Part shown: one piece after another, positions 1 through 64,000 of the stretch | How positions within the stretch are numbered: the stretch's first letter is position 1 | How the letters are laid out: the number at the start of each line of letters is the position of its first letter | NCBI GenBank assembly: GCA_963802965.1 | Contig: CAWDKS010000003.1 | Span: forward strand, 274,813 to 338,812 | DNA: 64,000 nucleotides | From: an uncultured Verrucomicrobiae bacterium | Lineage (GTDB): Bacteria > Verrucomicrobiota > Verrucomicrobiia > Limisphaerales > UBA11358 | Direction: 5' to 3' | Program-made: the position numbers and the translations under genes | The notes under the pieces: generated by a model | The model's database searches: none | The model's input: the letters and a program-made list of their open reading frames with translations, nothing else | What the model was told of the DNA's origin: nothing

Positions 1-759
1 GAGCACATCGGGGTGGAATGCCGTCGCCAGCGGCACCGCAACGGAATCAAAGGCCGTCAGAAAAGCTTCGTCGTAGGTCCCGGCGGGCAGGGGGACGTTG
101 ACGTTGTAACCGCGTCCGGCGCCTTCGCCGATTTCATCTTCAAAACCGCCCCACGGGAAAAGCGTCCTGCCGCTCTCGTGCAGCGAAATGGTCATGACGT
201 CGTTGCGCCGGTAAAACGCGGTTTGCACGCCGTCGCCGTGATGCGCGTCCACGTCGAGATACAGCACCCGTTTGCCGGCGTCCGCCAGTTTCATGCAGGC
301 GAGGGCCACGTCGTTCAGGTAGCAAAATCCCGCCGCCCGGTCCGTCATCGCGTGGTGAAAACCGCCCAGCAGGTTGAAGGCGATGTCGGCCTTTTTTTCC
401 AGCAGCAAATCGGCGGCGGCGAAACCCGCGCCGCAGGCCCAGTCGCCGCATTCGAACATGTCCTTGAACACCGGCGTGTCCGCCCCGCCGAGGCTCATGC
501 CCAAACCCTCCACCGTCAGGTCGCCGCCGGCGGCCTGCTGCAATTCATGGAGGTAGGGCGCGGTGTGGAATTGGTTCAGTTCCGCCAACGTTGCCCGCCG
601 CGGCGAAACTTCAAAATGGTTTTCGTCGCCGAGCAGCCCGAACGATTTCAACCGGAGACGCGTGAGGCCGGCGCGCTGGGTTTTGAAGGGGCATTCGGGC
701 GGGTAGGTCAACGCCTCAACTTCCGGCGAATAGAGAAAGGCCAGTTTACGGTCGCTCAT
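1..759 (-). CDS. histone deacetylase / acetoin-utilisation (AcuC-like) family protein, C-terminus beyond window edge
   Basis: Absent from the ORF track because it runs off the left edge. Reverse translation from the ATG at 759-757 gives MSDRKLAFLYSPEV...GGFHHAMTDRAAGFCYLNDVALA...YLDVDAHHGDGVQ...SLHESGRTLFPWGG, which are HDAC-family zinc-site motifs. The listed + ORF 13-795 is its antisense shadow. Confidence 0.85.
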   Translation of the reverse strand, partial: MSDRKLAFLYSPEVEALTYPPECPFKTQRAGLTRLRLKSFGLLGDENHFEVSPRRATLAELNQFHTAPYLHELQQAAGGDLTVEGLGMSLGGADTPVFKDMFECGDWACGAGFAAADLLLEKKADIAFNLLGGFHHAMTDRAAGFCYLNDVALACMKLADAGKRVLYLDVDAHHGDGVQTAFYRRNDVMTISLHESGRTLFPWGGFEDEIGEGAGRGYNVNVPLPAGTYDEAFLTAFDSVAVPLATAFHPDVL

Positions 760-1297
760 GGTCACAACTTCGCCCAAGGGCGGATGGGATGGTGATGCGG
801 CCGGGCGCGCGGGGCGCGAAAAACAAATTCCCGGCAGGGCGCCGGAAAGGCCGCTTTGGTTTGTCCGTCTCAATATGTTTGCGTCTTGAGATCATCGCCA
901 TCCTGTCCGGTTTCGTTTCCGGCGACCAGTTGTGATGCCATTCCGCCCGGCGTTGAGCTTGCTTCCGCCGACAAACCTGATGCTGCGCCTGGAGGCGGAT
1001 TGGACCCGCCTGGCCTTGGTTTCAGAGCAGTGCCCCAACGCTGTCCGTTGGTCCGCTTTAGCTGTTACAAGGTTGACCTGGCGCAACTGCCAAGCCTGTA
1101 AAAACAAGCTAATGATTGGGAAGCGAAGTGGCTTAACCGTTTTTGTCAATTGCTTGATTTTTTTTGGGCGGGCGTTTTAACGCGGAACCCGAACGAAAAA
1201 GCTTTGAAAATATCCGCCCTTGCCGGCATTCGTGAAATTTGTTGCAATCCGGCGATGTTGGATTGAAATTCTCCCTGTTCGAGACAGGATTGAAAGC

Positions 1298-1483
1298 ATG
1301 AGCGCCAAGCAAATTCTCCTGGAAGTGGCCGAAAAACTGCCGCCCGACGCCACCATCAGTGACGCCATTTACGAATTGGAGTTTCGCCAGGCCGTCCAGC
1401 AGGGCTTGGATGAATTGGACCGTGGCGAAGGCGCGCCGATCGAGGAAGTCAAAGCCAAGATCGCCCAATGGGCTGGAAAATAA
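1298..1483 (+). CDS. putative antitoxin (ParD/addiction-module-component-like)
   Basis: Internal ATG of ORF 1220-1483 gives MSAKQILLEVAEKLPPDATISDAIYELEFRQAVQQGLDELDRGEG. It is small and acidic, and its stop overlaps the start of a ParE-like ORF. Confidence 0.5.
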   Translation: MSAKQILLEVAEKLPPDATISDAIYELEFRQAVQQGLDELDRGEGAPIEEVKAKIAQWAGK

Positions 1484-1557
1484 TCATCGCCCCCTCGGCA
1501 CAGTCTGACTTGGCCGATATTGTCCGCTATGTGGCCTACGCCGATTTCTTTGTGTAA
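1468..1557 (+). pseudogene. ParE/RelE-like toxin, N-terminal remnant (29 codons)
   Basis: The ATG at 1468 overlaps the antitoxin 3' end. MGWKIIIAPSAQSDLADIVRYVA resembles ParE N-termini. The frame then diverges and stops at 1555-1557, exactly at the junction with the convergent MBL gene end (1536). Confidence 0.45.
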
Positions 1558-2696
1558 AGTTTCGACAACGGTTTCGCATCACCGAATGTTGTAACGTTCC
1601 AACTGCCGGATTCAGGGCTAATTTTTCTGCGTGCCCGCACATGGCCAAAGGAATCGTTCACTTTTTTAATGTAGCGGACAGTTTCGTGGATGGTGCGATT
1701 TACGGTTCCAGTTTTTGCGCGGCTGGAACGGTCATCAAACCCTGCCGTAATGAATGAGTTTCTGGACCTTCCCATGATTCGTTTCGCATCACTTTCCTTT
1801 GGTAACTTGACGCGACCTGAATTGAACGGTGTTAGCAAGGCCACTGGTTCTCTGATTAGCATGTCCGTCCAAACCGGATCGTATTCGCCGGTTTTGGAAC
1901 CATGATGAGGAATTTTGAACAACGAAGCTTTCCCGTCGGGGCGCTCCGAAGATTCGACTATCAATTTCCACCCGCCGGACGGATTGTCTTTTTCTTCCAT
2001 GTCAGCACCAAGCAGCAGTCGGACACCACCCACCCGCAACCACAGCACAACTGAAAATTGATTTGGGCGCGGCGGAATCGGCTTCGTGAGAAGCTCTCCC
2101 GTTGGAAAAAGTGAAGCGATCATTTCCAGTGATTTTTTTATGGCAGCGTCAGACGGAGATAAAGAATGGAGTTCCGCAGAAGTGCCGTTACTGGTCTCTT
2201 CCTCGGAACGCCGCCTCCAGAGACATTGGTTGGGGGCGGCAAAACCCAACGGAAAGTCACCTTTGCCGCCTTTCAATGCTTCTGCCGACCTGGCCAGCAT
2301 CTCAATAACCCGACTCAATTCATCAACTGGTGATGACGGAAGCCCATTTTTTTTCCATAGGTCTGTCAGGGCAACAAATTCTTTTGACCACAAAGCCTGC
2401 GAACAAATGAACTTGGCGGACGAACATTCAGAAACCGTTTGTGCTAGACCGCGCACATGATCCTTGTGCCAGTGGGTTGCGACAACCCGCTTCACAGACT
2501 TGGAAACATCCACACCGATTCGCTTTAGATAATCCAAACCCGCCGGCGTTTGACCATCCGGGCCAAGGCAAGAATCTACGATGATCCAATCGCCCTCGCC
2601 TACATGGGCAACAATACATTCCCCGAATCCCGGTCCAAAAAGGGAAATCTCCAGTTCGTCGGATTCAGGCTGGGTGGTTGGCTCGCTCAAGATCAA
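1536..2696 (-). CDS. stand-alone MBL-fold metallo-hydrolase, ComEC/Rec2-type beta-lactamase-like domain with C-terminal extension
   Basis: 386-aa ORF with motifs VATHWHKDHVRG (HxHxDH), LLLGADME and FKIPHHGSKTG. No transmembrane part. AT-richer than the flanks. Confidence 0.8.
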   Translation of the reverse strand: MILSEPTTQPESDELEISLFGPGFGECIVAHVGEGDWIIVDSCLGPDGQTPAGLDYLKRIGVDVSKSVKRVVATHWHKDHVRGLAQTVSECSSAKFICSQALWSKEFVALTDLWKKNGLPSSPVDELSRVIEMLARSAEALKGGKGDFPLGFAAPNQCLWRRRSEEETSNGTSAELHSLSPSDAAIKKSLEMIASLFPTGELLTKPIPPRPNQFSVVLWLRVGGVRLLLGADMEEKDNPSGGWKLIVESSERPDGKASLFKIPHHGSKTGEYDPVWTDMLIREPVALLTPFNSGRVKLPKESDAKRIMGRSRNSFITAGFDDRSSRAKTGTVNRTIHETVRYIKKVNDSFGHVRARRKISPESGSWNVTTFGDAKPLSKLYTKKSA

Positions 2697-3312
2697 GGAA
2701 GGAAAGGAATGTTTCCGCCGCTTTCTTGGCTCGCTCCACCTCGGCAGGCGACCACGAGGGCAATCTTTGAAAACGAATCATTGAGGAACGAGAGACTTGT
2801 CCATAATCTTCCCGCCGGTAGCCGATCACCCAATAAAACACCGCGCCGGGTTTCACCAGTTCGCGGTCTCCGGGCATGATTTCAGCCAAGGGAATCTCGG
2901 CTTCCTCCTCCGGGTTGGCGTTGGTTTTGTCAATCAACCGCGCAAGGAACGAATCACCTTGCACCGACTGGACGGTGCCCTCGAATCTCTGGAGAACGTC
3001 AAAACCCTCACGACTCGGCGGTATGACCGGCACCCATACGACGGCCGGCTTGTCTTCCGGTTCCGCACGTAGCCGTTTACTGTCCATTGTATAGCTATAG
3101 TATGGAAACCCGTTGCCTTCCGGCGCTTTGAAAACCCGTGAACCCGCTGGATTGGACAAAAACCCCCGGCATTCCAACCGCGAACCGGTGAGATTGGCAG
3201 CCTCTTCTTCGGAGGACAACCGCGCCTTTTCCCTAACGAGCCGCCGACCAGACGACAAATCCGCCGTCTCAAGGTGCGACGGTTCCAAAACAGCTTCGTC
3301 AGTCAGTTTCAT
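2665..3312 (-). CDS. hypothetical protein (no recognisable family)
   Basis: 215-aa ORF. Its ATG overlaps the upstream stop as ATGA (3309-3312) and its 3' end overlaps the MBL gene start by 32 nt. An alternative start is the ATG at 3087. Confidence 0.5.
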   Translation of the reverse strand: MKLTDEAVLEPSHLETADLSSGRRLVREKARLSSEEEAANLTGSRLECRGFLSNPAGSRVFKAPEGNGFPYYSYTMDSKRLRAEPEDKPAVVWVPVIPPSREGFDVLQRFEGTVQSVQGDSFLARLIDKTNANPEEEAEIPLAEIMPGDRELVKPGAVFYWVIGYRREDYGQVSRSSMIRFQRLPSWSPAEVERAKKAAETFLSFLDLERANHPA

Positions 3313-3965
3313 AATTTCATCAAAGTTTGCATGATGTGGAGCGAACGTGCAAGGGAGGTTTGCCAGGACGCAGCCAAAATTTCCATCATGCGGTCACACT
3401 GATTGCCTTTCTCCTCGGCGTCGTTATCAAAATGGTCATTCACTTCAATATAAGCGCCAAACGGCTTTGCTGTCAACGAAGGCTCGACCGCAACGGAAAT
3501 TCTTCCTTTGTAATCATCGGGGCGTATGCCCTGCATTTGGATCCGCCTCATGCCCGGTTTTTCCAGCAGACCGGCCCACGGTTCTTTGGGAGCCAGGCGA
3601 TGCCCAAGCTGGTGCCATGCTTCTTCGCTCGGACTCCGAAAATGCGCGATGCGGTTGATGCCCATTTGCTTGACGGGCGTATGGCGCAGCAAACCAAAAG
3701 CGCCCAGCACCAGATCACGGAGCGGTTCAAGATTCTGAACCTGCGTCGTGCGAGCCGCGAAGCGATCCAGCGTTACCTCCACTGCCAGCCAGCCGATGGA
3801 AAACACACTGACATCATGCGAGACAATTTTGACGTCCGCCCGGTCGGCTTCCTCCTGCTGAATTAATTTTTCGCGCGCAAACCAAACGGGATGAAAGATG
3901 GCCGGATTAAACGAGCCAACCAACACGACGCTCACTTCTTCAAGCTCTGGTTTCAGGTCGGACAC
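3309..3965 (-). CDS. hypothetical protein (no recognisable family)
   Basis: 218-aa ORF and first gene of the three-gene minus-strand cassette. No signal peptide or TM segment is evident. Confidence 0.65.
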   Translation of the reverse strand: MSDLKPELEEVSVVLVGSFNPAIFHPVWFAREKLIQQEEADRADVKIVSHDVSVFSIGWLAVEVTLDRFAARTTQVQNLEPLRDLVLGAFGLLRHTPVKQMGINRIAHFRSPSEEAWHQLGHRLAPKEPWAGLLEKPGMRRIQMQGIRPDDYKGRISVAVEPSLTAKPFGAYIEVNDHFDNDAEEKGNQCDRMMEILAASWQTSLARSLHIMQTLMKL

Positions 3966-4150
3966 AGGATTAAAGCTTGCACATTAAGCAGCAATCCTAC
4001 CAGCTAAATCAAGCACGGTTTTCAACTCATGGTTTTGGCGCGTTAATTCGATTGGACAATGACAGCCAACGGCGACCGGAAATCCACCGGCAGCGGCTTT
4101 GGTTGCAGGTTGCGTTTTGATTTTTTAACCCGAGGCAGCCCCTCGATGAA

Positions 4151-5062
4151 TCAGTTCCGCGCTTCCGGATTTTTTCGCCGCGCGGCGAGGCCCAGGGGTT
4201 CGATGTGTACGAGCACGTCGCTGACGGCGGGTTTGGCGCCGCGGATTTTGTCCTTCACCGCGTGGGCGATTTCATGCGAGCGGAGCACGGTCATTTGCGG
4301 GTCCACTTCCACGTGCATGTCCACGAAATACTGATAACCCACCTTGCGAACGATGCATTTTTCCACCCTGCCCACGCCGGGCGTGTCCCGGGCGAGCTGG
4401 CGGATTTGGTCAATGATTTCACGGCTGGGCGCGGCGTCCATGAGTTCGTTGAGCGCCGGACGAAGCAAATGCCAGCCGTTCCACGCGATGACCCCCGCCG
4501 CCGCAATCGCCGCCACGTCGTCGGCGGCCTCAAAACCCCTGCCGCCGATGAGCGACACGCTGATGCCGATGCCGGCGGCCACGGACGTGATGGCGTCGCT
4601 GCGATGATGCCAGGCGTCCGTGCGCACGGCGGAACTGTCCACCGCCCTGCCTTCGCGCGAAACAAACCGGAACAAAATTTCCTTCACCGCCACCACCGCG
4701 ACCAGCACGATGAGCGTGAACGGCGCCGGCGCTTGGTGCGGTTCCCTGATTTCGCCGAACGCCTTGAGCGCGATCCAGAGCGCCGCCCCCAACAACATCG
4801 CGGCCACGATGGCGGAGGCAATCGGCTCGGCCTTGCCGTGGCCGTAGGGATGGTCTTCATCCGCCGGTTCCGCTGCGACGATGACTCCGCGCCAGACGAT
4901 GAGCGAGCTGAACACGTCGGCAAAGGACTCGACGGCGTCGGCGACGAGCGCGTGCGAATGGCCGGCGATGCCCGCGGCGAGTTTTGTGCCCGACAATACG
5001 ACGTTCGTCGCCATGCCGAGGAAGGTGGCGCGCAGGCTGCGTTGGAGACGGGTCAAGGGCAC
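4151..5062 (-). CDS. cation diffusion facilitator family transporter
   Basis: 303 aa with HSHALVADAVESFADV, DHPYGHGKAEP and WHHRSDA. It has six hydrophobic segments plus a C-terminal cytoplasmic domain. Confidence 0.9.
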   Translation of the reverse strand: MPLTRLQRSLRATFLGMATNVVLSGTKLAAGIAGHSHALVADAVESFADVFSSLIVWRGVIVAAEPADEDHPYGHGKAEPIASAIVAAMLLGAALWIALKAFGEIREPHQAPAPFTLIVLVAVVAVKEILFRFVSREGRAVDSSAVRTDAWHHRSDAITSVAAGIGISVSLIGGRGFEAADDVAAIAAAGVIAWNGWHLLRPALNELMDAAPSREIIDQIRQLARDTPGVGRVEKCIVRKVGYQYFVDMHVEVDPQMTVLRSHEIAHAVKDKIRGAKPAVSDVLVHIEPLGLAARRKNPEARN

Positions 5063-5152
5063 GGGCGGAAGTTAAACCCCCGCGCCGCCGAAAGTGGAGC
5101 GCAAAAGCGTTTTGAAAATCGGCTGGAGACGGAGCATGATGGGTTGGTTCGC

Positions 5153-6235
5153 ATGAATCGCAGCCGTCCATCCTTCCTTTCGGTCCGCGCCGCCGTGTTG
5201 CGCCCGCCGGGCGGTCCGCTGAAAATCGAGCGCCTGCAAATGGAGGGGCCGCGCGCCGACGAGGTGCTGGTGCGCCTGATCGCCAGCGGCATCTGCCACA
5301 CCGACATTGGTTTTTGTGAAGGCGGCGCGCGCGGCCCGGTGGTGCTGGGCCATGAAGGGGCGGGCGTGGTGGAACGGGCCGGCGAAAAAGTCAGAGGCGT
5401 GAAACCGGGCGACCACGTCGTGCTTTCCTACCAATCCTGCGGCCATTGCCCGGCATGCCGGCGCGGCCATCCGGCCGGCTGCGAACATTTCTGGAAGGCG
5501 AACTTCGGCTTCGCCCGGCTGGACGGCAGCAACGCGTTTCAAGGCGGTGTGCGCGGGCATTTCTTCGGCCAATCCTCGTTTGCGACCCACACGCTGGCGA
5601 CCGAACGGAATCTGGTGAAAGTTTCAAAATCGCTTCCGCTGGAATTGCTGGCGCCGCTGGGATGCGGACTGCAAACCGGTGCGGGCACGGTGTTGAACTC
5701 GCTGGCGGTCAAAGCCGGCTCGAGCCTCGCTGTTTTCGGCACGGGCGCGGTCGGGCTGGCGGCGGTGATGGCCGCGCGACTCGCGCGGGCGCGGACAATC
5801 ATCGCCGTGGACATCAATCCGCGCCGTCTCAAACTCGCCCTGGAGCTGGGCGCAACGCACAGCATTGACAATCGCAACGCCGATCTCGCCCGGAGCATCG
5901 CTGCCATCACCGGCGGCGGCGCCGACTACATCGTCGAAACCAGCGGCGCGTTGTGTTCGGAGGCCGCTGACTTGCTCAACCCGCGCGGCACGGCGGCGTT
6001 GTTGACCGGCGTGAGTGGTCCCGACTGGCTGCCGGGCGGACGCCGGGTTCTCAGTGTCATCGAAGGCGACGCGGTGCCGCAATTATTCATCCCGAAACTG
6101 ATCAAGCTGCATCAGGACGGGTGTTTTCCCTTTGACCGTCTGGTGAAATTTTATCGGTTCGCCGAAATCAACCGCGCCATCGCCGATGCCAGACGCGGCG
6201 ACACCATCAAGCCCGTGCTGCGGATGGGAAAGTGA
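5153..6235 (+). CDS. zinc-dependent NAD(P) alcohol dehydrogenase (aryl-alcohol dehydrogenase-like)
   Basis: C-terminal 360 codons of ORF 4205-6235, starting at MNRSRPS. Motifs are GICHTD, GHEGAGVVE, CGHCPACRRG and VFGTGAVGLAAV. The upstream part of the ORF is antisense to the CDF gene. Confidence 0.9.
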   Translation: MNRSRPSFLSVRAAVLRPPGGPLKIERLQMEGPRADEVLVRLIASGICHTDIGFCEGGARGPVVLGHEGAGVVERAGEKVRGVKPGDHVVLSYQSCGHCPACRRGHPAGCEHFWKANFGFARLDGSNAFQGGVRGHFFGQSSFATHTLATERNLVKVSKSLPLELLAPLGCGLQTGAGTVLNSLAVKAGSSLAVFGTGAVGLAAVMAARLARARTIIAVDINPRRLKLALELGATHSIDNRNADLARSIAAITGGGADYIVETSGALCSEAADLLNPRGTAALLTGVSGPDWLPGGRRVLSVIEGDAVPQLFIPKLIKLHQDGCFPFDRLVKFYRFAEINRAIADARRGDTIKPVLRMGK

Positions 6236-6300
6236 AATGTGATGCGTGACACGTGAAGAAATGGTTTCTTCCGCTCACGTTTCACGTCTCACGTCTCACG
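6236..6300. repeat. simple-sequence hairpin (arms built from CACGTGA/TCACGTC-like units)
   Basis: gtgatgcgtgacacgtgaag ... ctcacgtttcacgtctcacgtctcacgc are roughly complementary arms directly after the ADH stop. Confidence 0.5.
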
Positions 6301-6304
6301 CAAT

Positions 6305-6340
6305 CAGGTGGCAGAACATTCCGTCGCGGAGCTTGGGCTC
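6305..6340. repeat. 36-bp direct repeat, orphan copy of the DUF1015 gene 3' end
   Basis: caggtggcagaacattccgtcgcggagcttgggctc is identical (36/36) to 8813-8848. The reverse translation is EPKLRDGMFCHL. Confidence 0.9.
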
Positions 6341-6433
6341 ACGGGTCGAGCAATGAGCGGATGGGTGCTTGCGGGTTATCCTTCCGTTCGCGGAGAATTT
6401 TCTCCAGCCGTTGCCGCAAACCCGCGCTTTGAT

Positions 6434-8674
6434 TCAGTAAAACAGGTTGGCCCCGAAATCTGGAGTCTTCCCATCCATGACTTCGGCAATCCACTTGTCC
6501 AATTTGCCGCGGTCCATTTTCCAAAACTTGCGACAGTGCATGAAATACTCCACCACCGTATCGCGCTCGCCTTTTTCCAGAAGGTCTTTGGCCAGAGTCA
6601 TGTTGGGGCCGAAACTGTCCATCGTTGGCGAGCCGGGACTTTTGCCGGCGGCAATCAGATACTTTTTTGCCGCTTCGATGTTGCCTTCGCGCGCGGCAAT
6701 CCGGCCAAAAACCAAGTTGGCGTCCTGAATGGCATTTCCATAGTTCCAGTCACCTTTGTATTTCGGCAGCAGCGTCGTCAGCTCTTGGGCGTAATTTCGC
6801 GCATCATCAATTTTGTCGGCCACAAAACTCTCCTTGGCGGCGGCGTCAAGCGCATAAAATCGTTTCTCTTCCGTTTTGGCCGTTTTCAAATCATTCATCG
6901 CCCGCTTGTAGTTTTGCCGGGATATGTCTTGTAGAGAAAGGGACGGAAAGGAACCCGTGTAATGTTTTATCAGAACAAACGACAACGGGACGAACAACAG
7001 ACACCCAATCATGATTCCCCGTTGCACACGGGTGGAAAACGTCCGCACCCGTGGCTTGATGAAAAAATCCGCTTCCGGCACCTGGCCAACCGCGCGTTCC
7101 GCCGCCGCCAAATCCCCGTTGTTAAATTTGACCCACGCGGACTCAATCGCCCACGAAACAACATTTTCCAACTCGCTGTCGGACGGAAGTTTTTCACCCT
7201 GCAACCGCCGGAGAGTTTTCCGGTCTGTTTGACCCAATCTGGCCGCCACTTTGCCATCCGGTTGCAATAACAGGCGGGAATTCTGCGACCAGCTTGGAAA
7301 ATTTCGCAGCATACTCCAAACTGACGCTTTTGCCGGCGGCAGCCTTAATTCGAGTCCGTCTTCAGCCCAACGATGATTGCTGGCCAGCCAGCGTGTGCCG
7401 AGGAAGCGGGCAAAAGCGAGCAGCTCTTCTTCGGTGCAATTGTGCTTCTCTTGAAAGTCCGCATCATCGGCTTTCAACAAGCCTTCGGCTCCGCGCACAA
7501 ATAAATTGTAATCCATCCGCATGGGCTGTTGGGTTTGATACCGCACCATTACGAATGATTGAAGCAGGATCAGTATCATACACCAGCCCAGCGGCATCCA
7601 ACCCAATCCGACCAACAAAAACGACAAAAACAAAACGCTGTTGCAAAGCATGGCAGCAATGGAATAATGGCTTCGATTGATTGACACCCGTTTGATTTGG
7701 AAGGGCAACATGACCAGGCCAATGCCAGCAATTATGAGATAAAATGTTTTCCAGTTGCTTGGATTGAGCCGCGGTATCAGAAACCACATTCCCACCATTA
7801 TCAGTGCGAACCACAGAACCCCCCACCGCGTATTTTCACGGAACAAGCGGGCGCGAAACCCTTTTTGATCCCGGAAATTTGCCAGCTCCAGCCGCATGAG
7901 CAGCCAATGAACCAGCACAAAAGGCAGGAAAAACAGCAGCGCGAAAGATGAAATAACCCATTTCACCGGCGCAAGTTTAGCGAGGGTTCCCAAAATCGTC
8001 GCGCCAATGCCGCCCGCCGTCGCAGCTTTCGCGGTCGAAGATGCCAGCACGCCGGCCATGATGGCGGGAACCAGCGTTTTGGCCGGCCCCAATTTCGCCA
8101 GCGAGCCTTCTAGTTTTTCCTCGAGCCGTGCGCGCATCGCGGCGCGGGCGCGGTGCAGGCGCACGCGCAAGGCGGTTTCGGAAATTCCCAGCGCCGCCGC
8201 CGCTTCCGCGCCACTCCTGCCTTCGAGATAAAACAGCACCAGACATTCGCGGTGCGAATCCGGCAGTTCCGCGAGCGTCTGCCGCAAGGTTTCCGGCGTG
8301 TAAAGCGGGTCGGTTTCGTCGCCGGAATTTTCTTCGGTGGAGTTGTCCGGATTTTCCAGCGCCCAACGTTTGCGTTTGTTGAGTTCACGGCGATGGCGCA
8401 GGCCGAGATTGATGGCAACGTGGCGCGCGATGGTGTTGACCCAAGCGGCGAATTTCGCGCCGTCGCCGAGCAGCCACAGCCGCCGATACGCGCGGATGAA
8501 CGCCTCCTGCGTGACCTCTTCCGCAAGCGCGGCATCGCCGAGCCGGCTCCATGCAACGGCATATACACGCCGCTCATGACGCTCGACGAGTTCACGGTAG
8601 CGCTCGGCATCGCCGCGCCGCACGGCGGCCACGGCGGATTCGTCCTGTTGCGCGCTGGTCATTTCGGTTTGCAT
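6434..8674 (-). CDS. ECF-type sigma-70 factor fused to a polytopic membrane region and a large C-terminal domain
   Basis: 746 aa. Residues 1-190 carry sigma region 2 and 4 (RYRELVERHERRVYAVAW..., ECLVLFYLEGRSGAEAAAALGISETALRVRLHRAR). Several hydrophobic helices follow (aa ~200-400 and ~570), then a helical-repeat-like tail. Confidence 0.8.
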   Translation of the reverse strand: MQTEMTSAQQDESAVAAVRRGDAERYRELVERHERRVYAVAWSRLGDAALAEEVTQEAFIRAYRRLWLLGDGAKFAAWVNTIARHVAINLGLRHRRELNKRKRWALENPDNSTEENSGDETDPLYTPETLRQTLAELPDSHRECLVLFYLEGRSGAEAAAALGISETALRVRLHRARAAMRARLEEKLEGSLAKLGPAKTLVPAIMAGVLASSTAKAATAGGIGATILGTLAKLAPVKWVISSFALLFFLPFVLVHWLLMRLELANFRDQKGFRARLFRENTRWGVLWFALIMVGMWFLIPRLNPSNWKTFYLIIAGIGLVMLPFQIKRVSINRSHYSIAAMLCNSVLFLSFLLVGLGWMPLGWCMILILLQSFVMVRYQTQQPMRMDYNLFVRGAEGLLKADDADFQEKHNCTEEELLAFARFLGTRWLASNHRWAEDGLELRLPPAKASVWSMLRNFPSWSQNSRLLLQPDGKVAARLGQTDRKTLRRLQGEKLPSDSELENVVSWAIESAWVKFNNGDLAAAERAVGQVPEADFFIKPRVRTFSTRVQRGIMIGCLLFVPLSFVLIKHYTGSFPSLSLQDISRQNYKRAMNDLKTAKTEEKRFYALDAAAKESFVADKIDDARNYAQELTTLLPKYKGDWNYGNAIQDANLVFGRIAAREGNIEAAKKYLIAAGKSPGSPTMDSFGPNMTLAKDLLEKGERDTVVEYFMHCRKFWKMDRGKLDKWIAEVMDGKTPDFGANLFY

Positions 8675-8714
8675 AATCTAACCGAAAGACAGCGGCGAAG
8701 GGAAATTGTTACAA

Positions 8715-8806
8715 CGACCGGACATTTACGATTTGCGATATACGATTTACAAGGCTGCTCCAATTTCGAGACTGGCGCGTAAATCGTAAATCGTCATTCG
8801 TAAATG
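8715..8806. repeat. simple-sequence hairpin (ATTTACG/CGTAAAT units)
   Basis: catttacgatttgcgatatacgatttac ... gtaaatcgtaaatcgtcattcgtaaatg. Same architecture and unit as 11015-11095. Confidence 0.55.
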
Positions 8807-10087
8807 TCAGAGCAGGTGGCAGAACATTCCGTCGCGGAGCTTGGGCTCGAACCAGGTGCTTTTCGGCGGCATGACGCCGCCGGCGTCCGCAATCGCCATC
8901 AAATCCTCGATGTTCACCGGGAACAGGGAAAACGCGCAGGCGGCTTCGCCGCTGTTCACGAGTTTTTCCAATTCCGCCGTCCCGCGAATGCCGCCGACGA
9001 ATTGGATGCGCCTGTCCGTGCGCGGGTCTTTGACGCCGAACACCGGCTCGAACACGTGTTGTTGGAGCAGGGTCACGTCGAGTTGCTCAACCGGGTCATC
9101 GGTCGCCCACAATTTCCTGGGAAAGATCAGCGTCCGCCATCGGCCGCCCAAATAAAGGCTGACTTCATGATTGCGGCCGGGGGCGGCCGCGCCGTTTGGG
9201 TCCATGGCAAAAACGGTGCCGAGGATTTCCAGCGCCTGTTCCGGGGTCCAGCCGTTCAAATTCTTCAACACGCGGTTGTAGGGCAGTATCTGCATCCGGT
9301 CGTGCGGGAAAATCACGGTCAGAAATTGTCCGCTGTGATCCCGTTCCGTGGCAGCCGACGTGAGCCGGCTCTGGCTTTTATCCGCAGAAGTTTGAGCGGA
9401 CTCACGTCCGCTGCCACGTTTCAAATAAATGCGCGCCGCCGCCGCGCTGCGATGATGGCCGTCGGCGATGTAAAGCGCCGGAACCTCCGCGAATTCGGTT
9501 TCGATGAACTGGATTTCCTTCGCGGCGTGAATCGTCCACGACGAGTGCCGCACGCCGTCCTTGGCGGTGAAATCAACCTCCGGTTTTCCGGAAGTTTTTT
9601 TTGCGATGAATTCGGCAACCAACTTTGGGGCGCGACCGGCCAGGGACGCCGGGCCGGTTTGCGCATTCAGCGCTTCGATGTGCCGCACCCGGTCGTCCTC
9701 CTTGTCCGGGCGCGTGAGCTCGTGCTTCTTGATGACGCCACGCAGGTATTCCCCGCAATCCGCCGCGGCGACCAGACCGGTCTGCGCGCAATCGCCCATA
9801 ATTTGCCGATACAGATAAAAACACGGCTGCGGGTCCTGCCGCAGCGCGCCGTCGCGGATGAGCTTTTGAAAATTTTCCCGGCCCCGCGCATAAACCTCCG
9901 GCGCGCAAGCGTCCGTGCCCGGCGGCAGGTCAATCTCCGGTTTGCTGACGTGGAGAAAGCTCAACGGATTGCCGGCGGCCATCTGGCGGGCTTCGTCCGA
10001 CGACATCACGTCGTAGGGCAGCTCGCAGATTTTTTCCGCGAGTTCCGGTTTGGGTCGCAACGCGGCGAAGGGTTTGATGGTCGCCAT
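8807..10087 (-). CDS. DUF1015 domain-containing protein
   Basis: Start taken at MATIKPFAALRPKPELAEKICELPYDVMS (ATG 10087). It also contains YIADGHHR and C-terminal PPKSTWFEPKLRDG, typical of DUF1015. Confidence 0.85.
   Translation of the reverse strand: MATIKPFAALRPKPELAEKICELPYDVMSSDEARQMAAGNPLSFLHVSKPEIDLPPGTDACAPEVYARGRENFQKLIRDGALRQDPQPCFYLYRQIMGDCAQTGLVAAADCGEYLRGVIKKHELTRPDKEDDRVRHIEALNAQTGPASLAGRAPKLVAEFIAKKTSGKPEVDFTAKDGVRHSSWTIHAAKEIQFIETEFAEVPALYIADGHHRSAAAARIYLKRGSGRESAQTSADKSQSRLTSAATERDHSGQFLTVIFPHDRMQILPYNRVLKNLNGWTPEQALEILGTVFAMDPNGAAAPGRNHEVSLYLGGRWRTLIFPRKLWATDDPVEQLDVTLLQQHVFEPVFGVKDPRTDRRIQFVGGIRGTAELEKLVNSGEAACAFSLFPVNIEDLMAIADAGGVMPPKSTWFEPKLRDGMFCHLL
8813..8848. repeat. 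36-bp direct repeat, genic copy (DUF1015 3' end)
   Basis: Identical to 6305-6340. Here it encodes the true C-terminus ...EPKLRDGMFCHLL-stop. Confidence 0.9.
9346..9418. repeat. palindromic ~75-bp element (twin GTGA-loop hairpins) embedded in frame in the DUF1015 CDS
   Basis: ccgtggcagccgacgtgagccggctc...gagcggactcacgtccgctgccacg. The same termini and hairpins occur in the intergenic copy at 29697-29774. Confidence 0.7.
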
Positions 10088-10200
10088 AGGGCGGCGGGAG
10101 GATAAGTTGCAGGACGCGGGAAGGCACGCAGAAATTGCCGAAATAGTGCTTGCCACCGGGGTTTTTATGACTATGCTGCGCGCTCCCGATTGGGGATTTT

Positions 10201-10470
10201 ATGGCACGAATTTGTGAATTGACCGGCAAAGGCCCGATGAAGGGCAGCATCATCTGGCGCAGTGGCAAACCCAAAAAGCAGGGTGGCATCGGCACGCACA
10301 TCACCGCCATCACCAAACGGCGTTTCCTGCCGAATTTGCAGCGTGTGAAGGCCGTGTTGCCCAGCGGCGAAGTGCGTTACATGCGCGTCGCCGCCAGCGC
10401 GCTCAAAAAGGGCCTCGTCATCAAGGCGCCGAAACGCACCTGGAAGAAGCCCGAAACGGCCAAGGCCTGA
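10201..10470 (+). CDS. rpmB: 50S ribosomal protein L28
   Basis: MARICELTGKGPMKGSIIWRSG...RRFLPNLQRVKA is the L28 signature. Confidence 0.95.
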   Translation: MARICELTGKGPMKGSIIWRSGKPKKQGGIGTHITAITKRRFLPNLQRVKAVLPSGEVRYMRVAASALKKGLVIKAPKRTWKKPETAKA

Positions 10471-10548
10471 TTTTCCGGCGGTGATGGAGAATGGCGTTCC
10501 GCGAGGAACGCCGGTTTCTTTTCCATCCTCAATCTTCCATCTTCGTTC

Positions 10549-11004
10549 TTATTTACCCTTGAACCGGTGCATTTGGGCGCGTTTGAGTTCGCGGTCGGAT
10601 TCGCGCTGTTTCAATTCCTCGCGCTTGTCGTATTGCTGTTTGCCCTTGCCGACGGCCAGCGCGACCTTCACCTTGCCGTTCTTCCAGTAAAACGCGAGCG
10701 GCACCAGCGCGTGGCCTTTCACGGCGGCCAGGCCGAAGAGCTTCCGGATTTCCGATTTGTGCAGCAGCAATTTGCGCGGGGCCTTGGGCTGGTGGTTCTG
10801 GAGGTTGCCGTGCGAGTATTCGTCAATGTGCGCGTTGTATAGCCAGACCTCGTCCTTTTCCACGCGCGCGAAGGCGTCGTTGATCTGCCCCTTGCCCGCG
10901 CGCAGCGACTTGACCTCCGTGCCGCGCAACACGATGCCCGCCTCGAAGGTTTCAAGGACGTGATAATCGCGCCGCGCCTTGTGATTGGTCACGATGTCGG
11001 CCAT
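10549..11004 (-). CDS. smpB: SsrA-binding protein
   Basis: From the ATG at 11004: MADIVTNHKARRDYHVLETFEAGIVLRGTEVKSLR...LLLHKSEIRKL. Confidence 0.95.
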   Translation of the reverse strand: MADIVTNHKARRDYHVLETFEAGIVLRGTEVKSLRAGKGQINDAFARVEKDEVWLYNAHIDEYSHGNLQNHQPKAPRKLLLHKSEIRKLFGLAAVKGHALVPLAFYWKNGKVKVALAVGKGKQQYDKREELKQRESDRELKRAQMHRFKGK

Positions 11005-11014
11005 GACCAATCTT

Positions 11015-11095
11015 AGATTTACGATGGACGATTTACGAGGTGAATTTGGAACGAAGCGCGATTCGTAAATCGAAAATCGCAAATCGTAAATGGCT
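11015..11095. repeat. simple-sequence hairpin (ATTTACG/CGTAAAT units)
   Basis: agatttacgatggacgatttacgagg ... cgattcgtaaatcgaaaatcgcaaatcgtaaatgg, lying between smpB and rpoZ. Confidence 0.55.
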
Positions 11096-11365
11096 TCACT
11101 TCTTCCGGCGTTTCTTGGGTTGCGGGCGGACCAGTTCGACCGGCTCCGGCACTTCCCAGCCGATTTTTTCCTCGAGGATTTCGCGCAACGCGATGTCCGC
11201 CGCGCCAAGGTTCGTGGTGTCCGTCACCAGCGGCCGGCTCAGACCGCCGCCGCCGGAATTGAGCTGGCGCACGCGCCGCGAAATCAGGTTGACGAGGACG
11301 TTCGGGTTGCCGACTTTTTCAGCGGCCCTTTTGCAGAGTTCAGCGTTCACAATTCGTTTTGACAA
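11096..11365 (-). CDS. rpoZ: DNA-directed RNA polymerase subunit omega
   Basis: 89 aa: NPNVLVNLISRRVRQLNSG...ADIALREILEEKI. Confidence 0.9.
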   Translation of the reverse strand: MSKRIVNAELCKRAAEKVGNPNVLVNLISRRVRQLNSGGGGLSRPLVTDTTNLGAADIALREILEEKIGWEVPEPVELVRPQPKKRRKK

Positions 11366-11463
11366 ACAGAGTTGGAAATCCTAATCGTTCCCGTCCCAAA
11401 TGCAATAAGAAAATTCTCCTTAAAACTTGCGCGAATTGAGGGCGTTTTCTAAAACAAACCGGC

Positions 11464-12363
11464 ATGTCCGCAACGACCCGATTCAATCTGCCGCAATTTC
11501 TGGCCACGCGCACGGAAACCGTCAACCGGGCGCTCGATGGATTCCTGCCGTCGGCGACCACGAGGCCCGCCACCATCCACAAGGCGATGCGTTACTCGCT
11601 CTTCGCCGGCGGCAAGCGGATGCGTCCCGCGCTCTGCCTCGCCGCCGCGCAGGCCTGTGGCGGACGCGAGGCCGATGCCCTGCCGCTCGCGTGCGCCGTC
11701 GAGTGCATCCACACCTATTCGCTCATCCACGACGATCTGCCGGCGATGGACAACGACGATTTCCGCCGCGGCAAGCCCACCAACCACAAGGTCTTCGGAG
11801 AAGGCATCGCCGTGCTCGCGGGCGACGCGCTATTGACGCAGGCGTTTGAGATCGCTGCGCAGGGCAGGGGATGGCCGCGCTATCCGCATCGCGATTTGAT
11901 TCTGGAAATTGCGAAGGCCGCCGGTTCACTGCAACTCGTCGCCGGGCAGGTGGCGGATTTGGAAGGCGAAGGCAAAAAACTTTCCATCGCCGAATTGAAA
12001 TTCATCCACGAGCGCAAGACCTCCGCGCTGCTCTGCTGTTCCGTGCGGCTGGGTGGCATGAGCGCGAACTGCACGTCCGCGCAGTTCCGCGCGCTGACGG
12101 ATTTCGGCTATCACGTCGGGCTCGCCTTCCAGGTGATTGACGACATCCTCGATGTGACGCAGACCAGCGAGCAGCTCGGCAAGACGGCGGGCAAAGACGT
12201 GGCCGTGCAAAAGGCGACCTACCCGGCGATTGTCGGGCTGGAAAAATCGCGGCAGATCGCGGCGCAACTGACGGCCAAGGCGTTTGCCGCGCTGAAAATT
12301 TTCAAAGGCAAAGCTGTCGCTCTCGAAGCTCTAGCGGAATTTCTTTTGAAAAGGGAGAAATAA
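11464..12363 (+). CDS. polyprenyl diphosphate synthase (FPP/GGPP synthase family)
   Basis: Contains the first and second Asp-rich motifs, LIHDDLPAMDNDDFRRGKPTNH and FQVIDDILD. Confidence 0.9.
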   Translation: MSATTRFNLPQFLATRTETVNRALDGFLPSATTRPATIHKAMRYSLFAGGKRMRPALCLAAAQACGGREADALPLACAVECIHTYSLIHDDLPAMDNDDFRRGKPTNHKVFGEGIAVLAGDALLTQAFEIAAQGRGWPRYPHRDLILEIAKAAGSLQLVAGQVADLEGEGKKLSIAELKFIHERKTSALLCCSVRLGGMSANCTSAQFRALTDFGYHVGLAFQVIDDILDVTQTSEQLGKTAGKDVAVQKATYPAIVGLEKSRQIAAQLTAKAFAALKIFKGKAVALEALAEFLLKREK

Positions 12364-12656
12364 AATTACTCATCAACCGAAACAAAGGTATTTTTTGAAA
12401 TGTAATCCTGCTCAATAAAATTTTTCTGTTCGCCGTTTTTGCGCGAGAAGCCCGAGAACTTAACTGGCAAGCCACTGTAATCCAAAGAATTGTGACAGAG
12501 AAAGGCTTGTTCTTGCAGAAGATGAAAATAATTGCAAAAGCACCAATCCAGAACAAAAGATTCTTGACGAGTTTTTGCATTTGATTTTCTGCGTTTGTGA
12601 ATAGCAGCTAACTTTGATTCAAGCAAGTGGGATTGGCGTTGCTCACCAAAAGTTTT

Positions 12657-12718
12657 TCATTCGCTCCACTCGCCGGCTTGCAGATACGGCTTGAGTTTTT
12701 CCTTGAGCGTTTCGCGTC
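12657..12718. repeat. copy 1 of duplicated ECF sigma 3' end (orphan)
   Basis: 62 nt with 3 mismatches to 14184-14245. Reverse translation [18 protein letters not shown]-stop. Confidence 0.85.
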
Positions 12719-12763
12719 TGCAAAAATCTTTGATTCTTTCCAAAGTAATGCTAGTCTTACCGC

Positions 12764-13018
12764 ATGATTGCCAAAGTTTCAGTCAAAGGCCAGACGGTGA
12801 TTCCCGAAGCGGTGCGCGAGCAGGCGCGGATCAAAAGCGGCGATGAACTGGACGTCGGCTACGCCAACGGACTGATCGTGATGCGCAAACGCCGCGCCTT
12901 GACGCCCGCGCGCGTCCGCGCGCTGATTCTGTCCGGTCGCGAACTTCCCGAAATGACGCCGGCGGCTGAAGCGGTCGTGTCGCAGGCCGTCCAGCGGGTC
13001 CGCCGCCGCCGCAAATAA
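12764..13018 (+). CDS. AbrB/MazE/SpoVT-family antitoxin
   Basis: MIAKVSVKGQTVIPEAVREQARIKSGDELDV. The stop overlaps the PIN gene ATG. Confidence 0.8.
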   Translation: MIAKVSVKGQTVIPEAVREQARIKSGDELDVGYANGLIVMRKRRALTPARVRALILSGRELPEMTPAAEAVVSQAVQRVRRRRK

Positions 13019-13422
13019 TGAGGGTCGTCTTCGACACCAACGTCGTCGCCAGCGCGAGCTTCTGGCGCGGAACGCCGTTTGATTGTCTGGCGGCGTGGGC
13101 GAAAGGCCGTTGCGAAGCCGTGGTCAGCCCCGCGTTGCTCGCCGAATACCACGAAACCGTCGAGGAACTTCGTTTGGAATACCATGGACGGCCGTTCGTG
13201 CCGTGGGCGGATGCGCTGGCCGGGTCCGCCACGCTGGTTTTTCCCGTTGAACGCGCCACGGGCGCAACGCCTGATCCCGCCGATGAAATGATTTTGGAAT
13301 GCGCGCTGGCGGCGGAGGCGGATTACCTCGTGACCGGCGACAAAAAACATCTGCTGCCCTTGAGAAGATTTCAGGAAACCCCCATTGTCGGCCCGTCAGA
13401 ATTTCTTCGCCGATTGGTTTAG
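13018..13422 (+). CDS. PIN-domain toxin
   Basis: MRVVFDTNVVASA...PDPADEMILECALAAEADYLVTGDKKHLL, matching the PIN acidic residues. Confidence 0.8.
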   Translation: MRVVFDTNVVASASFWRGTPFDCLAAWAKGRCEAVVSPALLAEYHETVEELRLEYHGRPFVPWADALAGSATLVFPVERATGATPDPADEMILECALAAEADYLVTGDKKHLLPLRRFQETPIVGPSEFLRRLV

Positions 13423-13429
13423 AGGATTC

Positions 13430-13488
13430 TCATCCGCTCCACTCGCCGGTTTGCAGATATGGCTTGAGCTTTTCCTTGAGCGTTTCGC
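13430..13488. repeat. copy 2 of duplicated ECF sigma 3' end (orphan)
   Basis: 59 nt with 3 mismatches to 14184-14242. Reverse translation [18 protein letters not shown]-stop. Confidence 0.85.
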
Positions 13489-13495
13489 ACCCGGT

Positions 13496-14182
13496 TTAAT
13501 TCCCCGACCATTTGTAGTCGTAGCCGTCGGGCGGTTCGTATTTGACCGGAAACCCGCCGCCGCCCTGGACTCCGTTCCAGTAGATTTTGATGTAATCCAC
13601 GTGGCCGTCCACAAAGCTCATCACGTTGCGCGCGTCCGGGAATTGCAGCGGCTGCCGGCGGTCGTGGCTGCTCAAGCCGATGCCACCGGAATCTTCCCCG
13701 ATCAGTTCGGTCCGGGCCGGCTCGTGCACGGAGGCGAACGGCTTCTGCGCCATGTCCAGTTCGTTCGTGTCGTCATTGAACACGCCGCCGTTGAACCAGT
13801 AGCTGGAAAAATGGGTATCCGGCAGGTTGCAAAAGCCCCGGCATTGGAACGGGCCGAACAGCCATTGGCCGATCGGGCCGGACAAGTCGAAATCATCGGC
13901 GGCGCACACGAAAACGGCGTTGTTGGATAAACCCCCGCCGATATACGGCAAAATGTTTTCTTTGTAATCGAAGTAAATGGAATTGGTGTAGTAAGCGATG
14001 GCATCGCCGTGTTCATCCGCATACAGATGGACGGCCAGATTGATTTGACGAACATTGCTGACGCACGCGATTCGTTTGGCAGACGACTTGGCCCGGCTCA
14101 ATACCGGCAAAAGCAAGGCCGCAAGAATGGCGATGATGGCAATCACCACCAGCAGTTCAACCAAGGTGAACGCGCGTTTCAT
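13496..14182 (-). CDS. prepilin-type N-terminal cleavage/methylation domain protein (DUF1559 / H-X9-DG type)
   Basis: [32 protein letters not shown] at the N-terminus. Near the C-terminus, the H and DG in [13 protein letters not shown]. Confidence 0.85.
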
Positions 14183-14183
14183 T

Positions 14184-14245
14184 TCATTCGCTCCACTCGC
14201 CGGTTTGCAGATACGGTTTGAGCTTTTCCTTGAGCGTTTCGCGTC
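14184..14245. repeat. copy 3 (genic) of the ~60-bp repeat
   Basis: The last 20 codons plus stop of the sigma gene. Matches 12657-12718 and 13430-13488. Confidence 0.85.
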
Positions 14246-14786
14246 CGCGATGGATGAGCGATTTCGTGGCGGAGAGTGAGCAGTCCAGAATTTCGGCGAT
14301 TTCCTCGTAGCTCAAATCCTCCTGCCGGCAGAGCAGAATGGCCGTGCGCTGGTTCTCCGGCAGTGCGGCCAATGCCTCCTCGATTTTCTGCGCGAGTTCG
14401 CCGTGCAACAGTTTTTCCGGGGCGGCGATTTGTGATTTGTCCTCGTATTGCTGGCGCGGCTGGTCCTCGTGCTCGGCGTGAGCCTCCTCGATGGATTCGG
14501 CGGGATGCCGCGAGCGCCGGCGGAGTTCATTCAGGCACAGGTTGCGCGCGATGGTGAACAGCCACGTGGAAAATTTCGCCGTCCGTTTGTAGCGGCCCCG
14601 GGATTTGTAAACCTGCAGGAAAACCGTCTGTGCCAGGTCCTCGGCCTCAATCTCGTCGCGCAGCGAGCGGTAGATGAAATTCAGCACCGGCTGCTTGTAT
14701 TTGTCCACCAGCCCGGCAAACGCCGCGCGGTCGCCGCGTTTCACGCGGAGCATCAGGGCGGCATCGGGGTCGGGCTGGACTGGCAT
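14184..14786 (-). CDS. ECF-type RNA polymerase sigma-70 factor
   Basis: Start taken at [23 protein letters not shown] (the ORF extends to 14852). Contains [20 protein letters not shown] and [27 protein letters not shown]. Confidence 0.85.
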
Positions 14787-14855
14787 CGCATGGAGTTTAA
14801 CCAACAAGGCGCGTGCGACAAGGTTTCGCTCGTTCAAGCCGGGACAATTCAATTA

Positions 14856-15000
14856 AACCACGGATGGACACGGATGAACACGGATGCAGACAAGGCAAAA
14901 TGGCGTCTTCAGGGAACCGGGAATACCTCGTTGGCCAGTGAACTCATTTACTTTGCTGAAGTCTTTTTCTATCCGTGTTTATCCGTGTCCATCCGTGGTT
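14856..15000. repeat. MITE-like element with 30-bp terminal inverted repeats built from CACGGATG units
   Basis: aaccacggatggacacggatgaacacggat (14857-14886) against atccgtgtttatccgtgtccatccgtggtt (14971-15000). 29 of 30 positions are complementary, with an 84-bp spacer. Confidence 0.7.
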
Positions 15001-15178
15001 GAACGTTTTTCTACGGCATGCTTCCGGTTAAGAACCGGCTGACTTCGAGCGTGGTTCGCCAATAAGTCCGGAACGGCCCCAAAAAAATGTGTCGCCGCCA
15101 AAAAGCTTTCGATAAGCTCCGGACGTCAGACCTGACAAAACGGGACAGGTCATCATTTAATCCATACCGAAACAGCGC

Positions 15179-16240
15179 ATGGCGTTCAAACAATTTCCCA
15201 GGCAGACGCAAGGCATCCAGTTGCTCCAGCGCTCGCTGGCCCGCGGGCGGCTCGGTCACGCCTACCTGTTCACCGGCCATCAGCTTGAGGAATTGGAATC
15301 ACTCGCCCGCACGCTGGCCAAGACGCTGAATTGCCGGAAACCGGTCAAAACCGGCGGCGTGGCGACGGATTGCTGCGATGACTGCCCGGCGTGCCGGAAA
15401 ATTGACAACGACACCCATGCCGACATGCATTGGGCGCGGCCCGAATCGAAATCGCGCGTCGTCACCATCGAGCAAATGCGCGAGTTGATGCGCGAGATCC
15501 AGCTCAAGCCGACCGAGGCCGAATACAAGGTCGCCGTCATCACCGCCGCCGACCGCCTGAACACGCAGGCGGCGAATGCCTTTCTCAAAACACTGGAGGA
15601 ACCGCCGGCCAAATCCGTCTTGATCCTGCTCACCACCGAACCGCAGCGGATTCTGGAAACGGTCCTGTCCCGCTGCCTGCGCCTGAATTTTTCCGGCGAT
15701 GTCGTGCCTCCGCTCGACCCCGCACAGTCGGAATGGCTCGCGCAGTTCGGCGCGCTGGCGGCCACGGAATCCAAAAGTCTGCTGGGCCGCTATCGCCTGC
15801 TCGATGTGCTGCTCCAAAAGCTCGGCGAAATCAAGTCGCGCGTGGAAGAGACGCTGACGGCGCGTTCGCCCTTGCAACGTTACGAGGACGTGGAAAAGGA
15901 TTTGCGCGAGAAATGGGAGGACGAACTGGCGGCGGCCATCGAAGCGGAATACCGCCGGCAACGCGCCGATTTGCTTTTGCTGGTGCAATGGTGGCTGCGC
16001 GATGTCTGGTTGTCCACCCTCCGCAGTAGCCCTGCTACGGAGGACGGGCACGCCCTCGCCGCCGGCAGCGAGCTGTTGAGTTTTCCGCAGGTGGCCGGGG
16101 CGGAAGCCGTGGCGCGCCGGCTCACGCCGCGCCGGGCGCTGGAAAACCTGCAAATCCTGGAACAAACGCAGCGGTTGCTGCACACCAATGTCCAGGAAGC
16201 GCTCGCGCTGGAAGTCGGTTTGCTGAAATTGCAGCTCTAG
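15179..16240 (+). CDS. holB: DNA polymerase III subunit delta prime
   Basis: RLGHAYLFTGHQ, CCDDCPACRKI, KVAVITAADRLNTQAANAFLKTLEEPP and SRC. Confidence 0.9.
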   Translation: MAFKQFPRQTQGIQLLQRSLARGRLGHAYLFTGHQLEELESLARTLAKTLNCRKPVKTGGVATDCCDDCPACRKIDNDTHADMHWARPESKSRVVTIEQMRELMREIQLKPTEAEYKVAVITAADRLNTQAANAFLKTLEEPPAKSVLILLTTEPQRILETVLSRCLRLNFSGDVVPPLDPAQSEWLAQFGALAATESKSLLGRYRLLDVLLQKLGEIKSRVEETLTARSPLQRYEDVEKDLREKWEDELAAAIEAEYRRQRADLLLLVQWWLRDVWLSTLRSSPATEDGHALAAGSELLSFPQVAGAEAVARRLTPRRALENLQILEQTQRLLHTNVQEALALEVGLLKLQL

Positions 16241-16265
16241 GCCTGTTGTGAACGGAATTTCACAC

Positions 16266-17666
16266 ATGAAGTCTGGAAAAGAAACCGCCCGCTACAACCT
16301 TTTCGCGCTGTTGTTCGGGTTGTTTCTGGGGCTGGCGATTTGGAAGTTCGGCAACCCGGTCATCCTCGACCGGAATATCATTCCGCCGGCTTCGCTGGCC
16401 GAGGCGCTGACTGATGCCTGGCCGACGCACTGGATTAATTGGATTATGCCGCCGTTCGTGCTGGCCGGCGGCTGGCTGGCGCTTTCCGGCAAATCGCGCT
16501 GGCCGGCGGCGCGCTGGCTGTGGCTGCTGCCGCTGTTGTGGTTCGGCTGGCAACTGCTTTCGGCAACGCACACCGTGGACGCCTTTCTCACCGCGACCAC
16601 GCTCTGGCAATTCGGCGGCTGCGTTGCGTGTTATTTCATCGGTGTGCTTGTGCTGGGACGCGAACGCGCGATGCGGTGGCTGTTGATCGGCGTGCTGGCG
16701 GCGTTCACGTTCTGTCTCGTGCGCGCGGTGGACCAGCGGCTCTTCGAGTTTCCCGCCAGCCGGAAGCTGCTGGTGGAAGGCGAACGCACCGGCTGGACAA
16801 ACATTCCGCCGGAAATGCTTTTGGAAATGAAACGCGATGGCACCGTCATCACCACCAATGGCGTGGACGTGGCCAATCCCGCCATCCTCGCCCGGGTCGC
16901 CAAGAACCGCGTAATGGGCACCCTGGTTTATCCGAACGCCCTGGCCGGCGCGATTCTGTTGTTGCTGCCGGTTTCACTCGCATTCGCCTTCAACAGCACG
17001 CGGCAACTCAAACCGCCAATCCGCGGTGCGGCGATTGCAACGACCTGCCTGCTCGGCGGGCTGGGCCTTTTCTGGTCAGGTTCAAAAGCGGGCTGGTTGA
17101 TTGGCATGGCGCTCGCCGGCATCTGGTTGTTCCGTCTGAACGGGCCGGCCCGAATGAAGTGGGCGATGCTGACGGCCGTTTTGCTGGTCGGGCTGGCCGT
17201 GTTCGCGCTTCGATTTCACAATTACTTCACTGCGGGCGCCACCAGCGTGGGCGCGCGTTTCGATTACTGGCGGGCGGCGGTGCAAGCCACGCGCGAGCAT
17301 CCCTTGTTTGGCACGGGACCGGGCACGTTCCAGCGGCCTTACGCGCAAATCAAATCGCCCGACGCCGAAATGGCCCGGTTCGCGCACAATGATTATCTCG
17401 AACAATTTTCCGATTCAGGAATCACGGGCGGCATTTGCTATGCGGCGTGGATTAGTCTGGCCTTGCTGACCGTGGGACAACGCGCGTGGCGGAGCGGCGG
17501 TCACCTTCAATTCAGCCTTTTCCTCGGGTTGCTTGGCTGGTTTGCGCAGGGACTGGTTGAATTCGGCCTATTCGTTCCGGCGCTGGCATGGACGGCGTTC
17601 ACTTTGTTGGGATGCCTGCTGCGGATGTCTGCAAATCAATTCGACAGGGGACGGGCAAGCGGCTAA
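16266..17666 (+). CDS. O-antigen ligase (Wzy_C) family membrane protein
   Basis: Polytopic membrane protein. Contains SGSKAGWL and the periplasmic loop FGTGPGTF...FAHNDYLEQFSDSGITGG. Confidence 0.8.
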   Translation: MKSGKETARYNLFALLFGLFLGLAIWKFGNPVILDRNIIPPASLAEALTDAWPTHWINWIMPPFVLAGGWLALSGKSRWPAARWLWLLPLLWFGWQLLSATHTVDAFLTATTLWQFGGCVACYFIGVLVLGRERAMRWLLIGVLAAFTFCLVRAVDQRLFEFPASRKLLVEGERTGWTNIPPEMLLEMKRDGTVITTNGVDVANPAILARVAKNRVMGTLVYPNALAGAILLLLPVSLAFAFNSTRQLKPPIRGAAIATTCLLGGLGLFWSGSKAGWLIGMALAGIWLFRLNGPARMKWAMLTAVLLVGLAVFALRFHNYFTAGATSVGARFDYWRAAVQATREHPLFGTGPGTFQRPYAQIKSPDAEMARFAHNDYLEQFSDSGITGGICYAAWISLALLTVGQRAWRSGGHLQFSLFLGLLGWFAQGLVEFGLFVPALAWTAFTLLGCLLRMSANQFDRGRASG

Positions 17667-17680
17667 TCTGGCTGCGGCTT

Positions 17681-18127
17681 ATGACAATTCTCTTTCTCAA
17701 CGGGCCTAATCTGAACCTGCTCGGTCAACGCGAGACGGACGTTTATGGCCGGACGACGCTGGCCGAGATCGAAGCCAAAGTCCGCCAGCGCGCCGAACAG
17801 CTTGGGGCTGAAATTGACTTCCGCCAGTCCAATCAGGAAGGTCAATTGGTTGGATGGATTCAGGAAGCCAAGGGCAAGTTTGATGTGATTGTCCTGAACG
17901 CCGCCGCTTACACCCATACCAGCATTGCGCTTCGGGACGCGATAGCCGCTGTGGGCGTTCCAACCATCGAAATCCATCTTTCAAACGTTCACGCCCGGGA
18001 AGATTTCAGGCAAAAATCGCTCATTGCACCGGTTTGTTGTGGCCAAATCTCAGGATTCGGACAAAATTCATACGTTTTGGCTGTTGAGGCATCAGTTAAC
18101 GTTATCGAACATAAAAATTCGGATTAA
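17681..18127 (+). CDS. aroQ: type II 3-dehydroquinate dehydratase
   Basis: MTILFLNGPNLNLLGQRE...VLNAAAYTHTSIALRDA...IEIHLSNVHAREDFR. Confidence 0.95.
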   Translation: MTILFLNGPNLNLLGQRETDVYGRTTLAEIEAKVRQRAEQLGAEIDFRQSNQEGQLVGWIQEAKGKFDVIVLNAAAYTHTSIALRDAIAAVGVPTIEIHLSNVHAREDFRQKSLIAPVCCGQISGFGQNSYVLAVEASVNVIEHKNSD

Positions 18128-18318
18128 AGTGGCATTTATAGGCTACTTTAATGCGGGTTTAATTTATTAACTTTGCCGCTTGACGCCTTGTTTTTGACCC
18201 AATAGACTTCGCGCCTGATAACAAATGTAACGAACAGAGTTGGACCCGGCTGCGGCCTTTTCCTTGAAGCGCAGCGACTATCGGCAGTGTGTTTTTGAAG
18301 TTTTAACGAAATCGAATT

Positions 18319-18792
18319 GTGGATCTTAAAGATATCAAGGCCATCATTGACCTGATGAAGAAGAACTCCATCTCGGAATTTGAGATGGAGAAGCAGGACT
18401 TCAAAATCAGGTTGAAACGCGGTCTGAATGGCGGAACGCCGGCCGCCCCACTGGATGAAATTGCTCCGGCAGTTGCCGTTGGCGCGCCTCTGCAAATTCC
18501 CGCTGCGCCCCCGCCGGGTACCACCGCTCCCCTGCCACCAGCAACCGGCGAAATTGAAATCAAATCGCCGATGATTGGCACTTTTTACCGGTCACCCTCG
18601 CCGGAGGCGGGCAGTTACGTTGAAGTGGGCACCGATGTCAACCCGGACACCGTCGTCTGCATCATCGAAGCCATGAAAGTGATGAACGAAATCAAGGCCG
18701 AGGTCAAAGGGGTCATCACCCAGGTTTTGGTTGAAAACGCCAAGCCGGTGGAATTCGGCCAGCCGTTGTTCAAGGTGCGTCCTCCGGCCTGA
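18319..18792 (+). CDS. accB: acetyl-CoA carboxylase biotin carboxyl carrier protein
   Basis: GTG start, Pro/Ala linker, [14 protein letters not shown] biotinylation motif. Confidence 0.9.
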
Positions 18793-18842
18793 CCGCGCCG
18801 GCATTTTGCCGGTTTGATTTTATCCGAGCTCATTAACAGCCC

Positions 18843-20226
18843 ATGTTTGAAAAAGTACTGGTCGCCAATCGCGGAGAGATTGCCGTTCGGGTTATTCGCG
18901 CCTGCAAGGAACTGAATATCCGCACCGTTGCCGTTTATTCCGAGGCGGACGCCAATTCGATGCACGTGCAACTGGCGGATGAGGCGATTTGCATCGGCAA
19001 GGCCGCGGCGGCGGACAGTTACCTGCGCATTGACCGCATCGTCAGCGCGGCGGAAATATCGGACGTGGACGCGATTCATCCGGGTTACGGTTTTCTTGTC
19101 CGAGAACGCGCACTTCGCCGAGGTTTGCGAAAGCTGCAACATCCATTTCATCGGCCCGCATCCGCGCACGATGCAGGCCCTGTCGGACAAGGCCGTGAGC
19201 CGCGCGCTCGCCAAAAAGGCGGGCGTGGCCGTGGCGCCGGGGTCCGAGGGCGTGGTGGAGAAGGAGCAGGACGCGCTCGCCGTGGCCAAACGCATCGGCT
19301 ATCCGGTCATCATCAAGGCCATCGCCGGCGGCGGCGGGCGCGGGATGCGCATGGCCCACAACGACATCTCGCTGGTGAAGGGCTACCACACGGCGCGAAC
19401 GGAGGCGGAAAAGGCCTTCGGCAATTCCGGCGTCTATATCGAAAAGTTCATCGAGAATCCGCACCACATTGAAATCCAGATCCTCGGCGACCACAAGGGT
19501 CGCATCATTCACCTGGGCGAGCGGGATTGTTCCATTCAGCGCCGGAACCAGAAGGTGGTCGAGGAGACGCCGTCACCATTCATCGAACACAAGTTCCGCA
19601 AATTGCGCGACCGGATCGGCAAGGCCGCGGTTAAAATCGCCGAGGCGGCGCACTACACAAACGCCGGCACGGTGGAATTCATCGTGGACAATCAGGGCAA
19701 TTATTATTTCCTCGAAGTCAACAAGCGGATTCAAGTCGAACATCCCATCACCGAGGAGGTCACCGGCATTGATCTCGTGCGTTACCAGATCCTGCTGGCC
19801 ATGGGCGAACCGCTGCACCACTCGCAGGGCGACGTGCAATTCAAGGGCCACGCGATTGAGTGCCGCATCAATGCCGAGGACCCGTTCAATGATTTTTGCC
19901 CCAGCCCCGGCCGCGTCGAAATGTATTTCCAGCCCGGCGGCCGCGGCGTGCGCGTGGACACGCACACCTATGCCGGTTACACCATTCCTTCAACCTACGA
20001 CTCGATGATTGGCAAGCTGATCACCTACGGCAAAGACCGGCGCGAGGCGATGGACAAGATGAGCCGCGCGCTGAGTGAATACCTGATCACCGGCATCAAG
20101 ACGAACATTTCGTTCCAGCAGGCGATCCTGCAGGACCCGAACTTCCGGCGCGGCGTTTATTCGACGAATTTCATCGAACAACTGCTGGGCGGGGCGCGGC
20201 GCGAGTTGATCGAGGAAAAAACCTGA
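18843..20226 (+). CDS. accC: acetyl-CoA carboxylase biotin carboxylase, interrupted by a 1-nt frameshift near 19098
   Basis: ORF 18843-19472 gives [20 protein letters not shown]...[11 protein letters not shown] 18928-20226 continues [11 protein letters not shown]...GGGGRGMR... in the next frame. There is one extra base at ctt-g-tcc. Confidence 0.9.
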
Positions 20227-20320
20227 TGCCCGCAACGACTTGATTGGGTGACTACGGCGAACAATGCGGGCGTTATGAATGTCCCGCAATCGGATTTGAC
20301 CGGCGGCCGGCCAGCCATAG

Positions 20321-20453
20321 GGCGCATCTTGACACTGCCCCCGGAGCGCCGGTCTCCGACCCGGCAAGAATCGAGAATCTTCCAGAAACGCGCCGGATCG
20401 GAGATCGGCGCTCCGCCATTGCCGCCAAGTCGGGGGCAGTGTCAAGATGCGCC
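20321..20453. repeat. 133-bp nested palindromic element downstream of accC
   Basis: The outer 22-bp arms ggcgcatcttgacactgccccc / gggggcagtgtcaagatgcgcc are perfectly complementary. The inner arms ggagcgccggtctccgacccggc / gccggatcggagatcggcgctcc have 2 mismatches. Confidence 0.75.
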
Positions 20454-20523
20454 CCCGGCCATTCCTTTTTCAGAATTAGATTTGACAGCGGGGTGGGGCC
20501 GCTTATCTTGATTCGCAAACATT

Positions 20524-20931
20524 ATGGCTGAAACTCCAGGCATTCCAACGGGCGCCGTGCCGCCGAAAAAAGAAACGGGCAAGGTGCAACCCAAGAAGGA
20601 AACCGTCCGCATCAATTTGCCGCCCAAACCGTCCGCCGCGCCCACCATCAAGCTGCCGACGCTGCCGCCCGGCGGTCCCACCGGGGCCCCCGGTGCGGTG
20701 CCATTGCCGACCGCGGCCAAGTCCGCGCCGATTGCCGCGCCGGCCCTGCAACGCACGACCGCCGCCGCCCCCGTTTCGCAACAACGTCCGGCGCCAGCCC
20801 CGCAAAGGCCCGCCGCTGCGCCGACGGTCGGCGGATTGGACAAGGGTCTGGCGATTTTCGCCGCGATTGCCGGGTTGGCGGCCTTGGCCGTCACGGCTTA
20901 TCTGGTCTGGCTGCTGCCCATCGGCGATTAA
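20524..20931 (+). CDS. proline/alanine-rich protein with C-terminal membrane anchor
   Basis: 135 aa with low-complexity PKKET and PxAP repeats, then [23 protein letters not shown]. Confidence 0.5.
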
Positions 20932-20965
20932 CCGGACCCGGTCTCAACGTTGTAATCGTTCATTT

Positions 20966-21298
20966 ATGGCCTCGCCTTCGATCCTCACGCTCACACAGGA
21001 GAATTTTTCGCTGCAAGTCCTGCAATCGCCCGCGCCCGTGCTTGTGGATTTTTGGGCCGAATGGTGCGGCCCATGCAAAATGATCGCGCCGCTGCTGGAT
21101 GAACTGGCCGACGAATACGACGGCAAGGTCAGAATCGGCAAGGTCAACATTGACGAGCAGCAGAACCTCGCCGCCGAATACGGGGTCCGCGCCATTCCCA
21201 CGCTGCTCGTTTTTCATCATGGCCAGGTCGCCGAGCAGCTCGTCGGCGCGCGCAGCAAGCGCGACCTCAAGGCCAGCCTCGACCGCGTTGCCACGTGA
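20966..21298 (+). CDS. trxA: thioredoxin
   Basis: [18 protein letters not shown]...[11 protein letters not shown]. Confidence 0.95.
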
Positions 21299-21326
21299 CG
21301 CCCGCCGGCCCCGCGAGGCGGGGATT

Positions 21327-22325
21327 ATGCCGCTCATCGTCTCGCCCCGACAATTCGCCCAGCGCGCCGAGTTCTATCATCAACTCGCCCAATGCACCTC
21401 CGCCGGCCTCGGCGTGATCCGCGCGCTGGAGCAAATCAAAGCCAGTCCGCCGGCCCGCTCGTTCCGGGAACCGCTCCAACGCCTCCTCGACGAACTGGCC
21501 AAAGGCGCGACGCTGGCCGAATCCCTGCAACTGCTCGGCTGGCTGCCCGCGTTTGACCTCGCGCTGGTGGAAGCCGGCGAACGCAGCGGACGGCTCGACG
21601 CCTGCTTCCGCCTGCTCGCCGATTATTACAATGACCGCGCCACCCTCGCGCGCCAGGTCATCGCCGACCTGATTTATCCGGTCGCGTTGTTTCACATGGC
21701 CGTCTTCATTTTTCCGTTTGCGCAATTTTTCCTCTCTGGAAACCTGCCGGCTTACCTGGCGAAAACGTTCGGCGTATTGATTCCGATTTACCTTTTGGCC
21801 GGGCTGGCCATCTACGCCACCCAGGGCAAACACGGCGAAAAATGGCGCGCGCGCATCGAATCCCTTCTGCGCCGCATTCCCATGCTTGGCACGGCGCGAC
21901 ATTATCTCGCCCTGTCACGGCTGGCGGCGGCGCTTGAGGCGCTCAACAGCGCGGGCGTCAACGTCCTCGCGGCCTGGGATTTGGCCGCGGCGGCCAGCGG
22001 CTCGCCCGCCTTGCGGCGCGCGGTGCAGGCCTGGAAACCGCGGGTCGCCGCCGGACAAATGCCGTCCGAAGCCGTGCGCGCCTGCCCGCTGTTCCCGGAG
22101 ATGTTCGCCAACCTTTACGCCAGCGGCGAAGTCAGCGGCAAATTGGATGATTCGCTCCGCCACCTGCACCGGGTTTACAACGAGGACGGCGCGCGCAAGC
22201 TCCACGCCTTCGCGCAATGGACACCGCGCCTGGTTTATCTGTTAGTCGCGTTGATGATTGCATTCAAGGTCGTCCAATTCTGGCTGGGCTATTTCAACGA
22301 AATCAACAACGCATCGCATTTTTAA
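21327..22325 (+). CDS. type II secretion system F (GspF/PilC) family protein, orphan copy
   Basis: From MPLIVSPRQFA. It has two T2SSF-like halves (LVEAGERSGRLDACF and LYASGEVSGKLDDSL) and three hydrophobic segments. Confidence 0.75.
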   Translation: MPLIVSPRQFAQRAEFYHQLAQCTSAGLGVIRALEQIKASPPARSFREPLQRLLDELAKGATLAESLQLLGWLPAFDLALVEAGERSGRLDACFRLLADYYNDRATLARQVIADLIYPVALFHMAVFIFPFAQFFLSGNLPAYLAKTFGVLIPIYLLAGLAIYATQGKHGEKWRARIESLLRRIPMLGTARHYLALSRLAAALEALNSAGVNVLAAWDLAAAASGSPALRRAVQAWKPRVAAGQMPSEAVRACPLFPEMFANLYASGEVSGKLDDSLRHLHRVYNEDGARKLHAFAQWTPRLVYLLVALMIAFKVVQFWLGYFNEINNASHF

Positions 22326-22367
22326 TTCCGCTTGGCGCATCCCCGCCCCGCAAATTACCTTCGCCGC

Positions 22368-23519
22368 ATGACGCTGACTGAAATTCTTGCCGACGAGGAA
22401 GGCCGCCTGCGCGAATTCCCCGTCGCACGCGAAAAGGTTTTCCTCGCGCACGCCGGCGTCTGCCCGCTGCCGCGCCGGGTGGCGCAGGCCATTGCCGATT
22501 GCGCGGTGCAAGGCACCACCGGCGACCAGGAGACCCTCGTGGTTCCCGGCCGGCTGAACGATGCGCGAAAACTCGCGTCACAATTGCTGAACTGCCAGCC
22601 GGACGAAATTGCGCTCGTCGGGCCGACGTCGCTGGCCTTGAGCTTCGTCGCCGCCGGTTTGAATTTTCGCAAGGGCGACAACGTCCTCATTTACCACGAT
22701 GATTATCCGTCGAATGTTTATCCGTGGATGGCGCTGGCCGGGCGCGGGGTCGAGGTCCGCCTGCTCAACACGCGCGGCCTCGGCGTCATCCGCCCGCAGG
22801 ACGTGATGGGGCAGGTGGACGAAAACACGCGGCTCGTCGCGCTGGCGTCCTGCCATTTCATCAGCGGCCACCGGCTGGAACACCAGGCCATCGGAAAATT
22901 TCTGCGCGAACGCGGCATTTTATTTTGTCTCGACGCGATTCAAACCCTCGGCGCGTTTCCGACGACGGTGGAGCACGTGGATTTTCTGGCCGCCGATGCG
23001 CACAAATGGCTGCTCGGCCCGTGCGGCGCGGGCGTGTTTTACGTCCGGCGCGAATTGCAGGAAAAGCTGAACCCGCCGGTCTATGGCTGGCACAACGTGC
23101 GGAATCCGGATTTCGTCGCGCAGGAACAGATTGTCTTCCGCAACGGCGCGGTCAAATACGAAGCCGGCACGCACAACATGCTCGGCGTGGTCGGTTTGAT
23201 TGCCGCGATGGAACTCGCCCTGGAAATAGGCGTGGAAAACATCGCCGCCGAACTGCTCCGCAAACGCGGGTGGCTGGTGTCGGCGCTGCGGGCGAAAGGC
23301 TTTGCGGTCTTGAACGCCGGCGCGAAAGCGGAAAACGCGAGCGGCATCGTTTCGTTTTACCAGTCCGGCAAAGACCATGCGGCCCTGCACAAAAAATTGA
23401 CGGATGCCGGCATCGTCACGTCGTTGCGGACGGACCGCAAGGGACAAAATTACATCCGCCTCTCGCCGCACTTCTACAACACGGACACGGAATTGCGGCG
23501 CGTGCTGGAATTGGTGTAA
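22368..23519 (+). CDS. class V aminotransferase / cysteine desulfurase-like PLP enzyme
   Basis: MTLTEILADEE...FLAADAHKWLLGPCGAGVFYV, with the PLP lysine in its usual context. Confidence 0.85.
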   Translation: MTLTEILADEEGRLREFPVAREKVFLAHAGVCPLPRRVAQAIADCAVQGTTGDQETLVVPGRLNDARKLASQLLNCQPDEIALVGPTSLALSFVAAGLNFRKGDNVLIYHDDYPSNVYPWMALAGRGVEVRLLNTRGLGVIRPQDVMGQVDENTRLVALASCHFISGHRLEHQAIGKFLRERGILFCLDAIQTLGAFPTTVEHVDFLAADAHKWLLGPCGAGVFYVRRELQEKLNPPVYGWHNVRNPDFVAQEQIVFRNGAVKYEAGTHNMLGVVGLIAAMELALEIGVENIAAELLRKRGWLVSALRAKGFAVLNAGAKAENASGIVSFYQSGKDHAALHKKLTDAGIVTSLRTDRKGQNYIRLSPHFYNTDTELRRVLELV

Positions 23520-23554
23520 ACCAACACGCAGTGCCGGTTTCAATTTTTTCGGCG

Positions 23555-23806
23555 TGCCGCCATTTTGGGAGCTTCTCCCGCGTTCTTGACCACTCCCGCC
23601 GCGAACGTGGAATCCTTTGCCGCGATTCTGGTTTCTCTTGCCGCCGATTTGAAACCCGCTGCCGCACTTTTGGGAATGGTTGCCGCGAAATTGGAAACTC
23701 CTGCCGCAAACTTGGGAGCTTCCGCTGCGAACTTGGAGGTCGTTGCCGCGAATTTGGAAATCCTTGCCGCATTCCCGCAACCTTCTGCCGCAGAGCTAAT
23801 TATACA
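23555..23806. repeat. tandem array, 12 units of exactly 21 bp (consensus TGCCGCGAAnTTGGAAnnnnn)
   Basis: Unit starts fall at 23555, 23576, 23597 ... 23786, so phasing is kept without indels. The edge units are degenerate. The array is open in several frames. Confidence 0.85.
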
Positions 23807-23959
23807 TTTTCCCCGCAACAAACCGACCAACAACAACCAAACTGAAAAACTGAAATCATAAAACAATGAAAACTCAAATGGCGATCCGAATTCCGCACTT
23901 GTCCTGACTCTTTTCCTGTATTCAGTTTGGGATGGACGATTGGGGCAATTGACGTTTGA

Positions 23960-24461
<502 letters not shown>

Positions 24462-25080
24462 CGTGGCGGCGTCTCGGCAGAGCGCCGCAAACCGTGACGG
24501 AATTTAGATGGCGGCTTTCTCCCGAAAGCCGCTACGCCGAAACGGAATTGTCGCGCACTCCGCAATTCGCAATTCGAAGTTGTCATGGCTCTTTTCCGGT
24601 TTTCATTTTGGGATGGACAAAAACGAAGACGGTGAGGAATTATGAATAAAATTTTATCAGCTCGTCAATCGCTCCACAAATTACATCGAGTGGGTGCTTT
24701 TTATTCCAATCTTCATCTTTCAAACCAGCAACTCGTTTGGTCAGGGCGTCAAGTCATTGTCTGTCGGCAAAATCGTTTTGCATCATGTGGTCAAGGATGC
24801 GACGAAGGTTCGTTTGCTCAGGAGCGCGGGTTTGATTGACGCCAAAGTGGTTCGGGTGGATACGGTCAATGATCGGCGCGCCGCGCCGACCGGACGCCGC
24901 AGCGCGGCGTCCCTACCTTGAAAGCGCGGACGTGTCTGTGCAGTCCAAAGTTGTAGCAGTCCCGCAGTGCGGGATGAGTCCGCTTATTCCTACCGCTGCC
25001 GAACGGCAAAACCGGCCCATGATTTGCCAAAATCCGGCGAGCGTTTCCCCGCCTGAACCCTGATTTTACGATGATGAAAA

Positions 25081-26889
25081 ATGTCCGGGATTTTCCCGGA
25101 TTTGACGGGGTATTCCATGTCATCGGAGAGTGAAACTGCCGGCGCAACGGCTTCTGATTCAACGGGAGCGGTTCCACCGGCATTGCCTCCCGGTTTGCCG
25201 GCGCAGTGCAGCCGGATGTCGCTGCTGGGCGTGGATTATTTCCACGTGAAGACCCGCGATGGCGGCGACCTTTACCTGACGCATTTTGGCGCGCCATTCT
25301 GGCGGCATCTGTTGCCGGAAAACTGGTATGCGCAGGACTGGTTCGAGTCCAAACGCGAACGGCTCGAAGGCACCAGCATGGTCTATAAGGTGCCGACGCG
25401 CGTAGTGGACGGCACCGCGCTGAACCTCGTCGTCAAATGGTCGCGCGTGGGCGAGGTCGTCCCGATGGACACCCTCACCATCAACAAGTTCATCCACGCC
25501 GAGTTCAACAGTCCGTTCGAGGAATTTTCGCGTTTGATGGAGTTGCGCAAGGGCGATTCCGGCCCGGCGGGCATCCACATTCACACCCAACGGCCGCTGG
25601 CGATTTACGTGCCCAGCCAGCGGCTGCAACTCTGGCAGACGGGCCGGTCGGAGGACAAAATCAACGCGAAAATCGCGCGCCATCCCGGCGTGGAAATTGA
25701 CATCCTACGGCAATACGTCGTGCTTTACGGCTGGATCAAGGGGCAGGACGCGGTCGAGACGGCGGAGTTTTTTCACCTGGAAGGCAGGCGACGGTCGGAG
25801 TTCCTCGCGCTTACGACCAGCCTGGTCATACACGAGCTTTGGCAGAAGGGCTACCGGGTCGTGGACATGAAGCCCGCGCACATCATTTTGCGGCCCGGCC
25901 CCAATCACTCGCTGTTGCGCGACCGCAACGGGCAGTTCGCCTACGCGCTGGTGGACTACGAATTGCTCGAACGGACGCCCGAACACGAACAGGCCGTGCG
26001 CACTGCCAATCGCCAGCTTTACCTCAAGCACATGGCCCGGCGGTTTGAAGCAGATGTCGCCAAACCGCTGCCGGCGCATCTGCAAGCGATCAACATTCTG
26101 GGCGCGGATTACATTTGCGGCCGCGCCGAGAGCACCGGCGGCATGCTCTGGGTGGTCGGCAAGGACCCCGATTTGTTCAACTACTTCCTGCCGGAACGCT
26201 GGCGGCGCACGCCCAAGAAAAAATTGTCTGCGCGCAACCAGGTCTTTTACACGCGCACCAAGGACAACATCAATCTGGTGTGGAAGGTTTCGCGGATGGG
26301 CGACCCGCCTCCCCAGTTGAACAATCCCGAAGCCAACCGGGAAGCGGCGCGTGAATACGGTTTCAATTGTCCCTTCGAGGAATTTGCCTTCGCGCTCGAA
26401 CTCAGCCGGAACGGCGTCAAGACGGTTTATCCGCGCGCGATTTACATGACCGGCCGCCGGCGCGGGCAGAACCGGCAGGCGGCGGATGACCGGTGCTACG
26501 CTGCGCTGGCGCATTTGCGCACGCCGGAGGGCGACCCGCTGGTCCGCAAGGAATACGATTACATCACCATCTGGGGATTCTGGAACGGGCCGGACGAATG
26601 GCTGGCCGTGGCCGACGGCAGTTTTTACCACGCCGTCAATGCCCGACAGGCCTTTGCCGACAAATTGATTTCCAAACAACTGCTGGCGGAATTGGTGCAA
26701 CTGAAGGCGGAAAGACTGGCGCGTTGCGGCCTGGAGGATTTGAATCCCAAGCCGGACCATTTGCTGCTCTCATTCGACCCGGCGGACAAGCTGGTGATCG
26801 GCTCACTGGGCAAACCCGAGGCGCGCCTCTGCAACTTCGAGCTGGTCCGCCGCCGGCCCGCCGCCGAAGCCGGGGCCGTGCCTGGATGA
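25081..26889 (+). CDS. tandem protein-kinase-like (Kdo/InaA/RIO-like) protein: predicted active N-domain plus pseudokinase C-domain
   Basis: 602 aa with an internal duplication. Matching pairs are LNLVVKWSRVGE/INLVWKVSRMGD, FNSPFEEFSRLMELRKG/FNCPFEEFAFALELSRNG, VVDMKPAHIIL/EDLNPKPDHLLL and LVDYELLER/LCNFELVRR. Confidence 0.7.
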   Translation: MSGIFPDLTGYSMSSESETAGATASDSTGAVPPALPPGLPAQCSRMSLLGVDYFHVKTRDGGDLYLTHFGAPFWRHLLPENWYAQDWFESKRERLEGTSMVYKVPTRVVDGTALNLVVKWSRVGEVVPMDTLTINKFIHAEFNSPFEEFSRLMELRKGDSGPAGIHIHTQRPLAIYVPSQRLQLWQTGRSEDKINAKIARHPGVEIDILRQYVVLYGWIKGQDAVETAEFFHLEGRRRSEFLALTTSLVIHELWQKGYRVVDMKPAHIILRPGPNHSLLRDRNGQFAYALVDYELLERTPEHEQAVRTANRQLYLKHMARRFEADVAKPLPAHLQAINILGADYICGRAESTGGMLWVVGKDPDLFNYFLPERWRRTPKKKLSARNQVFYTRTKDNINLVWKVSRMGDPPPQLNNPEANREAAREYGFNCPFEEFAFALELSRNGVKTVYPRAIYMTGRRRGQNRQAADDRCYAALAHLRTPEGDPLVRKEYDYITIWGFWNGPDEWLAVADGSFYHAVNARQAFADKLISKQLLAELVQLKAERLARCGLEDLNPKPDHLLLSFDPADKLVIGSLGKPEARLCNFELVRRRPAAEAGAVPG

Positions 26890-26943
26890 GTCATGGTTTA
26901 CCGCCCTATTGCATAAATGCTGAAAGTATGAAATACTGAAGGC

Positions 26944-27177
26944 ATGACAAAGGTCGTCAATATCAATGATCGGGGCACCCTGACGTTGCCGAAGGAAATG
27001 CGCCGGCGTTTGGGTGTCAACGGCAATGCCCAGGTGATTGCCGAGGATACCGGTGAAGGCATCCTGCTGCGCGCCGGGGCCACCTTCCCCGTGGAGGTGT
27101 ATTCCGACAAACGGCTGGCCGAATTTCGCCGGAACAACGAAGAGTCGCTGGCCCGTTATCGCTTCAAGCGAAAATGA
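26944..27177 (+). CDS. AbrB/SpoVT-family antitoxin
   Basis: MTKVVNINDRGTLTLPKEMRRRLGV. It has a 4-nt overlap with the downstream PIN gene. Confidence 0.75.
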   Translation: MTKVVNINDRGTLTLPKEMRRRLGVNGNAQVIAEDTGEGILLRAGATFPVEVYSDKRLAEFRRNNEESLARYRFKRK

Positions 27178-27572
27178 GGATATTTCTCAACGCCAATATC
27201 CTCTTTTCCGCAGCGCAACCGCACAGCCGGATGCGCGCCCTTCTGGAAGTGCTGTTCAACCGGGCGGAATGTCTCACCAACGCCTATGCCGTCGAGGAAG
27301 CCCGGCGCAATCTGGCGTTCAAATTTCCCGAAGGCTTGAAAACTTTGGACCGGCTGACCAAACAATGCGGGATGATTTCACAATTGACGACCGGCCTGGA
27401 AATTGCGCTGCCACTGAAAGATGTTCCGATTTTGGGCGGAGCGATTGCCGGTGGGGCCACACATTTGCTCACCGGCGATGAAAGGGATTTCGGAAAATTT
27501 TGGGGCAGAACCATTCAGGGCGTGAAAATCGTCTCGCCCAGAATGCTGGTTCAAGAACTGCGATTGCCCTGA
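27174..27572 (+). CDS. PIN-domain toxin
   Basis: MRIFLNANILFSAA...DVPILGGAIAGGATHLLTGDERDF. Confidence 0.7.
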   Translation: MRIFLNANILFSAAQPHSRMRALLEVLFNRAECLTNAYAVEEARRNLAFKFPEGLKTLDRLTKQCGMISQLTTGLEIALPLKDVPILGGAIAGGATHLLTGDERDFGKFWGRTIQGVKIVSPRMLVQELRLP

Positions 27573-27903
27573 TTAGCCACGGGCCGCGCATTTCTCCAGC
27601 CAAGTGAAGAGTGCGGCTCTCTGCCGAGAAGCCGCTACGGAAAATAAATTCACGCAATAACCTGTTGCCATCCGGCGCTTTTCTGGTATTCTCAATTCCC
27701 CTTTTCACCCGGGCAATCGCCGGTGGAATCGGGCAAACGGTCCTCGTTCGCATCGAGTGGATGCGGCCTGTCGTGCGGACTTGTCTCGTCGAAGTCAGAC
27801 GAAGACGGAAGCGCAGCGAAGGCGGACCACAACAACATCAAACATCAATCCCGTGTTCCGCGGGATGGTCCGCTCCGGCGGGCTTTTAACCAAAGGAAAA
27901 CTT

Positions 27904-28722
27904 GTGTTAAGCATTGGCATCAAAGAATTGTTGGATACGGGCGTCCATTTCGGACACCAAACGCGGCGTTGGAACCCCAAGATGAAGCCGTTCATCTTCG
28001 ACGCGCGCAATGGCATTCACATCATTGACCTCAGCAAAACCCTCGCCCAGCTCGAAGCGGCGTGCGACTTTTTGACCGCGACGGTGCGCAAGGGCGGCAA
28101 GGTGCTGTTCGTCGGCACCAAAAAACAGGCGCAGCAGGCCATCAAGGAAATCGCCGGGGAATGCGGCCAATTTTACGTCACCGAACGCTGGCTCGGCGGC
28201 ACGATGACAAATTTCAACACGCTCAAACGTTCCATCGCCCGGCTCAAGGAAATTGAAAAGATGGACGCCGATGGCTCGCTGGCCAGATACGGCAAGCAGG
28301 AACAGGCGGTCATCCGCCGCGAAGCCGCGCGCCTGCACAAATACTTCGACGGCATCCGCGAGATGGACAAGATTCCGGCGGCGATTTTTGTCGTGGACAT
28401 CAAACGCGAACACAACGCGGTGGCCGAGGCGCGCAAACTCAAGGTACCGGTCGTCGCCATCGTGGACACGAATTGCGACCCCGACCTCGTGGATTATCCC
28501 ATCGCGGGCAATGACGACGCCATCCGCTCGGTGCGGATGATTCTGGCCACCATCAGCCAGATCATCACGCGGGCGCAGGCGGAATATGAATCGAAACGCG
28601 CGCGCCGTCCGGCCTCGGAGGAAACCGCTCCGGTTGAAGCGCCGCCCGCCGCTGCCGCCACGGTGGAAACACCAGTCACTGAAATTGCGCCGGTCGGAGC
28701 GGTTCCGCCCGTGCTGTCTTAA
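27904..28722 (+). CDS. rpsB: 30S ribosomal protein S2
   Basis: GTG at 27904 after aaaggaaaa. Contains IKELLDTGVHFGHQTRRWNPKM, VPVVAIVDTNCDP and a Pro/Ala-rich tail. Confidence 0.9.
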   Translation: MLSIGIKELLDTGVHFGHQTRRWNPKMKPFIFDARNGIHIIDLSKTLAQLEAACDFLTATVRKGGKVLFVGTKKQAQQAIKEIAGECGQFYVTERWLGGTMTNFNTLKRSIARLKEIEKMDADGSLARYGKQEQAVIRREAARLHKYFDGIREMDKIPAAIFVVDIKREHNAVAEARKLKVPVVAIVDTNCDPDLVDYPIAGNDDAIRSVRMILATISQIITRAQAEYESKRARRPASEETAPVEAPPAAAATVETPVTEIAPVGAVPPVLS

Positions 28723-28736
28723 AATCTCCGGTTGCG

Positions 28737-28771
28737 CTCAACCCTCAACCCTCAACTCTCAACCCTCAACC
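28737..28771. repeat. heptamer tandem repeat (CTCAACC) x5
   Basis: ctcaaccctcaaccctcaactctcaaccctcaacc, ending 7 nt upstream of the tsf ATG. Confidence 0.8.
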
Positions 28772-28778
28772 GATTTGT

Positions 28779-29624
28779 ATGGCTCAAGTTACTGCTGCTG
28801 ACGTGAACAAGCTGCGCGAGATGACCAGCGCGGGCATGATGGATTGCAAACGCGCGCTCGTGGAAGCGAACGGCGACCTCAACGCCGCCGTGGACATCCT
28901 CCGCAAAAAAGGCCAGGCCACCGCCGCCGTGAAGGCCGCGCGCGAAGCCCGGGAAGGCGTCATCGCCCAATACATCGCGCCTGGCGGACAGCTCGGCGTG
29001 CTCGTCGAGGTCAACAGCGAATCAGATTTCGTCGCGCGCAATGATTTGTTCCGCGCCTTTTGCGATGACGCGGCAAAACGGCTCGCCGCGGACCCCAAGG
29101 CGGACTTGGAGGCCGACCGCGCGGCGCTCGTCGCCAAAATCCGCGAGAACATCAAAATCGCCCGGCACGCGCGCATGGAAGTGAACGGCAACGGGCTGAT
29201 TGCCGGTTACATTCACACCGGCGCGAAGGTCGGTGTGCTCGTCGAGGTCGGCGCCGGCAAGGCGGAGACCGTCGGCAAGGACGAATTCAAACAACTGGTC
29301 AAGGACATCACGCTGCAAATCGCGGCGGGCCATCCGCATGCGGTTTCGCGCGAGCAGGTGCTGGCGGACGTCATCGCCAAGGAACGTGAAATCGCCGCGT
29401 CCTCCGACCGGCTCAAGGGCAAGCCGCCGCAGGCGATGGAGAAAATCCTGCAGGGCGTCCTGGAAAAGTTTTACCAGACCTACTGTCTCGTGGACCAGGG
29501 CTTCGTGAAGCGCAATTCCGAGGTGAGCATGAAGGAACATGCCGCGCAAATTGCCAAGCAGCTCGGCGATGAAATCACCATCCGCCGCTTCGTGCGCTTT
29601 CAGGTCGGCGAAAGCCCGGCGTAA
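28779..29624 (+). CDS. tsf: translation elongation factor Ts
   Basis: VTAADVNKLREMTSAGMMDCKRALVEANGDLNAAVDILRKKG. Confidence 0.95.
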   Translation: MAQVTAADVNKLREMTSAGMMDCKRALVEANGDLNAAVDILRKKGQATAAVKAAREAREGVIAQYIAPGGQLGVLVEVNSESDFVARNDLFRAFCDDAAKRLAADPKADLEADRAALVAKIRENIKIARHARMEVNGNGLIAGYIHTGAKVGVLVEVGAGKAETVGKDEFKQLVKDITLQIAAGHPHAVSREQVLADVIAKEREIAASSDRLKGKPPQAMEKILQGVLEKFYQTYCLVDQGFVKRNSEVSMKEHAAQIAKQLGDEITIRRFVRFQVGESPA

Positions 29625-29657
29625 AACACTTCCGGCACTTCCGGACCAAATTGCAAG

Positions 29658-29688
29658 GCGTCCTCCGGGACGCTCTTTTGAGAGCGTC
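29658..29688 (+). terminator. possible tsf terminator (two overlapping GC hairpins)
   Basis: gcgtcc-tccg-ggacgc and gacgctc-ttttga-gagcgtc. No clear U tract follows. Confidence 0.35.
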
Positions 29689-29696
29689 TCAAAACT

Positions 29697-29774
29697 TGTA
29701 ACAGCGGACGTGAGTCCGCTCCAATCTTACGCGAATCTCAGGAAAAATGAGCCGGCTCACGCCGGCTGCTACAA
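29697..29774. repeat. palindromic ~78-bp element (twin GTGA-loop hairpins), intergenic copy
   Basis: tgtaacagcggacgtgagtccgctc...gagccggctcacgccggctgctaca. Same family as 9346-9418. Confidence 0.7.
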
Positions 29775-29950
29775 TGAGGGAAGGTTTTGAGATAGACTCT
29801 TTTCGTTTTCCCTGTGCCGCTTTGATTTGACGTTTCGCCGGGGGTGTTAAAAAATTTTCAAATGCTGCGCCCGCTCCAAATCGCAGGCATCCGGCGATGG
29901 ACACCTTTTTCGTTTGCAGCCGACAGTGGTGAACGAAAGCAAGCCAGGTT

Positions 29951-31351
29951 TTATTCCACCTTGTATCCCAGTTCGCGATATCGTTGCAATTTATAGAGCA
30001 GCGCGCGGCGGCTCAGGCCGAGCGCCCTGGCGGTTTCGGTGCGGTTGAAATCGTGCTGGCGCAGCGCCTGCATGATGGCTTGGCGTTCGATCTCCGCCAG
30101 CCGTTCCACGTCGGCGGTTTCCGGCGGCGGAGGATTTTCCGCGGCGGCGCGGACGCGGGTGGGCAGATGTTCCGGCAGAATCAGTTCGCTGCGGGAAAGC
30201 AGCACCGCCCGTTCCATGGCGTTGCGCAACTCGCGCACGTTGCCCGGCCACGGATACCGCTCCAGACAGGCGGCCACCGTGTCCGAAAACCGCGCGCGGC
30301 CTTTGGCAATTTCCTCGATGAACCGGCCGGCCAGCGGCAAAATGTCCTCGCGCCGTTCGCGCAATGGCGGGACGTTCAGCTCCACCACGTTCAGCCGGTA
30401 GAACAAATCCTCGCGAAAACGACCGCCTTTGACCTCGTCCTCCAGGTTGCGGTTGCTGGCGGCGAGGATGCGCGCGTTGGTGTGGATTTCACGGTTCGCG
30501 CCGACGCGCTGAAATCGCCCGTCCTGCGTCACGCGCAACAGCTTGGACTGAAGCGCGGGCGACATCTCGGCCACCTCGTCGAGAAAAATCGTGCCGCCGT
30601 TCGCCTCCTCAAACCGGCCAATGCGCCGGGCGTGCGCGCCGGTGAACGCGCCCTTTTCGTGCCCGAACAATTCGGCTTCGAGCAGCGTTTCAGGAATGGC
30701 GGCGCAGTTGACCTTGATCAACGGCCCCGCCGCGCGCGTGCTCCAGGCGTGGATGACATCCGCCACCACCTCCTTGCCCACGCCGCTTTCGCCGGTGATG
30801 AGCACGCGGGTTTCGGACGGCGCGATCAGGGAAGCGTCGCGGAACACCGTCTGCATGAGCGGACTGCGGGCAATCACAAAATCCGGCAGCCGTTGCTCTT
30901 CGTTGTATCGCAACGGAACGGACTTTGAAATGCCGATGGCCTGCCGCACCGAATTGAGCAGTTCATCCAGGTCAATCGGTTTGGCCAGATAATTGACCGC
31001 GCCATCGCGCATCGCGGCGACGGCATCGCGGATGTCGGTGAAGGCGGTGACGAGCAAAACCGGCAGCGCGACGTGTTCCTGGCGCGCACGGCGCAGCGTT
31101 TCGAGACCGGAAAGTCCCGGCATCCGCACGTCGGAAATCATCATGGTGAATTTCCCGGCGCGCAGCATTTCCAGGGCGCGTTCGCCGGAATCCGCCAGTG
31201 CGGTTTCAAAACCCTGGCTGCGAAGAAACGAATTCAGCAGGCTGCGCTGGCCGGGGTCATCGTCCACAATCAGGATGCGCGCTCCACCCTCCGCCGTATT
31301 GCCACCGGGGACGGACGTTTCAGCATGATTTTTGCGCGATTCGGCTGCCAC
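29951..31351 (-). CDS. sigma-54-dependent response regulator (NtrC family)
   Basis: Receiver domain (ILIVDDDPG...MISDVRMPGLSG), AAA+ domain (GESGVGKE, GAFTGA, ESELFGHEKGAFTG-like ELFGHEKGAFTGA) and a Fis HTH tail. Confidence 0.9.
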   Translation of the reverse strand: MAAESRKNHAETSVPGGNTAEGGARILIVDDDPGQRSLLNSFLRSQGFETALADSGERALEMLRAGKFTMMISDVRMPGLSGLETLRRARQEHVALPVLLVTAFTDIRDAVAAMRDGAVNYLAKPIDLDELLNSVRQAIGISKSVPLRYNEEQRLPDFVIARSPLMQTVFRDASLIAPSETRVLITGESGVGKEVVADVIHAWSTRAAGPLIKVNCAAIPETLLEAELFGHEKGAFTGAHARRIGRFEEANGGTIFLDEVAEMSPALQSKLLRVTQDGRFQRVGANREIHTNARILAASNRNLEDEVKGGRFREDLFYRLNVVELNVPPLRERREDILPLAGRFIEEIAKGRARFSDTVAACLERYPWPGNVRELRNAMERAVLLSRSELILPEHLPTRVRAAAENPPPPETADVERLAEIERQAIMQALRQHDFNRTETARALGLSRRALLYKLQRYRELGYKVE

Positions 31352-32014
31352 ACGGCAAGACTAGTCGAATCAACCACCCGTCAAAAGGGATTTTCAAAGC
31401 CGACGCTTCGACCCTGCCGTGGAAATCTGATTGATGCCACAACGGGCAAAGGTAATCCGTGAAACCCGCATCAACGTTTCCGGGTCTTCGCGTTTTTGCG
31501 CAGGAAAGCCGGTCAGGTGGAGGGTTTCAAGATTTGGATTTGGGGCCGGTCCAACTTCTTTATGGCCCCGTTGCCATTTACAAACTTGGCAATCTTCAAA
31601 GATGCGAAAGTTTTTTGAAAGATTCTGAATTCACGAACGTAAACGATAGTATCGGCGTCGTGTGTAATCACAGATTTGACGGATATGATGGTTTCACGAG
31701 CATAAAAGATGACAAAAAAGCGGCAAATCAATCGTGGAGCCACGCCGTTAACATTTTTGCCAGCTCCGATCCTGAGGGTATACAGGGGATTAAGGGGACA
31801 AAGGGAATGGGACGGAGCTGGTTTATCTAAAAAACAACAACATGCTGGCGTGGATGCCACGCAGCGGTGACGGAACAAAACGGAAATTGCATTCCCTTAC
31901 AACCTGTCATTTGCAAGAAACGAACATGACGGCTCACGTCCATTTCGCTTTTAGAAAACGACCTTTACGAACGGCAACTGCTTCCGAGTTTTTTCGCCGG
32001 CCAGCATTTCGGCC

Positions 32015-32476
32015 ATGACAAAGAAAATCAATCCCCCAAATACGAAAGCGGATCCACCCGGCGGGCACGGAAAAGTCCTGTTGGTCGAAGACGATGCTGA
32101 TGTCAGAATGGTCATGCGAGATGTTCTGAAGGCATCGGGTTATCACGTTTGGGAGGCTTCCAATGGCCTGGAAGCTTTGAATATTTGGAAGAAAAACGCC
32201 TCACAGATTGATTTGTTGCTGACCGATATTATCATGCCGGGCGGCCTTACCGGCTGGGAATTGTCAGACAGATTAAGGGAAGAACGGCCAAGCCTTAAAG
32301 TGATACTTGTGAGCGGCTATGGCCCCGATAAAACGGAAAAAAAACGCCCCCACAGCCTTATTTTACAAAAGCCTTTTTCATTGGAAAGCCTCACTGCAAC
32401 CGTGCGGGGCTGTCTGGACGCGCGCGCCGGCGCCGCTGAAATTATTCCGGACAAAATCGGGGACAGTTCCGTTTGA
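32015..32476 (+). CDS. stand-alone CheY-like receiver protein
   Basis: KVLLVEDDADVRMVM...DLLLTDIIMPGGLTGWEL...KVILVSGY. Confidence 0.85.
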   Translation: MTKKINPPNTKADPPGGHGKVLLVEDDADVRMVMRDVLKASGYHVWEASNGLEALNIWKKNASQIDLLLTDIIMPGGLTGWELSDRLREERPSLKVILVSGYGPDKTEKKRPHSLILQKPFSLESLTATVRGCLDARAGAAEIIPDKIGDSSV

Positions 32477-32515
32477 TGGGATGCAACGTTTGTCGCGCGG
32501 GCACGGAACTGACGG

Positions 32516-34522
32516 TCAATCCGCTTCCAGCGTTTTCTGCGTTTCCTGCAAGGCGCGGTGCATCTCCGCCGCCGAGGCATAGCGCTGCGCCGGGTCCGGC
32601 TGACAAGCCTTGAGGATGACGGTGTTCAATGGAAGGAAATCCGCCGGATCTTCGCTTTCGACCAGGGTCGTGGCAATCTCCGGGAAATAGGCCGCACTGC
32701 GGCCGGTGCCGAGCACGTAAAGCACCATGCCCAAAGCGTAAATATCCGCCTGCGCTGTGCCCGGACGTTCCGGTGGTGGCGGCATGTAGCCGGGCGTGCC
32801 CACCAATGTCCGCTCCTGGTCGGGAGGCCGGATTTCGGTGATAAGCCCCAGATCCGCCAGCTTGGGCTGGCCGTTGACAAAGATGATGTTCTGGGGCTTG
32901 ATGTCGCGGTGAGTAAGCCCCTGGCGATGGATGAAATCAAGGGCATCACTTAGTGCCAGCCCAATCCGCACACATTCCCGCACCGGCAGCCTTCGCCGGT
33001 GGGAACGGGCGCGTTCACTCACCAGATCACGCGGTTTGTAGGTGGAAGGCTCCTGTTCCCAACCCGGCTCAAGCGGGTCCCCCAGTTCCATGACGTAATA
33101 AAAATATCCCGCCTGCTTTTCACTGACAAATTCCACCCGCAACAGGCCGGGATGTTTGTCGGAGACCGGCTGGTATTTTTTGATGCCGTTGAATTCGCGC
33201 TCGTAGGGGTCGGTGTTCTGATCGAAGTTCGCCAGGTAAACCGCCTTCAACGCCCGCCATTGTCCGGCCGCGTTCCGTGCCAGCCAGACTTTTCCATAAG
33301 CGCCCTCGCCAAAGGGGGGATTGAACAATTCGTAATCGGGCGCATCCGGCAGTTCCTCGACTGCAGCCGCAACGCGGGGAAATGACAGGGAAACCGAAAC
33401 CGCCCTTTTTTCGAGCGCGCGACGGATCCCCAATGCCAGCGCCCAACCCAGGGCACAGGGCACCTGGCCGCCGACAATCACCAGCCAGGGAAACCAATAA
33501 TTGGTGAAGTAACTCCCTGTAATCGCCCCCAATGCCACCACCAGGGCAACCCCTCCCGCCGTCGCGCAAGCCAGCGGCCATCGCATCCGGCACAATCCGC
33601 CACCCAGCAACAAGCCACTGGTCACCAACATCAATGCCTCCAGCCACCAGGCCGGTCGTTGCAACCAGTCGCCATTCATCAGATTCAGAAAGGAGGTCAG
33701 CAGGATTTCGACGCCACCGGTTGCTTCGTCGGTCCAGCGCGTGTAGGGAGTGTTAAATTTGTCGGTTTCATCAACGCCGGGCACCGATGTTTCCGGCGCC
33801 GTGCCGATGAATACGACCTGTCCGCGGAAATAATTTGTTGGCTGATTCAGCGCGAACCGGTAACTCAACCTGGCCGCTGCGCCATCGCGACCATAGTAAC
33901 GCAACCACCGTTCCTGCGGGTTTTCACTCAATGATGCCCCGGCCAGCCGCGCGGCGGTCCAGGGCAGGCTCGGATAAGGCCCCGGCGAGGGAAACGGCCA
34001 GTGCCGGCGCACAATCGGGTGGGGATCGAGGCAGGCGACGCCCCAATTGGTCCCGGCAGCGTCGAGAAACAGTGCGGATGGCAATGTTGGCTGCGCACCG
34101 GCCAGCCCCGGGTATGTTACCTCCGCCTGCTTGGCCATCAACACGATGTGGTGTTGCCGCCGCATCGCCCCGGCCAGGGCTGCGTCCTGGGTTGGATCGT
34201 TCGTTTGTTTGAAAAAGGAATCAAATACCACGAGGGCACACCCGTCATCCGCCAGCCGGTTCAACAATTGGGCGTGCAATCCACGGTTCCACGGCTGTCC
34301 GCGGGTTTGGTGAAATTGATCGAACGCCTCATTGTCCATCAGGATCAGGGTCACCCGGTTCGTGACCGCGCGCGCTTCAAAGCGGAACAAATAATCGTAG
34401 CTGGCGTTCACCCAGGGTTCGCCCAGCGGCATCGTCCACAACATGAGACCGCAAAGCGCCGCCAACGCCGCACCCAGCGCGGATTTGGAAAATACACTTT
34501 GTCCGATGGCTTTAATCTTCAC
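32516..34522 (-). CDS. CHASE2 sensor domain Ser/Thr protein kinase
   Basis: N-terminal CHASE2 (VTLILMDNEAFDQF...VVFDSFF). TM segments lie at aa ~290-370. The Hanks kinase motifs are GEGAYGKVW, ALK, HRDIKPQNI and DLGL. Confidence 0.85.
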   Translation of the reverse strand: MKIKAIGQSVFSKSALGAALAALCGLMLWTMPLGEPWVNASYDYLFRFEARAVTNRVTLILMDNEAFDQFHQTRGQPWNRGLHAQLLNRLADDGCALVVFDSFFKQTNDPTQDAALAGAMRRQHHIVLMAKQAEVTYPGLAGAQPTLPSALFLDAAGTNWGVACLDPHPIVRRHWPFPSPGPYPSLPWTAARLAGASLSENPQERWLRYYGRDGAAARLSYRFALNQPTNYFRGQVVFIGTAPETSVPGVDETDKFNTPYTRWTDEATGGVEILLTSFLNLMNGDWLQRPAWWLEALMLVTSGLLLGGGLCRMRWPLACATAGGVALVVALGAITGSYFTNYWFPWLVIVGGQVPCALGWALALGIRRALEKRAVSVSLSFPRVAAAVEELPDAPDYELFNPPFGEGAYGKVWLARNAAGQWRALKAVYLANFDQNTDPYEREFNGIKKYQPVSDKHPGLLRVEFVSEKQAGYFYYVMELGDPLEPGWEQEPSTYKPRDLVSERARSHRRRLPVRECVRIGLALSDALDFIHRQGLTHRDIKPQNIIFVNGQPKLADLGLITEIRPPDQERTLVGTPGYMPPPPERPGTAQADIYALGMVLYVLGTGRSAAYFPEIATTLVESEDPADFLPLNTVILKACQPDPAQRYASAAEMHRALQETQKTLEAD

Positions 34523-34783
34523 CGCTGACTGAGTTTAGGAAATAACGGGAAGAAATCAGCGATTTTTTCCCATCCTCTGCTGAAAAGCGGAAAATGACGC
34601 GCGGCGGCCGGGCGGTTCGGTTTTTTTCATCATCATAATTCTGTCAAAAAGTCTGAAAGATTGGCCCGGATACTGCGTATTGCTGGATATTCGCCTGAGT
34701 GTAGAGAAAAACTGCTGTGTAGATTCTAGGGGTTGTCGGGCGCAGGGAGAACGACAGCAAAAACCCGTAAAACAAACAGACCT

Positions 34784-35512
34784 ATGAAAAAACATGTCCC
34801 TCAAATACCTCGTATCATTGCAATGGCGGCCGTCACCGGACTCCTTGCAATTGCAGTAAATACCGCTCGTGCCCAGTCGGCCGACCTTGTTGATCAATCT
34901 GTGTTTCCGACCATCACGGCCCAACCAGTGGACCAGGCCGTCACCGTGGGGTCGAGTGCCACCTTCAGCGTGCAGGCAGTCAATGGCGACACCTATCAAT
35001 GGCAGTCCAACGGGGTTGACATTGCGGGACAAACCAACAGCACGCTGACCCTGCAAAACGTCGGGGTCAATAACGCGGGATCATATTCTTGTAATGTTTC
35101 CCAGAGCGGCGGAGATCCTGTGCCGACCCGCGCGGCGTCTTTGAACGTGGTGCAGCCTCTTGATTTGGGCGGAGACCAGCTTGTTGTCTTTGGCTTTCCC
35201 AAGGCTAGTAATGGCACACTCGGCACCTGTCCGGGCACTTTCGTCGGCTATGTTAATTACACCAAGACCATTGCCCAAGGCTGGGGTTGGGTGCCTTTGA
35301 CCAATACCACAGTTTTTACGGCGGCTGATGGCAGCGGGCGGTTGGATACAAAAATTGGATATACGGGAAAATATGGCGATACCGGCTGCAATCAAACAAC
35401 CGTCACCATTCCCAATCCTCCATTCAGTCCCAGTTACAGATTCACCATCTATTTTCCGAGTAATGTGCCGACAACCAACTATCCCATCGTCCTGACCGGA
35501 TTTAATCCTTAA
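34784..35512 (+). CDS. secreted Ig-like (I-set type) domain protein
   Basis: Signal peptide MKKHVPQIPRIIAMAAVTGLLAIAVNTARAQ, then ITAQPVDQAVTVGSSATFSV...YQWQSNG...LTLQNVGVNNAGSYSCNV. Confidence 0.7.
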   Translation: MKKHVPQIPRIIAMAAVTGLLAIAVNTARAQSADLVDQSVFPTITAQPVDQAVTVGSSATFSVQAVNGDTYQWQSNGVDIAGQTNSTLTLQNVGVNNAGSYSCNVSQSGGDPVPTRAASLNVVQPLDLGGDQLVVFGFPKASNGTLGTCPGTFVGYVNYTKTIAQGWGWVPLTNTTVFTAADGSGRLDTKIGYTGKYGDTGCNQTTVTIPNPPFSPSYRFTIYFPSNVPTTNYPIVLTGFNP

Positions 35513-35608
35513 GCTTTTGGAAAGTGGGAATTAGGGGTTTCCAAAAAAACAAACCGGGCTGAACGAAAGTTCAGCCCGGTTTTCAGTTCCTTGGCAGCCG
35601 TGGGTAAT

Positions 35609-36051
35609 TCATCCGGCGGCAAAGTTGACGGTGTTGCTCGGTGGTGTGAGTGGATTCTCATCACCGTCCATCGGCACAATGTAAAACTTGTGGCCGGCCG
35701 CGTCCGCCGGATCATCGAAGTCAGTGGCCCAGGTGCGCAGAGCGCCTTGCACCTGTCCGAGGTTGCCTGTTTCGACGCCGTTTGCGCATTGTCTGATGTC
35801 GTCAATTTTGCCTGCGCCGTGGTGATGAGCGTGCCGAACGCCGTCAATGTTGGCGTGGGGGTTGCGAAGGTCGCGTTGCCCGTCAACGCGGTTTTTATAT
35901 CGCTGCATTTCTGAATGATTTCGCCATCCGACAAACGACTTAGATTTAACTTCACTTTAGCCATTTTTTTCCCTTTGGTTGTGGGCGCTATGACATCGTC
36001 ATAGAGCACGCCGCTGTCATAAGTGAGTCCAGGAGTGTCGTAAAATGCCAT
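35609..36051 (-). pseudogene. hypothetical gene apparently split by a frameshift near 35760
   Basis: ORF 35509-36051 reads MAKVKLNLSRLSDGEIIQKCSDIKTALTGNATF...KQATSD and then turns into implausible sequence. ORF 35609-35908 in another frame ends with a plausible ...GALRTWATDFDDPADAAGHKFYIVPMDGDENPLTPPSNTVNF. Confidence 0.35.
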
Positions 36052-36168
36052 AAGCGCCCTGAGTTGATTTTGCGCTTTTATTTCAACAAATTTTCCAAAA
36101 GCGTCAATCCACGGTTTTTGGTTTTCTTAAATCAAAATAATTCCAATGCTCATCGTCACGGGATGAGC

Positions 36169-36420
36169 GTTGACTGGAATCGAAAGCGTGTTGCGTAACC
36201 TGAAGCCTGTGCTGATGAGCAACGTATCTGTGTTAGTCAGCACACGATTTTCGCTGACTAGCACACCTTCTTTGCTGGTGAGCAAAACGTCCATGCTAAT
36301 CATCACAAGCCTCATGCCAACCAACAAAATTTCTGTGCTGACGAACATAAGGCTTATGCTGACGAACACAAGGTTTGTGCTAACGAACATAACAAAAATG
36401 TCAGTCAGAAAATGGCCGAT
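36169..36420. repeat. tandem array, 12 units of exactly 21 bp (consensus GCTGACGAACAnAAGGnTTnT), AT-rich
   Basis: Unit starts fall at 36169, 36190, 36211 ... 36400 with no indels. The array is covered by open frames on both strands (36170-36472 + and 36127-36483 -). Confidence 0.85.
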
Positions 36421-36637
36421 TTTGGCCGGAAACAAGGCCGTTTTGGAGAGAAAATTCGCCGGAACACCCTGAAAAACAAGCATTTAACCACGAATGTGAA
36501 ATATAGGCATGATTTCTTTGAAAGAATGATGATCCCTGGCGCGTAATAATGTTGTCCGACCGATTCAGAAGTTTAACCAGGACCACGTATGACAAAACCA
36601 CTAACGGCACTCATTTTAGTCTCAACACTGATTCTGG

Positions 36638-36815
36638 CTACGCCAATTTCTTCGCGATGTGCTCGTCCAGAATTTCCTGCACGGTCAGGGCAACGATGAC
36701 TTTATGACTGCGCTTGAAAAATGATTCGATTTCCTGCAACGCATCCGAAGAATAATCGAAGGATACGAAAAATCCCTTTTCGCAATCCTCGCGCATCATC
36801 ATGGCTTCAAAGGCG
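36638..36815 (-). pseudogene. C-terminal remnant of a beta-class DNA methyltransferase
   Basis: ...FEAMMMREDCEKGFFVSFDYSSDALQEIESFFKRSHKVIVALTVQEILDE resembles the C-terminal domain found after many N4/N6 MTase cores. There is no MTase core upstream of it. Confidence 0.5.
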
Positions 36816-38057
36816 TCAATGTTCGGCTTTGATTCCCGACACCAAGTATTCATAAAGCTCCTTTTTCGACGTGCGCTTTCGCAACGTGCGAACGGCCACT
36901 TCATTGAATCCCGCCTCTCGAAACATCGCGGCAAATATCTGTTCGACCGGCAACAGCACATCATAGAACTTTGAATTGCCAACGATGTAATTTATCTGCC
37001 CGCCACCTTTCACAACTTTATGAAGCGCCTGAACGTGATGCGTCATGTCGTGAAAATATTTGTCAACATAGGTGGCCAATACACCGCTACGTGAACGAAT
37101 GTCCTGAATGATTTTGTCAAAAGGTTCAAATGGAATCGGCTTTGCACCATTGCGATTCCACTTTTGAAGATTACTCGTGGCACAACCCCATGTTCCACCA
37201 ATGGCCTCCCAGTCAAGTTCTCCTGCTTGCCGACCATTTGTCAAAAATCCGAGCCAATACATATAAGGCCGCAGTTCGCGGATGTAACTCATGCGATTCG
37301 GATATGGCGGCGACGTGATAACGCAATCATAATGGTTGTGTTTCAATTCTTCATCGAGTCGTCGCGCGTCCACGAGCGAAACAGACACGTCGGCTTTCAT
37401 TGGCGAATATGCCGCATCAAGAACATTTTTTGATGCCCGCTGCCAATTTGCTACGAAGTCCGATCTTTTGTCGTGAAACAGGCTTGGATGGGCTGGGGCT
37501 TTGAAAGACATGGATTGATGGCCGAAGCTGACGTTGGCTGTTTCAATCATCACACGGCAAAAAACAATTTTGAGCAAATTCGCCACCGCAAGCTCGTCCG
37601 TCTTGGCACGAATACCTGCCATTGCGTGCCCAAGCAACCTCAAGGTTTCGGCATCCCACCATTTTTCTATTTCGTGGATTGCTGGAATCCATTCGTCGCT
37701 GCTGCCATTTGTGGCTTTGGCAAGCACCGCCAAAGATGCGTCGGCAAAGTTTTCCAATTCAGCCGTGGGATAATTCGCGCATTTGGTTTGTGTCAGCCAA
37801 ATCAGAAATGGATTGATGTCAATTGTGTCTGCCCGAATGCCACGCTCGGCGCATACCAGAGCAGTCGTGCCAGTTCCGCAAAACGGATCGAGAACGACTC
37901 CATCCGAAAGGTCAATTTCATCAAGAATATCGCCGACGAGATGCACGGAGTAAGCAGGCGTAAGCCGCAGCCAGCCATAACGAGTATGTTTCAGATTTGC
38001 TCTTTGAGTCAGGCGTTCTGTAAATCCAAATCGCGGTTGTTCGATGACGGTATTCAT
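36816..38057 (-). CDS. type II DNA methyltransferase (N6-adenine or N4-cytosine)
   Basis: 413 aa. Motif I is VVLDPFCGTGTTALV and motif IV is CVITSPPYPNR, with motif I preceding motif IV. AT-richer than the flanks. Confidence 0.85.
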   Translation of the reverse strand: MNTVIEQPRFGFTERLTQRANLKHTRYGWLRLTPAYSVHLVGDILDEIDLSDGVVLDPFCGTGTTALVCAERGIRADTIDINPFLIWLTQTKCANYPTAELENFADASLAVLAKATNGSSDEWIPAIHEIEKWWDAETLRLLGHAMAGIRAKTDELAVANLLKIVFCRVMIETANVSFGHQSMSFKAPAHPSLFHDKRSDFVANWQRASKNVLDAAYSPMKADVSVSLVDARRLDEELKHNHYDCVITSPPYPNRMSYIRELRPYMYWLGFLTNGRQAGELDWEAIGGTWGCATSNLQKWNRNGAKPIPFEPFDKIIQDIRSRSGVLATYVDKYFHDMTHHVQALHKVVKGGGQINYIVGNSKFYDVLLPVEQIFAAMFREAGFNEVAVRTLRKRTSKKELYEYLVSGIKAEH

Positions 38058-38935
38058 CAGGTTGAAAGCAGAGCTTTGAGAACATTCTCAACTTCGCTTT
38101 TGATACGAGGCGAGAAACGAGTGAAGAAGTCTGCCAAATCGTAACCGACAATTTCGCGGCAAAAAGAATAAGCGCTGGTGGTTGTTGAATCAGAAAGATT
38201 GCCGGTTAGAAGAACCCAAAGATTTTCGCGGTAACGCTGTGCGACATCACCATCAATTTGCGTCGAGAACAAAAGTAGAACAGGAACGTATAAATTCGCA
38301 TATGCTTTGGAGGCGTTAGCAATGTCTGCGTTCTGACGCTTGGAATCCTTGCTTTTGTAACCTTGCCGCGTTTCAAAGACGATTCCCTTGATATTTTTCA
38401 GCGTGTCGGCAGGAAGTCGAATTTGATTTGCAACTTCAACGAGCCAATTTTGAACTTTGGCGCGGGCTTCGGCGTTTTTCACGTCGTTGAGCGCCACCCT
38501 GCCATCAAGCGTCAACGTGCGTTGTTTGCCACGTGCGCCGTCAATTTTGTAACTCCAAATTGCCTGTTCTCGGTTTAGACCGAAATGGTCCTGCAACATT
38601 TGATAAAATACCCACTGTCCACCAATTCCGATTTGCCGATAAATTGATGTCATTCCACCTGCCGCCTTGTGTGCCGCATACATCAGCGGCGAATCAACTC
38701 CGAACCAATGATAAAATGGGTCGGCACTATACAGTGCAGTAAATTGTTCCAATGAGAACCCTTCTTTTCGTCCCTTTCCGAACCTAGGTTTATATTCCAG
38801 GCATTTGCGAAGAGCAGTTTGAATCAGCAGAAAATAACGCTCGTCCTTTGAAAGATTTGAGGGCAATGGCGGTGGCGGGCCTGCATTCTCTTCGAGAACG
38901 TCCAGTTCGGATGTAATTTCGTGTTCGTCGTTCAA
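38057..38935 (-). CDS. putative type II restriction endonuclease partner
   Basis: 292 aa, coupled to the MTase with its stop overlapping the MTase ATG at 38057. The family is not identifiable by eye. The call rests on position and on composition shared with the MTase. Confidence 0.5.
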   Translation of the reverse strand: MNDEHEITSELDVLEENAGPPPPLPSNLSKDERYFLLIQTALRKCLEYKPRFGKGRKEGFSLEQFTALYSADPFYHWFGVDSPLMYAAHKAAGGMTSIYRQIGIGGQWVFYQMLQDHFGLNREQAIWSYKIDGARGKQRTLTLDGRVALNDVKNAEARAKVQNWLVEVANQIRLPADTLKNIKGIVFETRQGYKSKDSKRQNADIANASKAYANLYVPVLLLFSTQIDGDVAQRYRENLWVLLTGNLSDSTTTSAYSFCREIVGYDLADFFTRFSPRIKSEVENVLKALLST

Positions 38936-38980
38936 GCGTTTTTTTGCCGTTCAATTCAGGCGCATTGATTTTTAACAGAT

Positions 38981-39451
38981 TTACGTCATCGGCACGAGAG
39001 CGTTTTGAAAATTATTTTCTCCGAAAATCTGGTCGAGCATGACCTTGACGTAGTCGCTGGCGTGCCAGTCACAGTGGTGATAAAAGCTGCCGGTCTTTTT
39101 GAGGACGCGGGCCAGTTGCACGCAGCGCGGGCGCATGTAGTCAATATAGGCGCGGGTGGATTCGTGGCGGTCTTCAAAGGCGCGCTTCTCCTTGGTCTCG
39201 CCCCAAAAGACCTCGTAGTTGCGGTTGGAGTTGAAGGGCGGGTCAATGTAAATCAAATCCACGCAGGCGTCGGGCAGCTTGGCGAGCTGTTCCAGATTGT
39301 CGCCGCAATAAACGACGCGGGTGTCGAGGAGGCTGCTGGCGCGTAGCGGCGTTGGTGACAACGCGGATTCTTTGGCGTCGGCGTTGGGTTTCCGCGCCTT
39401 CACAGGCGCGGCTACGGTCGCGGAAGATTTCGCAGCGGCCTTTTTTGCCAT
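38981..39451 (-). pseudogene. N-terminal fragment of a beta-class DNA methyltransferase
   Basis: From MAKKAAAKSS. Contains VDLIYIDPPFNSNRNY (motif IV first) and LDQIFGENNFQN, then diverges (ALVPMT-stop) where NEIIW-type sequence and motif I should follow. Confidence 0.7.
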
Positions 39452-39655
39452 GCGGGGAGAATAATAGTTTTCAACCAGCTTGCAAGTTCGCGTCGCTGCC
39501 AATTGTTTTGCCTTTGATCAGGGACGGCGACACGCCGTCCCTCCCATTGAGCTTGCTGTCGCCCCGGCCGGGGCTTGATTTTTTTAATCGCACAAACCCA
39601 CGGTTTTACCGTGGGCTACCATCGGTCGCTGCTCCGCAGCTACAAATGGATGGCC

Positions 39656-42600
39656 CTAAAAACTCAACTGCAGGCTCACGGCCAGGGTGCGCGAGCGCGG
39701 AAGTTCGTTGTAAAGGTTGAGCGGGTTCAAACTGTAATTTTGACCGGCGATGTTGAGCAGGCCGAGCGTGAATTCAGCTTTTCGATGCAGGAAACGGTAA
39801 CCGGCAAACGCGTTGAATTGCCAGAAGTCAGCGCCCGGTTCACCGGGGGGAGTATAGCCGCTGTTGTTTTGACCATACCAATTGGCCTCTCCCCGGGCAA
39901 AGAAACCGCAGGGATGATTGTAAACCGCCGACAAACCCAATTCCTGTAAAACCCCCTTCATCCGCTGACTTGGAATTATCGGATTACTGATGGGTGGTGG
40001 ACTGACCGGCACATCGGGAAAATTGTCATTCAAAACCGCCTGGCTAATGAGATAGCGCGCGCCGAGCGACCAGTCCCGGCCCAGCAACTGGTTGGCGGTG
40101 AACAGCAGCGATTTTTCCTGGTAATCCAAATTCTCGCGCAGTCCTTGCGGAATGGGATCGTCAAACCCGTCGGGATAATAATTGAAGACGCCGTCAACCC
40201 GGTTCACGGTGGAGTTCAATATCTCGCCGGACAGGCCCAGATAAGTCCCGGTGCTGAATTTTTGCTCCAGCGAAAGGTCGTAGGTTTCAAATTTGGCCCC
40301 GGCATTGTCCCCGGCGATGGATTCAGGGATGATGCTGCGGAAGGATTGGACAAAGCCCGCCACCTGCGAAGGTTCCAGTTGATAGCTTTGGTCCACGCTC
40401 GCGCCGGCCAACGAGCGCGTGTAGGCAAAACGGACGGTGGTTTTGTCCAGCGGCGTCCAAATCAGGCCGGCTTTGGGCGAAACCTGATCCGCCGGCGTGT
40501 CGTTCCCGGAAATGGGCGCGCTCCGAAAATTTTCCGGGTAGGTGATATGGTCATAAGTCACACCGCCAATCAATTGCAACGGCTCGAAAATCCGCCATTG
40601 ATGATAGCCATAAAAACTGACGCGCTTGAACAGGGTAGTGAAGTCCTGTTCCGGCGGAGGATCCAGGAAATCAGCGGTGACGGGGACAGGATTGGCCTGT
40701 AAAACCGAAGTGTCAAAATGACCATACTGGATACGCGCGCCGACAATGGTATTGTGGACCGGCCCCTCCCAAATCTGCTGCAGTTCTCCCGAATAAATAT
40801 CCAACCTGTTCCAATAAAGTTCACTCGCCGTAATATTCTGCGCAGACTCGAAGGTGCTTAAAGTGGGGACGCCGATGAAATTGTTCGGAAAGACTTGAAA
40901 CAGGGAAGGCTGCGCGAAGTTGTTGAACGAACCAGTGTCGTTGAGACGGGCCGCAAAAAACAAAGTGTGGACCCCGGGACTCCATTCATGATGATAGCCA
41001 AGGCTTACAATTGGAGTTTGATTTTCCTTTGCGCGAAAAGTCGGGCTGGCCAGGCTTTGGTCGTAGTATTGGGACAGGTCTCCGCTTTCCGCCTCGTATT
41101 GCTGGACATTCACATAAACACTGTCCTGCGGCGTAAGCTGTTGCTTGACCGTCAGGAAAAATCGCCGCTGATAAATGTCGTCGTTCGGGCGCTGGCCCGG
41201 GTCGGAATGATAGGAGGCCTCAAAGTCATAGCTGAAATTCCCGAACGTCCCGAACTGCGCACCCGACTGGGTCCAGGCCCCGCGGCTGAGATATTCCGTG
41301 TCCGAAGCGACCCCAAAGCGATTGCGTGTGAACAACGGGGAATATTCCTGCTGTGAGATGGTGGGCGAGAACATGCCGGCGCTCACCGGGGCCAGCAAAT
41401 TGGCCAGCAGATATTCAGTCTCGGCGGGGGTTTCATAACGGAGATTAATCTCGTTCGGATCAACCAGTTCATGATAGCTGTCCGCCAGAAAATGATGCGC
41501 GGAGTAATTCGCGTAATCGTCATTCACCGCCCGGGAGGCCTCGCGCACGGCCACGTCATTCATGCCCGCGTCCCGATACATCGCCGCCAGATTCGCGCTG
41601 CGCACCGCCTGGTCCTGGTCCAGCAGCAGTTGCGAGCGATAGACGCTCCGGTTGTCATTCAATGACTGCGATTTTTCCAAATCGCGGATGGCGTCGTTGA
41701 TCCGGTTGTTTTCCTGGTTGAGCAGGGCGGAATAAAGCCACGGCGTCGGGTCATTGGGATCCAATTTTTCCGCGAGCTGGAATTCCCTGGCGGCGCGCGG
41801 AAAATCGCCCGCATCCGCATAAGCCTTGCCCAGATAGCTTCGCAACCCGGCGCGCTGCGGCTCGAGCGCCGCGGCCACCAGCAGGTCTTCGCGTCCGCCC
41901 CGGGCGTCGCCGCGGCGGATGCGGCACAGACCGCGACCCAGCCACGCGTTGCCGAGGGCGGAGTCCACGGCGAGCGCCTGGTCGAACCAGCCGATGGCTT
42001 CGCCGGCGCGATTTTGCGCCGCGAGCAGGAATCCCTTCAACGCGAGCGCCTGGGCATTGCGCGGCGCAAGGGCGAGGCTTTTGTCCAGGGCGTCGAGCGC
42101 CCGGTCGTTATGACCGAAACTAAATTCCAATTCCGCCACCCGCTCCCGGGCAAAACCGAAATCCGGCGAGTTGGTCGCGGCCTGCCGGGCGGAATCCAGC
42201 GCGGCCGGCAATGAAACTCCGGGGATGGCGCGCGATTGTTCGTAATAGGAGTCCGCCAGGAATTCCGCGGCCAGTTGTGGACGGACCGCCGCCGGGGCCG
42301 GCTGCCGCTTCACGGCGGCGATGAGCCGGCGCAGGGACAGGGCAATCCGTTGCGGACGGCTGGAGGCATTGGTGACGGACAAGGAAGCCAGCACCGTTTC
42401 GGCCGGTTCAACCTGTCCGACACCGAGAAGCAGGCCGGCATAATAAACCCGCTCCGCGTCGGAGCCGGGCTGCCGCCCGACCGGATATTGGGCCAGCGCC
42501 ACCGGCAGATCGCCCGCGCGGTAAGCCCGGAGGGATTCGCCGAGGATTTTTTGTTCTTCCGGTGTGAACGGCAAATCGTTCGGATCAATCACCGCCGGAT

Positions 42601-43279
42601 AGTAAAAGCACCATTGCAGGACGTTGTTGGCAATGAAACCCGCGGTGCGAACGGGCACTTTGCCCGGCTCGACGACGGCTTGCTGGCCGTTGGTCAGCAG
42701 CAGCGCGGCCTGTTCGTTGCCAAACCGGACCTTGCCGTCAATCACGGACATCGTGCTGCGCCAAGCGTCATCCGCCAGGACGAATTCCGTGCCCTCCACC
42801 CCGGCAATGGCGCCGCGGGTGATGACCCGGATGCGTCCCGGTTCGTCACGATGAAAAAACGAGAGGATGCCCCGGAACAAATGCAGTCCGCATTGCGCAT
42901 CGAATGAATCCGGCGGCAGCACTTCGACCTCCGTCAAAGCGCCGAAGGACACCACGCTCCGATCCGACCAGAGGAATGCAATCCGGCTGTTGGCGCCGGT
43001 GTGCAACCGGTCGAACGGATGCAGGATTTGGCCGGTTTGCGCGGGCGCCCAGATGGTGGCACCGCCGGGAGCGATCTCCGCCGTGCCTTGCAGTTCCACA
43101 ATCCGGATTTCGTTCGTGGCCGCGCCGCCGGCCATCGGCTGCGCACAACATACCCCGGCGCAAGCGAGCAAACCCCAAACAGTTGCGGTCGCCAAAAGAC
43201 CGCGTCCGGCTTTAAGAAACAAGTTCAAGCGTTTTAATCCCTTCACGCGTCTGAGTGATGAACGTGATGAGATAAGCAT
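39656..43279 (-). CDS. secreted FecR-domain / TPR / C-terminal beta-barrel (outer-membrane-like) protein
   Basis: 1207 aa. Signal peptide, then a FecR-like region (VELQGTAEI...GVEGTEFVL...VIDGKVRF) and TPR repeats at aa ~390-590. A long region with alternating beta pattern follows and ends ...RTLAVSLQLSF. Confidence 0.75.
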   Translation of the reverse strand: MLISSRSSLRRVKGLKRLNLFLKAGRGLLATATVWGLLACAGVCCAQPMAGGAATNEIRIVELQGTAEIAPGGATIWAPAQTGQILHPFDRLHTGANSRIAFLWSDRSVVSFGALTEVEVLPPDSFDAQCGLHLFRGILSFFHRDEPGRIRVITRGAIAGVEGTEFVLADDAWRSTMSVIDGKVRFGNEQAALLLTNGQQAVVEPGKVPVRTAGFIANNVLQWCFYYPAVIDPNDLPFTPEEQKILGESLRAYRAGDLPVALAQYPVGRQPGSDAERVYYAGLLLGVGQVEPAETVLASLSVTNASSRPQRIALSLRRLIAAVKRQPAPAAVRPQLAAEFLADSYYEQSRAIPGVSLPAALDSARQAATNSPDFGFARERVAELEFSFGHNDRALDALDKSLALAPRNAQALALKGFLLAAQNRAGEAIGWFDQALAVDSALGNAWLGRGLCRIRRGDARGGREDLLVAAALEPQRAGLRSYLGKAYADAGDFPRAAREFQLAEKLDPNDPTPWLYSALLNQENNRINDAIRDLEKSQSLNDNRSVYRSQLLLDQDQAVRSANLAAMYRDAGMNDVAVREASRAVNDDYANYSAHHFLADSYHELVDPNEINLRYETPAETEYLLANLLAPVSAGMFSPTISQQEYSPLFTRNRFGVASDTEYLSRGAWTQSGAQFGTFGNFSYDFEASYHSDPGQRPNDDIYQRRFFLTVKQQLTPQDSVYVNVQQYEAESGDLSQYYDQSLASPTFRAKENQTPIVSLGYHHEWSPGVHTLFFAARLNDTGSFNNFAQPSLFQVFPNNFIGVPTLSTFESAQNITASELYWNRLDIYSGELQQIWEGPVHNTIVGARIQYGHFDTSVLQANPVPVTADFLDPPPEQDFTTLFKRVSFYGYHQWRIFEPLQLIGGVTYDHITYPENFRSAPISGNDTPADQVSPKAGLIWTPLDKTTVRFAYTRSLAGASVDQSYQLEPSQVAGFVQSFRSIIPESIAGDNAGAKFETYDLSLEQKFSTGTYLGLSGEILNSTVNRVDGVFNYYPDGFDDPIPQGLRENLDYQEKSLLFTANQLLGRDWSLGARYLISQAVLNDNFPDVPVSPPPISNPIIPSQRMKGVLQELGLSAVYNHPCGFFARGEANWYGQNNSGYTPPGEPGADFWQFNAFAGYRFLHRKAEFTLGLLNIAGQNYSLNPLNLYNELPRSRTLAVSLQLSF

Positions 43280-43361
43280 GTAACACCTTTTCCTTCAACC
43301 TTTTTCGGGGTAGCGGTGTATTTTATTGTCAAAAGCAACAACAAACCTCATTACTTGTCTG

Positions 43362-43991
43362 ATGGGACAGACGATGGATGAACTGATTCCGACGCGCGCA
43401 ACTCTGATTCAACGCCTCAAAGACTGGCAGGATCAGTCCAGTTGGCAGGTTTTTTTTGAGACCTATTGGAAGCTCATCTACAACGTCGCCATCAAGGGCG
43501 GCTTGACCGCGGCCGAGGCGCAGGATGTTGTCCAGGAAACGATGATCTCGGTCGCCAAGCACATGCCCGCCTTCAAATATGACCCGGCGATTGGCTCTTT
43601 CAAGACGTGGCTCTTGAACATGACCCGCTGGCGGATCACGGACCAGCTCCGCAAGCGCGGGCCTTTCGCCGCCGGCCATTCATCATTCGAAGACACCGCC
43701 ACCGGCACCCGCACGGTGGACAAAGTGGCGGATCCGAGCGGGAGGGATTTGGACGCGTTGTGGGACGCTGAATGGGAAAAGAACCTGTATGATGCCGCCA
43801 TTGCCAAAGTCAAACGCGAGCTTGACCCGCAAAAATTTCAAATCTTCGACTTGTATGTGAACAAAGGATGGTCAACCGAAAAGGTGGCCGCCACCTTCGG
43901 CATTTCGGTTGACCAGGTTTATCTGGCCAAACACCGGACAATGGATTTGATCAAACAGGAAATCAAAAGACTGGAGAAAGAGGTCAACTGA
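43362..43991 (+). CDS. ECF-type RNA polymerase sigma-70 factor
   Basis: ATG at 43362. Contains AEAQDVVQETMISVAKHMPAF, FKTWLLNMTRWRITDQLRKR and WSTEKVAATFGISVDQVYLAKHR. Divergent from the FecR-barrel gene. Confidence 0.8.
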   Translation: MGQTMDELIPTRATLIQRLKDWQDQSSWQVFFETYWKLIYNVAIKGGLTAAEAQDVVQETMISVAKHMPAFKYDPAIGSFKTWLLNMTRWRITDQLRKRGPFAAGHSSFEDTATGTRTVDKVADPSGRDLDALWDAEWEKNLYDAAIAKVKRELDPQKFQIFDLYVNKGWSTEKVAATFGISVDQVYLAKHRTMDLIKQEIKRLEKEVN

Positions 43992-44079
43992 CCGGTGGCA
44001 GCAGCGGGTTGCAAGGCCGCAGTTTGCCAGCCCGGCCGAATCATTCCCGCCCCGGCCGGGAATTCCCTTCGGATTTTTC

Positions 44080-45651
44080 TCAAACGGCGAGTTTCAAATG
44101 CGTGAGGCGGAAGACGGCGCCCTTCGGCTCATTCGCCAGACATTCGATTTCCCAGCCGTGCGCGAGGACGATTTGCTGGACGACGGCCAGACCCAGGCCG
44201 GTGCCTTTTTCGTTGGTGGTGAAATACGGCTTGAAAATTTCCTGGCGGCGCCCGGGCGGCACGCCGGGGCCATTGTCGCGGATTTCGAGCGACGCCTCGG
44301 CGGCGCTGACGTGCCGCGCCAGAATTTGAATCTGTCCGCCCGCGTCCACCGCCTGGATGGCGTTGAGCAACAGGTTGAACAAAACCTGGCGCAACAACTG
44401 GTCGTCGGCCTCGATGGCGACGGGTTCGCCGCCGGTCTCCACGCGCAGTTTCTTTTCCTCGATGTCGTGGGTCAGCGTGCGCACCACCTCGTTCACGGCG
44501 GCGATGAGCGCGATTTTCGAGCGGCGGACTTCGCGCGGACGGGAGTAATTGATGAACTCGTTCAACTGCGCGGTGACCTTGTCGGTTTGGTCCACGATGG
44601 CGCGCGATTTTTCGCCAATCTCCGGCGGCGTGCCGGTTTGTTTGGAAATCATCTGGGCCATGCCGCGGATGATGTTGAGCGGATTGCGGGTCTCGTGCGC
44701 GAGGCCGGCGGCCGCCAGGTTCATTTCCCGGAGGTGCGAATTCATTTCACTGGCGCGGACGAGGCGGATCTGCAGTTGCGCGGTTTGGGAAAGGTTGCGC
44801 ATCGCCAGCCCCGCGCCGATCGCGGAAACGCCCGCGAAAAAGATGATGACGAAGCGCAGCCAGAGATCGTGGAGATTGACCGCCTGCAAGGACACCGTGG
44901 AAAGCGTAAGCACCAAGCCGTGCAATTCCCGGCTGGCCACCATGTCCTGATATTGCTTGTCGTCGAGATCGCGCGCCCAGAACGGACGGCGCGGCCGCGG
45001 CCCGCCCTCGCGCGGCTGGTCGGGACGTTCGCCCGGCGGCGGCGGTGGCCCGGCTTGGTCGGCGGCGGCATTCGTGTCCAAAGCATTGGCCGTGGTTGCG
45101 TTCAACACGTTCGACGTTCCCATCTCGCCGGGCCGGGGTTCGTGGCGCGGAAAATTTCTGAAGCCGCCGCGCATCGAGTTGGTGCGCGGCTCCAGAATCA
45201 ATGGCGCCTGCGAGTTGGTATTGCCCTCCGGGTTCAGGAATGCGCCTTCGACCGAATAAACCCGGGTCATGCTGCGCAAACCCCAATGCTCGCCGGCCTG
45301 AAGAATGTCTTTTTGCTCCAGATCAACCGGCCGGCCGGCGGAGGCGACCGGTTCACCGGCGGCGTTCAGCAACGTGATGGAAATCACCTCGCCCGCCGCC
45401 GCGCCGTTCGTGTCGCCGGCGACGAGTTCGCCCAGGACCGGTTCCAGCCGGTCGCGAAAGACCGCGCCGCGGAATTGCAGCCCGCGCACGACGGCGCCGA
45501 GCGTGTTGGCGATGGCCTCGGAACGTTTCCGCAAATCGGTCCTGGCGGCCTCGCGGACGCGGACGTGCTCCTCGACCTGCCACGCGACGACGAGCACCCA
45601 GACCCCCAGCAGAAGGCCGTAAATCAAGGTGCTGTTTCGTCTGGGTTGCAT
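44080..45651 (-). CDS. sensor histidine kinase (NtrB/AtoS-type H box)
   Basis: Two TM segments flank a periplasmic region. H box AAAGLAHETRNPLNII, followed by the N, G1 and G2 boxes (LLLNAIQA, DNGPGV, GTGLGL). Confidence 0.9.
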   Translation of the reverse strand: MQPRRNSTLIYGLLLGVWVLVVAWQVEEHVRVREAARTDLRKRSEAIANTLGAVVRGLQFRGAVFRDRLEPVLGELVAGDTNGAAAGEVISITLLNAAGEPVASAGRPVDLEQKDILQAGEHWGLRSMTRVYSVEGAFLNPEGNTNSQAPLILEPRTNSMRGGFRNFPRHEPRPGEMGTSNVLNATTANALDTNAAADQAGPPPPPGERPDQPREGGPRPRRPFWARDLDDKQYQDMVASRELHGLVLTLSTVSLQAVNLHDLWLRFVIIFFAGVSAIGAGLAMRNLSQTAQLQIRLVRASEMNSHLREMNLAAAGLAHETRNPLNIIRGMAQMISKQTGTPPEIGEKSRAIVDQTDKVTAQLNEFINYSRPREVRRSKIALIAAVNEVVRTLTHDIEEKKLRVETGGEPVAIEADDQLLRQVLFNLLLNAIQAVDAGGQIQILARHVSAAEASLEIRDNGPGVPPGRRQEIFKPYFTTNEKGTGLGLAVVQQIVLAHGWEIECLANEPKGAVFRLTHLKLAV

Positions 45652-45700
45652 CGGCGCGTTCAGTTAGACAGCGGGTGGAGAAAAATTCAACTTCATCCCG

Positions 45701-47011
45701 CTATTGTTTTTTCACCGGCACGCGTTCCAGGAAACGATCCAGCTCCTGCTCCGGAATTGAATTGGTGATGAGCGGCGCTTGGCCGGTTTCATTCGCGGTC
45801 AACGCGGCGAGCTGCGACGGCATCTGGACAATGTGCGGCGTGATGAACATCAGCAACTCGTCCTTCTGGTTCGAGTGGTTGCTGAACTTGAAAAGGTTGC
45901 CGAGTACCGGAATGTCGCCCAGCAGCGGGATTTTGCTCTCGCTTGTGGACTTGTCATTGGAAATGAGGCCGCCGATGACGACGGTCTGGCCGTCGGGCGT
46001 CACGACCACGGTGTTGGCGGAACGTTTGTTGAGATTCGGCGCAAACACGGCGGATGAAATCAAGCTGCCGCCTTGAATCACCTGGCCGGGCGTCGAGGTG
46101 TCAATGGACGTGATTTGCGGCTGGAGAATCATTTGCACCAGATTGTTCGCCCCGATGAACGGCGTGACGTCCAGTTGGATGCCGACGTTCTGATAGGTCC
46201 CGTTGATTTCCGGAACGGTGGCGGTGGTGCCGCCGACACTGGTTAAAGTGACACTGCTGGGCAGATAGATGCTTTGGCCGACGACAATCTCCGCCATCTG
46301 GCCGTCGCGCGCGAGAATGGACGGGCGCGACAGCACTTGCGCCTTGCCGGCGGTGGCGATGGCCTGGAGCGTCGCCGTGAAATCGTTGCCCATGATTTGA
46401 TATATCCCGCCATTCCCGGCCGCTCCCGTCAGGGTCTGGGGCAAATTGAAGTTGTTGTTCAAAGTGTAACTCTGGTTGACCGGGGTATAGCCCGAGGGAC
46501 CAATCGAGCCGGGAGTAGTGGCAGGAGTGGTAGAAGGATAATACATGTAATTGGTCAAATAGCCGGTGACCTGCGAAAAGTTTTTGCTGAAACCGGTGTA
46601 ATTGCCCTGAACCCCGAGGTCGAGCGCCTTGTTGTCATTCACTTCGAGGAAGACGGCCTTGATGAGCACCTGCGGTTCGGGCGCGTCGAGGCTGGCGAGC
46701 ACCAGGCGGATTTGCTCGCTGGTCTGCTTGTCGGCGATGACCATGATGTTGTGCGTCACCGGGTCCACGGAAATGATCGCGCTGCCCACCGTGCCGTTGT
46801 TGTTGTATTGGCCGCTGCCGCTGGTCGTGGCGCCGCGGTTTGCGTTGTTAAACGCGCCGCCGCCGCCGAACCCGCCAAAGCCGCCAAACCCGCCGAAGCC
46901 ACCACCACCACCGCCGCCGCCGGGACGGAATTGCGCATGGAGATTAAACGCGGCGCACAACAGAAAAATCAGAACGCCACCGAGATATTTTTGGAAACGA
47001 TTTGTTTTCAT
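45701..47011 (-). CDS. secretin C-domain protein (GspD/PilQ core) with its own signal peptide and Gly-rich N-terminus
   Basis: MKTNRFQKYLGGVLIFLLCAAFNLHAQ followed by FRPGGGGGGGGFGGFGGFGG. The secretin core is SRPSILARDGQMAEIVVGQ...IPLLGDIPVLGNLFKFS...ELLMFITPHIV. Confidence 0.85.
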   Translation of the reverse strand: MKTNRFQKYLGGVLIFLLCAAFNLHAQFRPGGGGGGGGFGGFGGFGGFGGGGAFNNANRGATTSGSGQYNNNGTVGSAIISVDPVTHNIMVIADKQTSEQIRLVLASLDAPEPQVLIKAVFLEVNDNKALDLGVQGNYTGFSKNFSQVTGYLTNYMYYPSTTPATTPGSIGPSGYTPVNQSYTLNNNFNLPQTLTGAAGNGGIYQIMGNDFTATLQAIATAGKAQVLSRPSILARDGQMAEIVVGQSIYLPSSVTLTSVGGTTATVPEINGTYQNVGIQLDVTPFIGANNLVQMILQPQITSIDTSTPGQVIQGGSLISSAVFAPNLNKRSANTVVVTPDGQTVVIGGLISNDKSTSESKIPLLGDIPVLGNLFKFSNHSNQKDELLMFITPHIVQMPSQLAALTANETGQAPLITNSIPEQELDRFLERVPVKKQ

Positions 47012-47044
47012 AATTTGCCCTTTCATTAAAAAATTCATCACGTC

Positions 47045-48478
<1,434 letters not shown>

Positions 48479-48512
48479 TTTAATTCCTGTTCTCTTAGTT
48501 GCATGAGCTTTT

Positions 48513-49070
48513 TCAAAACGTCGTTGGGTTCGACGGCGCGGAGCCGGCGTCGGAGTTGGAACCGTCAACCGCGGGTGCGGCGCTTTCCGCCGTGCCCGCG
48601 GGCAATTCACCCCGCCCGGCCGGCTGCCATTCGTTTCCCTCCTGCCGCATCATGTCGCCGATCTTCATCTGCACCGTTTGTTTTTTGCCGGCGCTTTCCA
48701 GTTTGACCCCGGCGAGCGTGATTTCGGCCACCGTGTAGCCGGCGATGCCGTTGGTGTCCGATTGATAAAGCACCTTCCGCAGATCGGGATTGTTCCCGTC
48801 AAAAAACGCGAACATCCCCTTTTCGTAGCTCATCGTGCCGACCAGCGTGAACGCCGGCGCCGAGCGCGACACCCGCGGCCGATAGGCTGACCCGGTTGAC
48901 GACGAGCGCGGATAGCGGCTCGGATCAAATATGTTGCGCTCGGTGATGAACCGGCTGAAGGCCGGATAAGCCGCCGGGCCGGGCACGCCGTTCGATTGCG
49001 CGCCGGCGGAGAGGCCGTTCACCAGCGCGAGTGCCAGGACCAGCCATTTTTTAGGGTGCGTCGGTTTCAT
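48513..49070 (-). CDS. periplasmic T2SS accessory protein (GspC/PilP-like position)
   Basis: MKPTHPKKWLVLALALVNGLSAGAQ signal peptide. ATGA overlap with the upstream gene. The call is by operon position only. Confidence 0.5.
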   Translation of the reverse strand: MKPTHPKKWLVLALALVNGLSAGAQSNGVPGPAAYPAFSRFITERNIFDPSRYPRSSSTGSAYRPRVSRSAPAFTLVGTMSYEKGMFAFFDGNNPDLRKVLYQSDTNGIAGYTVAEITLAGVKLESAGKKQTVQMKIGDMMRQEGNEWQPAGRGELPAGTAESAAPAVDGSNSDAGSAPSNPTTF

Positions 49071-49603
49071 GGTTTCGTTTGCGGGATGAGCACCAGCCCG
49101 CTGATTTGCAGGCCGAGCGTGAGTTGCTGGCCGGTGTTGTCGTGCGCGCTCAACTCGACCGAATCGAGCTTCAACGCCGCCGGTCCTTTCTCGATGTTGT
49201 AAAGGAACTGGCTCAAGTTGCCGAGGTTGCCGGATGCCTCGACGCGGCAGTTGAGCGTCATGTAATTGGTCGAGTCGTTTTTCCACTGCGGCATGATGCT
49301 GCTGATGTCGGCCCCGGTGTCGCGCGACCAGTTGTCGAACGCCTTGAACACCTGCTGCTCGGCCAGCGACGTGTTGCCCGGCAGCGCGTTTATGCTCATT
49401 TCGCTCCAGCGGCTGCGGAGGCCCGCCTCGCGCTGGATCAAAAGTTTTCCTTCGCCGACCTTCGCGCGCAATTGCTTGATCTGCGCCGAGCGCGCCGACC
49501 ATAAATTGGCCAGCGGTTCGCCGATGAAATTGACGCCGACGAACAGCGCCGCCGCCCCGATGGTCAGCGCCACCAAAAACTGCTGGCGATTTTTAATTTT
49601 CAT
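49067..49603 (-). CDS. GspM/PilO-like bitopic protein
   Basis: MKIKNRQQFLVALTIGAAALFVGVNFI TM helix, then a coiled-coil and a ferredoxin-like tail. The ORF extends to 49633. Confidence 0.55.
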   Translation of the reverse strand: MKIKNRQQFLVALTIGAAALFVGVNFIGEPLANLWSARSAQIKQLRAKVGEGKLLIQREAGLRSRWSEMSINALPGNTSLAEQQVFKAFDNWSRDTGADISSIMPQWKNDSTNYMTLNCRVEASGNLGNLSQFLYNIEKGPAALKLDSVELSAHDNTGQQLTLGLQISGLVLIPQTKP

Positions 49604-51050
49604 TGGCGCCTCCGTTTCCGTATTGGAAATCAAACGTGAACTGCATCGGCGATTTGCCGTGAATCAGATCCACCTTCAAATGGCTTACGCCGTCCGCCGA
49701 CCGCAGCTTTGTGAGCGTCGCCAGCAGCGCCGCGTTGTCCCGCGCGTTGCCGGAGCAGCTCACCGTCTTGTCATTCTGAATTTCGATGGTTTTGGCCGTC
49801 ACGGCGCCGTCTTCGGGAAATGCCAGGGTCAGTTGCCGCAAAATTGCCAGATCGCGGAACGTGTCGTCGAACCACGGGCGGTATTGCTGGATTTGACCCT
49901 GCACGGTCTGAAGCTCCCCGACTTTCGCCGACATGGCCGACCACCGCGAGCGCAGCAGGATGAGTTCAAATTCCTGGAACAGAAACAATCCGCCGACCAG
50001 CGCCACGATGCCGGCGGCAATCGCGCCCGTCGTCCGCAGGCGGCCCGACGAGTATTTGGTGACGAACTGTTCGAGCAGCGTCGGCTTCGGCGGCAAAAAT
50101 TCAAACACCGGCGGTTGTCCCGCCAGCCAGCGCGCCGCCAGGCTGAAGGCCGGTGAAACTGAAGCTGCCGGCGGGAGCTGGACGCCAAATTCGTCCGGCG
50201 AATAGGCCGCGACGATTTCGACGCTCAATCCCATCGGCTCGAACCGCAATTCCATTTCATCCGCGAGCTGCTGCGCGAGCTCGCGCGGGCCAAAAATGCG
50301 GATGCGCTTGACCGTGTCGCGCAGTTCGACCGGCAACTGGCCGAGCGTGATGCGCGCCTCGCGCGCCACCAGGCCGGCCTGGAGATTGCGCCGCCCGGCC
50401 TCGTCTTCGATGGCGCCTTCCAGGCCGCGCAGGGCGGCCACGCCGCCGCCGCAGGTGATTTGCAGCGACACCTGGCTTTCGCCGATGGCGAGCGCGAGCA
50501 CGCCGTTGGAATTTTCCGCCGCCGGCGGCTGCAATGCCGCCAGTCCCAGCGCAAAGCTGGCCGGCTTTAATTTTGCCGCCGCCAAAACCCGTTCCAGCGC
50601 CGCGAGGTGGGCGTTGGGAATGCCCGCCAGCGTCACGTGCTGTTTGCCGCCGGACAGCGGACAGCGCGAATTTGCCAGCAACAGCGTGGCGACGTCACAG
50701 GGAAAACCGCGCTCCGCTTCCATTTGCAGCAGGCTCGCGGCGTCCGCCTCCGGCAGCGGCGGCAATTCCGTGTGCGCCGTCAGCACCCACTTCAGCGGCA
50801 CGCCGAGGACGCAGTGGCGTTCGCGCACACCGGCGGCGTCGAGCTGATTGCGAATCTCGCGTCCAACGAGTTCCGGCGCCGCCGTCAACGGATCAAGCGA
50901 GAGCATCACCGAAAAGGTCTGGTGGAGTTGGAGCGCGCCGTTGGTGCGGCGGAGCACCACGCCTTCCAGCCGGCTGCCGTCCAATGCCAGTCCCAGCACA
51001 CTGGTCAGCCGTTTGCGTCTTCGAAAATTTATTTTCAGCACGTTGTTCAT
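49593..51050 (-). CDS. GspL / PilM-PilN-like assembly protein
   Basis: 485 aa with a cytoplasmic actin-like domain, a single TM (GAIAAGIVALVGGLFLF) and a periplasmic PilN-like tail. Confidence 0.6.
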   Translation of the reverse strand: MNNVLKINFRRRKRLTSVLGLALDGSRLEGVVLRRTNGALQLHQTFSVMLSLDPLTAAPELVGREIRNQLDAAGVRERHCVLGVPLKWVLTAHTELPPLPEADAASLLQMEAERGFPCDVATLLLANSRCPLSGGKQHVTLAGIPNAHLAALERVLAAAKLKPASFALGLAALQPPAAENSNGVLALAIGESQVSLQITCGGGVAALRGLEGAIEDEAGRRNLQAGLVAREARITLGQLPVELRDTVKRIRIFGPRELAQQLADEMELRFEPMGLSVEIVAAYSPDEFGVQLPPAASVSPAFSLAARWLAGQPPVFEFLPPKPTLLEQFVTKYSSGRLRTTGAIAAGIVALVGGLFLFQEFELILLRSRWSAMSAKVGELQTVQGQIQQYRPWFDDTFRDLAILRQLTLAFPEDGAVTAKTIEIQNDKTVSCSGNARDNAALLATLTKLRSADGVSHLKVDLIHGKSPMQFTFDFQYGNGGANEN

Positions 51051-52414
51051 GGCGTTGCGTTTGCGACCCAGGTTTGGCGGACTTTTTCGCCGAGCGCCCA
51101 GCCGAGCCGGCTCAAGTCCTGACGGTAAAGAATGATCGGCGAACCGTCACTGGTGTCGAAAATGAATTTCACCCGCCGGTAACCGCGTCCAAACGGCCCG
51201 ACCGCCGCGATGTCGACGGTGAATTGAAAACTGCGCGTGGTGACGTAATCGCCGCGTTGCAACGCCGTGATCACGGGGTTGTTGTTGCCCAGCGCGTCCA
51301 TCAGCCATCCGATGGAATTGAGGTTGCCCGGATTTTGCTGGCGGTAGGCGATGAGCGATTGCGCCGCGCCCTCCGCCGTTTGCTCGTCCACGTTCAAGCC
51401 CTCGAACAGCGCGGTCAACACGTCGGCGCCGGCGGTGTTGACGTTCACGCGCCCGCGGAAATAGGTGTTGGTGCTGGTGGTCACGTCGTTGTAAATCTTT
51501 GCGAAATCCGCCTCGCTCATGCCCAGGTTGCGGCTGCGGACGGCTAGATCCAAAATGCCATTGTAGTATCTCGGTGGCGGCGGCGATCCCCGCACCGACG
51601 CATAAACGTCGTTACGAATGGCAGTGGCCATGGTGGCGGCGCTGCTGACGCCTTCATTCTCAAAAAACGCCTGTAACCGGGTTTCAGTCGCCGTGTTCAC
51701 GTTCGTCAGCGACGAGCCGTCGGAATGGAAATTCGGTTCGCGGGTATAGACCGTCGTGTATTCGAACAGGCCGTAATTCATTTCACCGGCGCTGCTCGAA
51801 CTCTTTTCGTTCGCGTCCAGCACGCCATTGCGGTTGAGGTCATCGCCGGCCAGCAGATCAACCGTTGCGCCATAAACCAGCCGCAGTTCGTCCACGGTTT
51901 CAAACGGCGCGTTCTTCGGCAGATAACCGAGCGACGCGTAATCCAGCGACACAATGCCGTTGGTGCCGCGCCAGTCCAGGATGGAGTTGGCAAAATCCGC
52001 CGTCATGTTCGGCAGATACGAAAGCACGTTGGTGTTGACCGTGTTCAAATTCAGCTTCGAGCCTTCGTCAATCAGGCCAAAGGCCGGCCCGGTGGGATTT
52101 TGGGCTGACGGATCCCGGCCGATGAGCCAGAAATGCGCGTCGCCCACCGGCACGGCTTCGCAGGCAAACTGGTTGGTGGCCGGCACCGCGCCGTTGGTCG
52201 CAAAATTCTGAAGCACGTAACCGACGTAACGCGCCGCGCCCTCGATGGCCTGGTCCGACGCGAGGCCGTTGACGCGGTTGTCCGACGCGCGCAACTCATA
52301 CGTCATTGTGTTGGCAAAATACAGCGCGATGCTCACCAGCCCGATGGCCACCCAAAGCACGATGATGAGGACGGAACCGTTTTGGGAATGCGAGGAACAT
52401 CCAATATTCACCAT
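51047..52414 (-). CDS. gspK: GspK-like minor pseudopilin
   Basis: GSVLIIVLWVAIGLVSIALYF, then VNVNTAGADVLTALF and NVNTATETRL helix-hairpin-helix-like repeats. The ORF extends to 52513 through a repeat element. Confidence 0.75.
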   Translation of the reverse strand: MVNIGCSSHSQNGSVLIIVLWVAIGLVSIALYFANTMTYELRASDNRVNGLASDQAIEGAARYVGYVLQNFATNGAVPATNQFACEAVPVGDAHFWLIGRDPSAQNPTGPAFGLIDEGSKLNLNTVNTNVLSYLPNMTADFANSILDWRGTNGIVSLDYASLGYLPKNAPFETVDELRLVYGATVDLLAGDDLNRNGVLDANEKSSSSAGEMNYGLFEYTTVYTREPNFHSDGSSLTNVNTATETRLQAFFENEGVSSAATMATAIRNDVYASVRGSPPPPRYYNGILDLAVRSRNLGMSEADFAKIYNDVTTSTNTYFRGRVNVNTAGADVLTALFEGLNVDEQTAEGAAQSLIAYRQQNPGNLNSIGWLMDALGNNNPVITALQRGDYVTTRSFQFTVDIAAVGPFGRGYRRVKFIFDTSDGSPIILYRQDLSRLGWALGEKVRQTWVANATP

Positions 52415-52502
52415 TGAACTTCCAACATCGAATGAACACACGCTCCGGACGCGTTTGGACGCCGGGCGTTGAATGTTGAACGTTGAATGTTGAATGTTCA
52501 TT

Positions 52503-53246
52503 TCAGCTTCCACTCGTCGTGGTTAAAACCATGTTCGTGCGCGACTGCGAATCAATCGGCACAACCATTTCAATCGGTTCCGCCGTCGCGCCGCCATTGC
52601 CCGACATTTGAATGTCCACGCGGACGGCGGACGGCAGGTTCGTGTTCATCGAGGTCAGGCCGGTGGTGTCCCAGGTGTCCTGCCATTGCGAGCCGTCAAA
52701 GCAGGAAAATTTGATGCTCGCCACGCCGCTCAGCATGAGCTGGTCTTCCACTTCCGGCGTCGTCAGGGTCAACAGATTCCGCGTGACGCTGCGGACCAAA
52801 TCCCGGCCGGTGGCGGAGCGGTCGGCCGGCTGCCTCAACTCGTAGGTGACGCGCTGGATGTCGGCCCACGGCGCGTTGACGCCCAACGCGCCGGTCGCGG
52901 TGAACATCTCGATCGCCACCGGTTCGGGCACGCCGGGACTGGTCACGTCGCCGACCTTGAAATCGCCGGACAGAACCTTGCTCGTCCCGTTGGTCGGCGT
53001 CACGGCGCACTGCAAATCGCGGCGCAAAAACGTGACCGTCTGATCCACCGGCCCGGCCGCGTCCACGACATCGCTTGTCGCCTCGCGCAGACGCAGCGCG
53101 GCAAACAGCACGGCGTTGACGGCGATCAGCACAATGGCCGCGACGCCGATGGCGAGAACCATCTCAATCAGCGTGAACGCGTGGCACGGCGTTGAAGCGT
53201 TGAAGCGTTGAAGCGTTGAAGTGGGCAACGTGCGGCCACGCTGCAT
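52503..53246 (-). CDS. GspJ-like minor pseudopilin
   Basis: ...STLQRFNASTPCHA-FTLIEMVLAIGVAAIVL. Start uncertain (ATG 53246 or 53300). Confidence 0.65.
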   Translation of the reverse strand: MQRGRTLPTSTLQRFNASTPCHAFTLIEMVLAIGVAAIVLIAVNAVLFAALRLREATSDVVDAAGPVDQTVTFLRRDLQCAVTPTNGTSKVLSGDFKVGDVTSPGVPEPVAIEMFTATGALGVNAPWADIQRVTYELRQPADRSATGRDLVRSVTRNLLTLTTPEVEDQLMLSGVASIKFSCFDGSQWQDTWDTTGLTSMNTNLPSAVRVDIQMSGNGGATAEPIEMVVPIDSQSRTNMVLTTTSGS

Positions 53247-53299
53247 CGTTTCAACGCTGCATCGCTCCAACGGCCTATCTTTTTTTGTTTCAATTTTCA

Positions 53300-53806
53300 C
53301 TATCGCAAACTCATGGTTGTCGTCGCGGGCTGGTTCTGCAAATTCGCCAGCGTGCTCAGTTGCACCGAGTAATCCCTGCCCTGCGCCTGGAACGTCACTT
53401 GCGCCGTCAGCAGTTGCATCGGACCCTGCGGCCAGGCCTGGCTGGACAGCGTCCAGCGGAAATCCAGCGCGCCTTCCGACACCGTTCCGTTTTGCACGCC
53501 GTTGTTCCAGTTGGTCATGACGAGGCTCTCGTTCAAAATCCGGTCGGCAATACGCGCCGCCGCGCCCTTCCGCGCCGCAACCTCGCCCGCGCGGCTGGAG
53601 ACGTGCAGCGCCTCCACCGCCACCGGAATGACGATGGCGAGGAACAGCATCGCCGCCAGCACCTCGGCCAGCGTGAACGCCTGGGAGCGCCGGCTTCCAG
53701 CCGGCGTGTTTCGCAGGTCACAAAACTGCAACTCGCCGGCTGGAAGCCGGCGCTCCCGGAAACACGGCGTCGCAAAATGCTTATTGTTTCGTGTCGCGAA
53801 TTTCAT
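53300..53806 (-). CDS. GspI-like minor pseudopilin
   Basis: ...RRSQA-FTLAEVLAAMLFLAIVIPV. Start uncertain (ATG 53806 or TTG 53731). A 24-bp perfect inverted repeat (53683-53706 / 53734-53757) lies in the 5' part. Confidence 0.65.
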   Translation of the reverse strand: MKFATRNNKHFATPCFRERRLPAGELQFCDLRNTPAGSRRSQAFTLAEVLAAMLFLAIVIPVAVEALHVSSRAGEVAARKGAAARIADRILNESLVMTNWNNGVQNGTVSEGALDFRWTLSSQAWPQGPMQLLTAQVTFQAQGRDYSVQLSTLANLQNQPATTTMSLR

Positions 53807-54377
53807 AACCCGTGTGGTTGCGCGTTTCGATCAGCCAGCGCGAAACGCCGGCGGAGTCCGTCAATTGCAGCGTCTGCGGACTGTTTTCATCCACCGTGCC
53901 ATCCGCCAGAAAACGGATGGCCGGCAAATTGTTGAAAGTTGTCGGCGTGCCCGAACCAGTATTCAGCACCGCGATTTGCAGCGTTGAATCCACCGGCAAA
54001 GTTTCCGCCTTCGGGTCGCCGGTCTTGCCGGTTGTTTCCGCTTCGAGTCCGTAGGCGCCCTGTTTTTCGTCCACCCAAAGCACCATCGGCAGGCCCTCCG
54101 AAACCGCGCGGCTCTGGCCGGCGTGCATCAGCGCGAACAGCCGCCGCGCCTCGGAATCCAGCGCGCGGCCGCGGATGAAATTCGCCATCGCCGGCGCGGC
54201 GAGCGACGTGATGACGACCAGCAACGCCAGAACGAGGGTCAACTCGATCAGGGTGAAGGCCCGACGAAGCGTTGAAGCGTTGAAGCGTTGAAGTGTTGAA
54301 ACGGAAAAAGCGCCGTCCCGCTGCAACGCTGGAACGTTGCAACACTTCAACAGGGCATTTCGCTTCAACAATTTCAT
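53781..54377 (-). CDS. GspH-like minor pseudopilin
   Basis: ...STLQRFNASTLRRA-FTLIELTLVLALLVV. Confidence 0.7.
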   Translation of the reverse strand: MKLLKRNALLKCCNVPALQRDGAFSVSTLQRFNASTLRRAFTLIELTLVLALLVVITSLAAPAMANFIRGRALDSEARRLFALMHAGQSRAVSEGLPMVLWVDEKQGAYGLEAETTGKTGDPKAETLPVDSTLQIAVLNTGSGTPTTFNNLPAIRFLADGTVDENSPQTLQLTDSAGVSRWLIETRNHTGYEIRDTKQ

Positions 54378-54884
54378 TCACTTTGTCCAGTTGCCAATGT
54401 CATCGTCCGTTCCTTCCTTGCCGTCGGGGCCGACCGACAGCAGATCGTAGCCGGTGGGGTTGTGCTTGCCGGGATAATAATAGACGTAGGGATTGCCCCA
54501 CGGGTCCATGGGAAGCGTGGCCGGATCCAGATAGGGTCCATGCCAGTTCCGGGCATTGCTCGGCTGCTGGATCAAGTCCTGCAGGCTCTTGGGATAAAAG
54601 CCGTTGTCCACCTCGTAAGAGTCGAGCGCGGTTTTGATCCCCCCGAAAATATCGGCGCGCGCCGCCGTCTCCCGCGCCTGTTCGCTTTTGCCCGCAATTT
54701 TGGGAATCACCAATGCCGCGAGGATGCCGATGATGGTGACGACCAGCATCAATTCGACGAGCGTGAAGGCGCGGCGGAAAATTGTATCGGAGGGGCGAGT
54801 TCCACGAGCCCCTGAAATTTTGTTCCAGTTAGTCAGGGACTCGCAGAGCTCGTCCCTCCGAAGATTTTGGATTTCGATTTTCAT
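54378..54884 (-). CDS. gspG: major pseudopilin GspG
   Basis: [27 protein letters not shown]...YPKSLQDL...DPWGNPYVYYYPGKHNPTGYDLLSVGPDGKEGTDDDIGNW. Confidence 0.9.
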   Translation of the reverse strand: MKIEIQNLRRDELCESLTNWNKISGARGTRPSDTIFRRAFTLVELMLVVTIIGILAALVIPKIAGKSEQARETAARADIFGGIKTALDSYEVDNGFYPKSLQDLIQQPSNARNWHGPYLDPATLPMDPWGNPYVYYYPGKHNPTGYDLLSVGPDGKEGTDDDIGNWTK

Positions 54885-54897
54885 AATTGTTTGTTTT

Positions 54898-56166
54898 TCA
54901 TTTGATGTATTCGCTCATCGAGAGCACCGGCAGCAACATGCCGATGAAAATGGTGCCGATGAACGCAGCGATCAAAAACAGCATCACCGGCTCGGCGAAC
55001 GCCACGGCGGTCTTCAGGTTGCGGTCCAAGTCTCCCTCGGTGACGGCGGCAATGCGCACCAGCTCGCCGTCGAGCTTGCCGCTCTCTTCCGCGACGGAGA
55101 TCATTTCCAGCGTGGAACTGGAGAAAAGCCGTTTGCAATCCGCGAGGCTCTGGCCGAGCCGTCCGCCCTGCTGCACGCGCTCGATGGACTGGCCGACGGC
55201 GTCCACGAGAATCTGGTTGCCGATGGAGCGGCGCGAAACATTCAGGCCTTGCACGAGCGGCACACCGGCGCCGATCAAGGTGCCCAGCATCCGGCAGAAA
55301 CGCGCCATCGCAAACTGCGCGATGAGCGGGCCGACCAGCGGCGTTTTCAAAACGATGCCTTCCCACGTGCGCTTGCCTTTTTCCGAGGCGAACCAGGCGC
55401 GCACGAAAAAGCCGATGGCCACGAAACCCACCAGGACAAACAATCCGTAGGAGCGCACCAGATGGCTGGCGCCGATGATGAGTTGCGTAATCAACGGCAG
55501 CGAACCGTGGAGGCTTACAAAAACCTTCTGAAACCTCGGAATGAAAAATATCAGCAGCACCGTCAGCACGACCAGCGCGAGGCAGAACAGAATGCACGGA
55601 TAAATCATCGCGGTGACGACCTTCGATTTCAGCTCCTTTTCGCGCGACTGAAATTCCGCGATCTGCGCCAGCACCACGTCGAGGAACCCGCCCGCCTCGC
55701 CCGCCTCGACCATCGCCACATAAACCCGCGGAAAAGTGTCCGGCGATTTCCCCATCGCGTCGGCCAGCGACATGCCGTCCACGACGAGGTCGTGGATTTC
55801 CTTCCACTTGGCCTGCGCCGCCGGCGACGAGGCTTCCTTGTGCAGAATCACCAGCGCGCGGCTCAACGGCACGCCCGCCGCGAGCAAACTTGAAAGCAAT
55901 CGCGTGAAGTTTTCCAGTTCCTTCGCCGAAACCTTGTGCGACCCGAACTTGAAGGAAATTTTCCCCAGACCTTCCAGCCCGGCGGGCAGCCCGGCGCCAT
56001 TTTTTGCGATCGAGCCGTTTTTCGCGCCGGCTTTTTCCGCGAGGTTGACCGGACGCAGGCCGAGCGATTCCATTTGCCGCAGCGCGTCGGGGCGGCCGGG
56101 GGCGTCAAGCTGCCCCTCGGCAATCTTGCCGTCGGCCTGCAAACCTTTGTATGAAAACGTGGGCAT
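54898..56166 (-). CDS. gspF: type II secretion system inner-membrane platform protein GspF
   Basis: From MPTFSYKGLQADGK. Two T2SSF repeats (MVEAGEAGGFLD and VAEESGKLDGEL) and three TM segments. Confidence 0.9.
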   Translation of the reverse strand: MPTFSYKGLQADGKIAEGQLDAPGRPDALRQMESLGLRPVNLAEKAGAKNGSIAKNGAGLPAGLEGLGKISFKFGSHKVSAKELENFTRLLSSLLAAGVPLSRALVILHKEASSPAAQAKWKEIHDLVVDGMSLADAMGKSPDTFPRVYVAMVEAGEAGGFLDVVLAQIAEFQSREKELKSKVVTAMIYPCILFCLALVVLTVLLIFFIPRFQKVFVSLHGSLPLITQLIIGASHLVRSYGLFVLVGFVAIGFFVRAWFASEKGKRTWEGIVLKTPLVGPLIAQFAMARFCRMLGTLIGAGVPLVQGLNVSRRSIGNQILVDAVGQSIERVQQGGRLGQSLADCKRLFSSSTLEMISVAEESGKLDGELVRIAAVTEGDLDRNLKTAVAFAEPVMLFLIAAFIGTIFIGMLLPVLSMSEYIK

Positions 56167-56181
56167 TTGAAATTCAGGAAA

Positions 56182-56273
56182 ACATCCAACAACGAACATC
56201 CAACAACGAACATCCAATGCACGGAAAGCCACCGCCATTGGGCGTTGGATGTTGGATGTTGGATGTTGGATGT
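56182..56273. repeat. simple-sequence hairpin (CATCCAA / TTGGATG units) between gspE and gspF
   Basis: acatccaacaacgaacatccaacaacgaacatccaatgc ... gcgttggatgttggatgttggatgttggatgt. Confidence 0.7.
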
Positions 56274-56287
56274 GACCAATTCATATT

Positions 56288-58027
56288 TCATCTCGCCGCC
56301 GCAATGCCCGCGGCGGAACCGCCCGTTTGATTTTTGGTCGCGCTCTCGACTTCCTTCGCCGTCGTCACGCTCAAAACCTCCTCGACGGTCGTGATGCCGG
56401 CCGCGACCAGACGCCAGCCGTCCTCGGCGAGCGTGCGCATTCCGGCCTTGCGCGCGGCGGCGCGAATCTGGTCGGTCGAGGCGCTTTTCAAAATCAACTG
56501 GCGGATTTCCTCGTCGGTGTCCATCCATTCAAATATCGCGTGCCGGCCAAAGAAGCCGGTGTTGCGGCACTCGCGGCAGCCGACGGATTTAAAAATCGTT
56601 TTGTCCGCCGCGATGCCCAGTTTCGCCTTGAATGCCTGTGCCGTCGCGGAATTGTCCGGCTGCTTGCAGTGCGGACACAGCACGCGGACGAGCCGTTGCG
56701 CCAGCACGGCTTCGAGCGACGAGGCGACGAGATACGGTTCGACGCCCATGTCCACGAGCCGCGTGAGCGCGCCGGGCGCGTCGTTCGTGTGCAGCGTGGA
56801 AAAAACCAGGTGGCCGGTGAGCGAGGCCTGCACCGCAATCTGCGCGGTCTCGGCGTCGCGGATTTCGCCGATGAGTATCACGTCCGGGTCGTGGCGCAAA
56901 ATCGAGCGCAGCCCGCGCGCGAAGGTGAGGCCGGACTTTTCGTTGACCTGGATCTGGTTCACGCCCTTGAGCTGGTATTCCACCGGGTCTTCCACCGTGA
57001 TGATTTTGCGGACGGCGTCGTTGATCTCGTTCAGCGCGGTGTAGAGGGTGGAAGTTTTGCCACTGCCAGTCGGGCCGGTGACGAGGATGATTCCGTGCGG
57101 CAGACCGAGGACGTGCTGGAAATGATCCAGTTCGCGCCGGTTCATGCCGATTTCGCCGAGACCGCGCAGTGTGGAATTTTGCCGGAGCAGACGCATCACG
57201 ACCGCCTCGCCGTGCAGCATCGGAATCACCGAGACGCGGATGTCCACCTCGGCGTCATCGAGACGAATCTTGATGCGGCCGTCCTGCGGCAGGCGTTTTT
57301 CGGCGATGTTGAGATGGCTCAAAATTTTGACGCGTGAAACGATGGCCGGCTGGAAACGCTTCAATTGCGCGGGAACGGAAACCTCCTGCAACTCGCCGTC
57401 AATGCGGTAGCGGATACGGAATTCGTCCTCGAACGGCTCAAGATGGATGTCCGACGCGCGCAGTTCGATGGCGTCCTTCAAAACCTGGTTGACGAAGCGG
57501 ATGATGGATGCCTCGTCCTCGGCGGCTTCGTCCAGATTGGTGTCCTCGGCGTTGTCATCAACGACTTGAAAACCTTTTTCCTCGTCGAGCGTGCCGATGG
57601 TGTCCGCGCCGACGCCGAGGCGCTTTTTGATTTCGCGCTGGATGGCTTCGCTGGAAGCGAGGACGGGCTTGAGGTTCAAGCCCGTCAACGTTTTGAGCGC
57701 GTCGAGTCCCTGCGTGGCGAAGAGCCGGCTGGTGGCGACCTCCACCATGCCGTTGAGGCGCTTGAGCGGAAGGAGTTCCTCCTTCAGCAAAATGCGCGCG
57801 GGAAAAAGCGAGAGAAGCTGGCGGTCCGGCTCGACGTCGTCCAGCGTCGTGTAAGCAACGCCGTATTCCCTGGCCAGCCAGCGGAGAACCTCCTCCTCAT
57901 TTTGCACGGGCGGACTGGCGCCGGCCAAAGCCGCCGCGTCGGTCGCGGACAATTGCTTGGCGGCGACCATGCGCTCCAGCAACTGCTTCAACGGTGAATC
58001 CTGGAGGGAGGTTTCGCTCATGTTCAA
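56288..58027 (-). CDS. gspE: type II secretion ATPase GspE
   Basis: Walker A GPTGSGKTST, Asp box, Walker B ILIGEIRD, His box, and the tetracysteine CPHC...CRECRNTG. Confidence 0.92.
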   Translation of the reverse strand: MNMSETSLQDSPLKQLLERMVAAKQLSATDAAALAGASPPVQNEEEVLRWLAREYGVAYTTLDDVEPDRQLLSLFPARILLKEELLPLKRLNGMVEVATSRLFATQGLDALKTLTGLNLKPVLASSEAIQREIKKRLGVGADTIGTLDEEKGFQVVDDNAEDTNLDEAAEDEASIIRFVNQVLKDAIELRASDIHLEPFEDEFRIRYRIDGELQEVSVPAQLKRFQPAIVSRVKILSHLNIAEKRLPQDGRIKIRLDDAEVDIRVSVIPMLHGEAVVMRLLRQNSTLRGLGEIGMNRRELDHFQHVLGLPHGIILVTGPTGSGKTSTLYTALNEINDAVRKIITVEDPVEYQLKGVNQIQVNEKSGLTFARGLRSILRHDPDVILIGEIRDAETAQIAVQASLTGHLVFSTLHTNDAPGALTRLVDMGVEPYLVASSLEAVLAQRLVRVLCPHCKQPDNSATAQAFKAKLGIAADKTIFKSVGCRECRNTGFFGRHAIFEWMDTDEEIRQLILKSASTDQIRAAARKAGMRTLAEDGWRLVAAGITTVEEVLSVTTAKEVESATKNQTGGSAAGIAAAR

Positions 58028-58059
58028 AGGCCAGCTTCTCTCGGGTGTGTTTGGATTCG

Positions 58060-58614
58060 TTACGGGAGCAATCCCAGCAAAGTGGCCTGGGCTTCCTGTT
58101 TCACGGTCAGCACCTTGCGAAGGTCTTCCTGCGCCTGGACCAGCTTGGCCTGTTTGGCCTTCTGCGAGGCCTCATATTTCGCCAGCGCGTCCTTGATCTG
58201 CGCGGCGGGTGCGTTGGCATCAATCGCATTTTGCAGGGACTCGGCCTCGGGGCTGGGTGTCTGGCCAAATCCGCCGCGGCCGCCACCAGGCCCGCCATTG
58301 CCGCCGCGGTTGCGGCCGAACATGCGGCCCATTCCGCCGCCGAAACCGACATCGCGGCGCGCGTCCGTCACTTTTTGAATCAGCGGCTGGACGGCGTTCC
58401 AGTCGGTGTCGTTGGTATAGCCGAGTTGATCCCGGATGTTGTCCATCATGCGTTGCTGGAACTGGGCGGGGTCAAAATTCCCGCGGCCGGGGCGTCCTCC
58501 GCCTCCGCCTCCGCCTCCATTTCCGCCGTTGTCATTTTGCGCGGAGACAGTGCCGGCGCCCAACATCAGGGCGGCGGCGACCCCGCAGATTGTTAACAGT
58601 TGATTCACTTTCAT
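58060..58614 (-). CDS. periplasmic Gly-rich protein with Spy/CpxP-like LTXXQ motif
   Basis: MKVNQLLTICGVAAALMLGAGTVSAQ signal peptide, NGGNGGGGGGGGRPGRG and VLTVKQEAQATLLGLL. It is the first gene behind the sigma-54 promoter. Confidence 0.55.
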   Translation of the reverse strand: MKVNQLLTICGVAAALMLGAGTVSAQNDNGGNGGGGGGGGRPGRGNFDPAQFQQRMMDNIRDQLGYTNDTDWNAVQPLIQKVTDARRDVGFGGGMGRMFGRNRGGNGGPGGGRGGFGQTPSPEAESLQNAIDANAPAAQIKDALAKYEASQKAKQAKLVQAQEDLRKVLTVKQEAQATLLGLLP

Positions 58615-58708
58615 CGAACATTCTCCTCTCGTGGATGGTTTGTTTTTGGTTTTCGTTTTCATCGGTGGACGGCACGTCATGCCGCCCGTCAATGGCAGGT
58701 TGTGCCGT

Positions 58709-58724
58709 TGCAAAGAACGTGCCA
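58709..58724 (-). promoter_or_regulatory. sigma-54 (-24/-12) promoter
   Basis: The minus strand reads TGGCAC-GTTCT-TTGCA, a full match to TGGCAC-N5-TTGCW. It lies ~95 nt upstream of the ATG at 58614. Confidence 0.7.
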
Positions 58725-58952
58725 GCGTGATAATTCAGCTATTTCCCAATGAAACGGTCGGGCCCGCTGCGCAATTGCTGCTCAACCCGCCGGACGCAGC
58801 GCAGATTTTGCGCGCCTGCGGGAGGTGATCTGAAAATTCAGGCAGCGATATGATCTGGTTGCAGCGGCGGTCCGTGACCGCCGCCACGGCAAACATTCTG
58901 AAGCCGCGCCACTGCCGATTTGCGTTGCCACGCGCGGGCGGCGGTTTAGAGT

Positions 58953-59843
58953 ATGCACGTTCAAATGAAATTTGCGCCCCTCATCCTCGGTTTGACGCTG
59001 CTGGCGCGGGTCAATGCGCCGGCGCAGGTCAGCGTGGAAGTCTTGCAGGATCAGGAACAATTTCTGCCGAGCGAATCCGTGCCGGTGGCCGTGCGCATCA
59101 CGAACCGTTCCGGCCAGACATTGCACTTCGGCGCGGACGCGAACTGGCTCGCCTTCAGCGTGGAATCGGCGGACGGTTTCGTCGTCATCAGAAATTCGGA
59201 CGTGCCGGTCTCCGGCGAATTCGATTTGGACTCGTCGCAAATGGCGACCAAACGCGTGGACCTGGCGCCGTATTTCGTCCTGTCGCGGCCGGGACGTTAC
59301 AACATCATCGCCACAGTGCGCATCAAGGAATGGCACGCCGAGGTCGCCAGCCCCGCGAAAGGGTTCGACATCATCAATGGCGCAAAATTGTGGTCGCAGG
59401 ATTTTGGCCTGCCGGCGCCCGTCGGCGTGACGAATCAAGCGCCGGAAGTCCGCCGCTACAGTTTGATCGAGGCCAATTACCTGCGGTCGCAACTGCGGCT
59501 CTACGTGCAGGTGAGCGACGAATCGGAGGCGCGCGTGTTCAAGGTCTCGGCGGTGGGTCCGATGGTTTCCTTCAGCCAGCCGGAGACGAAACTGGACCGC
59601 CTTAGCAATCTGCACGTACTCTACCAAAGCGGCGCGAAGGCATTCACCTATTCGGTGGTCAATCCCAACGGCGACATTACGAAGCAGGAAATTTACGATT
59701 ACTTCAACTCGCGCCCGCGCCTGACCGTGAATGACAGCGGCGATATCGCGGTGGTCGGCGGCGTGCGCCGGGTCAAACCGTCGGAACTGCCGCAGGTGAA
59801 AGCACCGGACGCATTGCCCCCGCAAAGCGGGGCCAAGCCGTGA
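58953..59843 (+). CDS. secreted hypothetical protein
   Basis: 296 aa. Signal peptide MKFAPLILGLTLLARVNAPAQ, then beta-rich sequence. Divergent from the T2SS operon. Confidence 0.6.
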   Translation: MHVQMKFAPLILGLTLLARVNAPAQVSVEVLQDQEQFLPSESVPVAVRITNRSGQTLHFGADANWLAFSVESADGFVVIRNSDVPVSGEFDLDSSQMATKRVDLAPYFVLSRPGRYNIIATVRIKEWHAEVASPAKGFDIINGAKLWSQDFGLPAPVGVTNQAPEVRRYSLIEANYLRSQLRLYVQVSDESEARVFKVSAVGPMVSFSQPETKLDRLSNLHVLYQSGAKAFTYSVVNPNGDITKQEIYDYFNSRPRLTVNDSGDIAVVGGVRRVKPSELPQVKAPDALPPQSGAKP

Positions 59844-59853
59844 GCAATGCGGC

Positions 59854-60372
59854 CTAACGTTTGTTAGGAAGTGTTTCGGTCGCTGCGAGGACATCGGTGA
59901 ATGTCTTGCAGTCAACGATTTCCCGTCCGCGCCCGGCTATGAGCTTGCGCGCCTGAGCGAGGTTGGCTGCGTCGTAAGCCTGGCTCCAGCGGAGCAACCG
60001 CCAAAGGTCGGTGAACGACTCGCGCCTGGATGGAAGCCTTCCAAACTTGCGCAGAATAAAACGCCTGCCCACGCGCCAGTGCCGAATCCAGATTGAAGGC
60101 GTCAGTGCAAGGATGATATCTGCGACGTCAAAACCCGGTATGAGCCATTGGTAATAAACCCCCTCAATAATCCAGCCATCCTGAACAACGATGTCTAGAA
60201 ACTGCCGGTCTCGCTTTGCGGGGTCGGTGCGAATGCCGTAACGTCCAGCAGCACGGTCCCAGAAAAGCTCATCCAGATCATGGGCCGGAACGCCGAAACG
60301 CCGCGCGAGCCTGGCGGCGACATATGACTTGCCGCTGCCAGAACCACCGATGATGTGAATGCGTGGTTTCAA
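59854..60372 (-). CDS. P-loop NTPase (adenylate-kinase / topology-modulation-protein-like)
   Basis: MKPRIHIIGGSGSGKSYVARLARRFGVPAHDLDELFW. Confidence 0.7.
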   Translation of the reverse strand: MKPRIHIIGGSGSGKSYVAARLARRFGVPAHDLDELFWDRAAGRYGIRTDPAKRDRQFLDIVVQDGWIIEGVYYQWLIPGFDVADIILALTPSIWIRHWRVGRRFILRKFGRLPSRRESFTDLWRLLRWSQAYDAANLAQARKLIAGRGREIVDCKTFTDVLAATETLPNKR

Positions 60373-60391
60373 GCTTGCGGATAACCACCGG

Positions 60392-61441
60392 TCACTGCAT
60401 CAAATCCTCGGCGGTCGTGACCTGCGCCTGCATTTGACGGATGATCAGCGTGGCGCGGGTCACGGCATTATCCTGCGTTTCGCCCGGAAACGATTTCAGC
60501 CGCACACGCACCGCCGCCATGGAATCGCCGTTGCGGTCGCGGAGGGCGAGGGTGACGGCCACCACGCCGGCGCTTTTGCCGAATGAAACCGTGCCGTCCG
60601 TGATGGCGATTTTTTCCGCGTCGGTTCCGGGCTGGCCGACCTCCTTTGCATCATTGCTGGCGATGATGCGCGTCCCGCCTTGACCGTCGGGCGCATAGAG
60701 GCGCAAGGTCAGGATGCGCGGCTGTTGTTTCATGATGCCGTCCACCAGCGCCTGCGCCGCGGGCACGCGCGGCTTGTAATCAATCGTCGTGTCGCCGAAA
60801 TAACTCACGGCGTCCGACATGGTCCAGAAACCGATTTTGCCCGCGGCAAACGTGGTGGGGACCTGCAACGGCATTGCCAGGGCATCGTCCAGCCGGCAGT
60901 TGATTTGAATGCCTTCGCACTGGACGGTCAGCGTGTGCCAGACGCCGGCGGCGATGTTCGTGCCCAGCGTGAAGGGGTCCACAAAATCACCATTGACCAT
61001 TTTGTAAAAGCGCAGGTTGTGTCCCAGCGCGCTGGCGCGGACGACGTAAAAGTTCGACGCGTTCTGGAAGCGGAACACGATGCCCGCCATCTGCTCCGCG
61101 ACACCGCTGACGATTTTGAACCGCGTCGTGAGTTTGAAATCCTTGAACGTCTCGCCGTCGTAGATAAGCATGGGGAACCGGTTGTCGGCGGGGTCCTGGC
61201 CCAGTTGTGCGAGCACGGAGCGGCGCGTGACGACCGGCGCCTTGTCGGTGAGCGGGGTGAACAGCGACGGCACTTCATCCTCGATGACCTTCCATTCGCC
61301 CGGCTGTCCGCTGCCGGCCAGCGCGCTGTGGAAGTTGGTCGGCATTTGCCCGGTCGCAAAATCGCTGAAATCAATTTTGATTTCGGCGCCAAAAATCGGG
61401 GCCGTCAGGCCCACCCAGAGGCAGAAAATAAAAAATCGCAT
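60392..61441 (-). CDS. secreted protein with concanavalin/LamG-like (DUF1080-like) N-domain
   Basis: Signal peptide MRFFIFCLWVGLTAPIFGAE. Contains FKDFKLTTRFKIVSG...AGIVFRFQNASNFYVVR...WHTLTVQCEG. Confidence 0.55.
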   Translation of the reverse strand: MRFFIFCLWVGLTAPIFGAEIKIDFSDFATGQMPTNFHSALAGSGQPGEWKVIEDEVPSLFTPLTDKAPVVTRRSVLAQLGQDPADNRFPMLIYDGETFKDFKLTTRFKIVSGVAEQMAGIVFRFQNASNFYVVRASALGHNLRFYKMVNGDFVDPFTLGTNIAAGVWHTLTVQCEGIQINCRLDDALAMPLQVPTTFAAGKIGFWTMSDAVSYFGDTTIDYKPRVPAAQALVDGIMKQQPRILTLRLYAPDGQGGTRIIASNDAKEVGQPGTDAEKIAITDGTVSFGKSAGVVAVTLALRDRNGDSMAAVRVRLKSFPGETQDNAVTRATLIIRQMQAQVTTAEDLMQ

Positions 61442-61735
61442 CGCGCGGAGCTTAACAAAAACCGGGCGCGCGACAAGTCATTGCGCCGATGGGCAGTCCA
61501 TGGTTTATCGTCTTTAGCCTCGCCGTTCATCGCGGCTGGGGTTGGTTACCTTGCAATTCGTTCCGCCGGTTGGAGATTCTGGTTGGGGCATGTCCCCGAC
61601 CATTTTGCCATGATAGGGGGCTGCGCCGCGCTGGTGGGCACGACGCACCCCCAAGATTCGCCCCGGCAGAAATAAAACCGGAGCAAACCTGACGCACAAT
61701 CCCAACGATTCGTGCGCCGCTTGTTCCATTAAGTC

Positions 61736-62137
61736 TTGTCTGTTGCGAACGCGACTAGGGCTTTCCCTGTGGCGGCAAGGAACATCCTGGTGGCGGTCGC
61801 ACCAGATGGGGCTGATATAATACGCATCGTGAGTCATCGTCATTTTGAATTGTTCTGCGAGATGATTGACGGCCTTCCCGCCAAGGCGGTGCTGAAGGCC
61901 GCCGTGATGGAGCGGCACATGCTGGAAGATGACTTGGCCTTGGGACGAACGCCGCCGAGCGACGATACCGACTTGATACTGACGTTTTGCAGATTTCTTG
62001 GAGGCGCGAATCATGGGGCTTTGATCATGCCCCAAAGCATTCCGATGAAGCAATGGGCGTTCTATGGAAAGACCGTGGAGCGGCTTGTCGCGGCGGGAGA
62101 ACTGCCGTGTGAGGTGCAGGGAGATTTCAAACCGTAA
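61736..62137 (+). CDS. hypothetical protein
   Basis: GC3-rich codons favour the + frame over the overlapping minus ORF. The likely start is the ATG at 61862. Confidence 0.35.
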   Translation: MSVANATRAFPVAARNILVAVAPDGADIIRIVSHRHFELFCEMIDGLPAKAVLKAAVMERHMLEDDLALGRTPPSDDTDLILTFCRFLGGANHGALIMPQSIPMKQWAFYGKTVERLVAAGELPCEVQGDFKP

Positions 62138-62142
62138 TCCAG

Positions 62143-62391
62143 CTACGGCGGGTTTGGTTGCACATCCCTGCCTTCATAAGGTGTGTCCCCCGGACGGGGC
62201 ATCGTCTGGCTTGTATTCGTCCCTTCCTTAATTTCTTTGGTCTGCAAATTCTGATATTGCGATTCGCTGGTGGGAAAATAGGAAGCGCATCCAGAACATG
62301 CCAATAGCGAGCAACAACACACCAAAGCCAAACAGCATCTCCACAGCCCAAGATTTGGAATTGCGTTCATTGTGTTCACCGTTAAGTTCAC
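62143..62391 (-). CDS. small putative lipoprotein
   Basis: 82 aa with a hydrophobic leader ending in the lipobox-like LLACSGC. Confidence 0.45.
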   Translation of the reverse strand: MNLTVNTMNAIPNLGLWRCCLALVCCCSLLACSGCASYFPTSESQYQNLQTKEIKEGTNTSQTMPRPGDTPYEGRDVQPNPP

Positions 62392-62498
62392 TCAAGTTAT
62401 GGCAGGACCCATCCTTCCGCCATCAGGTAAAACCCTACCGTCATTATGCGTATTAACTGGTGGCCAGCCGCGCGGGTTCTCTGAGCGGGCTTCGAGGC

Positions 62499-62855
62499 TC
62501 AAACCACCGCCCGGCGCGGTCTGGGTAGAACCGCGATGTTTACCGGCGTGGAAACCGCCGAGAGGCCGTTCGTCCACGTCATCCTGGCCGTAAGCGCGTA
62601 AGCACCCACCGGTGGGTTGTTCCAAACCAATACGACCGGCACAAAACCTGCGGGAAAAATGTGCATTGGTTGGAAATCGCGGGAGTGCGGATTCGGCCCC
62701 ATCTCGTCATGCCAGACGCTTTTTCTCGAACCCAGACGCTTCGTGTTCGCATAAAATTCGATCCGCACGGAATCACCCGCGCGCACCGGAGCGTCCAGCG
62801 AGATATCGGCTTGGATGCTAATGGTGGCAGGCGCATGGAATACTTTGGTCATCAT
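62499..62855 (-). CDS. hypothetical protein (Ig-like beta-sandwich-like)
   Basis: 118 aa. 4-nt overlap with the upstream ORF 62852-63169. Confidence 0.4.
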   Translation of the reverse strand: MMTKVFHAPATISIQADISLDAPVRAGDSVRIEFYANTKRLGSRKSVWHDEMGPNPHSRDFQPMHIFPAGFVPVVLVWNNPPVGAYALTARMTWTNGLSAVSTPVNIAVLPRPRRAVV

Positions 62856-63169
62856 GCCATTTCAACCCCTTTCCGTTTGAACAGTTCTTCCAGCCTGGCC
62901 CATAACGCATTCCACCTGGCTGCCGCATCGTGATTCTCTGTCAAATGTGTCTGGATGACTTTGCAGCCTTCAATCCAGAGCTTGTGACATTCAGCGCAAA
63001 GGTCGTGTAGTTCCCATTCATCAAGATTATGAAATCCACTACCAATAAATCGTGCATGTAAACGGGACTTTGGCGTTGCCCCGATGGTTCCAGCACACCA
63101 GCGCAGCCCGCGCCGCTCAATCCGGTTCATGCTCGGCAGGCAGTTCAAAGTTTTGGCGAGGTCGTTCAT
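62852..63169 (-). CDS. hypothetical protein
   Basis: 105 aa, Cys/His-rich (CAECHKLWIEGC). Confidence 0.35.
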   Translation of the reverse strand: MNDLAKTLNCLPSMNRIERRGLRWCAGTIGATPKSRLHARFIGSGFHNLDEWELHDLCAECHKLWIEGCKVIQTHLTENHDAAARWNALWARLEELFKRKGVEMA

Positions 63170-63368
63170 GGCAATGCCACAGTATTCTTGGCAAGACGAC
63201 GTTACGTCCCAGCTGGTGCGACTGCGACTAGGGTGTTCCTTGCCACCACTGGGAAAACCCTTGGTCTCAGTTTGGACGGCAACGGATTCAGAGGCGGAAA
63301 TCGATTACACCCGCCCCGTTGGACTCGGCGGAAACCGCAGAAACGAGGTTCTATCTATGGAACGGAAT

Positions 63369-63443
63369 TGGCTCCAGAGGTAGGGCTCGAACCTACAACC
63401 CATCGGTTAACAGCCGATTGCTCTACCATTGAGCTACTCTGGA
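63369..63443 (-). tRNA. tRNA-Asn (anticodon GTT), CCA encoded
   Basis: The minus strand folds as a cloverleaf: TCCAGAG-TA-GCTC-AATGGTA-GAGC-A-ATCGG-CTGTTAA-CCGAT-GGGTT-GTAGG-TTCGAGC-CCTAC-CTCTGGA-G-CCA. Confidence 0.92.
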
Positions 63444-63499
63444 ATCCCAAGGGGCATAAAGACTAGCAAACCGGCAATCGGCGCGTCAAACGGATTTCG

Positions 63500-64000
63500 T
63501 CACGCCCGCTGGCAATGCGGACAATAAAATGTGCTCCGAGCGGCTTGGGTCATGCGCTTGATCGGGTGGCGGCAATTCGGGCAAGGTCGTTTCTCACGGT
63601 CATAAACCCGCAGGCGTTCCTCGTAAAAATCCGGCGCGCCCGGCGCGCGGCCAAAATAAAAAAGGCCGTCCGACTCGTCCCCGCCCATATTCAACGGGAC
63701 GGTGCTGCCGCACTCGATGGCTTCGGCCAGCACCGCGCGAATGGCAAGCCGGAGCCGCCGGACTTGCGCCAACGTCAGCTTGTTCGCCGCCAATCCCGGC
63801 GAAATGCGCGCGCGGAACAGCGCCTCGCTCGCGTATATGTTTCCAATGCCGGCGACAAGTTTTTGATCCAGCAACCTGATCTTGATCGCCTGCCGCGAGC
63901 GTTTCAGCGATTGCGCGAATGTCTCCGCCCTGAATTCGTCGTCCAATGGTTCCGGCCCCAATCGTGTCACGGCGGAGGTGTCCAGCGTCAACCGGCCAAA
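63500..64000 (-). CDS. mutM: formamidopyrimidine-DNA glycosylase, N-terminus beyond window edge
   Basis: LLDQKLVAGIGNIYASEALFRARISP (H2TH) and the zinc finger CPNCRHPIKRMTQAARSTFYCPHCQ. Confidence 0.9.
   Translation of the reverse strand, partial: FGRLTLDTSAVTRLGPEPLDDEFRAETFAQSLKRSRQAIKIRLLDQKLVAGIGNIYASEALFRARISPGLAANKLTLAQVRRLRLAIRAVLAEAIECGSTVPLNMGGDESDGLFYFGRAPGAPDFYEERLRVYDREKRPCPNCRHPIKRMTQAARSTFYCPHCQRA

Follow-up and report, generated by a model that had tools for sequence, protein, structure and literature searches.

The DNA analyzed here (the window, 64 kb in total) is chromosomal DNA of a Limisphaerales-type verrucomicrobium, and it is syntenic with 80 Limisphaerales loci, where orthologs of its aminotransferase gene have identities of 70-92%. 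This gene, of class V, ends at 23519, and brnT starts at 23969, flanks that were correctly described in the first-pass annotation. Between them lies an array of 21-bp tandem repeats (A1), the neighbors of which are the aminotransferase, BrnT/BrnA, and a 602-aa protein without a Pfam domain. We take brnA to be an RHH-type gene, the only one near A1 (Pfam gave no match). A second array, A2, lies farther downstream. The features are as follows:

23520 to 23554, + strand: ancestral spacer between the aminotransferase stop codon (23517-23519) and unit 1 of A1, aligning with the intergenic DNA of relatives that have no array.
23555 to 23806, + strand: array A1, 12 head-to-tail 21-bp units with the consensus TGCCGCGAACTTGGAAACTCC, recognized by phase and column heterogeneity.
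23786 to 23842, + strand: A1 terminal module, in which the final, degenerate unit (TGCCGCAGAGC) is followed by an AT-rich box (TAATTATACATTTT) and, after that, by CA-rich DNA (ACCAACAACAACCAAAC).
36169 to 36462, unstranded: array A2, 12 clear and ~2 degenerate units without indels, with a sequence (GCTGACGAaCAnAAGGnTTnT) unrelated to A1.

The layout of A1 was as first noticed, with all 12 units in register at 21 bp and not a single indel. Sequence identity within A1 is 0.55-0.59 at lags of 21, 42, 63, and 84 bp, and 0.23-0.32 at lags of 7, 14, 18-20, and 22-24 bp. Scanning all lags from 5 to 60 bp across the 64 kb revealed only two periodic places, A1 and 36161-36506. A repeat finder placed eight A1 copies in register; TRF reported only the best 4.3 copies (23681-23770), because the units have diverged. 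The conservation that persists is column-specific (permutation p = 0.0002): columns 1-6 and 12-13 (T1 G2 C3 C4 G5 C6 and T12 G13) show pairwise identities of 0.70-1.0, i.e., up to 100%, and columns 7, 8, 10, 15, 17, 19, and 20 show 0.23-0.35, with a random expectation of 0.26. The core is TGCCGC(GAA)-N-TG(G), with TGCCGC at columns 1-6 followed by T12 and G13. Overall, the units are ~57% alike pairwise, and the identity between any two of them is independent of their separation along the array. Since the filler outside the core is substitution-saturated and unit identity does not depend on distance, A1 is not a young VNTR; this divergence and a core conserved between genomes also argue against the simple VNTR reading named at the outset. 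A1 is thus a periodic short core within substitution-saturated filler, still without any indel. The unit is asymmetric, with no dyad symmetry (P = 0.66), and we took the + strand as the sense strand of the core because homologous arrays have the same polarity relative to the 3' module. The terminal module, as read from its sequence, appears to mark where the element ends on its 3' side and so to make it polar. No single A1-type sites were found beyond chance elsewhere in the 64-kb window.

The array had been placed at the edge of an accessory island, and comparison with relatives bears this out. In the closest ones (L002, L004, L005, and L011), the aminotransferase stop codon is followed within ~35-100 bp by a homolog of the window from 25000 onward; therefore, 23555 to ~24990 represents an insertion. 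It spans 1.45 kb, is missing in these relatives, and has A1 as its left edge, which alignment with array-less relatives places at ~23555-23562. Exact-protein look-ups for strain variants of the locus returned just one contig, of 573 bp, that ends before the array. The relatives carry GCCGCRAAC-like strings after the stop codon, a suggestive observation in that the ancestral spacer could have seeded the A1 unit.

The insertion is composite. The brnTA genes form a separate cassette between 57-nt direct repeats (23881-23937 and 24562-24618), and in other brnTA-bearing contigs this 57-nt repeat recurs ahead of neighboring cassettes, such as those of PemK and DUF4926. The first-pass annotation implied a link between A1 and BrnTA, and brnT does begin ~160 bp beyond the direct repeats, on the same strand. 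The repeats could be envisaged as an operator array for the RHH-type BrnA or as a type-III-like antitoxin made of repeat RNA and preceding the RNase toxin, and RHH proteins do bind tandem repeats (PMC3074162). The link is refuted by 13 other contigs whose brnTA is 86-93% identical, none of which has a 21-bp array. Homology with these contigs extends only from ~23885-23912 to ~24462 in window positions (exceptions being L208, where brnT lies at the contig end and homology starts at 23970, and L214, where it ends at 24546). Since brnTA homologs occur elsewhere without the array, both the operator and the antitoxin readings are removed. In addition, the cassette has its own 57-nt boundary repeat, two homologous arrays described below (L215 and L136) do without BrnTA, and the A1 units differ from one another far more than a type III antitoxin would allow, so that we regard any role for A1 within the BrnTA element as extremely improbable.

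A period of 21 bp can also reflect a repeat peptide. What was first reported for A1, namely its heptads, the lack of any start other than TTG, and the openness of several frames, proved accurate. On the + strand, an ORF of 98 aa with the heptad pattern xAAxLxx crosses the array, its sole start being a TTG inside unit 1; on the other strand, FAAxxxK heptads follow a hydrophobic stretch (FSVWLLLVGLL) in an ORF that runs into brnT. A small heptad-repeat protein, possibly now a pseudogene, might be encoded in either frame: both are open throughout A1, the proportion of single-nucleotide codon differences that are synonymous is highest in these frames (0.44 and 0.37), and some metagenomic arrays with the TGCCGC pattern are truly coding in the antisense direction (L083 and L123). 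However, the A1 ORFs have neither an ATG or GTG start nor an SD sequence. Mean column identity by codon phase is 0.54, 0.52, and 0.64, with an equally low minimum arising in 80% of random column partitions, i.e., column conservation shows no 3-periodicity (P = 0.80). Indeed, wobble positions 1, 4, and 13 of both heptad frames are among the most conserved columns of A1. The GC3 of the antisense ORF over A1 is 0.51, as opposed to 0.75-0.8 in host genes.

Database searches pointed the same way. A search of 5.8 billion clusters gave no homolog of the + translation. HMMER searches with the antisense translation against 1.84 billion representatives yielded eight weak matches, one of them informative (P0122). 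In P0122, an N-terminal part that is not protein-like precedes FAAEAPN-type heptads, and this entry is a spurious ORF call over a homologous array. Neither of the two marks that had been named as diagnostic of a coding repeat, namely third-position-biased divergence (P = 0.80) and a homologous repeat protein, was found for A1. Moreover, since the homologous arrays L136 (with a 62-bp period) and L215 (with a 1-bp shift) break every frame and cannot keep either heptad frame, the conservation of A1 is not at the protein level. A1 is non-coding, and we consider a present or former heptad-repeat protein very improbable.

Two further coding candidates were weighed and not retained. In A1, L072, L215, and L031, the open heptad frame matches that of the upstream gene, as in a read-through or in-frame extension of that gene; because several frames are open, this relation is insignificant (P ~0.15), and in L031 many stops intervene. 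A Cys-rich RiPP precursor (+ frame CRxxGxx, 10 Cys) would lack a leader, and its wobble positions are fully conserved; no MbnB/TglH-type enzyme was found among the scanned window ORFs. The RiPP idea was prompted by L123, which adjoins such an enzyme.

The contig of P0122, L215, carries ~17 units with the consensus TGCCGCGAACTTGGGAGCCCC, which is identical to that of A1 at 18 of 21 positions, and contains one 1-bp phase shift. The array starts 26 nt after the stop codon of a co-oriented 174-aa gene, in an otherwise different gene context (xseA, MFS transporter). There is no unit-by-unit colinearity between the two arrays, indicating that A1 and L215 expanded independently around one conserved unit; L215 also has young 42-bp duplications. 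An nhmmer profile built from A1 and L215 trimers scored L215 at an E value of 1e-14 and recovered L136 as well (E = 8e-9). The latter contains the same core in 62-bp super-units (21 + 21 + 20), with successive spacings of 21, 21, 20, 21, 21, 21, 20, 21, and 21 bp. Since 62 is not a multiple of three, its translations hop between registers.

A1 and L136 also have a 3' end in common: the final unit reads TGCCGCAkAGC and leads into an AT-rich box, which is followed by the CA-rich sequence ACCAACAAC(A)ACCAA. The L136 module reads TGCCGCATAGC-AATTTACGATTTT...ACCAACAACCAACAAC, in the same order as in A1 and with a similar sequence, a likeness judged by eye on an alignment of the regions downstream of A1, L136, L215, and L197. 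These two arrays alone share a 3' module. A MAFFT hint of a downstream module common to A1, A2, L031, and L072 was dismissed, as blastn-short gave chance-level 9-12-mers. L197, with 8 x 21-bp units that match A1 at 15 of 21 positions and a PEP-CTERM neighbor, may be a further family member; its match and that of the L106 units (also 15 of 21) are not significant after correction for ~120 loci. Unit length is 20 or 21 bp across A1, L197, L215, and L136, and the family arrays show ~2 indel events in ~820 bp vs hundreds of substitutions.

Collectively, these sequence comparisons place A1 in a small dispersed family of non-coding arrays at unrelated intergenic sites on Limisphaerales/Verrucomicrobia-like contigs of related bacteria from soil. 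Its members usually lie just 3' of a co-oriented gene, at variable intergenic spots. In A1, L215, and L072, the upstream gene and the core have the same sense strand, with 26-38 nt between the stop codon and the array (n = 3, not significant). Small proteins follow the L136 and L072 arrays and are only marginally alike (E = 0.08), and no remnant of them was found within the window.

Since A1 begins 36 nt past the aminotransferase stop codon, with no terminator-like site in that gap, we weighed the possibility that it acts at the RNA level, transcribed as the 3' untranslated region of the upstream gene or as a long leader of the downstream one. It would then offer an RNA-binding protein a repeated, unstructured surface, whether as a sponge, as a loading zone for Rho, or as an element governing mRNA stability. 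The 26-nt distance in L215 and the sense-strand core in A1, L215, and L072 are compatible with such a platform. Fold z-scores are +1.7 and -0.2 for A1, +0.1 for L215, and +0.8 for L136, the sense RNA of A1 is less structured than 196 of 200 shuffles, and the family arrays have no Rfam match; A1 is not a structured RNA. Seven of the 12 A1 units contain GGA/SD-like motifs (UUGGGAG, UUGGAGG), and the sense RNA has mildly more C than G (skew -0.11 to -0.15). This bias is nevertheless weak, as rut sites have a stronger excess of C over G. L136 (3 of 10 units) and L197 have not kept the GGA, and known sponge RNAs have no fixed spacing, whereas 20-21 nt are kept here. Furthermore, no promoter (none on the + strand) or terminator is predicted around A1, and the L072 array lies past a by-eye terminator hairpin of its upstream gene. 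An RNA-level platform is thus rather unlikely in our estimation.

The first-pass annotation described the second array as equal in size to A1 and unrelated in sequence. The 12 clear units of A2 agree with this, and ~2 extra degenerate units extend to ~36462, so the equality is approximate. Column heterogeneity is also evident in A2 (p = 0.0008). Its units hold a dyad, TGYT-N4-ARCA (P = 0.02), and its fold z-scores of -5.1 and -3.9 are consistent with palindromic units. A2 adjoins a type II restriction-modification pair (MTase and REase) in a low-GC island and has no homolog among the loci compared. We infer that A2 belongs to the same functional class as A1. Searches for the A2-type pattern in viral contigs gave chance coding matches of 2-4 units alone.

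In ~880 kb of related loci, we found only two more 21-bp arrays (L031 and L072), with unrelated unit sequences. The L031 array occupies the same hot spot as A1 and abuts an ArsR-type HTH gene; that of L072 comes just after accC. Scanning metagenomes with the pattern TGCCGC-N5-TG x3 yielded mostly near-perfect coding VNTRs. Outside long ORFs, some arrays clearly encode protein on the strand opposite TGCCGC: L083 is a secreted protein that is built of TQAATxA repeats and bears a signal peptide, and L123 is an AAKCAAT x9 peptide encoded directly upstream of an MbnB/TglH-type enzyme. In addition, two 12 x 21-bp arrays, separated by 10.5 kb, occur on an unrelated contig of 40% GC (L164). An HTH_3 gene begins ~100 nt downstream of one of them, and a LytTR-domain gene adjoins the other; these look like DNA sites. 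Hence, 21-bp arrays exist in both coding and non-coding forms, and A1 is assigned to the latter because its homologs break frame.

A non-coding array might simply be a selfish or neutral minisatellite, i.e., a 21-bp unit that was seeded in, or spread to, intergenic hot spots, multiplied through slippage or unequal exchange, and is now decaying without a function for the cell. Such an origin agrees with the absence of the array from the closest relatives at an insertion hot spot, with the recent higher-order duplications of 42 bp (L215) and 62 bp (L136), and with the rarity of the arrays (two more in ~880 kb of related loci). Nor did a partner gene turn up, and the GCCGCRAAC-like strings of the ancestral spacer offer a possible seed. 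On the other hand, neutral decay cannot put 100% columns beside random-level ones (p = 0.0002), and it cannot hold one consensus across arrays that expanded independently in different genomes. Measured against the usual indel rate of noncoding DNA, the ~2 indels in ~820 bp that accompany hundreds of substitutions are also too few for neutral decay. We consider a functionless minisatellite unlikely as an explanation of A1, though somewhat less so than an RNA-level platform.

The geometry of A1 recalls several known systems. Plasmid iterons (R6K, pPS10, P1, and F) are 17-22-bp direct repeats phased at ~21-22 bp, and A1, with 12 units of exactly 21 bp, has just such direct, helically phased units. 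Like iterons, they are asymmetric, run head to tail at about two turns, and carry a core within a less conserved unit, with an AT-rich box at one end. Iteron origins are flanked by DnaA boxes and an AT-rich unwinding element; for the latter, the TAATTATACATTTT that follows the last unit would be the candidate. Unlike iterons, A1 is chromosomal and has no rep gene, its 12 copies are at the high end, and its units are much more diverged. Neither the scanned window ORFs nor the neighbors of L215, L136, and L197 include a Rep, and a collection of 72,556 plasmids contained no match to the array.

Centromere-like arrays bound by ribbon-helix-helix (RHH) proteins offer a second comparison. RHH centromere-binding proteins bind tandem repeats cooperatively (PMC3074162), and in their arrays (parC/ParR of pSK41 and R1, parH/ParG, and omega sites; PMC3074162, PMC3130281), contiguous tandem sites support an extended or superhelical filament and degenerate repeats are tolerated. 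The tandem-array geometry of A1 would fit this scheme. In contrast to these arrays, its units lack the usual dyad and it has no adjacent parA/parM or centromere-binding-protein gene; no such NTPase or binding-protein gene flanks A1 or its homologs. The sole RHH-type neighbor, brnA, proved unrelated to the array, as noted above.

In addition, LytTR regulators bind 9-bp direct repeats 12 bp apart (PMC2766830). A1 has the same build, its 9-bp core TGCCGCGAA and 12-bp spacer making up a 21-bp direct repeat without a dyad, whereas it has 12 repeats and known LytTR operators have 2. Such an operator usually has its regulator encoded nearby and a promoter directly after it; no LytTR gene or domain was found among the scanned window ORFs, no + strand promoter is predicted, and the A1 core is presumably unrelated in sequence to the AgrA and ComE boxes.

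Other likenesses are weaker. A1 resembles CsrB/RsmZ sponges and type III (ToxI-like) antitoxins in having many short tandem motifs on a single strand, with a GGA present in 7 of its 12 units, and it resembles the ToxI type in its position upstream of an RNase toxin. Unlike CsrB/RsmZ, it has no hairpin-presented GGA or RNA structure, and the GGA is not conserved in the homologs; unlike type III ToxIN, its units are only ~57% alike, no terminator is predicted, and 13 brnTA loci have no array. Mycobacterial MIRU and other intergenic minisatellites resemble A1 in being dispersed multiple-of-3 repeats that lie in intergenic DNA after genes, in the frame of the upstream ORF, but the A1 units are substitution-saturated outside the core rather than near-identical. 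CRISPR arrays have 23-47-bp repeats and unique spacers of similar length, whereas A1 has a 21-bp period in total, its core takes up 6-9 bp, and its "spacers" have a consensus in common. Its likeness to sigma-54 promoters or enhancers (TGCCGC-N-TTGG) was dropped on inspection, as the spacing differs by one and there are no GG/GC elements.

A search for the array beside rep, par, or recombinase genes had been proposed. We found none of these beside A1 or its homologs, no small DNA-binding gene consistently beside A1, L215, L136, and L197, and nothing similar in plasmids; viral contigs contained no A1-type array. Of the iteron- or centromere-like nature first suggested, the two-turn direct-repeat geometry thus stands, while the expected neighbors and replicon matches are missing, and the likeness is a geometric analogy. 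In form, A1 resembles iteron, centromere, or LytTR-type arrays, and it falls outside these classes wherever membership depends on partner genes or a replicon.

With a 9-bp core recurring every 20-21 bp, few indels, and many substitutions, the simplest account is a factor that sits on one face of the helix and needs in-phase neighbors. By analogy with the systems above, A1 could be a platform of asymmetric direct repeats, phased at two turns, for a putative protein encoded elsewhere. Each unit comprises the 9-bp core and a 12-bp poorly conserved spacer with TG(G) at columns 12-14, and the exact 21-bp spacing, equal to two turns of B-DNA, presents every core on the same helix face. A sequence-specific DNA-binding protein from elsewhere in the genome may then bind the cores cooperatively, head to tail, and form a nucleoprotein filament along one face. 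Candidate roles for such a filament are the titration or sequestration of a regulator, the insulation of the housekeeping gene from acquired cassettes, and the marking of a site for segregation or recombination. We infer that the constraint would act on DNA rather than RNA, through protein binding and a filament role.

Several observations argue for the binding platform. No indel occurred in 252 bp in spite of non-core columns at random level, and selection has kept a contiguous core, not codons, the conserved T1 and C4 being wobble positions in both heptad frames. The consensus recurs at another locus (L215, 18 of 21), and L136 has both the core and the 3' module. Among the analogues, the L164 arrays lie by HTH_3 and LytTR genes and the L031 array by an ArsR-type HTH gene. 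Other observations argue against it. The units are less alike (~57%) than typical iterons, and the window holds no extra single sites beyond chance. The sense-strand bias fits an RNA-level or insertion-polarity account at least equally well, and the 42-bp duplications of L215 are ordinary minisatellite dynamics. Since the nearest relatives lack the array, it must also be dispensable. Because neither a candidate binding protein nor a consistently adjacent partner gene was identified, we hold the binding-platform reading only tentatively, well short of an even chance.

A bolder extension, which we rate as decidedly unlikely, is that Limisphaerales-type Verrucomicrobia possess a previously undescribed class of polar arrays, in which ~12-17 sites phased at two turns share a conserved 9-bp core and end in a defined 3' module, just downstream of housekeeping genes at the heads of cassette hot spots. 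There, they would nucleate a protein filament on which captured toxin-antitoxin and restriction-modification cassettes land or by which they are insulated, or one that serves as a centromere-like or organizing site of the chromosome, and the 12 x 21 bp form, with a locus-specific sequence, would recur in unrelated phyla (e.g., L164).

In conclusion, A1 is a real, well-phased, non-coding array of a small dispersed family, and it is most likely a row of evenly spaced putative protein docking sites, a preference to be read with the low confidence stated above. For genome scans, a practical rule follows: when a 21-bp repeat is open in multiple frames, coding and non-coding arrays can be told apart by frame preservation in homologous arrays. 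Among the arrays compared here, L083 and L123 are genuine repeat peptides, and A1 and L136 are not. If nothing binds to A1, it would be an ordinary intergenic minisatellite that is unusually well phased. If a protein does bind, arrays of this kind would be the chromosomal equivalent of iteron or centromere arrays, independent of any rep or par gene. The lineage that carries them, uncultured and little studied, is one of soil and peat, and the arrays lie exactly at the spots where foreign cassettes accumulate; if this reading is true, they would provide a handle on how such hot spots are organized or insulated.

A 57-nt direct repeat bounds brnTA, a mobile cassette within the insertion that also carries the first 21-bp array (A1) and is absent in the closest relatives. 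The features of this region are as follows (window coordinates):

23881-23937 and 24562-24618: two copies of the 57-nt direct repeat, flanking brnTA
24462-24540: two GC-rich hairpins, 3' of brnA
24619-24990: ~370 bp of inserted DNA 3' of the second 57-nt repeat, with no convincing gene

Within the 57-nt repeat, heptamer repeats of TCCGCA type precede the core, CTCTTTTCCTGAATTCATTTTGGGATGGACGATTGGGGCAA. The 57-nt repeat is also found ahead of neighboring cassettes (PemK toxin and DUF4926) in other Limisphaerales contigs (the brnTA-containing set L202-L214). This pattern resembles a toxin-antitoxin cassette array sharing a promoter or junction element. The hairpins are GCGGCGTCTC-GGCA-GAGCGCCGC and GGCGGCTTTC-TCCC-GAAAGCCGC, and part of the stretch that holds them is present in inverted orientation in two related genomes (L002 and L005), a recurrence reminiscent of REP-type elements. 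The remaining ~370 bp is probably a decayed cassette, and those of its 65-75-aa ORFs that were scanned gave no Pfam hit.

The second 21-bp array (A2) is located in a low-GC island, adjoining type II methyltransferase (MTase) and restriction endonuclease (REase) genes:

36148-36168: hairpin with a 7-bp stem, at the left end of A2
36169-36462: A2, 12 clear units plus ~2 degenerate ones, with no indel
36816-38057: type II MTase
38057-38935: REase
38981-39502: 173-aa ORF

The A2 units are unrelated in sequence to those of A1 and partly palindromic (TGYT-N4-ARCA), and no homologs were found among the compared loci or viral contigs. The 173-aa ORF adjoins the intact restriction-modification pair. 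Its match to an N6/N4 DNA methylase is confined to the first third of that enzyme, and it may be an older methylase gene that has been truncated.

The A1/A2 pair, 12.6 kb apart, is paralleled in L164, an unrelated chromosomal contig of 40% GC, where two arrays of differing sequence, each 12 x 21 bp, lie 10.5 kb apart (2143-2394 and 12626-12877). One of them precedes an HTH_3 gene by ~100 nt, and the second lies beside a LytTR-domain gene. Another contig, L123, has a 21-bp array that encodes a 99-aa peptide (1427-1726) with a leader and nine AAKCAAT heptads. Directly downstream is a gene for an MbnB/TglH/ChrH-family (MNIO) enzyme (1723-2715), and the peptide is likely a multi-core RiPP precursor.

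An open Ala-rich heptad frame shares the reading frame of the upstream gene, with one stop codon between them, in A1 (window 23517-23861), in the A1 homolog of L215 (reverse complement, 68-220), and in the unrelated array of L072 (2353-2664). Because several frames are open in the arrays, the chance probability of this shared frame is ~0.15, and the relation was therefore not counted as evidence.

Three to four tandem copies of a 7-10-bp unit occupy many intergenic regions of the window, with a different sequence at every locus:

8724-8805, 11016-11091, 14859-14997, 53189-53272, 54266-54351, and 56181-56273: short intergenic tandem repeats
6274-6300 and 52468-52498: further sites

An inverted copy often lies ~25-80 bp away, as in (ATTTACG)4 ... 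(CGTAAAT)4, and such pairs would fold into long hairpins whose stems are repetitive. A separate repeat, (CTCAACC)5, takes up the whole rpsB-tsf intergenic spacer (28737-28771). Five related genomes (L002, L004, L005, L009, and L011) keep it at 4-5 copies, and it may serve as a conserved signal for translation or processing.

Follow-up and report, generated by a model that had tools for sequence, protein, structure and literature searches.

A degenerate, phased 21-bp tandem array in a Verrucomicrobiae genome: an orphan set of putative binding sites for a dimeric DNA-binding protein

The window analysed here, a 64,000-nucleotide stretch from an uncultured Verrucomicrobiae bacterium, carries 12-15 units of 21 bp in a head-to-tail run that is real but degenerate, its weaker units stretching to about positions 36127-36441. 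We tentatively interpret this array as non-coding DNA, a phased row of putative sites at which a dimeric protein would bind DNA sequence-specifically. What inclines us, with some reserve, to this interpretation is the dyad symmetry of the unit, its uneven conservation, the retention of phase and the restriction of the box to the array. The array is an orphan, with no adjacent rep or par gene and no plasmid or phage match.

The core array (36169-36420) contains 12 units at 21-bp intervals, the first starting at 36169 and the last at 36400, with the consensus GCTGACnAgCAnAa-n7. Its self-identity is 0.545 at a lag of 21, 0.529 at 42 and 0.534 at 63, compared with 0.16-0.35 at every other lag. When lags of 6-60 were scanned, the two strongest periodic signals of the window were this array and a second one at 23555-23806 (peaks of 0.62 and 0.60; lag-21 window background 0.287 ± 0.045). 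Each unit was scored with a leave-one-out matrix at shifts of -4 to +4, and shift 0 was best for every one of them, indicating that the array is without indels. The mean pairwise identity between core units is 0.50, and similarity between units survives only in the youngest, units 9-11 (36337-36399; 86% and 62%). Tandem Repeats Finder calls just this young part (36336-36392, 2.7 copies, 86% identity), in agreement with the earlier note on this DNA, which had placed the best conserved units at 36337-36399. The distance of the units to the consensus is 0.37, or 0.51 after Jukes-Cantor correction, giving about 128 inferred substitutions; despite these, the 12 core units and 3 flanking units all sit at shift 0.

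Two decayed in-phase units lie at the left edge (36127-36168, best shift 0) and two more, with GGCC-N-GGCC mini-hairpins, at the right edge (36421-36462; Tandem Repeats Finder 36406-36454, period 21). On a matrix background of -15.8 ± 7.2, the flanking units at 36127, 36148 and 36421 score 5.6, 2.6 and 4.0, above core units 1 and 2 (-0.5 and 1.5); a count of 12 copies, the same as in the other array, therefore delimits the array only roughly. Thus the period, the phase and the lack of indels described in the earlier note are borne out, but its number of units is approximate. Likewise, the two arrays are indeed unrelated in sequence (profile z=-1.07), but an exact shared copy number does not hold, and a comparison of their flanks found nothing shared (best E=0.19). 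The array is AT-rich relative to the window, as had been stated, with a GC content of 0.43-0.46 versus about 0.60; its flanks have a GC content of 0.43-0.45, with no distinct AT-rich block, and the best DnaA-box-like 9-mer, near 36104, matches 6/9 positions by eye. Intrinsic curvature arising from the 21-bp phasing was considered and set aside: in a wedge model this array is ordinary (0.924, 31st percentile), and the 23555-23806 array falls in the top 0.7%.

Each unit consists of a 12-bp near-palindrome, TGYTRA|YNARCA (half-site TGYTRA), and then a 9-bp spacer that is almost free to vary in sequence, so that box centres lie 21 bp, or two helical turns, apart. The dyad axis falls between unit columns 5 and 6 and pairs columns 21-11, 1-10, 2-9 and 3-8. 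The unit profile has a dyad score of 0.483, compared with 0.362 ± 0.027 in column-permuted profiles (p=0.0004), and the half-palindrome recognised previously was located as GTGCTGAC at 36335 and GTCAGCAC at 36236. Conservation is concentrated in the box arms, the conserved columns being symmetric partners in the dyad: columns 21, 1, 8 and 11 are conserved in 11-12 of the 12 units, and columns 15-16 hold only 0.1-0.2 bits. A variance test for uneven column conservation gave p=0.002, a value that treats the units as independent and is inflated by their shared ancestry. Exact matches to the box number five in the 64-kb window, where 0.21 would be expected, and all five fall inside the array between 36210 and 36389 (starts 36210, 36231, 36336, 36357 and 36378); the box at 36231, in unit 4, reads on the minus strand in a register identical to that of the others. 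No box occurs elsewhere in the window, and therefore no regulon is visible.

The ORFs in the 33-40 kb region of the window are those for a kinase, an Ig-domain protein (34784-35512), a restriction enzyme, a methyltransferase, a broken methyltransferase and a TPR/outer-membrane-like protein (39656-43279), together with a small frameshifted gene. The array had been described as lying downstream of the broken methyltransferase (38981-39502), but the relation is not direct, since two features intervene: an intact mobile restriction-modification (R-M) cassette (36826-38935) and the remnant of a nuclease domain (36638-36982), which has an internal deletion. The cassette, a type II restriction endonuclease and methyltransferase, is found in four related contigs at 79-83% nucleotide identity, in other contexts and without 21-bp periodicity; the idea that the array is part of the cassette was rejected on this ground. 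No candidate binding protein adjoins the array (Pfam and PADLOC on neighbouring ORFs), and no rep, par or integrase gene was found in the 33-40 kb region.

The nearest gene with its 5' end toward the array lies on the minus strand (35609-35964; it starts MAKVKLNLSRLSDGEIIQKCSDIKTALTGNATFATPTPTL), its ATG at 35964 being about 205 bp from the array edge, and is followed by a terminator with a 14-bp stem (35582-35551). It has a frameshift near 35760 and looks like a pseudogene now; neither a Pfam family nor a PADLOC match (defence models, which should include type III toxins) was found for it. On the array side, a hairpin with an 11-bp stem, CAATGCTCATC-N7-GATGAGCGTTG, occupies 36144-36172 (-15.7 kcal/mol on the plus strand, -12.0 on the minus strand) and overlaps the decayed unit at 36148. 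It was left unflagged by a consensus terminator scan; on the minus strand it is followed by a U-rich stretch, so that it might act as a weak terminator separating the array from the gene on its left. A functional tie of the facing gene to the array is only a lead.

The facing gene matches, in its N-terminal domain, a gene at L098:6566-7177, from a Chitinophagaceae MAG (pairwise BLASTP E=1e-6; tblastn E=0.006 in a 1.55-Mb set), a locus that had been retrieved by DNA pattern alone. In L098 eight 21-bp units lie about 140 bp upstream of the ATG of this homologue, and the array is identical in a second assembly of the organism. The homologue has an FN3-like C-terminus, the window gene sharing the N-terminal domain only. 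By direct reading, the L098 unit contains ATTGTTgccaAACAAT, with six consecutive complementary pairs on the same axis as in the window unit, four of the six pairs being not fully fixed by the search pattern. The association of gene and array counts two loci (n=2), which weighs against binding sites.

Further 21-bp arrays were collected by pattern searches. A loose 3-unit pattern returned at least 120 loci, with unrelated arrays among the matches listed, and a strict 2-unit pattern returned mostly coding Ala-Asp-Glu repeats together with the non-coding arrays L160, L175 and L169. The similarity of this array to L081, L169 and L098 is largely imposed by the search patterns, and the pattern-found arrays as a set showed no excess of likeness to it over what the pattern imposed. 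Among arrays from one pattern, palindromic pairing was greater in those standing alone than in those within long ORFs (5.80 versus 5.31 of 10 pairs; Mann-Whitney p=0.013). The gene ends flanking 49 stand-alone arrays comprise 39 that are 5'-facing and 30 that are 3'-facing (p=0.17), so such arrays are not generally promoter-linked. Two ideas were dropped: 21 bp was not borne out as a specially favoured period, since many different periods occur among secondary arrays of the retrieved loci, and the recurrent neighbour families are mostly abundant housekeeping ones (GAPDH, SDR, AAA ATPases).

Stand-alone arrays from Chitinophagaceae (L098/L213), metagenomes (L160 and L175), Calothrix and Nostoc (L081/L051) and Tolypothrix and Nostoc (L038/L013) resemble the window array in their 21-bp period, in their 8-17 copies in strict phase and, for most, in a location outside long ORFs, L160 and L175 being without any open frame. 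Several have a palindromic box, such as ATTGTT-N4-AACAAT in L098 and TTGGTGACCAA in L038, and the L098 array shares with the window array its place upstream of related genes. In contrast to the window array, most are far more homogeneous (80-95%), while their units are unrelated to it save at pattern-imposed positions and a variety of genes (GAPDH, SDR and others) lies beside them. The gene families seen with this arrangement so far are that of the window and L098 (Verrucomicrobiae, Chitinophagaceae) and that of L160 and L055, of which L055 carries a CarboxypepD_reg domain; no kinship between the two families was detectable. Such arrays might represent an undescribed class of chromosomal cis-element, consisting of stand-alone runs of 8-15 dyad boxes at 21 bp that recur, in distant phyla, some 140-200 bp ahead of the 5' ends of particular small genes while their box sequences turn over. 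The arrays would then serve as a phase-locked protein scaffold by which the adjacent gene is switched or silenced, although we judge this whole reading unlikely.

As had been reported, open frames span the array on both strands: an ORF of 118 aa with an ATG start on the minus strand (36127-36483) and one of 100 aa with a TTG start on the plus strand (36170-36472). The proposal that either is a heptad-repeat micro-protein gene can appeal to these frames, to the ATG of the minus ORF, to Leu-like conserved positions that, read from the units, are written in several synonymous codons, and to a minus-strand product that is hydrophobic (GRAVY 1.01, 22 windows >1.6) and predicted by AlphaFold2 to be one long helix (pLDDT >90 at residues 21-70). 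That prediction is uninformative, because any hydrophobic heptad would be expected to give a single helix, and the similar heptads on the two strands arise because the DNA is dyad-symmetric, a property for which a coding repeat gives no reason. Column shuffles left the two frames stop-free in 64% and 79% of cases, such that open frames are expected by chance, and wobble columns are no less conserved than the other two codon-position classes (0.92 bits versus 0.93 and 0.74), indicating no codon periodicity. Both ORFs end no farther than about 40-65 bp from the array, and there is no Shine-Dalgarno-like sequence ahead of any of their starts. Homologues were absent from two word-indexed searches (5.8 billion proteins) and no family was assigned by Pfam or PADLOC; exhaustive HMMER (1.84 billion representatives) gave one borderline match (E=6.9e-4), which looks like a repeat ORF with a junk-like N-terminus, seemingly spurious over another 21-bp array. 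Neither ORF is present by exact sequence in a 15-billion-protein collection, in which a neighbouring 180-aa ORF does occur. On the shuffle test, codon positions, protein searches and exact look-up the coding reading was rejected and both ORFs were judged not to be genes, leaving a micro-protein highly improbable. We also think it very unlikely that the array acts through a minus-strand repeat RNA, formed as the 3' tail of a cassette transcript or ending at the 36144-36172 hairpin, and serving as a protein sponge or as a type III antitoxin-like element for the downstream gene. The order on the minus strand of tandem repeats, hairpin with U-rich tail and small gene, in a defence-rich region, does recall ToxI-ToxN and the related CptI and TenpI systems, and each strand of the array folds more stably than its shuffles do (z=-4.4 and -4.5). 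However, the folding excess is equal on the two strands because the boxes are palindromic DNA, a symmetry that differs from type III systems, and a 12-nt palindrome can form no more than a 4-bp stem capped by a 4-nt loop. Known type III antitoxin repeats, at 34-45 nt, are far longer than the 21-nt unit. Rfam gave no hit at either threshold used (gathering; E<=1), which to that extent excludes a known RNA family, and no ToxN/AbiQ/CptN endoribonuclease lies downstream, as judged by Pfam, PADLOC and the FN3-like C-terminus of the L098 homologue.

The array was also compared with known tandem-site elements. Plasmid iterons are tandem repeats of 20-22 bp, usually in 4-7 copies, upstream of repA (PMC12701580; PMC8155512), and they adjoin the rep gene with AT-rich repeats and palindromes nearby (PMC12701580). 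With 12-15 direct repeats of exactly 21 bp in helical phase, the array conforms to the iteron pattern of about 17-22 bp, and like the four 21-bp iterons of pFW12 and pYE-tet, or those of the R6K and RK2 types, it is arranged head-to-tail, with a conserved core and a less conserved remainder, in low-GC DNA; repeats of about 20-22 bp place iteron sites about two helical turns apart, and the binding of many copies of one protein would be shared by the putative site array. Each unit also holds a dyad-symmetric site (the 12-bp box, p=0.0004), recalling tandem-repeat centromeres (F sopC, pSK41 and R1 parC, pBtoxis tubC), with which it would have in common a putative dimer site per unit, a copy number of about 10-12 and the coating or wrapping of a few hundred bp; F sopC has 12 tandem repeats, each with a palindromic SopB box. 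A relic of such an element, from a degraded plasmid, phage or island that has lost its rep or par genes, would fit this architecture and the accessory, low-GC context, and to that extent the iteron- or centromere-like array suggested earlier stands as a tandem protein-binding array in accessory DNA. Its membership in either class fails on the genes and relatives expected: no Rep domain was found among the ORFs in 33-40 kb, and no ParA/ParB, ParM/ParR or TubZ/TubR operon among neighbouring ORFs. Searching 36050-36650 against 72,556 plasmid and 50,697 phage records (PLSDB, INPHARED; blastn at distant sensitivity) gave no relatives, and a pattern scan of viral contigs gave coding repeats only. 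Moreover, the array is chromosomal, beside an R-M cassette that travels without it; it exceeds the copy number of iterons, and its box is symmetric whereas the usual iteron is an asymmetric site to which a Rep monomer binds; and it differs from the centromeres in sequence and in period (21 bp versus 43, 20, 11 or 12 bp). We consider such a relic quite unlikely. The literature that we found on 21-bp arrays concerns only iterons of plasmids and 21-bp repeats of eukaryotic viruses. The chief competing explanation is a neutral, decaying minisatellite, in which a 21-bp unit, partly palindromic by chance, was amplified by slippage or unequal recombination within intergenic DNA that tolerated it and is now eroding without function. 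A palindromic founder unit, once amplified, would give dyad symmetry without present function, a point against binding sites. The array lies in low-GC accessory DNA amid decayed genes (the frameshifted gene, nuclease remnant and broken methyltransferase), and as in bacterial minisatellites (VNTR) it is a non-coding, intergenic tandem repeat with one young homogeneous end, just units 9-11 being still similar. Arrays of 21 bp with unrelated units are common in prokaryotes, given the at least 120 loci with the loose pattern, and the secondary arrays of the fetched loci show other periods. Neither a demonstrable homologous array, an adjacent binder nor a regulon in the window turned up, which favours a minisatellite and speaks against binding sites. 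On the other hand, VNTR loci usually have units of high similarity and variable copy number, whereas the units of this array are about 50% identical, in strict phase and with a conserved symmetric core. A neutral minisatellite would be expected to diverge evenly and to gather indels, but here conservation is uneven (variance p=0.002) and sits in the symmetric box arms, and about 0.5 substitutions/site have accumulated with zero phase shifts in 15 units. The usual indel-to-substitution ratio in bacterial non-coding DNA, roughly 0.03-0.1, would predict about 4-13 indels. The neighbouring gene can still be recognised, and neutral decay following the death of the locus therefore does not account for the divergence of the units. 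A minisatellite is thus a serious possibility that we nonetheless regard as rather unlikely.

For the reading that we prefer, a phased array of putative binding sites, a simple mechanism can be envisaged. At 10.5 bp per turn, 21 bp would correspond to two helical turns, a spacing that would place all boxes on one face of the helix. Dimers on adjacent boxes could then touch one another, covering about 250-300 bp of DNA or wrapping it gently; such multi-site coating or wrapping is the way in which operator arrays, iterons and plasmid centromeres function. The likeliest role of the array, albeit weakly supported, would be as an upstream control or occlusion element of the facing gene (35964 to 35609, minus strand). 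Since that gene is now pseudogene-like, the array may be a relic.

If the array is a decaying minisatellite, it illustrates that such arrays yield plausible-looking ORFs on both strands, which are not to be annotated as micro-proteins. If instead it is a working site array, it would mark a new DNA-binding protein and a mode of gene control or silencing in Verrucomicrobiae, a phylum whose regulation is hardly characterised. In that case the recurrences in unrelated phyla (window/L098 and L160/L055) would suggest a wider, unannotated class of phased intergenic arrays.

The array at 36169-36420 (array 2) forms 12 units in perfect register when 36106-36483 is laid out in 21-base lines. Its self-identity was 0.545, 0.529 and 0.534 at lags of 21, 42 and 63, and 0.16-0.35 at other lags. 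In a whole-window scan of lags 6-60, array 2 and the window's other 21-bp array (array 1, 23555-23806) were the top two periodic signals (peaks 0.62 and 0.60; lag-21 background 0.287 ± 0.045). A degenerate three-unit pattern matched four times within array 2 versus never in 100 shuffles, and with a leave-one-out position matrix all 12 core units were best placed at shift 0. Taken together, the register, lag identities and matrix placement bear out the earlier description of 12 phased units without indels; Tandem Repeats Finder detected only the young end (36336-36392). Because additional in-phase units at 36127, 36148 and 36421 scored high against the matrix (5.6, 2.6 and 4.0; background -15.8 ± 7.2), whereas the first two core units reached only -0.5 and 1.5, the array is better described as ~15 units with robust members at 36211-36399, and the copy number that the earlier note had equated with that of array 1 is only approximately the same. 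The two arrays are unrelated in sequence, as had been claimed, and comparison of their flanks likewise revealed no sequence relation.

Conservation within the unit is block-like rather than codon-like, with columns 21, 1-4, 8, 10, 11 and 13 conserved and columns 14-20 nearly free. A single dyad axis stands out in the profile; it falls between columns 5 and 6 and pairs columns 21-11, 1-10, 2-9 and 3-8 (score 0.483; next best axis 0.322; column-permuted profiles 0.362 ± 0.027, p=0.0004). Each unit thus consists of a 12-bp near-palindrome, TGYTRA|YNARCA, and a spacer of 9 bp. This box occurs five times within the 64-kb window, always in array 2 (0.21 expected); the match in unit 4 is to the other strand, with the register unchanged. 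Two octamers, GTGCTGAC (36335) and GTCAGCAC (36236), are present as reported. Dyad symmetry accounts for the similar heptads and open frames of the two strands, and for their equally good folding as RNA (z=-4.4 and -4.5). No such axis was found in array 1 (p=0.90).

Two open frames span the array as described, 36170-36472 (plus strand, 100 aa, TTG start) and 36127-36483 (minus strand, 118 aa, ATG start), and the longer had been proposed to encode a heptad-repeat micro-protein. Because the wobble positions of the two frames coincide, third-position arguments in their simple form do not tell the frames apart. When bases were shuffled within each unit column, preserving the repeat profile, 64% of shuffles left the plus frame free of stops, 79% the minus frame and 52% both. 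Wobble columns carry a mean of 0.92 bits versus 0.93 and 0.74 for the two remaining column classes, and all 12 units have G in column 1, which is a wobble position for either frame. The ORFs terminate ~40-65 bp beyond the array, and no ribosome-binding motif was seen before any of their starts. Neither ORF matched Pfam or defence-family models or had a homologue in a word-indexed search of 5.8 billion proteins. Exhaustive HMMER comparison of the 118-aa ORF with 1.84 billion representatives gave one match (E=6.9e-4); since this is a run of AFVSTDG heptads after a junk-like N-terminus, it looks like another ORF over a 21-bp array. By exact look-up neither ORF is present in a 15-billion-protein collection that does contain the adjacent 180-aa ORF (on a 1.14-Mb contig), so the annotation pipeline of this genome appears to have called no gene with these boundaries. 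The minus ORF is hydrophobic (GRAVY 1.01) and was modelled by AlphaFold2 as a single long helix, properties to be expected of any T-rich heptad. The shuffles, wobble columns, missing ribosome-binding motif, homologue searches and exact look-up disfavour coding in either frame. Array 2 is thus very probably non-coding; with frames so readily open by chance, no codon periodicity and no homologue family, we regard the micro-protein as highly improbable.

Array 2 units are on average 50% identical. Their distance to the consensus is 0.37 (Jukes-Cantor 0.51), corresponding to ~128 substitutions over 252 bp, despite which 15 units have kept exact phase. Mismatches are unevenly spread over the columns (variance 5.67 vs 2.67 expected, p=0.002), a result of moderate weight because the test assumes independent units and shared ancestry inflates it, and the conserved columns are symmetric partners. 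Since the neighbouring gene can still be recognised, neutral decay after the death of the locus is not enough to explain the divergence. Strict phase, uneven mismatches and the recognisable neighbour favour selection, whether past or ongoing, on the sequence of the boxes and on their spacing. The chief alternative is a minisatellite in decay: an amplified founder unit that was palindromic by chance would be compatible with the same phase, mismatch and neighbour-gene evidence, but it would have to accumulate that many substitutions without a phase shift and with the symmetric columns spared, and we consider it somewhat less likely than an array of binding sites. Array 2 also differs from an ordinary VNTR in its diverged units in strict phase and its symmetric conserved core.

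The array lies in a block (~35900 to 39000) where GC drops from ~0.60 to 0.43-0.51, together with a restriction-modification (R-M) pair and a nuclease-like remnant. The methyltransferase (M) gene (36816-38057; closest relatives 78-88% identical, some named Verrucomicrobiae MAG proteins, the window being from a genome of Verrucomicrobiae type) adjoins a type II restriction enzyme (38057-38935; PADLOC REase_II, E=9e-74), and a minus-strand PD-(D/E)XK-like nuclease-domain remnant (36638-36982) overlaps the M gene at its end; compared with a 134-aa version (L209:3512-3916) it has ~65 central residues deleted, including the putative catalytic core. The R-M pair (36826-38935) recurs in four other contigs (L209-L212) at 79-83% nucleotide identity in differing neighbourhoods, with methyltransferases 85-88% identical, and homology ends at the M gene end except for 61 bp of the nuclease remnant in L209. 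Judged from these comparisons the pair is a small mobile cassette; no transposase or integrase is present with it. One copy lies inside a 2-oxoacid dehydrogenase operon, beside brnTA and HEPN/NT modules. In the window the cassette seems to have disrupted a methyltransferase gene native to the genome (38981-39502, native GC). This is the broken methyltransferase downstream of which the array had been placed: the broken gene exists, but at the far side of the block, with the R-M pair between. The four cassette-bearing contigs have no 21-bp periodicity, which rules out array 2 as cassette cargo.

Array 1 has a conserved core, TGCCGC-N5-TGG, and a wedge model predicts strong curvature for it (end-to-end/contour 0.728, within the top 0.7% of all 252-bp segments in the window). 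It ends 163 bp upstream of brnT-brnA (23969-24461). The BrnA antitoxin of a related locus (L211) has a CopG_antitoxin domain, and ribbon-helix-helix proteins of this kind bind tandem repeats; no such array lies upstream of the L211 brnTA pair. The window also contains inverted pairs of short tandem-repeat blocks (8724-8805, 11016-11091, 14859-14997, 53189-53272, 54266-54351 and 56181-56273), each with a 7-10-bp unit repeated three to four times, a gap of 25-80 bp and the same block in reverse complement, for example (ATTTACG)4 ... (CGTAAAT)4. They would fold into long repeat-built hairpins and may constitute a family of intergenic elements dispersed through this genome.

The nearest gene to the left of array 2 is on the minus strand, starts at ATG 35964 (MAKVKLNL...) and has its 5' end towards the array; an 11-bp-stem hairpin (36144-36172) lies between them. 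Within 35509-36051 the frame changes near 35760, reflecting a pseudogene, sequencing error or programmed frameshifting; the C-terminal 52 residues, in the other frame, end at 35609, directly before a terminator with a 14-bp stem (35582-35551). The N-terminal 71 residues match a 203-aa Chitinophagaceae MAG protein (L098:6566-7177) at equivalent positions, with the motif L-x-G-N-x-x-F-x-T-P-T-P-x-L (pairwise E=1e-6; tblastn E=0.006 in a 1.55-Mb local set). No Pfam model exists for this family, which has an N-terminal helical domain and, in L098, an FN3-like domain. L098 was retrieved for its DNA array alone: eight 21-bp units ~140 bp upstream of the gene's ATG, an arrangement that matches the window's, where the distance is ~205 bp. 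Its unit GTTGCCAAACAATTGCTCATT contains ATTGTTgccaAACAAT, six consecutive complementary pairs on the same axis, four of them not fully fixed by the search pattern (chance of all four ~0.004). In another locus, L160, the 5' end of a 237-aa gene is 118-166 bp from an array, and its homologue in L055 (E=5e-6) has its 5' end 141 bp from another, unrelated 21-bp array; the two gene families have no detectable relation. Across all stand-alone arrays in the retrieved set there was no significant excess of 5'-facing neighbours (39 vs 30, p=0.17), and most other recurrent neighbours were abundant housekeeping families. The gene-array association is suggestive only.

Plasmid or phage relatives did not emerge, as blastn of 36050-36650 against plasmid and phage collections gave no match. 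A loose three-unit pattern found at least 120 loci over 185,579 genomes; among the matches listed, arrays came from all phyla with unrelated units, about half outside long ORFs and some without any open frame. A strict two-unit pattern in metagenomes and viral contigs yielded mostly coding Ala-Asp-Glu repeats, along with three stand-alone arrays (L160, L175 and L169). L160 and L175 are alike (z=6.8), partly because the same 10-nt pattern chose both. The arrays of these two metagenomic contigs (L160:1702-2037; L175:961-1233) are clearly non-coding, with stops in all six frames, and have 13-15 units in strict phase with a common core, G-N-CGAATGY-N-AAAY; the former has an addiction-module antitoxin gene with its partner close by, the latter lies between a glycosyltransferase terminator and a GltD-like gene. 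Because resemblance to array 2 did not exceed what the patterns imposed, the retrieved arrays include no demonstrable homologue of array 2. Nor is the 21-bp period obviously privileged, since secondary arrays at these loci show a variety of periods. Stand-alone arrays were somewhat more palindromic than in-ORF arrays found with the same pattern (5.80 vs 5.31 complementary pairs of 10, p=0.013; random 21-mers, 5.21), with palindromic consensus units such as TTGGTGACCAA in Tolypothrix (L038) and AACCAGAATCTGGTT in L039.

Related 21-bp arrays occur at several places in a Spirochaetaceae MAG (L005, L008 and L033; unit GCTGGCAAACAAACTTATTTT), where the short flanking ORFs also resemble one another, and in a Thermoanaerobaculia MAG (L039 and L088; units GTTGATAACCAGAATCTGGTT or GTTGTTGACCAGAATCTGGAT), an indication that some families of arrays are dispersed along with flanking sequence. 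Orthologous loci of Calothrix (L081:1512-1763) and Nostoc (L051:2960-3075) keep an array, G[CT]TGACGAGCAAAA[TA]A[AG]CCTC, lying 3' of a conserved gene of 158 aa (92% identical between them) in 12 and 8 copies, respectively, showing that such arrays persist yet change copy number between genera.

In array 2, dyad-symmetric boxes recur in phase along non-coding DNA, and both boxes and spacing bear signs of constraint. Our best, though tentative, reading is an orphan array of phased binding boxes. A dimeric DNA-binding protein would occupy the boxes and, because box centres are two helical turns apart, the dimers would align on one helix face and could bind cooperatively over ~250-300 bp. Operator arrays, iterons and tandem-repeat centromeres involve cooperative phased binding of the same type. 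None of the genes adjoining array 2 encodes a candidate binder. Its likeliest role would be to control or occlude the region upstream of the 35964 gene and, because a frameshift now interrupts this gene, the array may itself be a relic.

Plasmid iterons are described as lying upstream of repA and as having 4-7 tandem repeats, each 20-22 bp long (PMC12701580; PMC8155512). While array 2 would be analogous to iterons and tandem-repeat centromeres in its proposed working, it differs in having neither linkage to rep or par genes nor plasmid or phage relatives, and for this reason we do not file it with them; of the iteron- or centromere-like interpretation in the earlier note, the general idea of tandem protein-binding sites in accessory DNA fits, but membership of either class does not. 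Type III antitoxin RNA arrays differ in unit length and downstream gene, and array 2 has no RNA-family match.

Follow-up and report, generated by a model that had tools for sequence, protein, structure and literature searches.

We find, with a probability of roughly 85%, that a restriction-modification (R-M) cassette made up of a leader, a 292-aa restriction endonuclease gene and an overlapping 413-aa methylase gene takes the place of codons 151 to 457 of a 518-codon gene in an uncultured Verrucomicrobiae bacterium, and that it reached this genome, together with its methylase-derived flanks, by horizontal transfer. That gene codes for a fusion of a beta-class methylase with an Mrr-like nuclease domain. 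The 64,000-nt stretch of DNA that we analyzed (hereafter the window) carries four parts of this arrangement, namely the 5' remnant, the 292-aa gene, the 413-aa methylase gene and the 3' remnant. An ORF check recovered all four on the minus strand, where the first-pass annotation had placed them. The features are as follows, with comparison loci given as L numbers.

39002..39451, minus strand: 5' remnant of the methylase/Mrr-like fusion gene, starting with motif IV (DPPF) and stopping short of motif VIII (NEIIW); residues ~1-150 of the intact L009 protein
38981..39001, minus strand: junction tail, read from the sequence as six unrelated codons (ALVPMT) and the TAA stop that ends the truncated ORF
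38936..39000, minus strand: cassette leader 5' of the restriction gene, part of the mobile R-M unit; GC 0.43
38057..38935, minus strand: gene for a Type II restriction endonuclease of 292 aa, with a TTG start (PADLOC REase_II)
36816..38057, minus strand: cognate DNA methylase gene, 413 aa, with motif I (DPFCGTGTT) followed by SPPY (PADLOC MTase_II)
36638..36826, minus strand: 3' remnant of the same methylase/Mrr-like gene, with its stop; L009 residues 458-521

The left junction lies at 39002/39001 and the right junction at 36827/36826. Both flanking pieces map to one intact homolog, a gene from another Verrucomicrobiae locus (L009, 7905-9458; 518 aa). In a tblastn search of the window with this protein, residues 19-150 correspond to the N fragment (85% amino acid identity; 94% for the DNA core) and residues 458-521 to the C fragment (91%). 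This bears out the earlier proposal that an R-M pair is nested between fragments of a single beta-class methyltransferase with one full-length homolog. The N-fragment ORF (38981-39451) has an ATG start and 156 aa, contains DPPF and breaks off after ...LDQIFGENNFQN. It is still an open frame of 156 codons with 94% DNA identity to the intact gene. Against Pfam it covers only profile positions 1-78 of 221 in PF01555 (E=1.6e-13). Its similarity to intact genes stops at 39002/39001, beyond which come the six-codon ALVPMT tail and the stop; positions 39001-39332 share 93-95% DNA identity with the N blocks of L001, L002, L009 and L254-L256. The C fragment alone had no Pfam match, and by blastn its DNA is 88% identical to L089 over 36826-36637. 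It had been delimited as 36638-36815: it is indeed only a C-terminal piece, but its DNA homology reaches 36826. A mechanically called 114-aa ORF at 36638-36982 is an artefact of an in-frame TTG upstream that extends the call.

What the window lacks of the intact protein is equally clear. L009 residues 151-457 are absent, and with them the target-recognition domain (TRD), motif X, motifs I-III and the greater part of the C-terminal domain; the first-pass annotation was thus correct that the motif I-III core of the old enzyme is missing. A complete PF01555 domain (motifs IV-VIII, TRD, X and I-III) is not present in the flanking fragments. The Mrr_cat (PF04471) catalytic core is missing too, with GVDG D (~421) and QVK (448-450) both in the deleted part. 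Homology demonstrates descent of the flanking fragments from the beta-class N6/N4 methylase family PF01555 and supports their being the two ends of one gene family. Both remnants are predicted to be non-functional, because the 5' piece is without the AdoMet-binding motif I and the TRD and the 3' piece is without the nuclease catalytic residues. The 5' remnant is probably a pseudogene, a status that derives only from the missing domains and from two unique nonsynonymous changes in the otherwise invariant motif YYHCDWHASHY.

The intact protein is a beta-class methylase with a C-terminal Mrr_cat-like nuclease domain that carries a D...QVK motif. Its C-terminal 128 aa match Mrr_cat PF04471 at or near threshold, and intact relatives match this model at about the threshold. 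By sequence the intact ancestor matches CcrM, M.RsrI and M.MboIIA, with the motif order IV...VIII-TRD-X-I, and the layout of N block, variable region, motif I and Mrr_cat-like domain recurs in most of 80 species genomes. We know of no characterized methylase/Mrr-like fusion. The methylase gene family spans at least 586 species from several phyla, retains 80-95% DNA identity across phyla in the N block and also occurs on viral contigs. Membership of the intact gene in a multi-gene system was considered and dropped, as none of 31 loci showed conserved neighbours. Where a resident orphan methyltransferase had been proposed, the disrupted gene is no simple orphan: it encodes this fusion and is itself a horizontally spread solitary gene.

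The inserted pair has the makings of an orthodox Type II system, with a nuclease homologous to known restriction endonucleases, a methylase with motif I and SPPY, and the two genes adjacent. The 292-aa protein had been put forward as a putative endonuclease without a recognizable family. Its nuclease status is upheld by PADLOC REase_II (PDLC03512), in which residues 29-290 align with positions 9-273 of a 276-position profile at E=9e-74. Contrary to the second part of that description, homology places it as a Type II restriction enzyme of a catalogued but uncharacterized family with 4,133 homologs. Residues D144, E188, K194 and K196 are invariant in the family. An AlphaFold model (pLDDT 85.8) gave top Foldseek matches enriched in PD-(D/E)xK nucleases, with weak scores (best E=4.6e-3, TM ~0.3). 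Searches of Pfam and NCBIfam returned only noise, both for this protein and for 30 family members scanned singly; an Arm-DNA-bind_3 match (E=0.013, weak) was dismissed as such. A profile search of PDB sequences found nothing, and tblastn against plasmids gave no match. The TTG start is also used in L003 and L004, and ~40 nt upstream of it are conserved with L003, L004, L104 and L117.

The 413-aa ORF has motif I (DPFCGTGTT) near its N-terminus and SPPY at about residue 257, and the earlier call of a complete methyltransferase is backed by a full-length match to PADLOC MTase_II (PDLC03224; E=8.7e-32). PF01555 and UPF0020 match at motif I, and the SPPY region bears a weak similarity to N4-cytosine methylases of the PDB. 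Comparison of C-termini with L003, L004, L094 and L104 revealed that the last three codons and TGA stop of the gene come from C-fragment DNA. The stop of the 292-aa gene overlaps the start of the 413-aa gene as TGATG. This overlap had been read as translational coupling; the overlap is there, and it makes coupling itself plausible. Among 80 sampled metagenome loci, R precedes M on the same strand in 76, three end at a contig edge and one is inverted. With every residue that is invariant in the family in place, and with R and M overlapping on one strand, the pair looks intact and is predicted, from conservation, to be active in the manner of an ordinary Type II system. Its methylase would modify the target site, as N4-cytosine or N6-adenine given the SPPY motif, and the nuclease would cut unmarked DNA. 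Palindrome avoidance was tried as a guide to the recognition site; several palindromes, GTAC and GATC among them, are strongly avoided in the window, a pattern not attributable to the pair.

The insertion is not confined to this genome. The left junction CAAAAC/GCTCTCG is identical in L104 and L117, and a version with a 9-nt deletion occurs in L004-L006. Thus at least three other assemblies (L104, L117 and the L004 type) share it, with 75-84% DNA identity but with genomic surroundings that are unrelated. The flanks are decayed or vanishing in relatives (L097, L100, L098, L108 and L003). The cassette also occurs without flanks, between housekeeping genes, where L003 keeps a decayed ~40 nt of the N fragment and L007 none. 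By alignment, the junction between N fragment and cassette demonstrably arose once. On sequence grounds the insertion is old and has travelled, and is not recent in this genome, because the same junction is found elsewhere at 75-84% identity, in other contexts and with decayed flanks in relatives. The locus is therefore not the concrete snapshot of R-M turnover that the first-pass annotation had seen in it.

That earlier view, in which an incoming R-M system inserted recently and locally into an orphan methylase resident in this genome, is favoured by composition. The GC content is 0.584 for the window and 0.578 for the N fragment, compared with 0.429 for the leader, 0.464 for the R gene and 0.485 for the M gene; the N fragment is also barely decayed. 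The contrast holds for the N fragment and the pair, but AT-richness extends past the pair into the C fragment (0.471) and the next ~600 bp (36052-36637; 0.428), which had not been remarked on. Furthermore, the GC of the N fragment says little about residence, because N block sequence is much alike in all hosts. Taken with the identical junction beside different neighbours in other assemblies, this makes a recent local origin very unlikely. An assembly artefact is more improbable still, to the point of being negligible. The N block recurs almost as a repeat in many genomes that share habitats, where a chimeric join at a block conserved among co-occurring genomes could arise; however, the same junction appears in independent JGI, ENA and Logan assemblies, and a contig of 1.14 Mb is recorded as the source of the window's two gene products.

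We also looked for other traces of integration. There were no tRNA genes, as integration targets, in the 25-50 kb interval of the window, and the window's outer flanks had no synteny with any of the comparison loci. A promoter and terminator scan was uninformative, with fewer promoter-like sites than in shuffled sequences.

In the preferred reading, a cassette that replaced the middle of the gene and arrived horizontally, the composite, or the cassette with its methylase-derived flanks, would have been transferred as such. The most likely route would be homologous recombination, with the strongly conserved blocks at either end of the methylase gene acting as portable homology arms. ESTRAY and ENTKAY haplotypes of the N block are distributed independently of cargo, which points to recombination inside the N block. 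L254 and L256 have a common N block, C block and at least 2.7 kb downstream, and differ in cargo. As the cassette is co-oriented with the broken gene, it may also use that gene's promoter.

In ~30% of evaluable genomes the methylase gene is interrupted; the cargos responsible are of at least 17 kinds, mostly R-M or other defence genes. The N and C blocks are thus the same flanks around different defence cargo, as in a defence hotspot. The cargos include XhoI-, EcoO109I-, BglI/SfiI- and HaeII-like nucleases, a C5 methylase, D12/Dam-type methylases, PDC-M38 and a HerA-like ATPase; several have no annotation at all. A rule that this R-M family targets this methylase gene was rejected, since most of the 80 sampled R-M loci are without methylase remnants. 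Such remnants are confined to the R-M clade at least 86% identical, plus L064 and L173. Six different cargos, the window's included, start directly after the AAC or AAT codon of Asn147 (a slash marks each junction).

Window: CAAAAC/GCTCTC
L001: CGCAAC/GTTGTA
L254: ACCAAC/TGAACC
L256: CCCAAT/GTCGGT
L258: CTAAAC/GTAAAA
L259: TTCAAC/GTGTAG

Arm-mediated homologous recombination by itself does not account for six cargos starting at one codon. One explanation is that a putative enzyme acting in trans (a recombinase, an HUH-type nuclease or the like) places defence cassettes without promoters at one set point of the gene, so that the methylase gene would work like an integron attI platform and the window's junction would be one of its products. 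Besides the six exact starts, additional protein tails break at the Asn147 codon. Left junctions form a second cluster, confined to 13 nt, at HCDWHASHY, and right junctions form one of ~12 nt at FEFENW. Of 14 cargos, 12 share the orientation of the gene, and L001 has a Y1 transposase gene at a distance of 1.4 kb from the junction. Several findings weigh on the other side, however, and we regard this explanation as possible yet improbable. No recombinase or transposase was found in or beside the cargo in the window and most loci. A search for terminal repeats around the cassette gave only short, chance-level matches in 35900-39700, the junction sequences have no target duplication, and no sequence past the junction is common to the cargos. 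There was no common hairpin or site at the Asn147 junctions, which fold no better than shuffles (z-scores near 0), and right junctions are scattered. In its broadest form, the proposal describes a cross-phylum docking platform, on which a putative site-specific activity would join unrelated, mostly co-oriented defence operons after Asn147, with secondary hot spots at HCDWHASHY and FEFENW, while the conserved ends, as homology arms, would spread the cassettes from phylum to phylum. The window's R-M pair would then be one of the occupants; we put this forward only tentatively.

Selection rather than mechanism could also pile R-M systems inside the gene. If the resident Mrr-like domain attacks foreign-methylated DNA, an R-M system would establish only where that gene is knocked out, and insertion would be knockout and establishment together. 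The Mrr_cat-like domain with its D...QVK motif in the intact protein is consistent with this, as are the own methylases brought by at least 9 of ~17 cargos. That methyl-specific nucleases come into conflict with methylases newly entering a cell is well established as a concept (PMC2993543). But cargos without a methylase exist (PDC-M38, HerA-like and DUF4062/PDC-S60), the Mrr-like module is often complete after insertion (L002, L064, L077, L080 and L256), and single-codon precision is not obtainable by selection. We consider a conflict-driven origin doubtful, about on a par with site-specific insertion.

Taken alone, the locus is an ordinary case of an R-M system overwriting another modification gene. 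Its wider interest is that a highly conserved, horizontally spread methylase gene is gutted repeatedly by defence cassettes at nucleotide-precise junctions, and our literature search found no description of an intragenic hotspot in this methylase gene. If a dedicated mechanism or arm-mediated exchange proves true, the gene would be a simple, searchable marker for new defence genes, it would represent a new route for defence genes from one phylum to another, and it would offer a natural test case of methyl-directed nucleases against incoming methylases.

Like orthodox Type II R-M systems, the pair consists of two adjacent, co-oriented, overlapping genes that each match a catalogued Type II family over their full length; unlike those with one, the window locus has no controller protein. 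The remnants differ from CcrM, M.RsrI, M.MboIIA and the Mrr-type nucleases (PF04471) in that neither domain is complete in the window. The likeness to an integron attI site is one of working only, with many unrelated, mostly co-oriented cassettes at one exact point past a conserved, promoter-bearing segment. In contrast to integrons, there is no integrase or recombinase domain among the neighbours, no attC-like folded sites and no common core sequence, and the cargos are whole operons with their own leaders. As with the mobile R-M units described by Furuta, Abe and Kobayashi (2010; PMC2853133), part of another modification gene has given way to an R-M unit without its own mobility gene. Their paper also reports R-M genes inside an operon-like housekeeping pair, and the L003 relative is placed likewise. 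However, the window has neither the long target duplication nor the flanking inverted repeats on which their classes are based, and the target here is the interior of one widespread gene, struck repeatedly across phyla. Defence hotspots, including the core hotspots of Pseudomonas aeruginosa (PMC10250203) and those of phage and ICE, also have conserved flanks and highly variable defence cargo. Recombination evidence in the flanks, and one element with differing cargo (L254/L256), is a further point in common. Neisseria minimal mobile elements are another type of defence hotspot, bracketed by conserved genes. In the present case, however, the flanks are the halves of one protein-coding gene that the cargo destroys, the bracketing gene is mobile rather than core, and the junctions are precise to the codon.

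The core of a methylase/Mrr-like gene has been replaced in the window by a Type II cassette, a restriction (R) gene and a methylase (M) gene lying between the 5' (N) and 3' (C) fragments of the broken gene.

Layout and GC content of the region
38981-39451, minus strand: N-fragment ORF, 156 aa counted from ATG (N fragment, GC 0.578)
Leader between N fragment and R gene (GC 0.43)
38057-38935, minus strand: R gene, 292 aa, TTG start (GC 0.46)
36816-38057, minus strand: M gene, 413 aa (GC 0.49)
Ending at 36638, minus strand: short C-fragment ORF (C fragment, GC 0.47)
600 bp downstream of the C fragment (GC 0.43)
Whole window (GC 0.584)

The R and M genes overlap at TGATG. The match of the N-fragment ORF to the DNA-methylase domain PF01555 is confined to profile positions 1 to 78 of 221; it includes DPPF, and homology is lost directly after ...GENNFQN. 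In the M gene product, motif I (DPFCGTGTT) lies close to the N-terminus, and SPPY is found around residue 257. The first-pass annotation described these ORFs correctly, except that C-fragment homology begins at 36826, not 36815. Its proposals that both fragments derive from one methylase, and that an R-M system displaced the core of that enzyme, are borne out by our best intact reference, the 518-aa protein of a Verrucomicrobiae MAG (L009, 7905-9458; L and P numbers denote loci from other genomes or metagenomes and homologous proteins). This protein spans the two fragments: the N fragment corresponds to residues 19 to 150 (DNA core 94% identical) and the C fragment to residues 458 to 521 (91% amino acid identity). 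The cassette stands in place of residues 151 to 457, which hold the recognition domain, motifs X and I to III, and the nuclease catalytic residues.

A search with the joined fragments returned 3,047 relatives, and both ends occur within single proteins (P0003, P0002, P0006, and P0027). In most of the 80 loci fetched, the gene is intact and encodes, in order, an N block of ~115 aa, a variable region of ~170 aa, a block with motif I, and a C block of 128 aa that carries D...QVK and matches the Mrr_cat nuclease domain with a score close to threshold. By sequence comparison, the protein resembles CcrM, M.RsrI, and M.MboIIA. Scanning one genome per species, we found the N block at 75 to 95% amino acid identity in at least 586 genomes of Verrucomicrobiota, Acidobacteriota, Planctomycetota, Kiritimatiellota, Actinomycetes, Chloroflexota, and Alphaproteobacteria. 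The broken gene had been taken for simply a resident orphan methylase. We regard it instead as a solitary, horizontally spread gene, because no conserved neighbors were found at the loci compared and close relatives occur on 20 viral or proviral contigs from IMG/VR (L174 to L193), intact in all 20. Phages may be what carries the intact gene from phylum to phylum. Shortened forms also exist. At L089 to L093 (P0027, P0042, and P0071), an in-frame internal deletion fuses methylase residue 102 to 447, giving a 159-aa ORF that adjoins an HTH_17 gene on at least nine contigs. The C-terminal part of this ORF and the window's C fragment are almost identical; P0006 and P0011 are comparable deletion fusions with different breakpoints.

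The 292-aa R protein had been described as having no recognizable family. It belongs to a catalogued Type II family, matching PADLOC REase_II PDLC03512 over nearly its full length (E = 9e-74), and its 4,133 relatives all lack names and Pfam domains. Its AlphaFold model (pLDDT 85.8) has a central mixed sheet, and weak Foldseek matches are mostly PD-(D/E)xK nucleases (Card1, VC1899, EcoRII-C, PspGI, Ecl18kI, and Can2). D144, E188, K194, and K196, invariant among 30 diverse family members, are candidate catalytic residues. The 413-aa protein matches the Type II methylase family PDLC03224 (E = 8.7e-32); SPPY, together with weak similarity to N4-cytosine methylases, hints that it makes m4C. Nuclease gene then methylase gene, on the same strand, is the order at 76 of 80 metagenomic loci (three others are at contig edges, one is inverted). 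We conclude that the pair is an ordinary, probably active Type II system. Several short palindromes are strongly depleted across the window (1-64000): GTAC (6 versus ~60 expected), GATC (148 versus 294), CAGCTG (1 versus 12.6), and GTCGAC (1 versus 9), with GGWCC and CTCGAG likewise low. This avoidance suggests prolonged contact with several restriction systems and is not assignable to this pair.

At the left junction, methylase homology stops at 39002 (...TTTCAAAAC), followed by six unrelated codons, a stop, and a 65-nt leader whose final ~40 nt are conserved wherever the cassette occurs. At the right junction, cassette homology extends to ~36827, directly followed by C-fragment homology from 36826; the M gene has lost its natural stop and continues for three codons in C-fragment DNA, read in a different frame, as far as a TGA. 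No flanking repeats or target duplication were found around the cassette. Just downstream of the C fragment, within AT-rich, ORF-poor DNA (36052-36637), a 21-nt unit (TGCTGACGAACAYAAGGYTTR; 36205-36400) is repeated head to tail in about nine degenerate copies; here TRF reports 2.7 clean copies (36336-36392) as well as a periodic family of 63 nt that starts at 36207. These look like iterons or protein-binding repeats, and no homolog was present in any fetched locus.

The left junction is repeated exactly in L104 and L117, and with a 9-nt deletion in L004 to L006; the right junction of L104 falls within ~8 nt of the window's. At the DNA level these copies are only 75 to 84% identical to the window, and none of its outer flanks recur in them. 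In other cassette relatives, the flanks are decayed (L097 and L100) or reduced to tiny remnants (L098 and L108). At L003 (7940-8000), the same cassette lies between two housekeeping genes, one saccharopine-dehydrogenase-like and one for an Orn/DAP/Arg decarboxylase; because a decayed ~40-nt remnant of the N fragment persists there, it descends from a methylase-embedded ancestor. Given one junction in divergent copies without common flanks, and successive stages of decay, the insertion is old and has been relocated between contexts while its flanks decay. The window's left junction had one origin and then spread to unrelated contexts. Two nonsynonymous changes in the window's N fragment are unique and fall in a motif that is invariant elsewhere, consistent with relaxed constraint.

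The same gene is interrupted repeatedly. Of 80 species genomes, 38 carry the gene as one intact ORF, ~6 have it collinear but broken, ~20 have it interrupted, and in ~10 the locus extends past the end of the contig. We found at least 17 different cargos between N and C remnants, oriented as the broken gene in 12 of 14 cases.

Cargos between N and C remnants
Window: its R-M pair
L064, L173: pair of the same family, 50% identical
L076: XhoI-like nuclease, Eco57I-type methylase
L062: C5 methylase, partner gene
L077: DUF7687 protein, D12 methylase
L074: Dam-like methylase, 578-aa protein
L256: 311-aa protein, beta methylase
L254: beta methylase, EcoO109I-like nuclease
L258: beta methylase, BglI/SfiI-like nuclease, HTH protein
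L054: HaeII-like nuclease
L072, L073: PDC-M38
L078: HerA-like ATPase
L061: DUF4062/PDC-S60
L002, L080, L255, L259, L001: several unannotated genes

L254 and L256 are one element with different cargo: they have both the N and C blocks in common, plus at least 2.7 kb of downstream DNA (70 to 85% identity), whereas cargo and upstream DNA differ. The left edge of their shared region, ~50 nt before the methylase start, suggests a larger mobile element with the methylase gene at its edge. At L064 (9730-9745) and L173 (4445-4470), just one or two stop codons separate the cassette methylase ORF from the downstream Mrr-like module, which continues in the same frame; read-through would yield a methylase-nuclease fusion.

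The N block recombines internally, because its haplotypes are shuffled relative to cargo. We infer that the conserved gene ends serve as homology arms, so that any cargo arriving by horizontal transfer could take the place of the middle part of a resident copy; cargo may also draw on the methylase promoter. Homology arms do not by themselves explain how many independent junctions arose with codon precision. The Asn147 codon (AAC/AAT) directly precedes six different cargos (window, L001, L254, L256, L258, and L259), whose first bases are G in five of six and GT in four of six, and two further protein tails end there. A second left cluster spans 13 nt at HCDWHASHY (L064, L173, L061, L062, L078, L080, and L077), and a right cluster spans ~12 nt at FEFENW, where the Mrr-like domain begins (L064, L173, L002, L077, and L080). 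A palindrome (GAAAATAATTTTC) lies 6 nt upstream of the Asn147 site in the allele group with these junctions. A site-specific activity acting in trans could set such junctions, but neither a recombinase nor sites were found; the junctions compared have no common sequence after them and no predicted structure there. The sole mobility gene seen near any junction examined is a Y1 (IS200/IS605-type) transposase gene 1.4 kb downstream of the Asn147 junction in L001 (11923-12378). Another idea is selection driven by a conflict of the Mrr-like domain with incoming methylases, but some cargos carry no methylase. Neither fits all data.

R-M units that insert into or substitute for other R-M genes and operon-like clusters have been described (PMC2853133), and defense hotspots flanked by conserved sequence are a familiar pattern (PMC10250203); the window's nested pair therefore belongs to known kinds. 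The intragenic, cross-phylum hotspot with precise junctions is a variant of these of which we found no published description.

Follow-up and report, generated by a model that had tools for sequence, protein, structure and literature searches.

Results

Gene content of the locus

The window, by which we mean the whole 64-kb stretch of DNA from a soil or peat verrucomicrobium that was analysed (64,000 nucleotides), carries on its minus strand an operon of 14 genes, consisting of 13 genes and a terminal sensor histidine kinase gene. The first-pass annotation had listed 12 T2SS-like genes plus the kinase; the kinase does end the operon, but 13 genes precede it. The first of them, which we call X (58060..58614, minus strand), encodes a 184-aa secreted, Gly-rich, helical protein whose signal peptide was read from the translation. 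Twelve type II secretion system (T2SS) genes lie between X and the kinase gene. In particular, the T2SS ATPase gene gspE (56288..58021, minus strand) matches Pfam T2SSE at 1.2e-138 together with MshEN, and gspF (54898..56238, minus strand) matches T2SSF at 1.4e-56. The pseudopilin genes form a block on the same strand (51047..54884) with Pfam matches to T2SSG, GspH, T2SSI, T2SSJ, T2SSK, and N_methyl, made up of gspG (54884-54378), gspH (54377-53781), gspI (53806-53300), gspJ (53300-52503), and gspK (52513-51047).

Three assembly-platform-like genes (48513..51050, minus strand) encode proteins of 485 aa, 188 aa, and ~185 aa, which are weak matches to GspL, PilO/GspM, and GspC, respectively, in NCBIfam and Pfam; genes of the same sizes and in the same order are found in relatives. 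The secretin is encoded by two genes (45701..48610, minus strand), an arrangement that relatives share. One covers the N0/Secretin_N part (48610 or 48516 to 47045) and the other, which has its own signal peptide, the Secretin-domain part (47011 to 45701). No prepilin peptidase gene was found in the operon. The earlier reading of the locus as a T2SS operon with a terminal histidine kinase is borne out by this inventory, with GspE, GspF, the pseudopilins G-K, and the GspD secretin recognized by Pfam and NCBIfam and the L/M/C-like proteins matching weakly. That reading also placed the promoter at the head of a T2SS-like operon; the operon is a real T2SS, but the gene directly behind the promoter is X and not a Gsp gene.

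All 14 genes are on one strand and either overlap or are separated by at most 49 nt, the gaps being 38 nt between X and gspE and 49 nt after gspE. The X-gspE junction shows no terminator-like hairpin, and the intergenic region ahead of X yielded no sigma-70-like promoter when its minus strand was scanned. Inside the operon, terminator-like sites and sigma-70-type promoter-like sites are no commoner than in shuffled sequence. Judged from this layout, all 14 genes are probably co-transcribed.

A sigma-54 core promoter ahead of the operon

The operon is preceded by a 350-bp divergent intergenic region that contains a sigma-54 core promoter at 58709..58724, on the minus strand and co-oriented with the gene starting at ATG 58614. 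Read directly, positions 58724-58709 give TGGCACGTTCTTTGCA, in which the -24 element TGGCAC and the -12 element TTGCA flank GTTCT, exactly as the first-pass annotation had transcribed them. The GG and GC dinucleotides are exactly 10 bp apart, so the match to the -24/-12 consensus and its spacing is as exact as had been claimed. The distance from the 3' end of the motif to ATG 58614 is 95 nt, in agreement with the earlier estimate. Taking the C of the GC element (58710) as -12, standard sigma-54 geometry predicts a transcription start at 58698 (minus strand), which would give a leader of ~84 nt.

This site is the sole exact match to TGGCACG-N4-TTGCW on both strands of the window. Dinucleotide shuffles of the 64-kb window (n = 100) yielded a mean of 0.04 exact matches, with one match in 4 of the 100. 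It had also been claimed that other TGGCAC hexamers lack the TTGC element; indeed, none in the window is followed by TTGC at the correct spacing. With a position weight matrix (PWM) built solely from 63 related species, the window itself being left out, the site scores 22.8 bits, compared to 14.0 bits for the next-best site in the window and 17.8 bits for the best in 20 shuffled windows. The 14.0-bit site, at 36321 on the minus strand, was considered as a second sigma-54 promoter and rejected, since GT replaces GC there and its score is within the shuffle range. Other near-matches to the consensus lie inside or antisense to coding regions, and none in the window is credible.

Conservation across Limisphaerales

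We examined the same region in 64 sequences, the window and 63 other species of Verrucomicrobia subdivision 3 / Limisphaerales, in each of which the sequence ahead of the X ortholog is 400 nt or longer. In 64/64 sequences, a GG-N10-GC motif with at most three mismatches precedes the X ortholog, 60-130 nt from its ATG, and 53 of the 64 have one with at most two. Three equally wide control bins further upstream hold the motif in 0, 2, and 0 sequences, and on the opposite strand it occurs anywhere in only 5 of the 64. Positions that were not used for selection are also conserved, namely T0 (98%), A4 (98%), and T12 (100%). The columns around the motif carry ~0-0.3 bits in the anchored alignment (n = 64), meaning that the flanking DNA is without conservation. 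Across these loci, identity among the X proteins is only 44-86%, and neutral sites are therefore well diverged. Because the motif has nonetheless been kept in position in 64/64 sequences, chance is untenable as an explanation. The promoter at 58724-58709 is almost certainly real.

Predicted enhancer sites and the spacer

Two 17-bp palindromes lie upstream of the core promoter on the minus strand. The predicted proximal enhancer site, TGAGCAGCAATTGCGCA (58768..58784; center ~-78), has one mismatch to TGCGCA-N5-TGCGCA, and the predicted distal site is CGCGCAAAATCTGCGCT (58798..58814; center ~-108). Inverted repeats had been suggested in the interval 58780-58950. Two conserved palindromes are in fact present, but they are 44-90 bp upstream of the -24 element and therefore closer to the promoter than that interval.

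When sites with at most two mismatches are counted, the proximal palindrome is found at offset -65..-55 from the -24 T in 49/64 sequences and the distal one at offset -96..-86 in 55/64, compared to 0-2 sequences in the control bins. Both are present in 43 of the 64 at this threshold and in 56 of the 64 when three mismatches are allowed. Their spacing in this set is 29-33 bp, most often 30, and upstream of the distal site the sequence is unrelated among most loci. The promoter-enhancer module thus appears to travel with the operon. The cultured relative Pedosphaera parvula Ellin514 (L063) has it too. Within the single window, the palindromes are not significant (6 matches with at most two mismatches against 10 expected), and we give them weight solely because their position is conserved. 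Elsewhere in the window, copies of TGCGCA-N5-TGCGCA do not rise above chance level, and the activator gene described below has none upstream of it.

The spacer between the enhancer sites and the -24 element (58725..58767, minus strand) contains T/A/T tracts ~10 bp apart, at about -28, -18, and -8 from TGG. Column frequencies in the anchored alignment place a T-tract at -9..-6 in 70-84% of sequences. Since the IHF consensus (WATCAANNNNTTR) is absent from the promoter region and from this spacer, we propose that the A/T tracts are phased, which would make an intrinsic bend possible.

The kinase, the candidate activator, and their separation in the window

The last gene of the operon in the window encodes a sensor histidine kinase (44080..45651, minus strand) with Pfam HisKA and HATPase_c domains, preceded by TM1, a ~240-aa periplasmic region, and TM2 as read from the translation. 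Its best NCBIfam matches are AtoS and then ZraS, both below cut-offs. We rejected the earlier description of this kinase as NtrB-like. Its score against the NtrB model NF008293 is 83 bits against a cut-off of 240, and the two transmembrane segments with a large periplasmic region mark it as a membrane sensor with an AtoS/ZraS-like core.

A sigma-54 enhancer-binding response regulator, our candidate for the promoter's activator, is encoded at 29951..31351 on the minus strand. Its Pfam domains are Response_reg (6.8e-30), Sigma54_activat (2.7e-68), AAA_lid_14, and HTH_8, and its best NCBIfam match is AtoC, with ZraR second. The NtrC-type enhancer-binding protein (EBP) reported at this position in the first-pass annotation is therefore correct as to architecture, which is REC-AAA+-HTH_8 with a GAFTGA motif, but against the NtrC equivalog TIGR01818 it reaches 404 bits, short of the 559-bit cut-off. 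No other protein encoded in the 64-kb window has GAFTGA. Among 120 homologs, the HTH region is nearly invariant, and 17 of the 120 have GAFTDA instead of GAFTGA.

Orthologs of the activator that are 88-96% identical are encoded by the last gene of the operon, directly after the kinase gene, in five independent genomic contexts, and we therefore regard the activator as the probable cognate regulator. The link between EBP and operon is in this respect stronger than had been stated. In loci L081-L083, L084-L086, L087, and L090, the T2SS operon ends with the two genes side by side, whereas in L088 and L089 a transposase fragment lies between them; the gap in relatives is 18-186 nt or holds such a fragment only. 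L003 and L090 belong to one contig, on which a core promoter identical to ours, X, the gsp genes, the kinase gene, and the activator gene form one run. The ±6 kb flanks of L001-L080 contain no EBP gene, and the link came from the far end of the operon. No RpoN box turned up when the window and all 90 fetched loci were searched in six frames. Indirect support for an rpoN gene in the genome comes from the GAFTGA activator encoded in the window and from the sigma-54 regulons predicted in Verrucomicrobiota (PMC12316311).

In the window, 12.7 kb of DNA lies between the kinase gene and the activator gene. The intervening block (31399..44079) is not at this position in relatives, as judged from blastn breakpoints against L090 and L087. 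It contains genes for an ECF sigma factor, a FecR/TPR/TonB-like protein, low-GC DNA methylases, an Ig-domain protein, a CHASE2 Ser/Thr kinase, and a single-domain response regulator, and it shows a GC dip. On the basis of these breakpoints, an insertion appears to have displaced the activator gene.

The predicted leader and gene X

The predicted 5' leader (58615..58697, minus strand) would contain a 5'-proximal hairpin (58694..58660) followed by an A/C-rich tract and a GGAG Shine-Dalgarno sequence. Its minimum free energy is -24.2 kcal/mol (z = -2.3). Relatives have hairpins of other sequence at the same place in leaders of 39-97 nt, with a mean z of -2.0. An Rfam search of the leader and intergenic region gave sub-threshold noise and no family match. 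A TTG at 58713 was considered as the start of X and is spurious, since the homologs all begin at the MK... of ATG 58614.

In 79 of 80 loci, X immediately precedes gspE. Pfam (E up to 10) and NCBIfam gave no hit for the protein, and sequence and profile searches of the PDB found nothing significant. An AlphaFold2 model (pLDDT 58) compared to the PDB with Foldseek gave non-significant matches (E >= 0.58). Comparison by hhalign with Spy, CpxP, and ZraP sequences gave probabilities of at most 1.8%. Some JGI records name homologs of X as Spy/CpxP family, and a C-terminal LTVKQ motif points in the same direction. We treat membership of X in the CpxP/Spy family as a lead.

Discussion

Our preferred interpretation, which we consider likely, is that a working sigma-54 promoter controls a complete T2SS operon via a dedicated two-component system. 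In this model, sigma-54 RNA polymerase would bind TGGCAC-N5-TTGCA (58724-58709) as a closed complex. The membrane histidine kinase (45651-44080) would sense a signal, presumably periplasmic or from the envelope, and would phosphorylate the NtrC-family activator encoded at 31351-29951. Dimers of the activator would then occupy the two TGCGCA-N5-TGCGCA palindromes centered at about -78 and -108, which would present them on the same face of the DNA because the sites are three helical turns apart. Binding of the activator to these sites is predicted from the sequence and its conservation. The ATPase ring of the activator would remodel the closed complex across the short, possibly bent A/T-tract spacer, and transcription would proceed from ~58698 through X, gspE-K, the L/M/C-like genes, the two-part secretin, and the kinase gene. 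In most relatives, the transcript would extend over the activator gene too. Given that the kinase gene, and in most relatives the activator gene, lies inside the transcript, the system would activate its own sensor and, in those relatives, its own regulator. At a distance of 12.7 kb in the window, the activator gene must now rely on a promoter of its own, which would mean that the ancestral feedback on the regulator is broken here.

The promoter may be real and yet be activated by an EBP encoded elsewhere, while the 31351-29951 protein controls other targets. The 12.7 kb between activator gene and operon in the window would fit this idea, as would the lack of a palindrome copy upstream of the activator gene and the fact that such bacteria usually have several EBPs (Francke et al., 2011, PMC3162934). 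However, the ortholog follows the operon kinase in every relative examined, at 18-186 nt or behind a transposase fragment, the activator HTH and the palindromes are both strongly conserved in the same clade, and the activator is the only protein with GAFTGA in the 64 kb of the window. We therefore find control by another EBP very unlikely. That the match is a chance or relic sequence without promoter function has almost no probability in our view. One exact match does arise in 4/100 shuffles of the 64-kb window, but the motif position is kept in 64/64 sequences whose flanks are not, the clade PWM score is far above shuffles, the enhancer palindromes are conserved at a fixed distance, and a probably cognate GAFTGA activator is linked to the operon.

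Another possibility is that the promoter mainly serves gene X, with the gsp genes expressed largely from internal or constitutive promoters and the secretion machinery outside sigma-54 control. Many sigma-54 promoters serve one abundant small gene, as with pilA under PilR, zraP, pspA, and glnA; for zraP, this is documented in PMC4987338. The 38-nt and 49-nt gaps that follow X and gspE would leave room for such an arrangement, and unusual Verrucomicrobia sigma-70 promoters would escape a simple scan. On the other hand, there is no terminator-like hairpin between X and gspE, the two genes are adjacent in 79/80 loci, all 14 genes share a strand and either overlap or lie within 49 nt of the next, and sigma-70-like sites within the operon are no commoner than in shuffles. 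In relatives, this string of genes ends in the kinase-activator pair, an arrangement that suggests a single regulatory unit. A promoter devoted mainly to X is a reading that we hold to be highly improbable.

The proposed arrangement resembles glnAp2 of E. coli, where NtrC sites with the 17-bp box TGCACCAnnnTGGTGCA are centered at -140 and -108 (PMC5159524, PMC8743547). Both have a -24/-12 core and two 17-bp dyads with outer TGC...GCA triplets, the dyads are about three helical turns apart (32 bp in glnAp2 and 30 bp here), and both are without the IHF consensus. As in the NtrC system, a REC-AAA+-Fis-type HTH regulator would be phosphorylated by a cognate kinase, and the regulator genes would be autoregulated in the ancestral arrangement (PMC5159524, PMC8743547). 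However, the box here is TGCGCA-N5-TGCGCA instead of TGCACCA-N3-TGGTGCA, and with centers at -78 and -108 the sites sit nearer to the promoter by ~30 bp. The kinase is membrane-bound with a periplasmic domain, whereas NtrB is cytoplasmic, the scores against the NtrC and NtrB equivalogs are below cut-offs, and the targets are a secretion system rather than nitrogen assimilation.

In the ZraPSR system of E. coli and Salmonella, a membrane kinase and an NtrC-family activator act on the sigma-54 promoters of the Gly-rich periplasmic protein ZraP and of their own genes (PMC4987338). The locus described here likewise combines a membrane kinase with an NtrC-family activator, and its first gene encodes a small, Gly-rich, helical, periplasmic protein. 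Unlike ZraPSR, 12 T2SS genes intervene between X and the kinase gene, and a single promoter and operon take the place of divergent promoters. We rejected the idea that the locus is a ZraPSR equivalog, as the kinase scores 158 bits against the ZraS cut-off of 479, the activator 413 against the ZraR cut-off of 760, and none of the sequence, profile, or fold comparisons of X with ZraP, Spy, or CpxP reached significance.

A bolder version of the model, which we think unlikely, is a Zra/Cpx-like three-part envelope-stress circuit built around the T2SS, in which X, as a distant CpxP/Spy/ZraP-type accessory protein, would exert feedback on the operon's kinase through the latter's periplasmic domain. 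If this were true, sigma-54 would adjust T2SS expression to periplasmic load or secretion stress, and a self-sensing secretion system would be conserved across Verrucomicrobia subdivision 3.

The pairing of such regulators with filament genes is familiar from PilS-PilR, which in Pseudomonas, Myxococcus, and Geobacter acts on the sigma-54 promoter of pilA, a type IV pilin gene. There too, a kinase and an NtrC-family activator control a sigma-54 promoter before genes of the type IV filament superfamily, of which the T2SS is a member. In that system, however, the pilin gene stands alone and the regulators are usually adjacent, whereas here the output would be a whole T2SS (ATPase, platform, pseudopilins, and secretin) and the first gene does not encode a pilin. 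RpoN2-PilRX in Xanthomonas belongs with these systems (PMC7170775).

Computational predictions have previously placed T2SS genes of other phyla under sigma-54. In the available portion of that work (PLoS One 2025, PMC12316311), sigma-54 promoters are predicted at T2SS genes in Myxococcia, Polyangia, and Planctomycetia. The same portion predicts sigma-54 regulons in Verrucomicrobiota, where it covers the class Opitutia only and draws no link to the T2SS, and it does not describe the enhancer and operon-embedded kinase-activator pair presented here. Like those predictions, to the extent that the portion sets them out, our site is a PSSM-type match upstream of T2SS genes; unlike them, the case made here rests on cross-species footprinting and not on a single PSSM hit.

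Taken together, the sigma-54 promoter described here is an ordinary example of a well-known type of switch, and the locus shows no new mechanism. Verrucomicrobia subdivision 3 is abundant in soil, peat, and lakes. To our knowledge, almost nothing is known experimentally about gene regulation in this group (Limisphaerales / Pedosphaera group). The locus offers a complete, testable regulatory unit, comprising a core promoter, two predicted activator sites with a defined consensus, a kinase-activator pair, and a full T2SS as the output. Searches with the TGCGCA-N5-TGCGCA box could uncover the other members of the activator's regulon. A link between sigma-54 and the cell exterior has long been noted (PMC3162934), and this locus would extend it to a whole T2SS in a new phylum.

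A conserved sigma-54 promoter motif precedes the secretion operon

Our direct read of the minus strand at 58724..58709 gives TGGCACGTTCTTTGCA, an exact fit to the extended sigma-54 consensus TGGCACG-N4-TTGCW. The first-pass annotation had reported this motif, and the observation of a sigma-54 promoter motif before the type II secretion system (T2SS) operon is confirmed. The 64-kb window holds no other exact match on either strand; dinucleotide-preserving shuffles predict 0.04 matches per window by chance. That other TGGCAC hexamers lack the TTGC element, as also claimed there, was borne out by a window search for TGGCAC-N5-TTGC allowing up to two mismatches: no second TGGCAC hexamer had a correctly spaced TTGC, and the few one-mismatch sites all lie within or antisense to coding regions.

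The motif is housed in the 350-bp intergenic region that separates two divergent genes, one running from ATG 58614 on the minus strand and the other from 58953 or 58965 on the plus strand. Taking the C of the GC element (58710) as -12, we infer a transcription start at about 58698 and a leader of about 84 nt; a GGAG Shine-Dalgarno sequence stands just before ATG 58614. The minus strand of the region holds no sigma-70-like promoter. The product of the plus-strand gene (ATG 58953 or 58965) is 292-296 aa long, carries a signal peptide and belongs to no known family. A single sigma-70-like site occurs in the region, TTGCCA-16-TAGAGT on the plus strand; it ends at 58952, so that next to no leader would precede either ATG.

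A GspE scan, taking one genome per species, returned 80 loci of related genomes, with GspE identity of 80-93%. The record titles mostly name Verrucomicrobia subdivision 3, Limisphaerales or Verrucomicrobiia; a single one names Pedosphaera parvula Ellin514, and about 10 belong to MAGs titled as other phyla. An ortholog of the first operon gene, here called X, lies immediately 5' of gspE in 79 of the 80, the remaining locus having no upstream sequence. Conservation of the motif was assessed in 64 sequences, the window plus 63 species, each offering 400 nt or more of sequence upstream of X. A GG-N10-GC motif near consensus (at most three mismatches) is found 60-130 nt 5' of the ATG in 64/64, with at most two mismatches in 53, at most one in 25 and an exact match in 10. 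Three equally wide bins farther upstream contain 0, 2 and 0 sequences with the motif, and the opposite strand has it, at any position, in 5.

Positions on which the motif was not selected are near-invariant in these 64 sequences: the T of TGG (98%), the A at +4 (98%) and the T preceding GC (100%). Positions +3 and +5 are C or T, and the flanking columns carry about 0-0.3 bits of information. Two classical core variants, TGGCACGTTCCTTGCA and TGGTATGTGAATTGCA, alternate between species, which fits selection on sigma-54 contacts, unlike plain inheritance of one sequence. Scored with a matrix derived from the other 63 species, the window site reaches 22.8 bits, compared with 14.0 bits for the runner-up in the window and a maximum of 17.8 bits over 20 shuffles. 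On this sequence comparison, chance is excluded as the origin of the window's motif.

The leader itself is predicted to be structured. In the window, a stable 5' hairpin would occupy 58694-58660 (minus strand), and the whole leader folds at -24.2 kcal/mol (z = -2.3). Across the 64 sequences the first 45 nt past the predicted start fold as a hairpin of differing sequence (mean z = -2.0; below -2 in 32/64), followed by an A/C-rich tract. The leader matched no Rfam family; the stem may protect the 5' end or serve in regulation.

Paired palindromes lie upstream of the -24 element

The most frequent 7-mers 5' of the -24 element derive from the self-complementary hexamer TGCGCA. When mapped, they resolve into a pair of TGCGCA-N5-TGCGCA palindromes, each 17 bp long and at a constant distance from the T of TGG: the distal one starts at about -90 and the proximal one at about -59. 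With up to two mismatches, the distal palindrome is present in 55/64 sequences, the proximal in 49/64 and both in 43/64 (56/64 at up to three mismatches), while eleven control bins hold 0-2 sequences each at the two-mismatch threshold. Their centres are 29-33 bp apart, most commonly 30. In the window, where a search for activator-binding inverted repeats upstream of the promoter had been suggested, the distal palindrome is at 58798-58814 (minus strand CGCGCAAAATCTGCGCT; centre about -108 from the predicted start) and the proximal at 58768-58784 (minus strand TGAGCAGCAATTGCGCA; centre about -78).

This arrangement resembles that of E. coli glnAp2, the NtrC system, where a pair of 17-bp dyads likewise bears outer TGC...GCA triplets at a distance of three helical turns. 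There the NtrC box reads TGCACCAnnnTGGTGCA, with site centres at -140 and -108 (PMC8743547, PMC5159524). No IHF consensus lies between the proximal palindrome and the -24 element (58725-58767 in the window). In an anchored alignment of the 64 sequences, a T tract at about -28 from TGG, an A tract at about -18 and a second T tract at about -8 keep their positions, spaced by about 10 bp; 70-84% of sequences have the T-tract at -9..-6. These phased tracts may form an intrinsic bend that stands in for IHF at a short enhancer-promoter distance.

The DNA 5' of the distal palindrome is mostly unrelated from locus to locus, and among the 80 loci the divergent gene is conserved only in that of the closest relative, L003. 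The promoter and enhancer thus belong to the T2SS operon.

The operon and its secretin

No gap between the minus-strand genes from 58614 to 44080 exceeds 49 nt, and some of the genes overlap; they would be co-transcribed. X (58614-58060) is followed by GspE (58021-56288; T2SSE, 1e-138), by GspF and the pseudopilins GspG, H, I, J and K (56238-51047; profile matches), by three proteins with weak likeness to GspL, GspM/PilO and GspC (51050-48513), by a secretin in two genes (48610-45701) and by a histidine kinase (45651-44080). This makes 13 genes plus the kinase, one more than the 12 T2SS-like genes counted earlier. The X-gspE junction has no terminator-like hairpin, and promoter-like or terminator-like sites within the operon do not exceed their frequency in shuffles.

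The first secretin gene encodes an N0 and two Secretin_N domains (GspD profile positions 1-292) and a Gly-rich tail ending at a TAG stop at 47047-47045. The second encodes the Secretin domain (positions 279-600) and starts at about 47011 with a separate signal peptide, MKTNRFQKYLGGVLIFLLCAAFNLHAQ. The split is not a sequencing error, because the relatives share the two-gene arrangement, with proteins of 422-493 aa and 410-432 aa.

The activator as a displaced member of the operon

The activator at 31351-29951, the sole protein of its kind in the window, contains Response_reg, Sigma54_activat (2.7e-68), AAA_lid_14 and HTH_8 domains and an intact GAFTGA loop. Among 120 close homologs this contact loop reads GAFTGA in 89, GSFTGA in 14 and GAFTDA in 17; within the clade, homologs are 84-96% identical and the HTH region is nearly invariant. 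Its top NCBIfam matches are AtoC, ZraR and NtrC, each under the equivalog cut-off. Those of the operon kinase are AtoS and ZraS, kinases partnered with sigma-54 activators. The kinase had been called NtrB-like, which it is not: ahead of HisKA, two transmembrane segments enclose a periplasmic region of about 240 aa. The NCBIfam matches rule out assigning the pair as NtrB/NtrC, AtoS/AtoC or ZraS/ZraR equivalogs.

Five activator homologs have contexts that agree: gspH-I-J-K, proteins of 484-485, 177 and about 200-244 aa, and then secretin N-part, secretin C-part, kinase and activator. In the loci read around activator homologs, the kinase-activator gap is 18 nt in L081-L086, 155 nt in L090 and 186 nt in L087; the L087 activator shares 96% identity with that of the window. 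In L088 and L089 the gap is about 1.45 kb, with an inserted DDE transposase fragment, which suggests that this junction is prone to insertions. L090 and L003 are one 35.7-kb contig, on which an identical core promoter, X, the gsp genes, the kinase and the activator follow one another without interruption.

In the window, blastn breakpoints fall at 44080, which is the kinase stop, and at 31398, a position 47 nt 5' of the activator ORF. They bound a block of 12,681 nt (31399-44079) that the relatives lack at this position and that occurs there only in this genome. It contains genes for an ECF sigma factor (43326-43991), a 1207-aa FecR/TPR/TonB-barrel protein (43279-39656), an Ig-domain protein, a CHASE2 Ser/Thr kinase (34522-32516) and a single-domain response regulator (32015-32476), together with a low-GC stretch (36816-39502, 47-51% GC) that holds two pieces of DNA methylase genes. 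Because kinase and activator adjoin in the relatives and the breakpoints bound the block, the pairing of this activator with this promoter, already made in the first-pass annotation, is well supported. The ancestral unit is an autoregulated operon ending in its own two-component system, and the window's activator is a displaced member of that operon.

Protein X and a possible feedback circuit

In every relative X is the first gene of the operon, and metagenomes contain more than 3,500 homologs of it. The window's copy has 184 aa, a Sec signal peptide, Gly-rich segments and no known family. Its layout is a signal peptide, a poly-Gly tract, two helices, an GGMGRMFGRNRGG-type Gly/Arg loop and a C-terminal long helix pair ending in LTVKQEAQ (LTVKQ motif). 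In enterobacteria, ZraR activates the sigma-54 promoters of zraSR and zraP, and ZraP, a small periplasmic chaperone, in turn represses the Zra system (PMC4987338). X is like ZraP in that the first gene transcribed encodes a small Gly-rich periplasmic helical protein, and some JGI records label its homologs 'Spy/CpxP family'. Searches of Pfam, NCBIfam and PDB profiles returned no match to X. Its AlphaFold2 model has pLDDT 58, with weak Foldseek matches to STV, CnrX, Spy and CpxP (top E = 0.58), and hhalign against manually entered Spy, CpxP and ZraP sequences gave probabilities of at most 1.8%. None of these results places X in the Spy/CpxP family. By analogy, X could be a distant CpxP/Spy/ZraP-type protein feeding back on the kinase in a Zra/Cpx-like circuit, which we consider unlikely.

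Discussion

The best-supported model for this locus has five steps. The kinase would detect a periplasmic signal and then phosphorylate the activator, which would occupy the two TGCGCA-N5-TGCGCA palindromes; activator oligomers would open the sigma-54 closed complex, and the 14.5-kb operon would be transcribed. Of this model, the cis elements with their conservation, the domains of the proteins and the linkage of the genes are observed directly. The first-pass reading is supported in this outline and changes in kinase type, in gene count and in making the activator a displaced operon member. A search for rpoN found none in the window or in any fetched locus. Its presence in the host genome is backed indirectly, by the conserved GAFTGA activator and by the sigma-54 regulons predicted in Verrucomicrobiota (PMC12316311).

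Sigma-54 control of secretion and surface machinery is well established for T3SS and T6SS (PMC3162934). For T2SS genes, a recent study (PMC12316311) describes enrichment of PSSM matches in Myxococcia, and less in Polyangia and Planctomycetia. The locus reads as a well-footprinted sigma-54-controlled secretion operon in another phylum, and the mechanism is not new. PilS-PilR places type IV pilin genes under sigma-54. The interest of the finding is modest; its value is that it gives a poorly studied phylum a regulatory module that is clean, conserved and amenable to testing.
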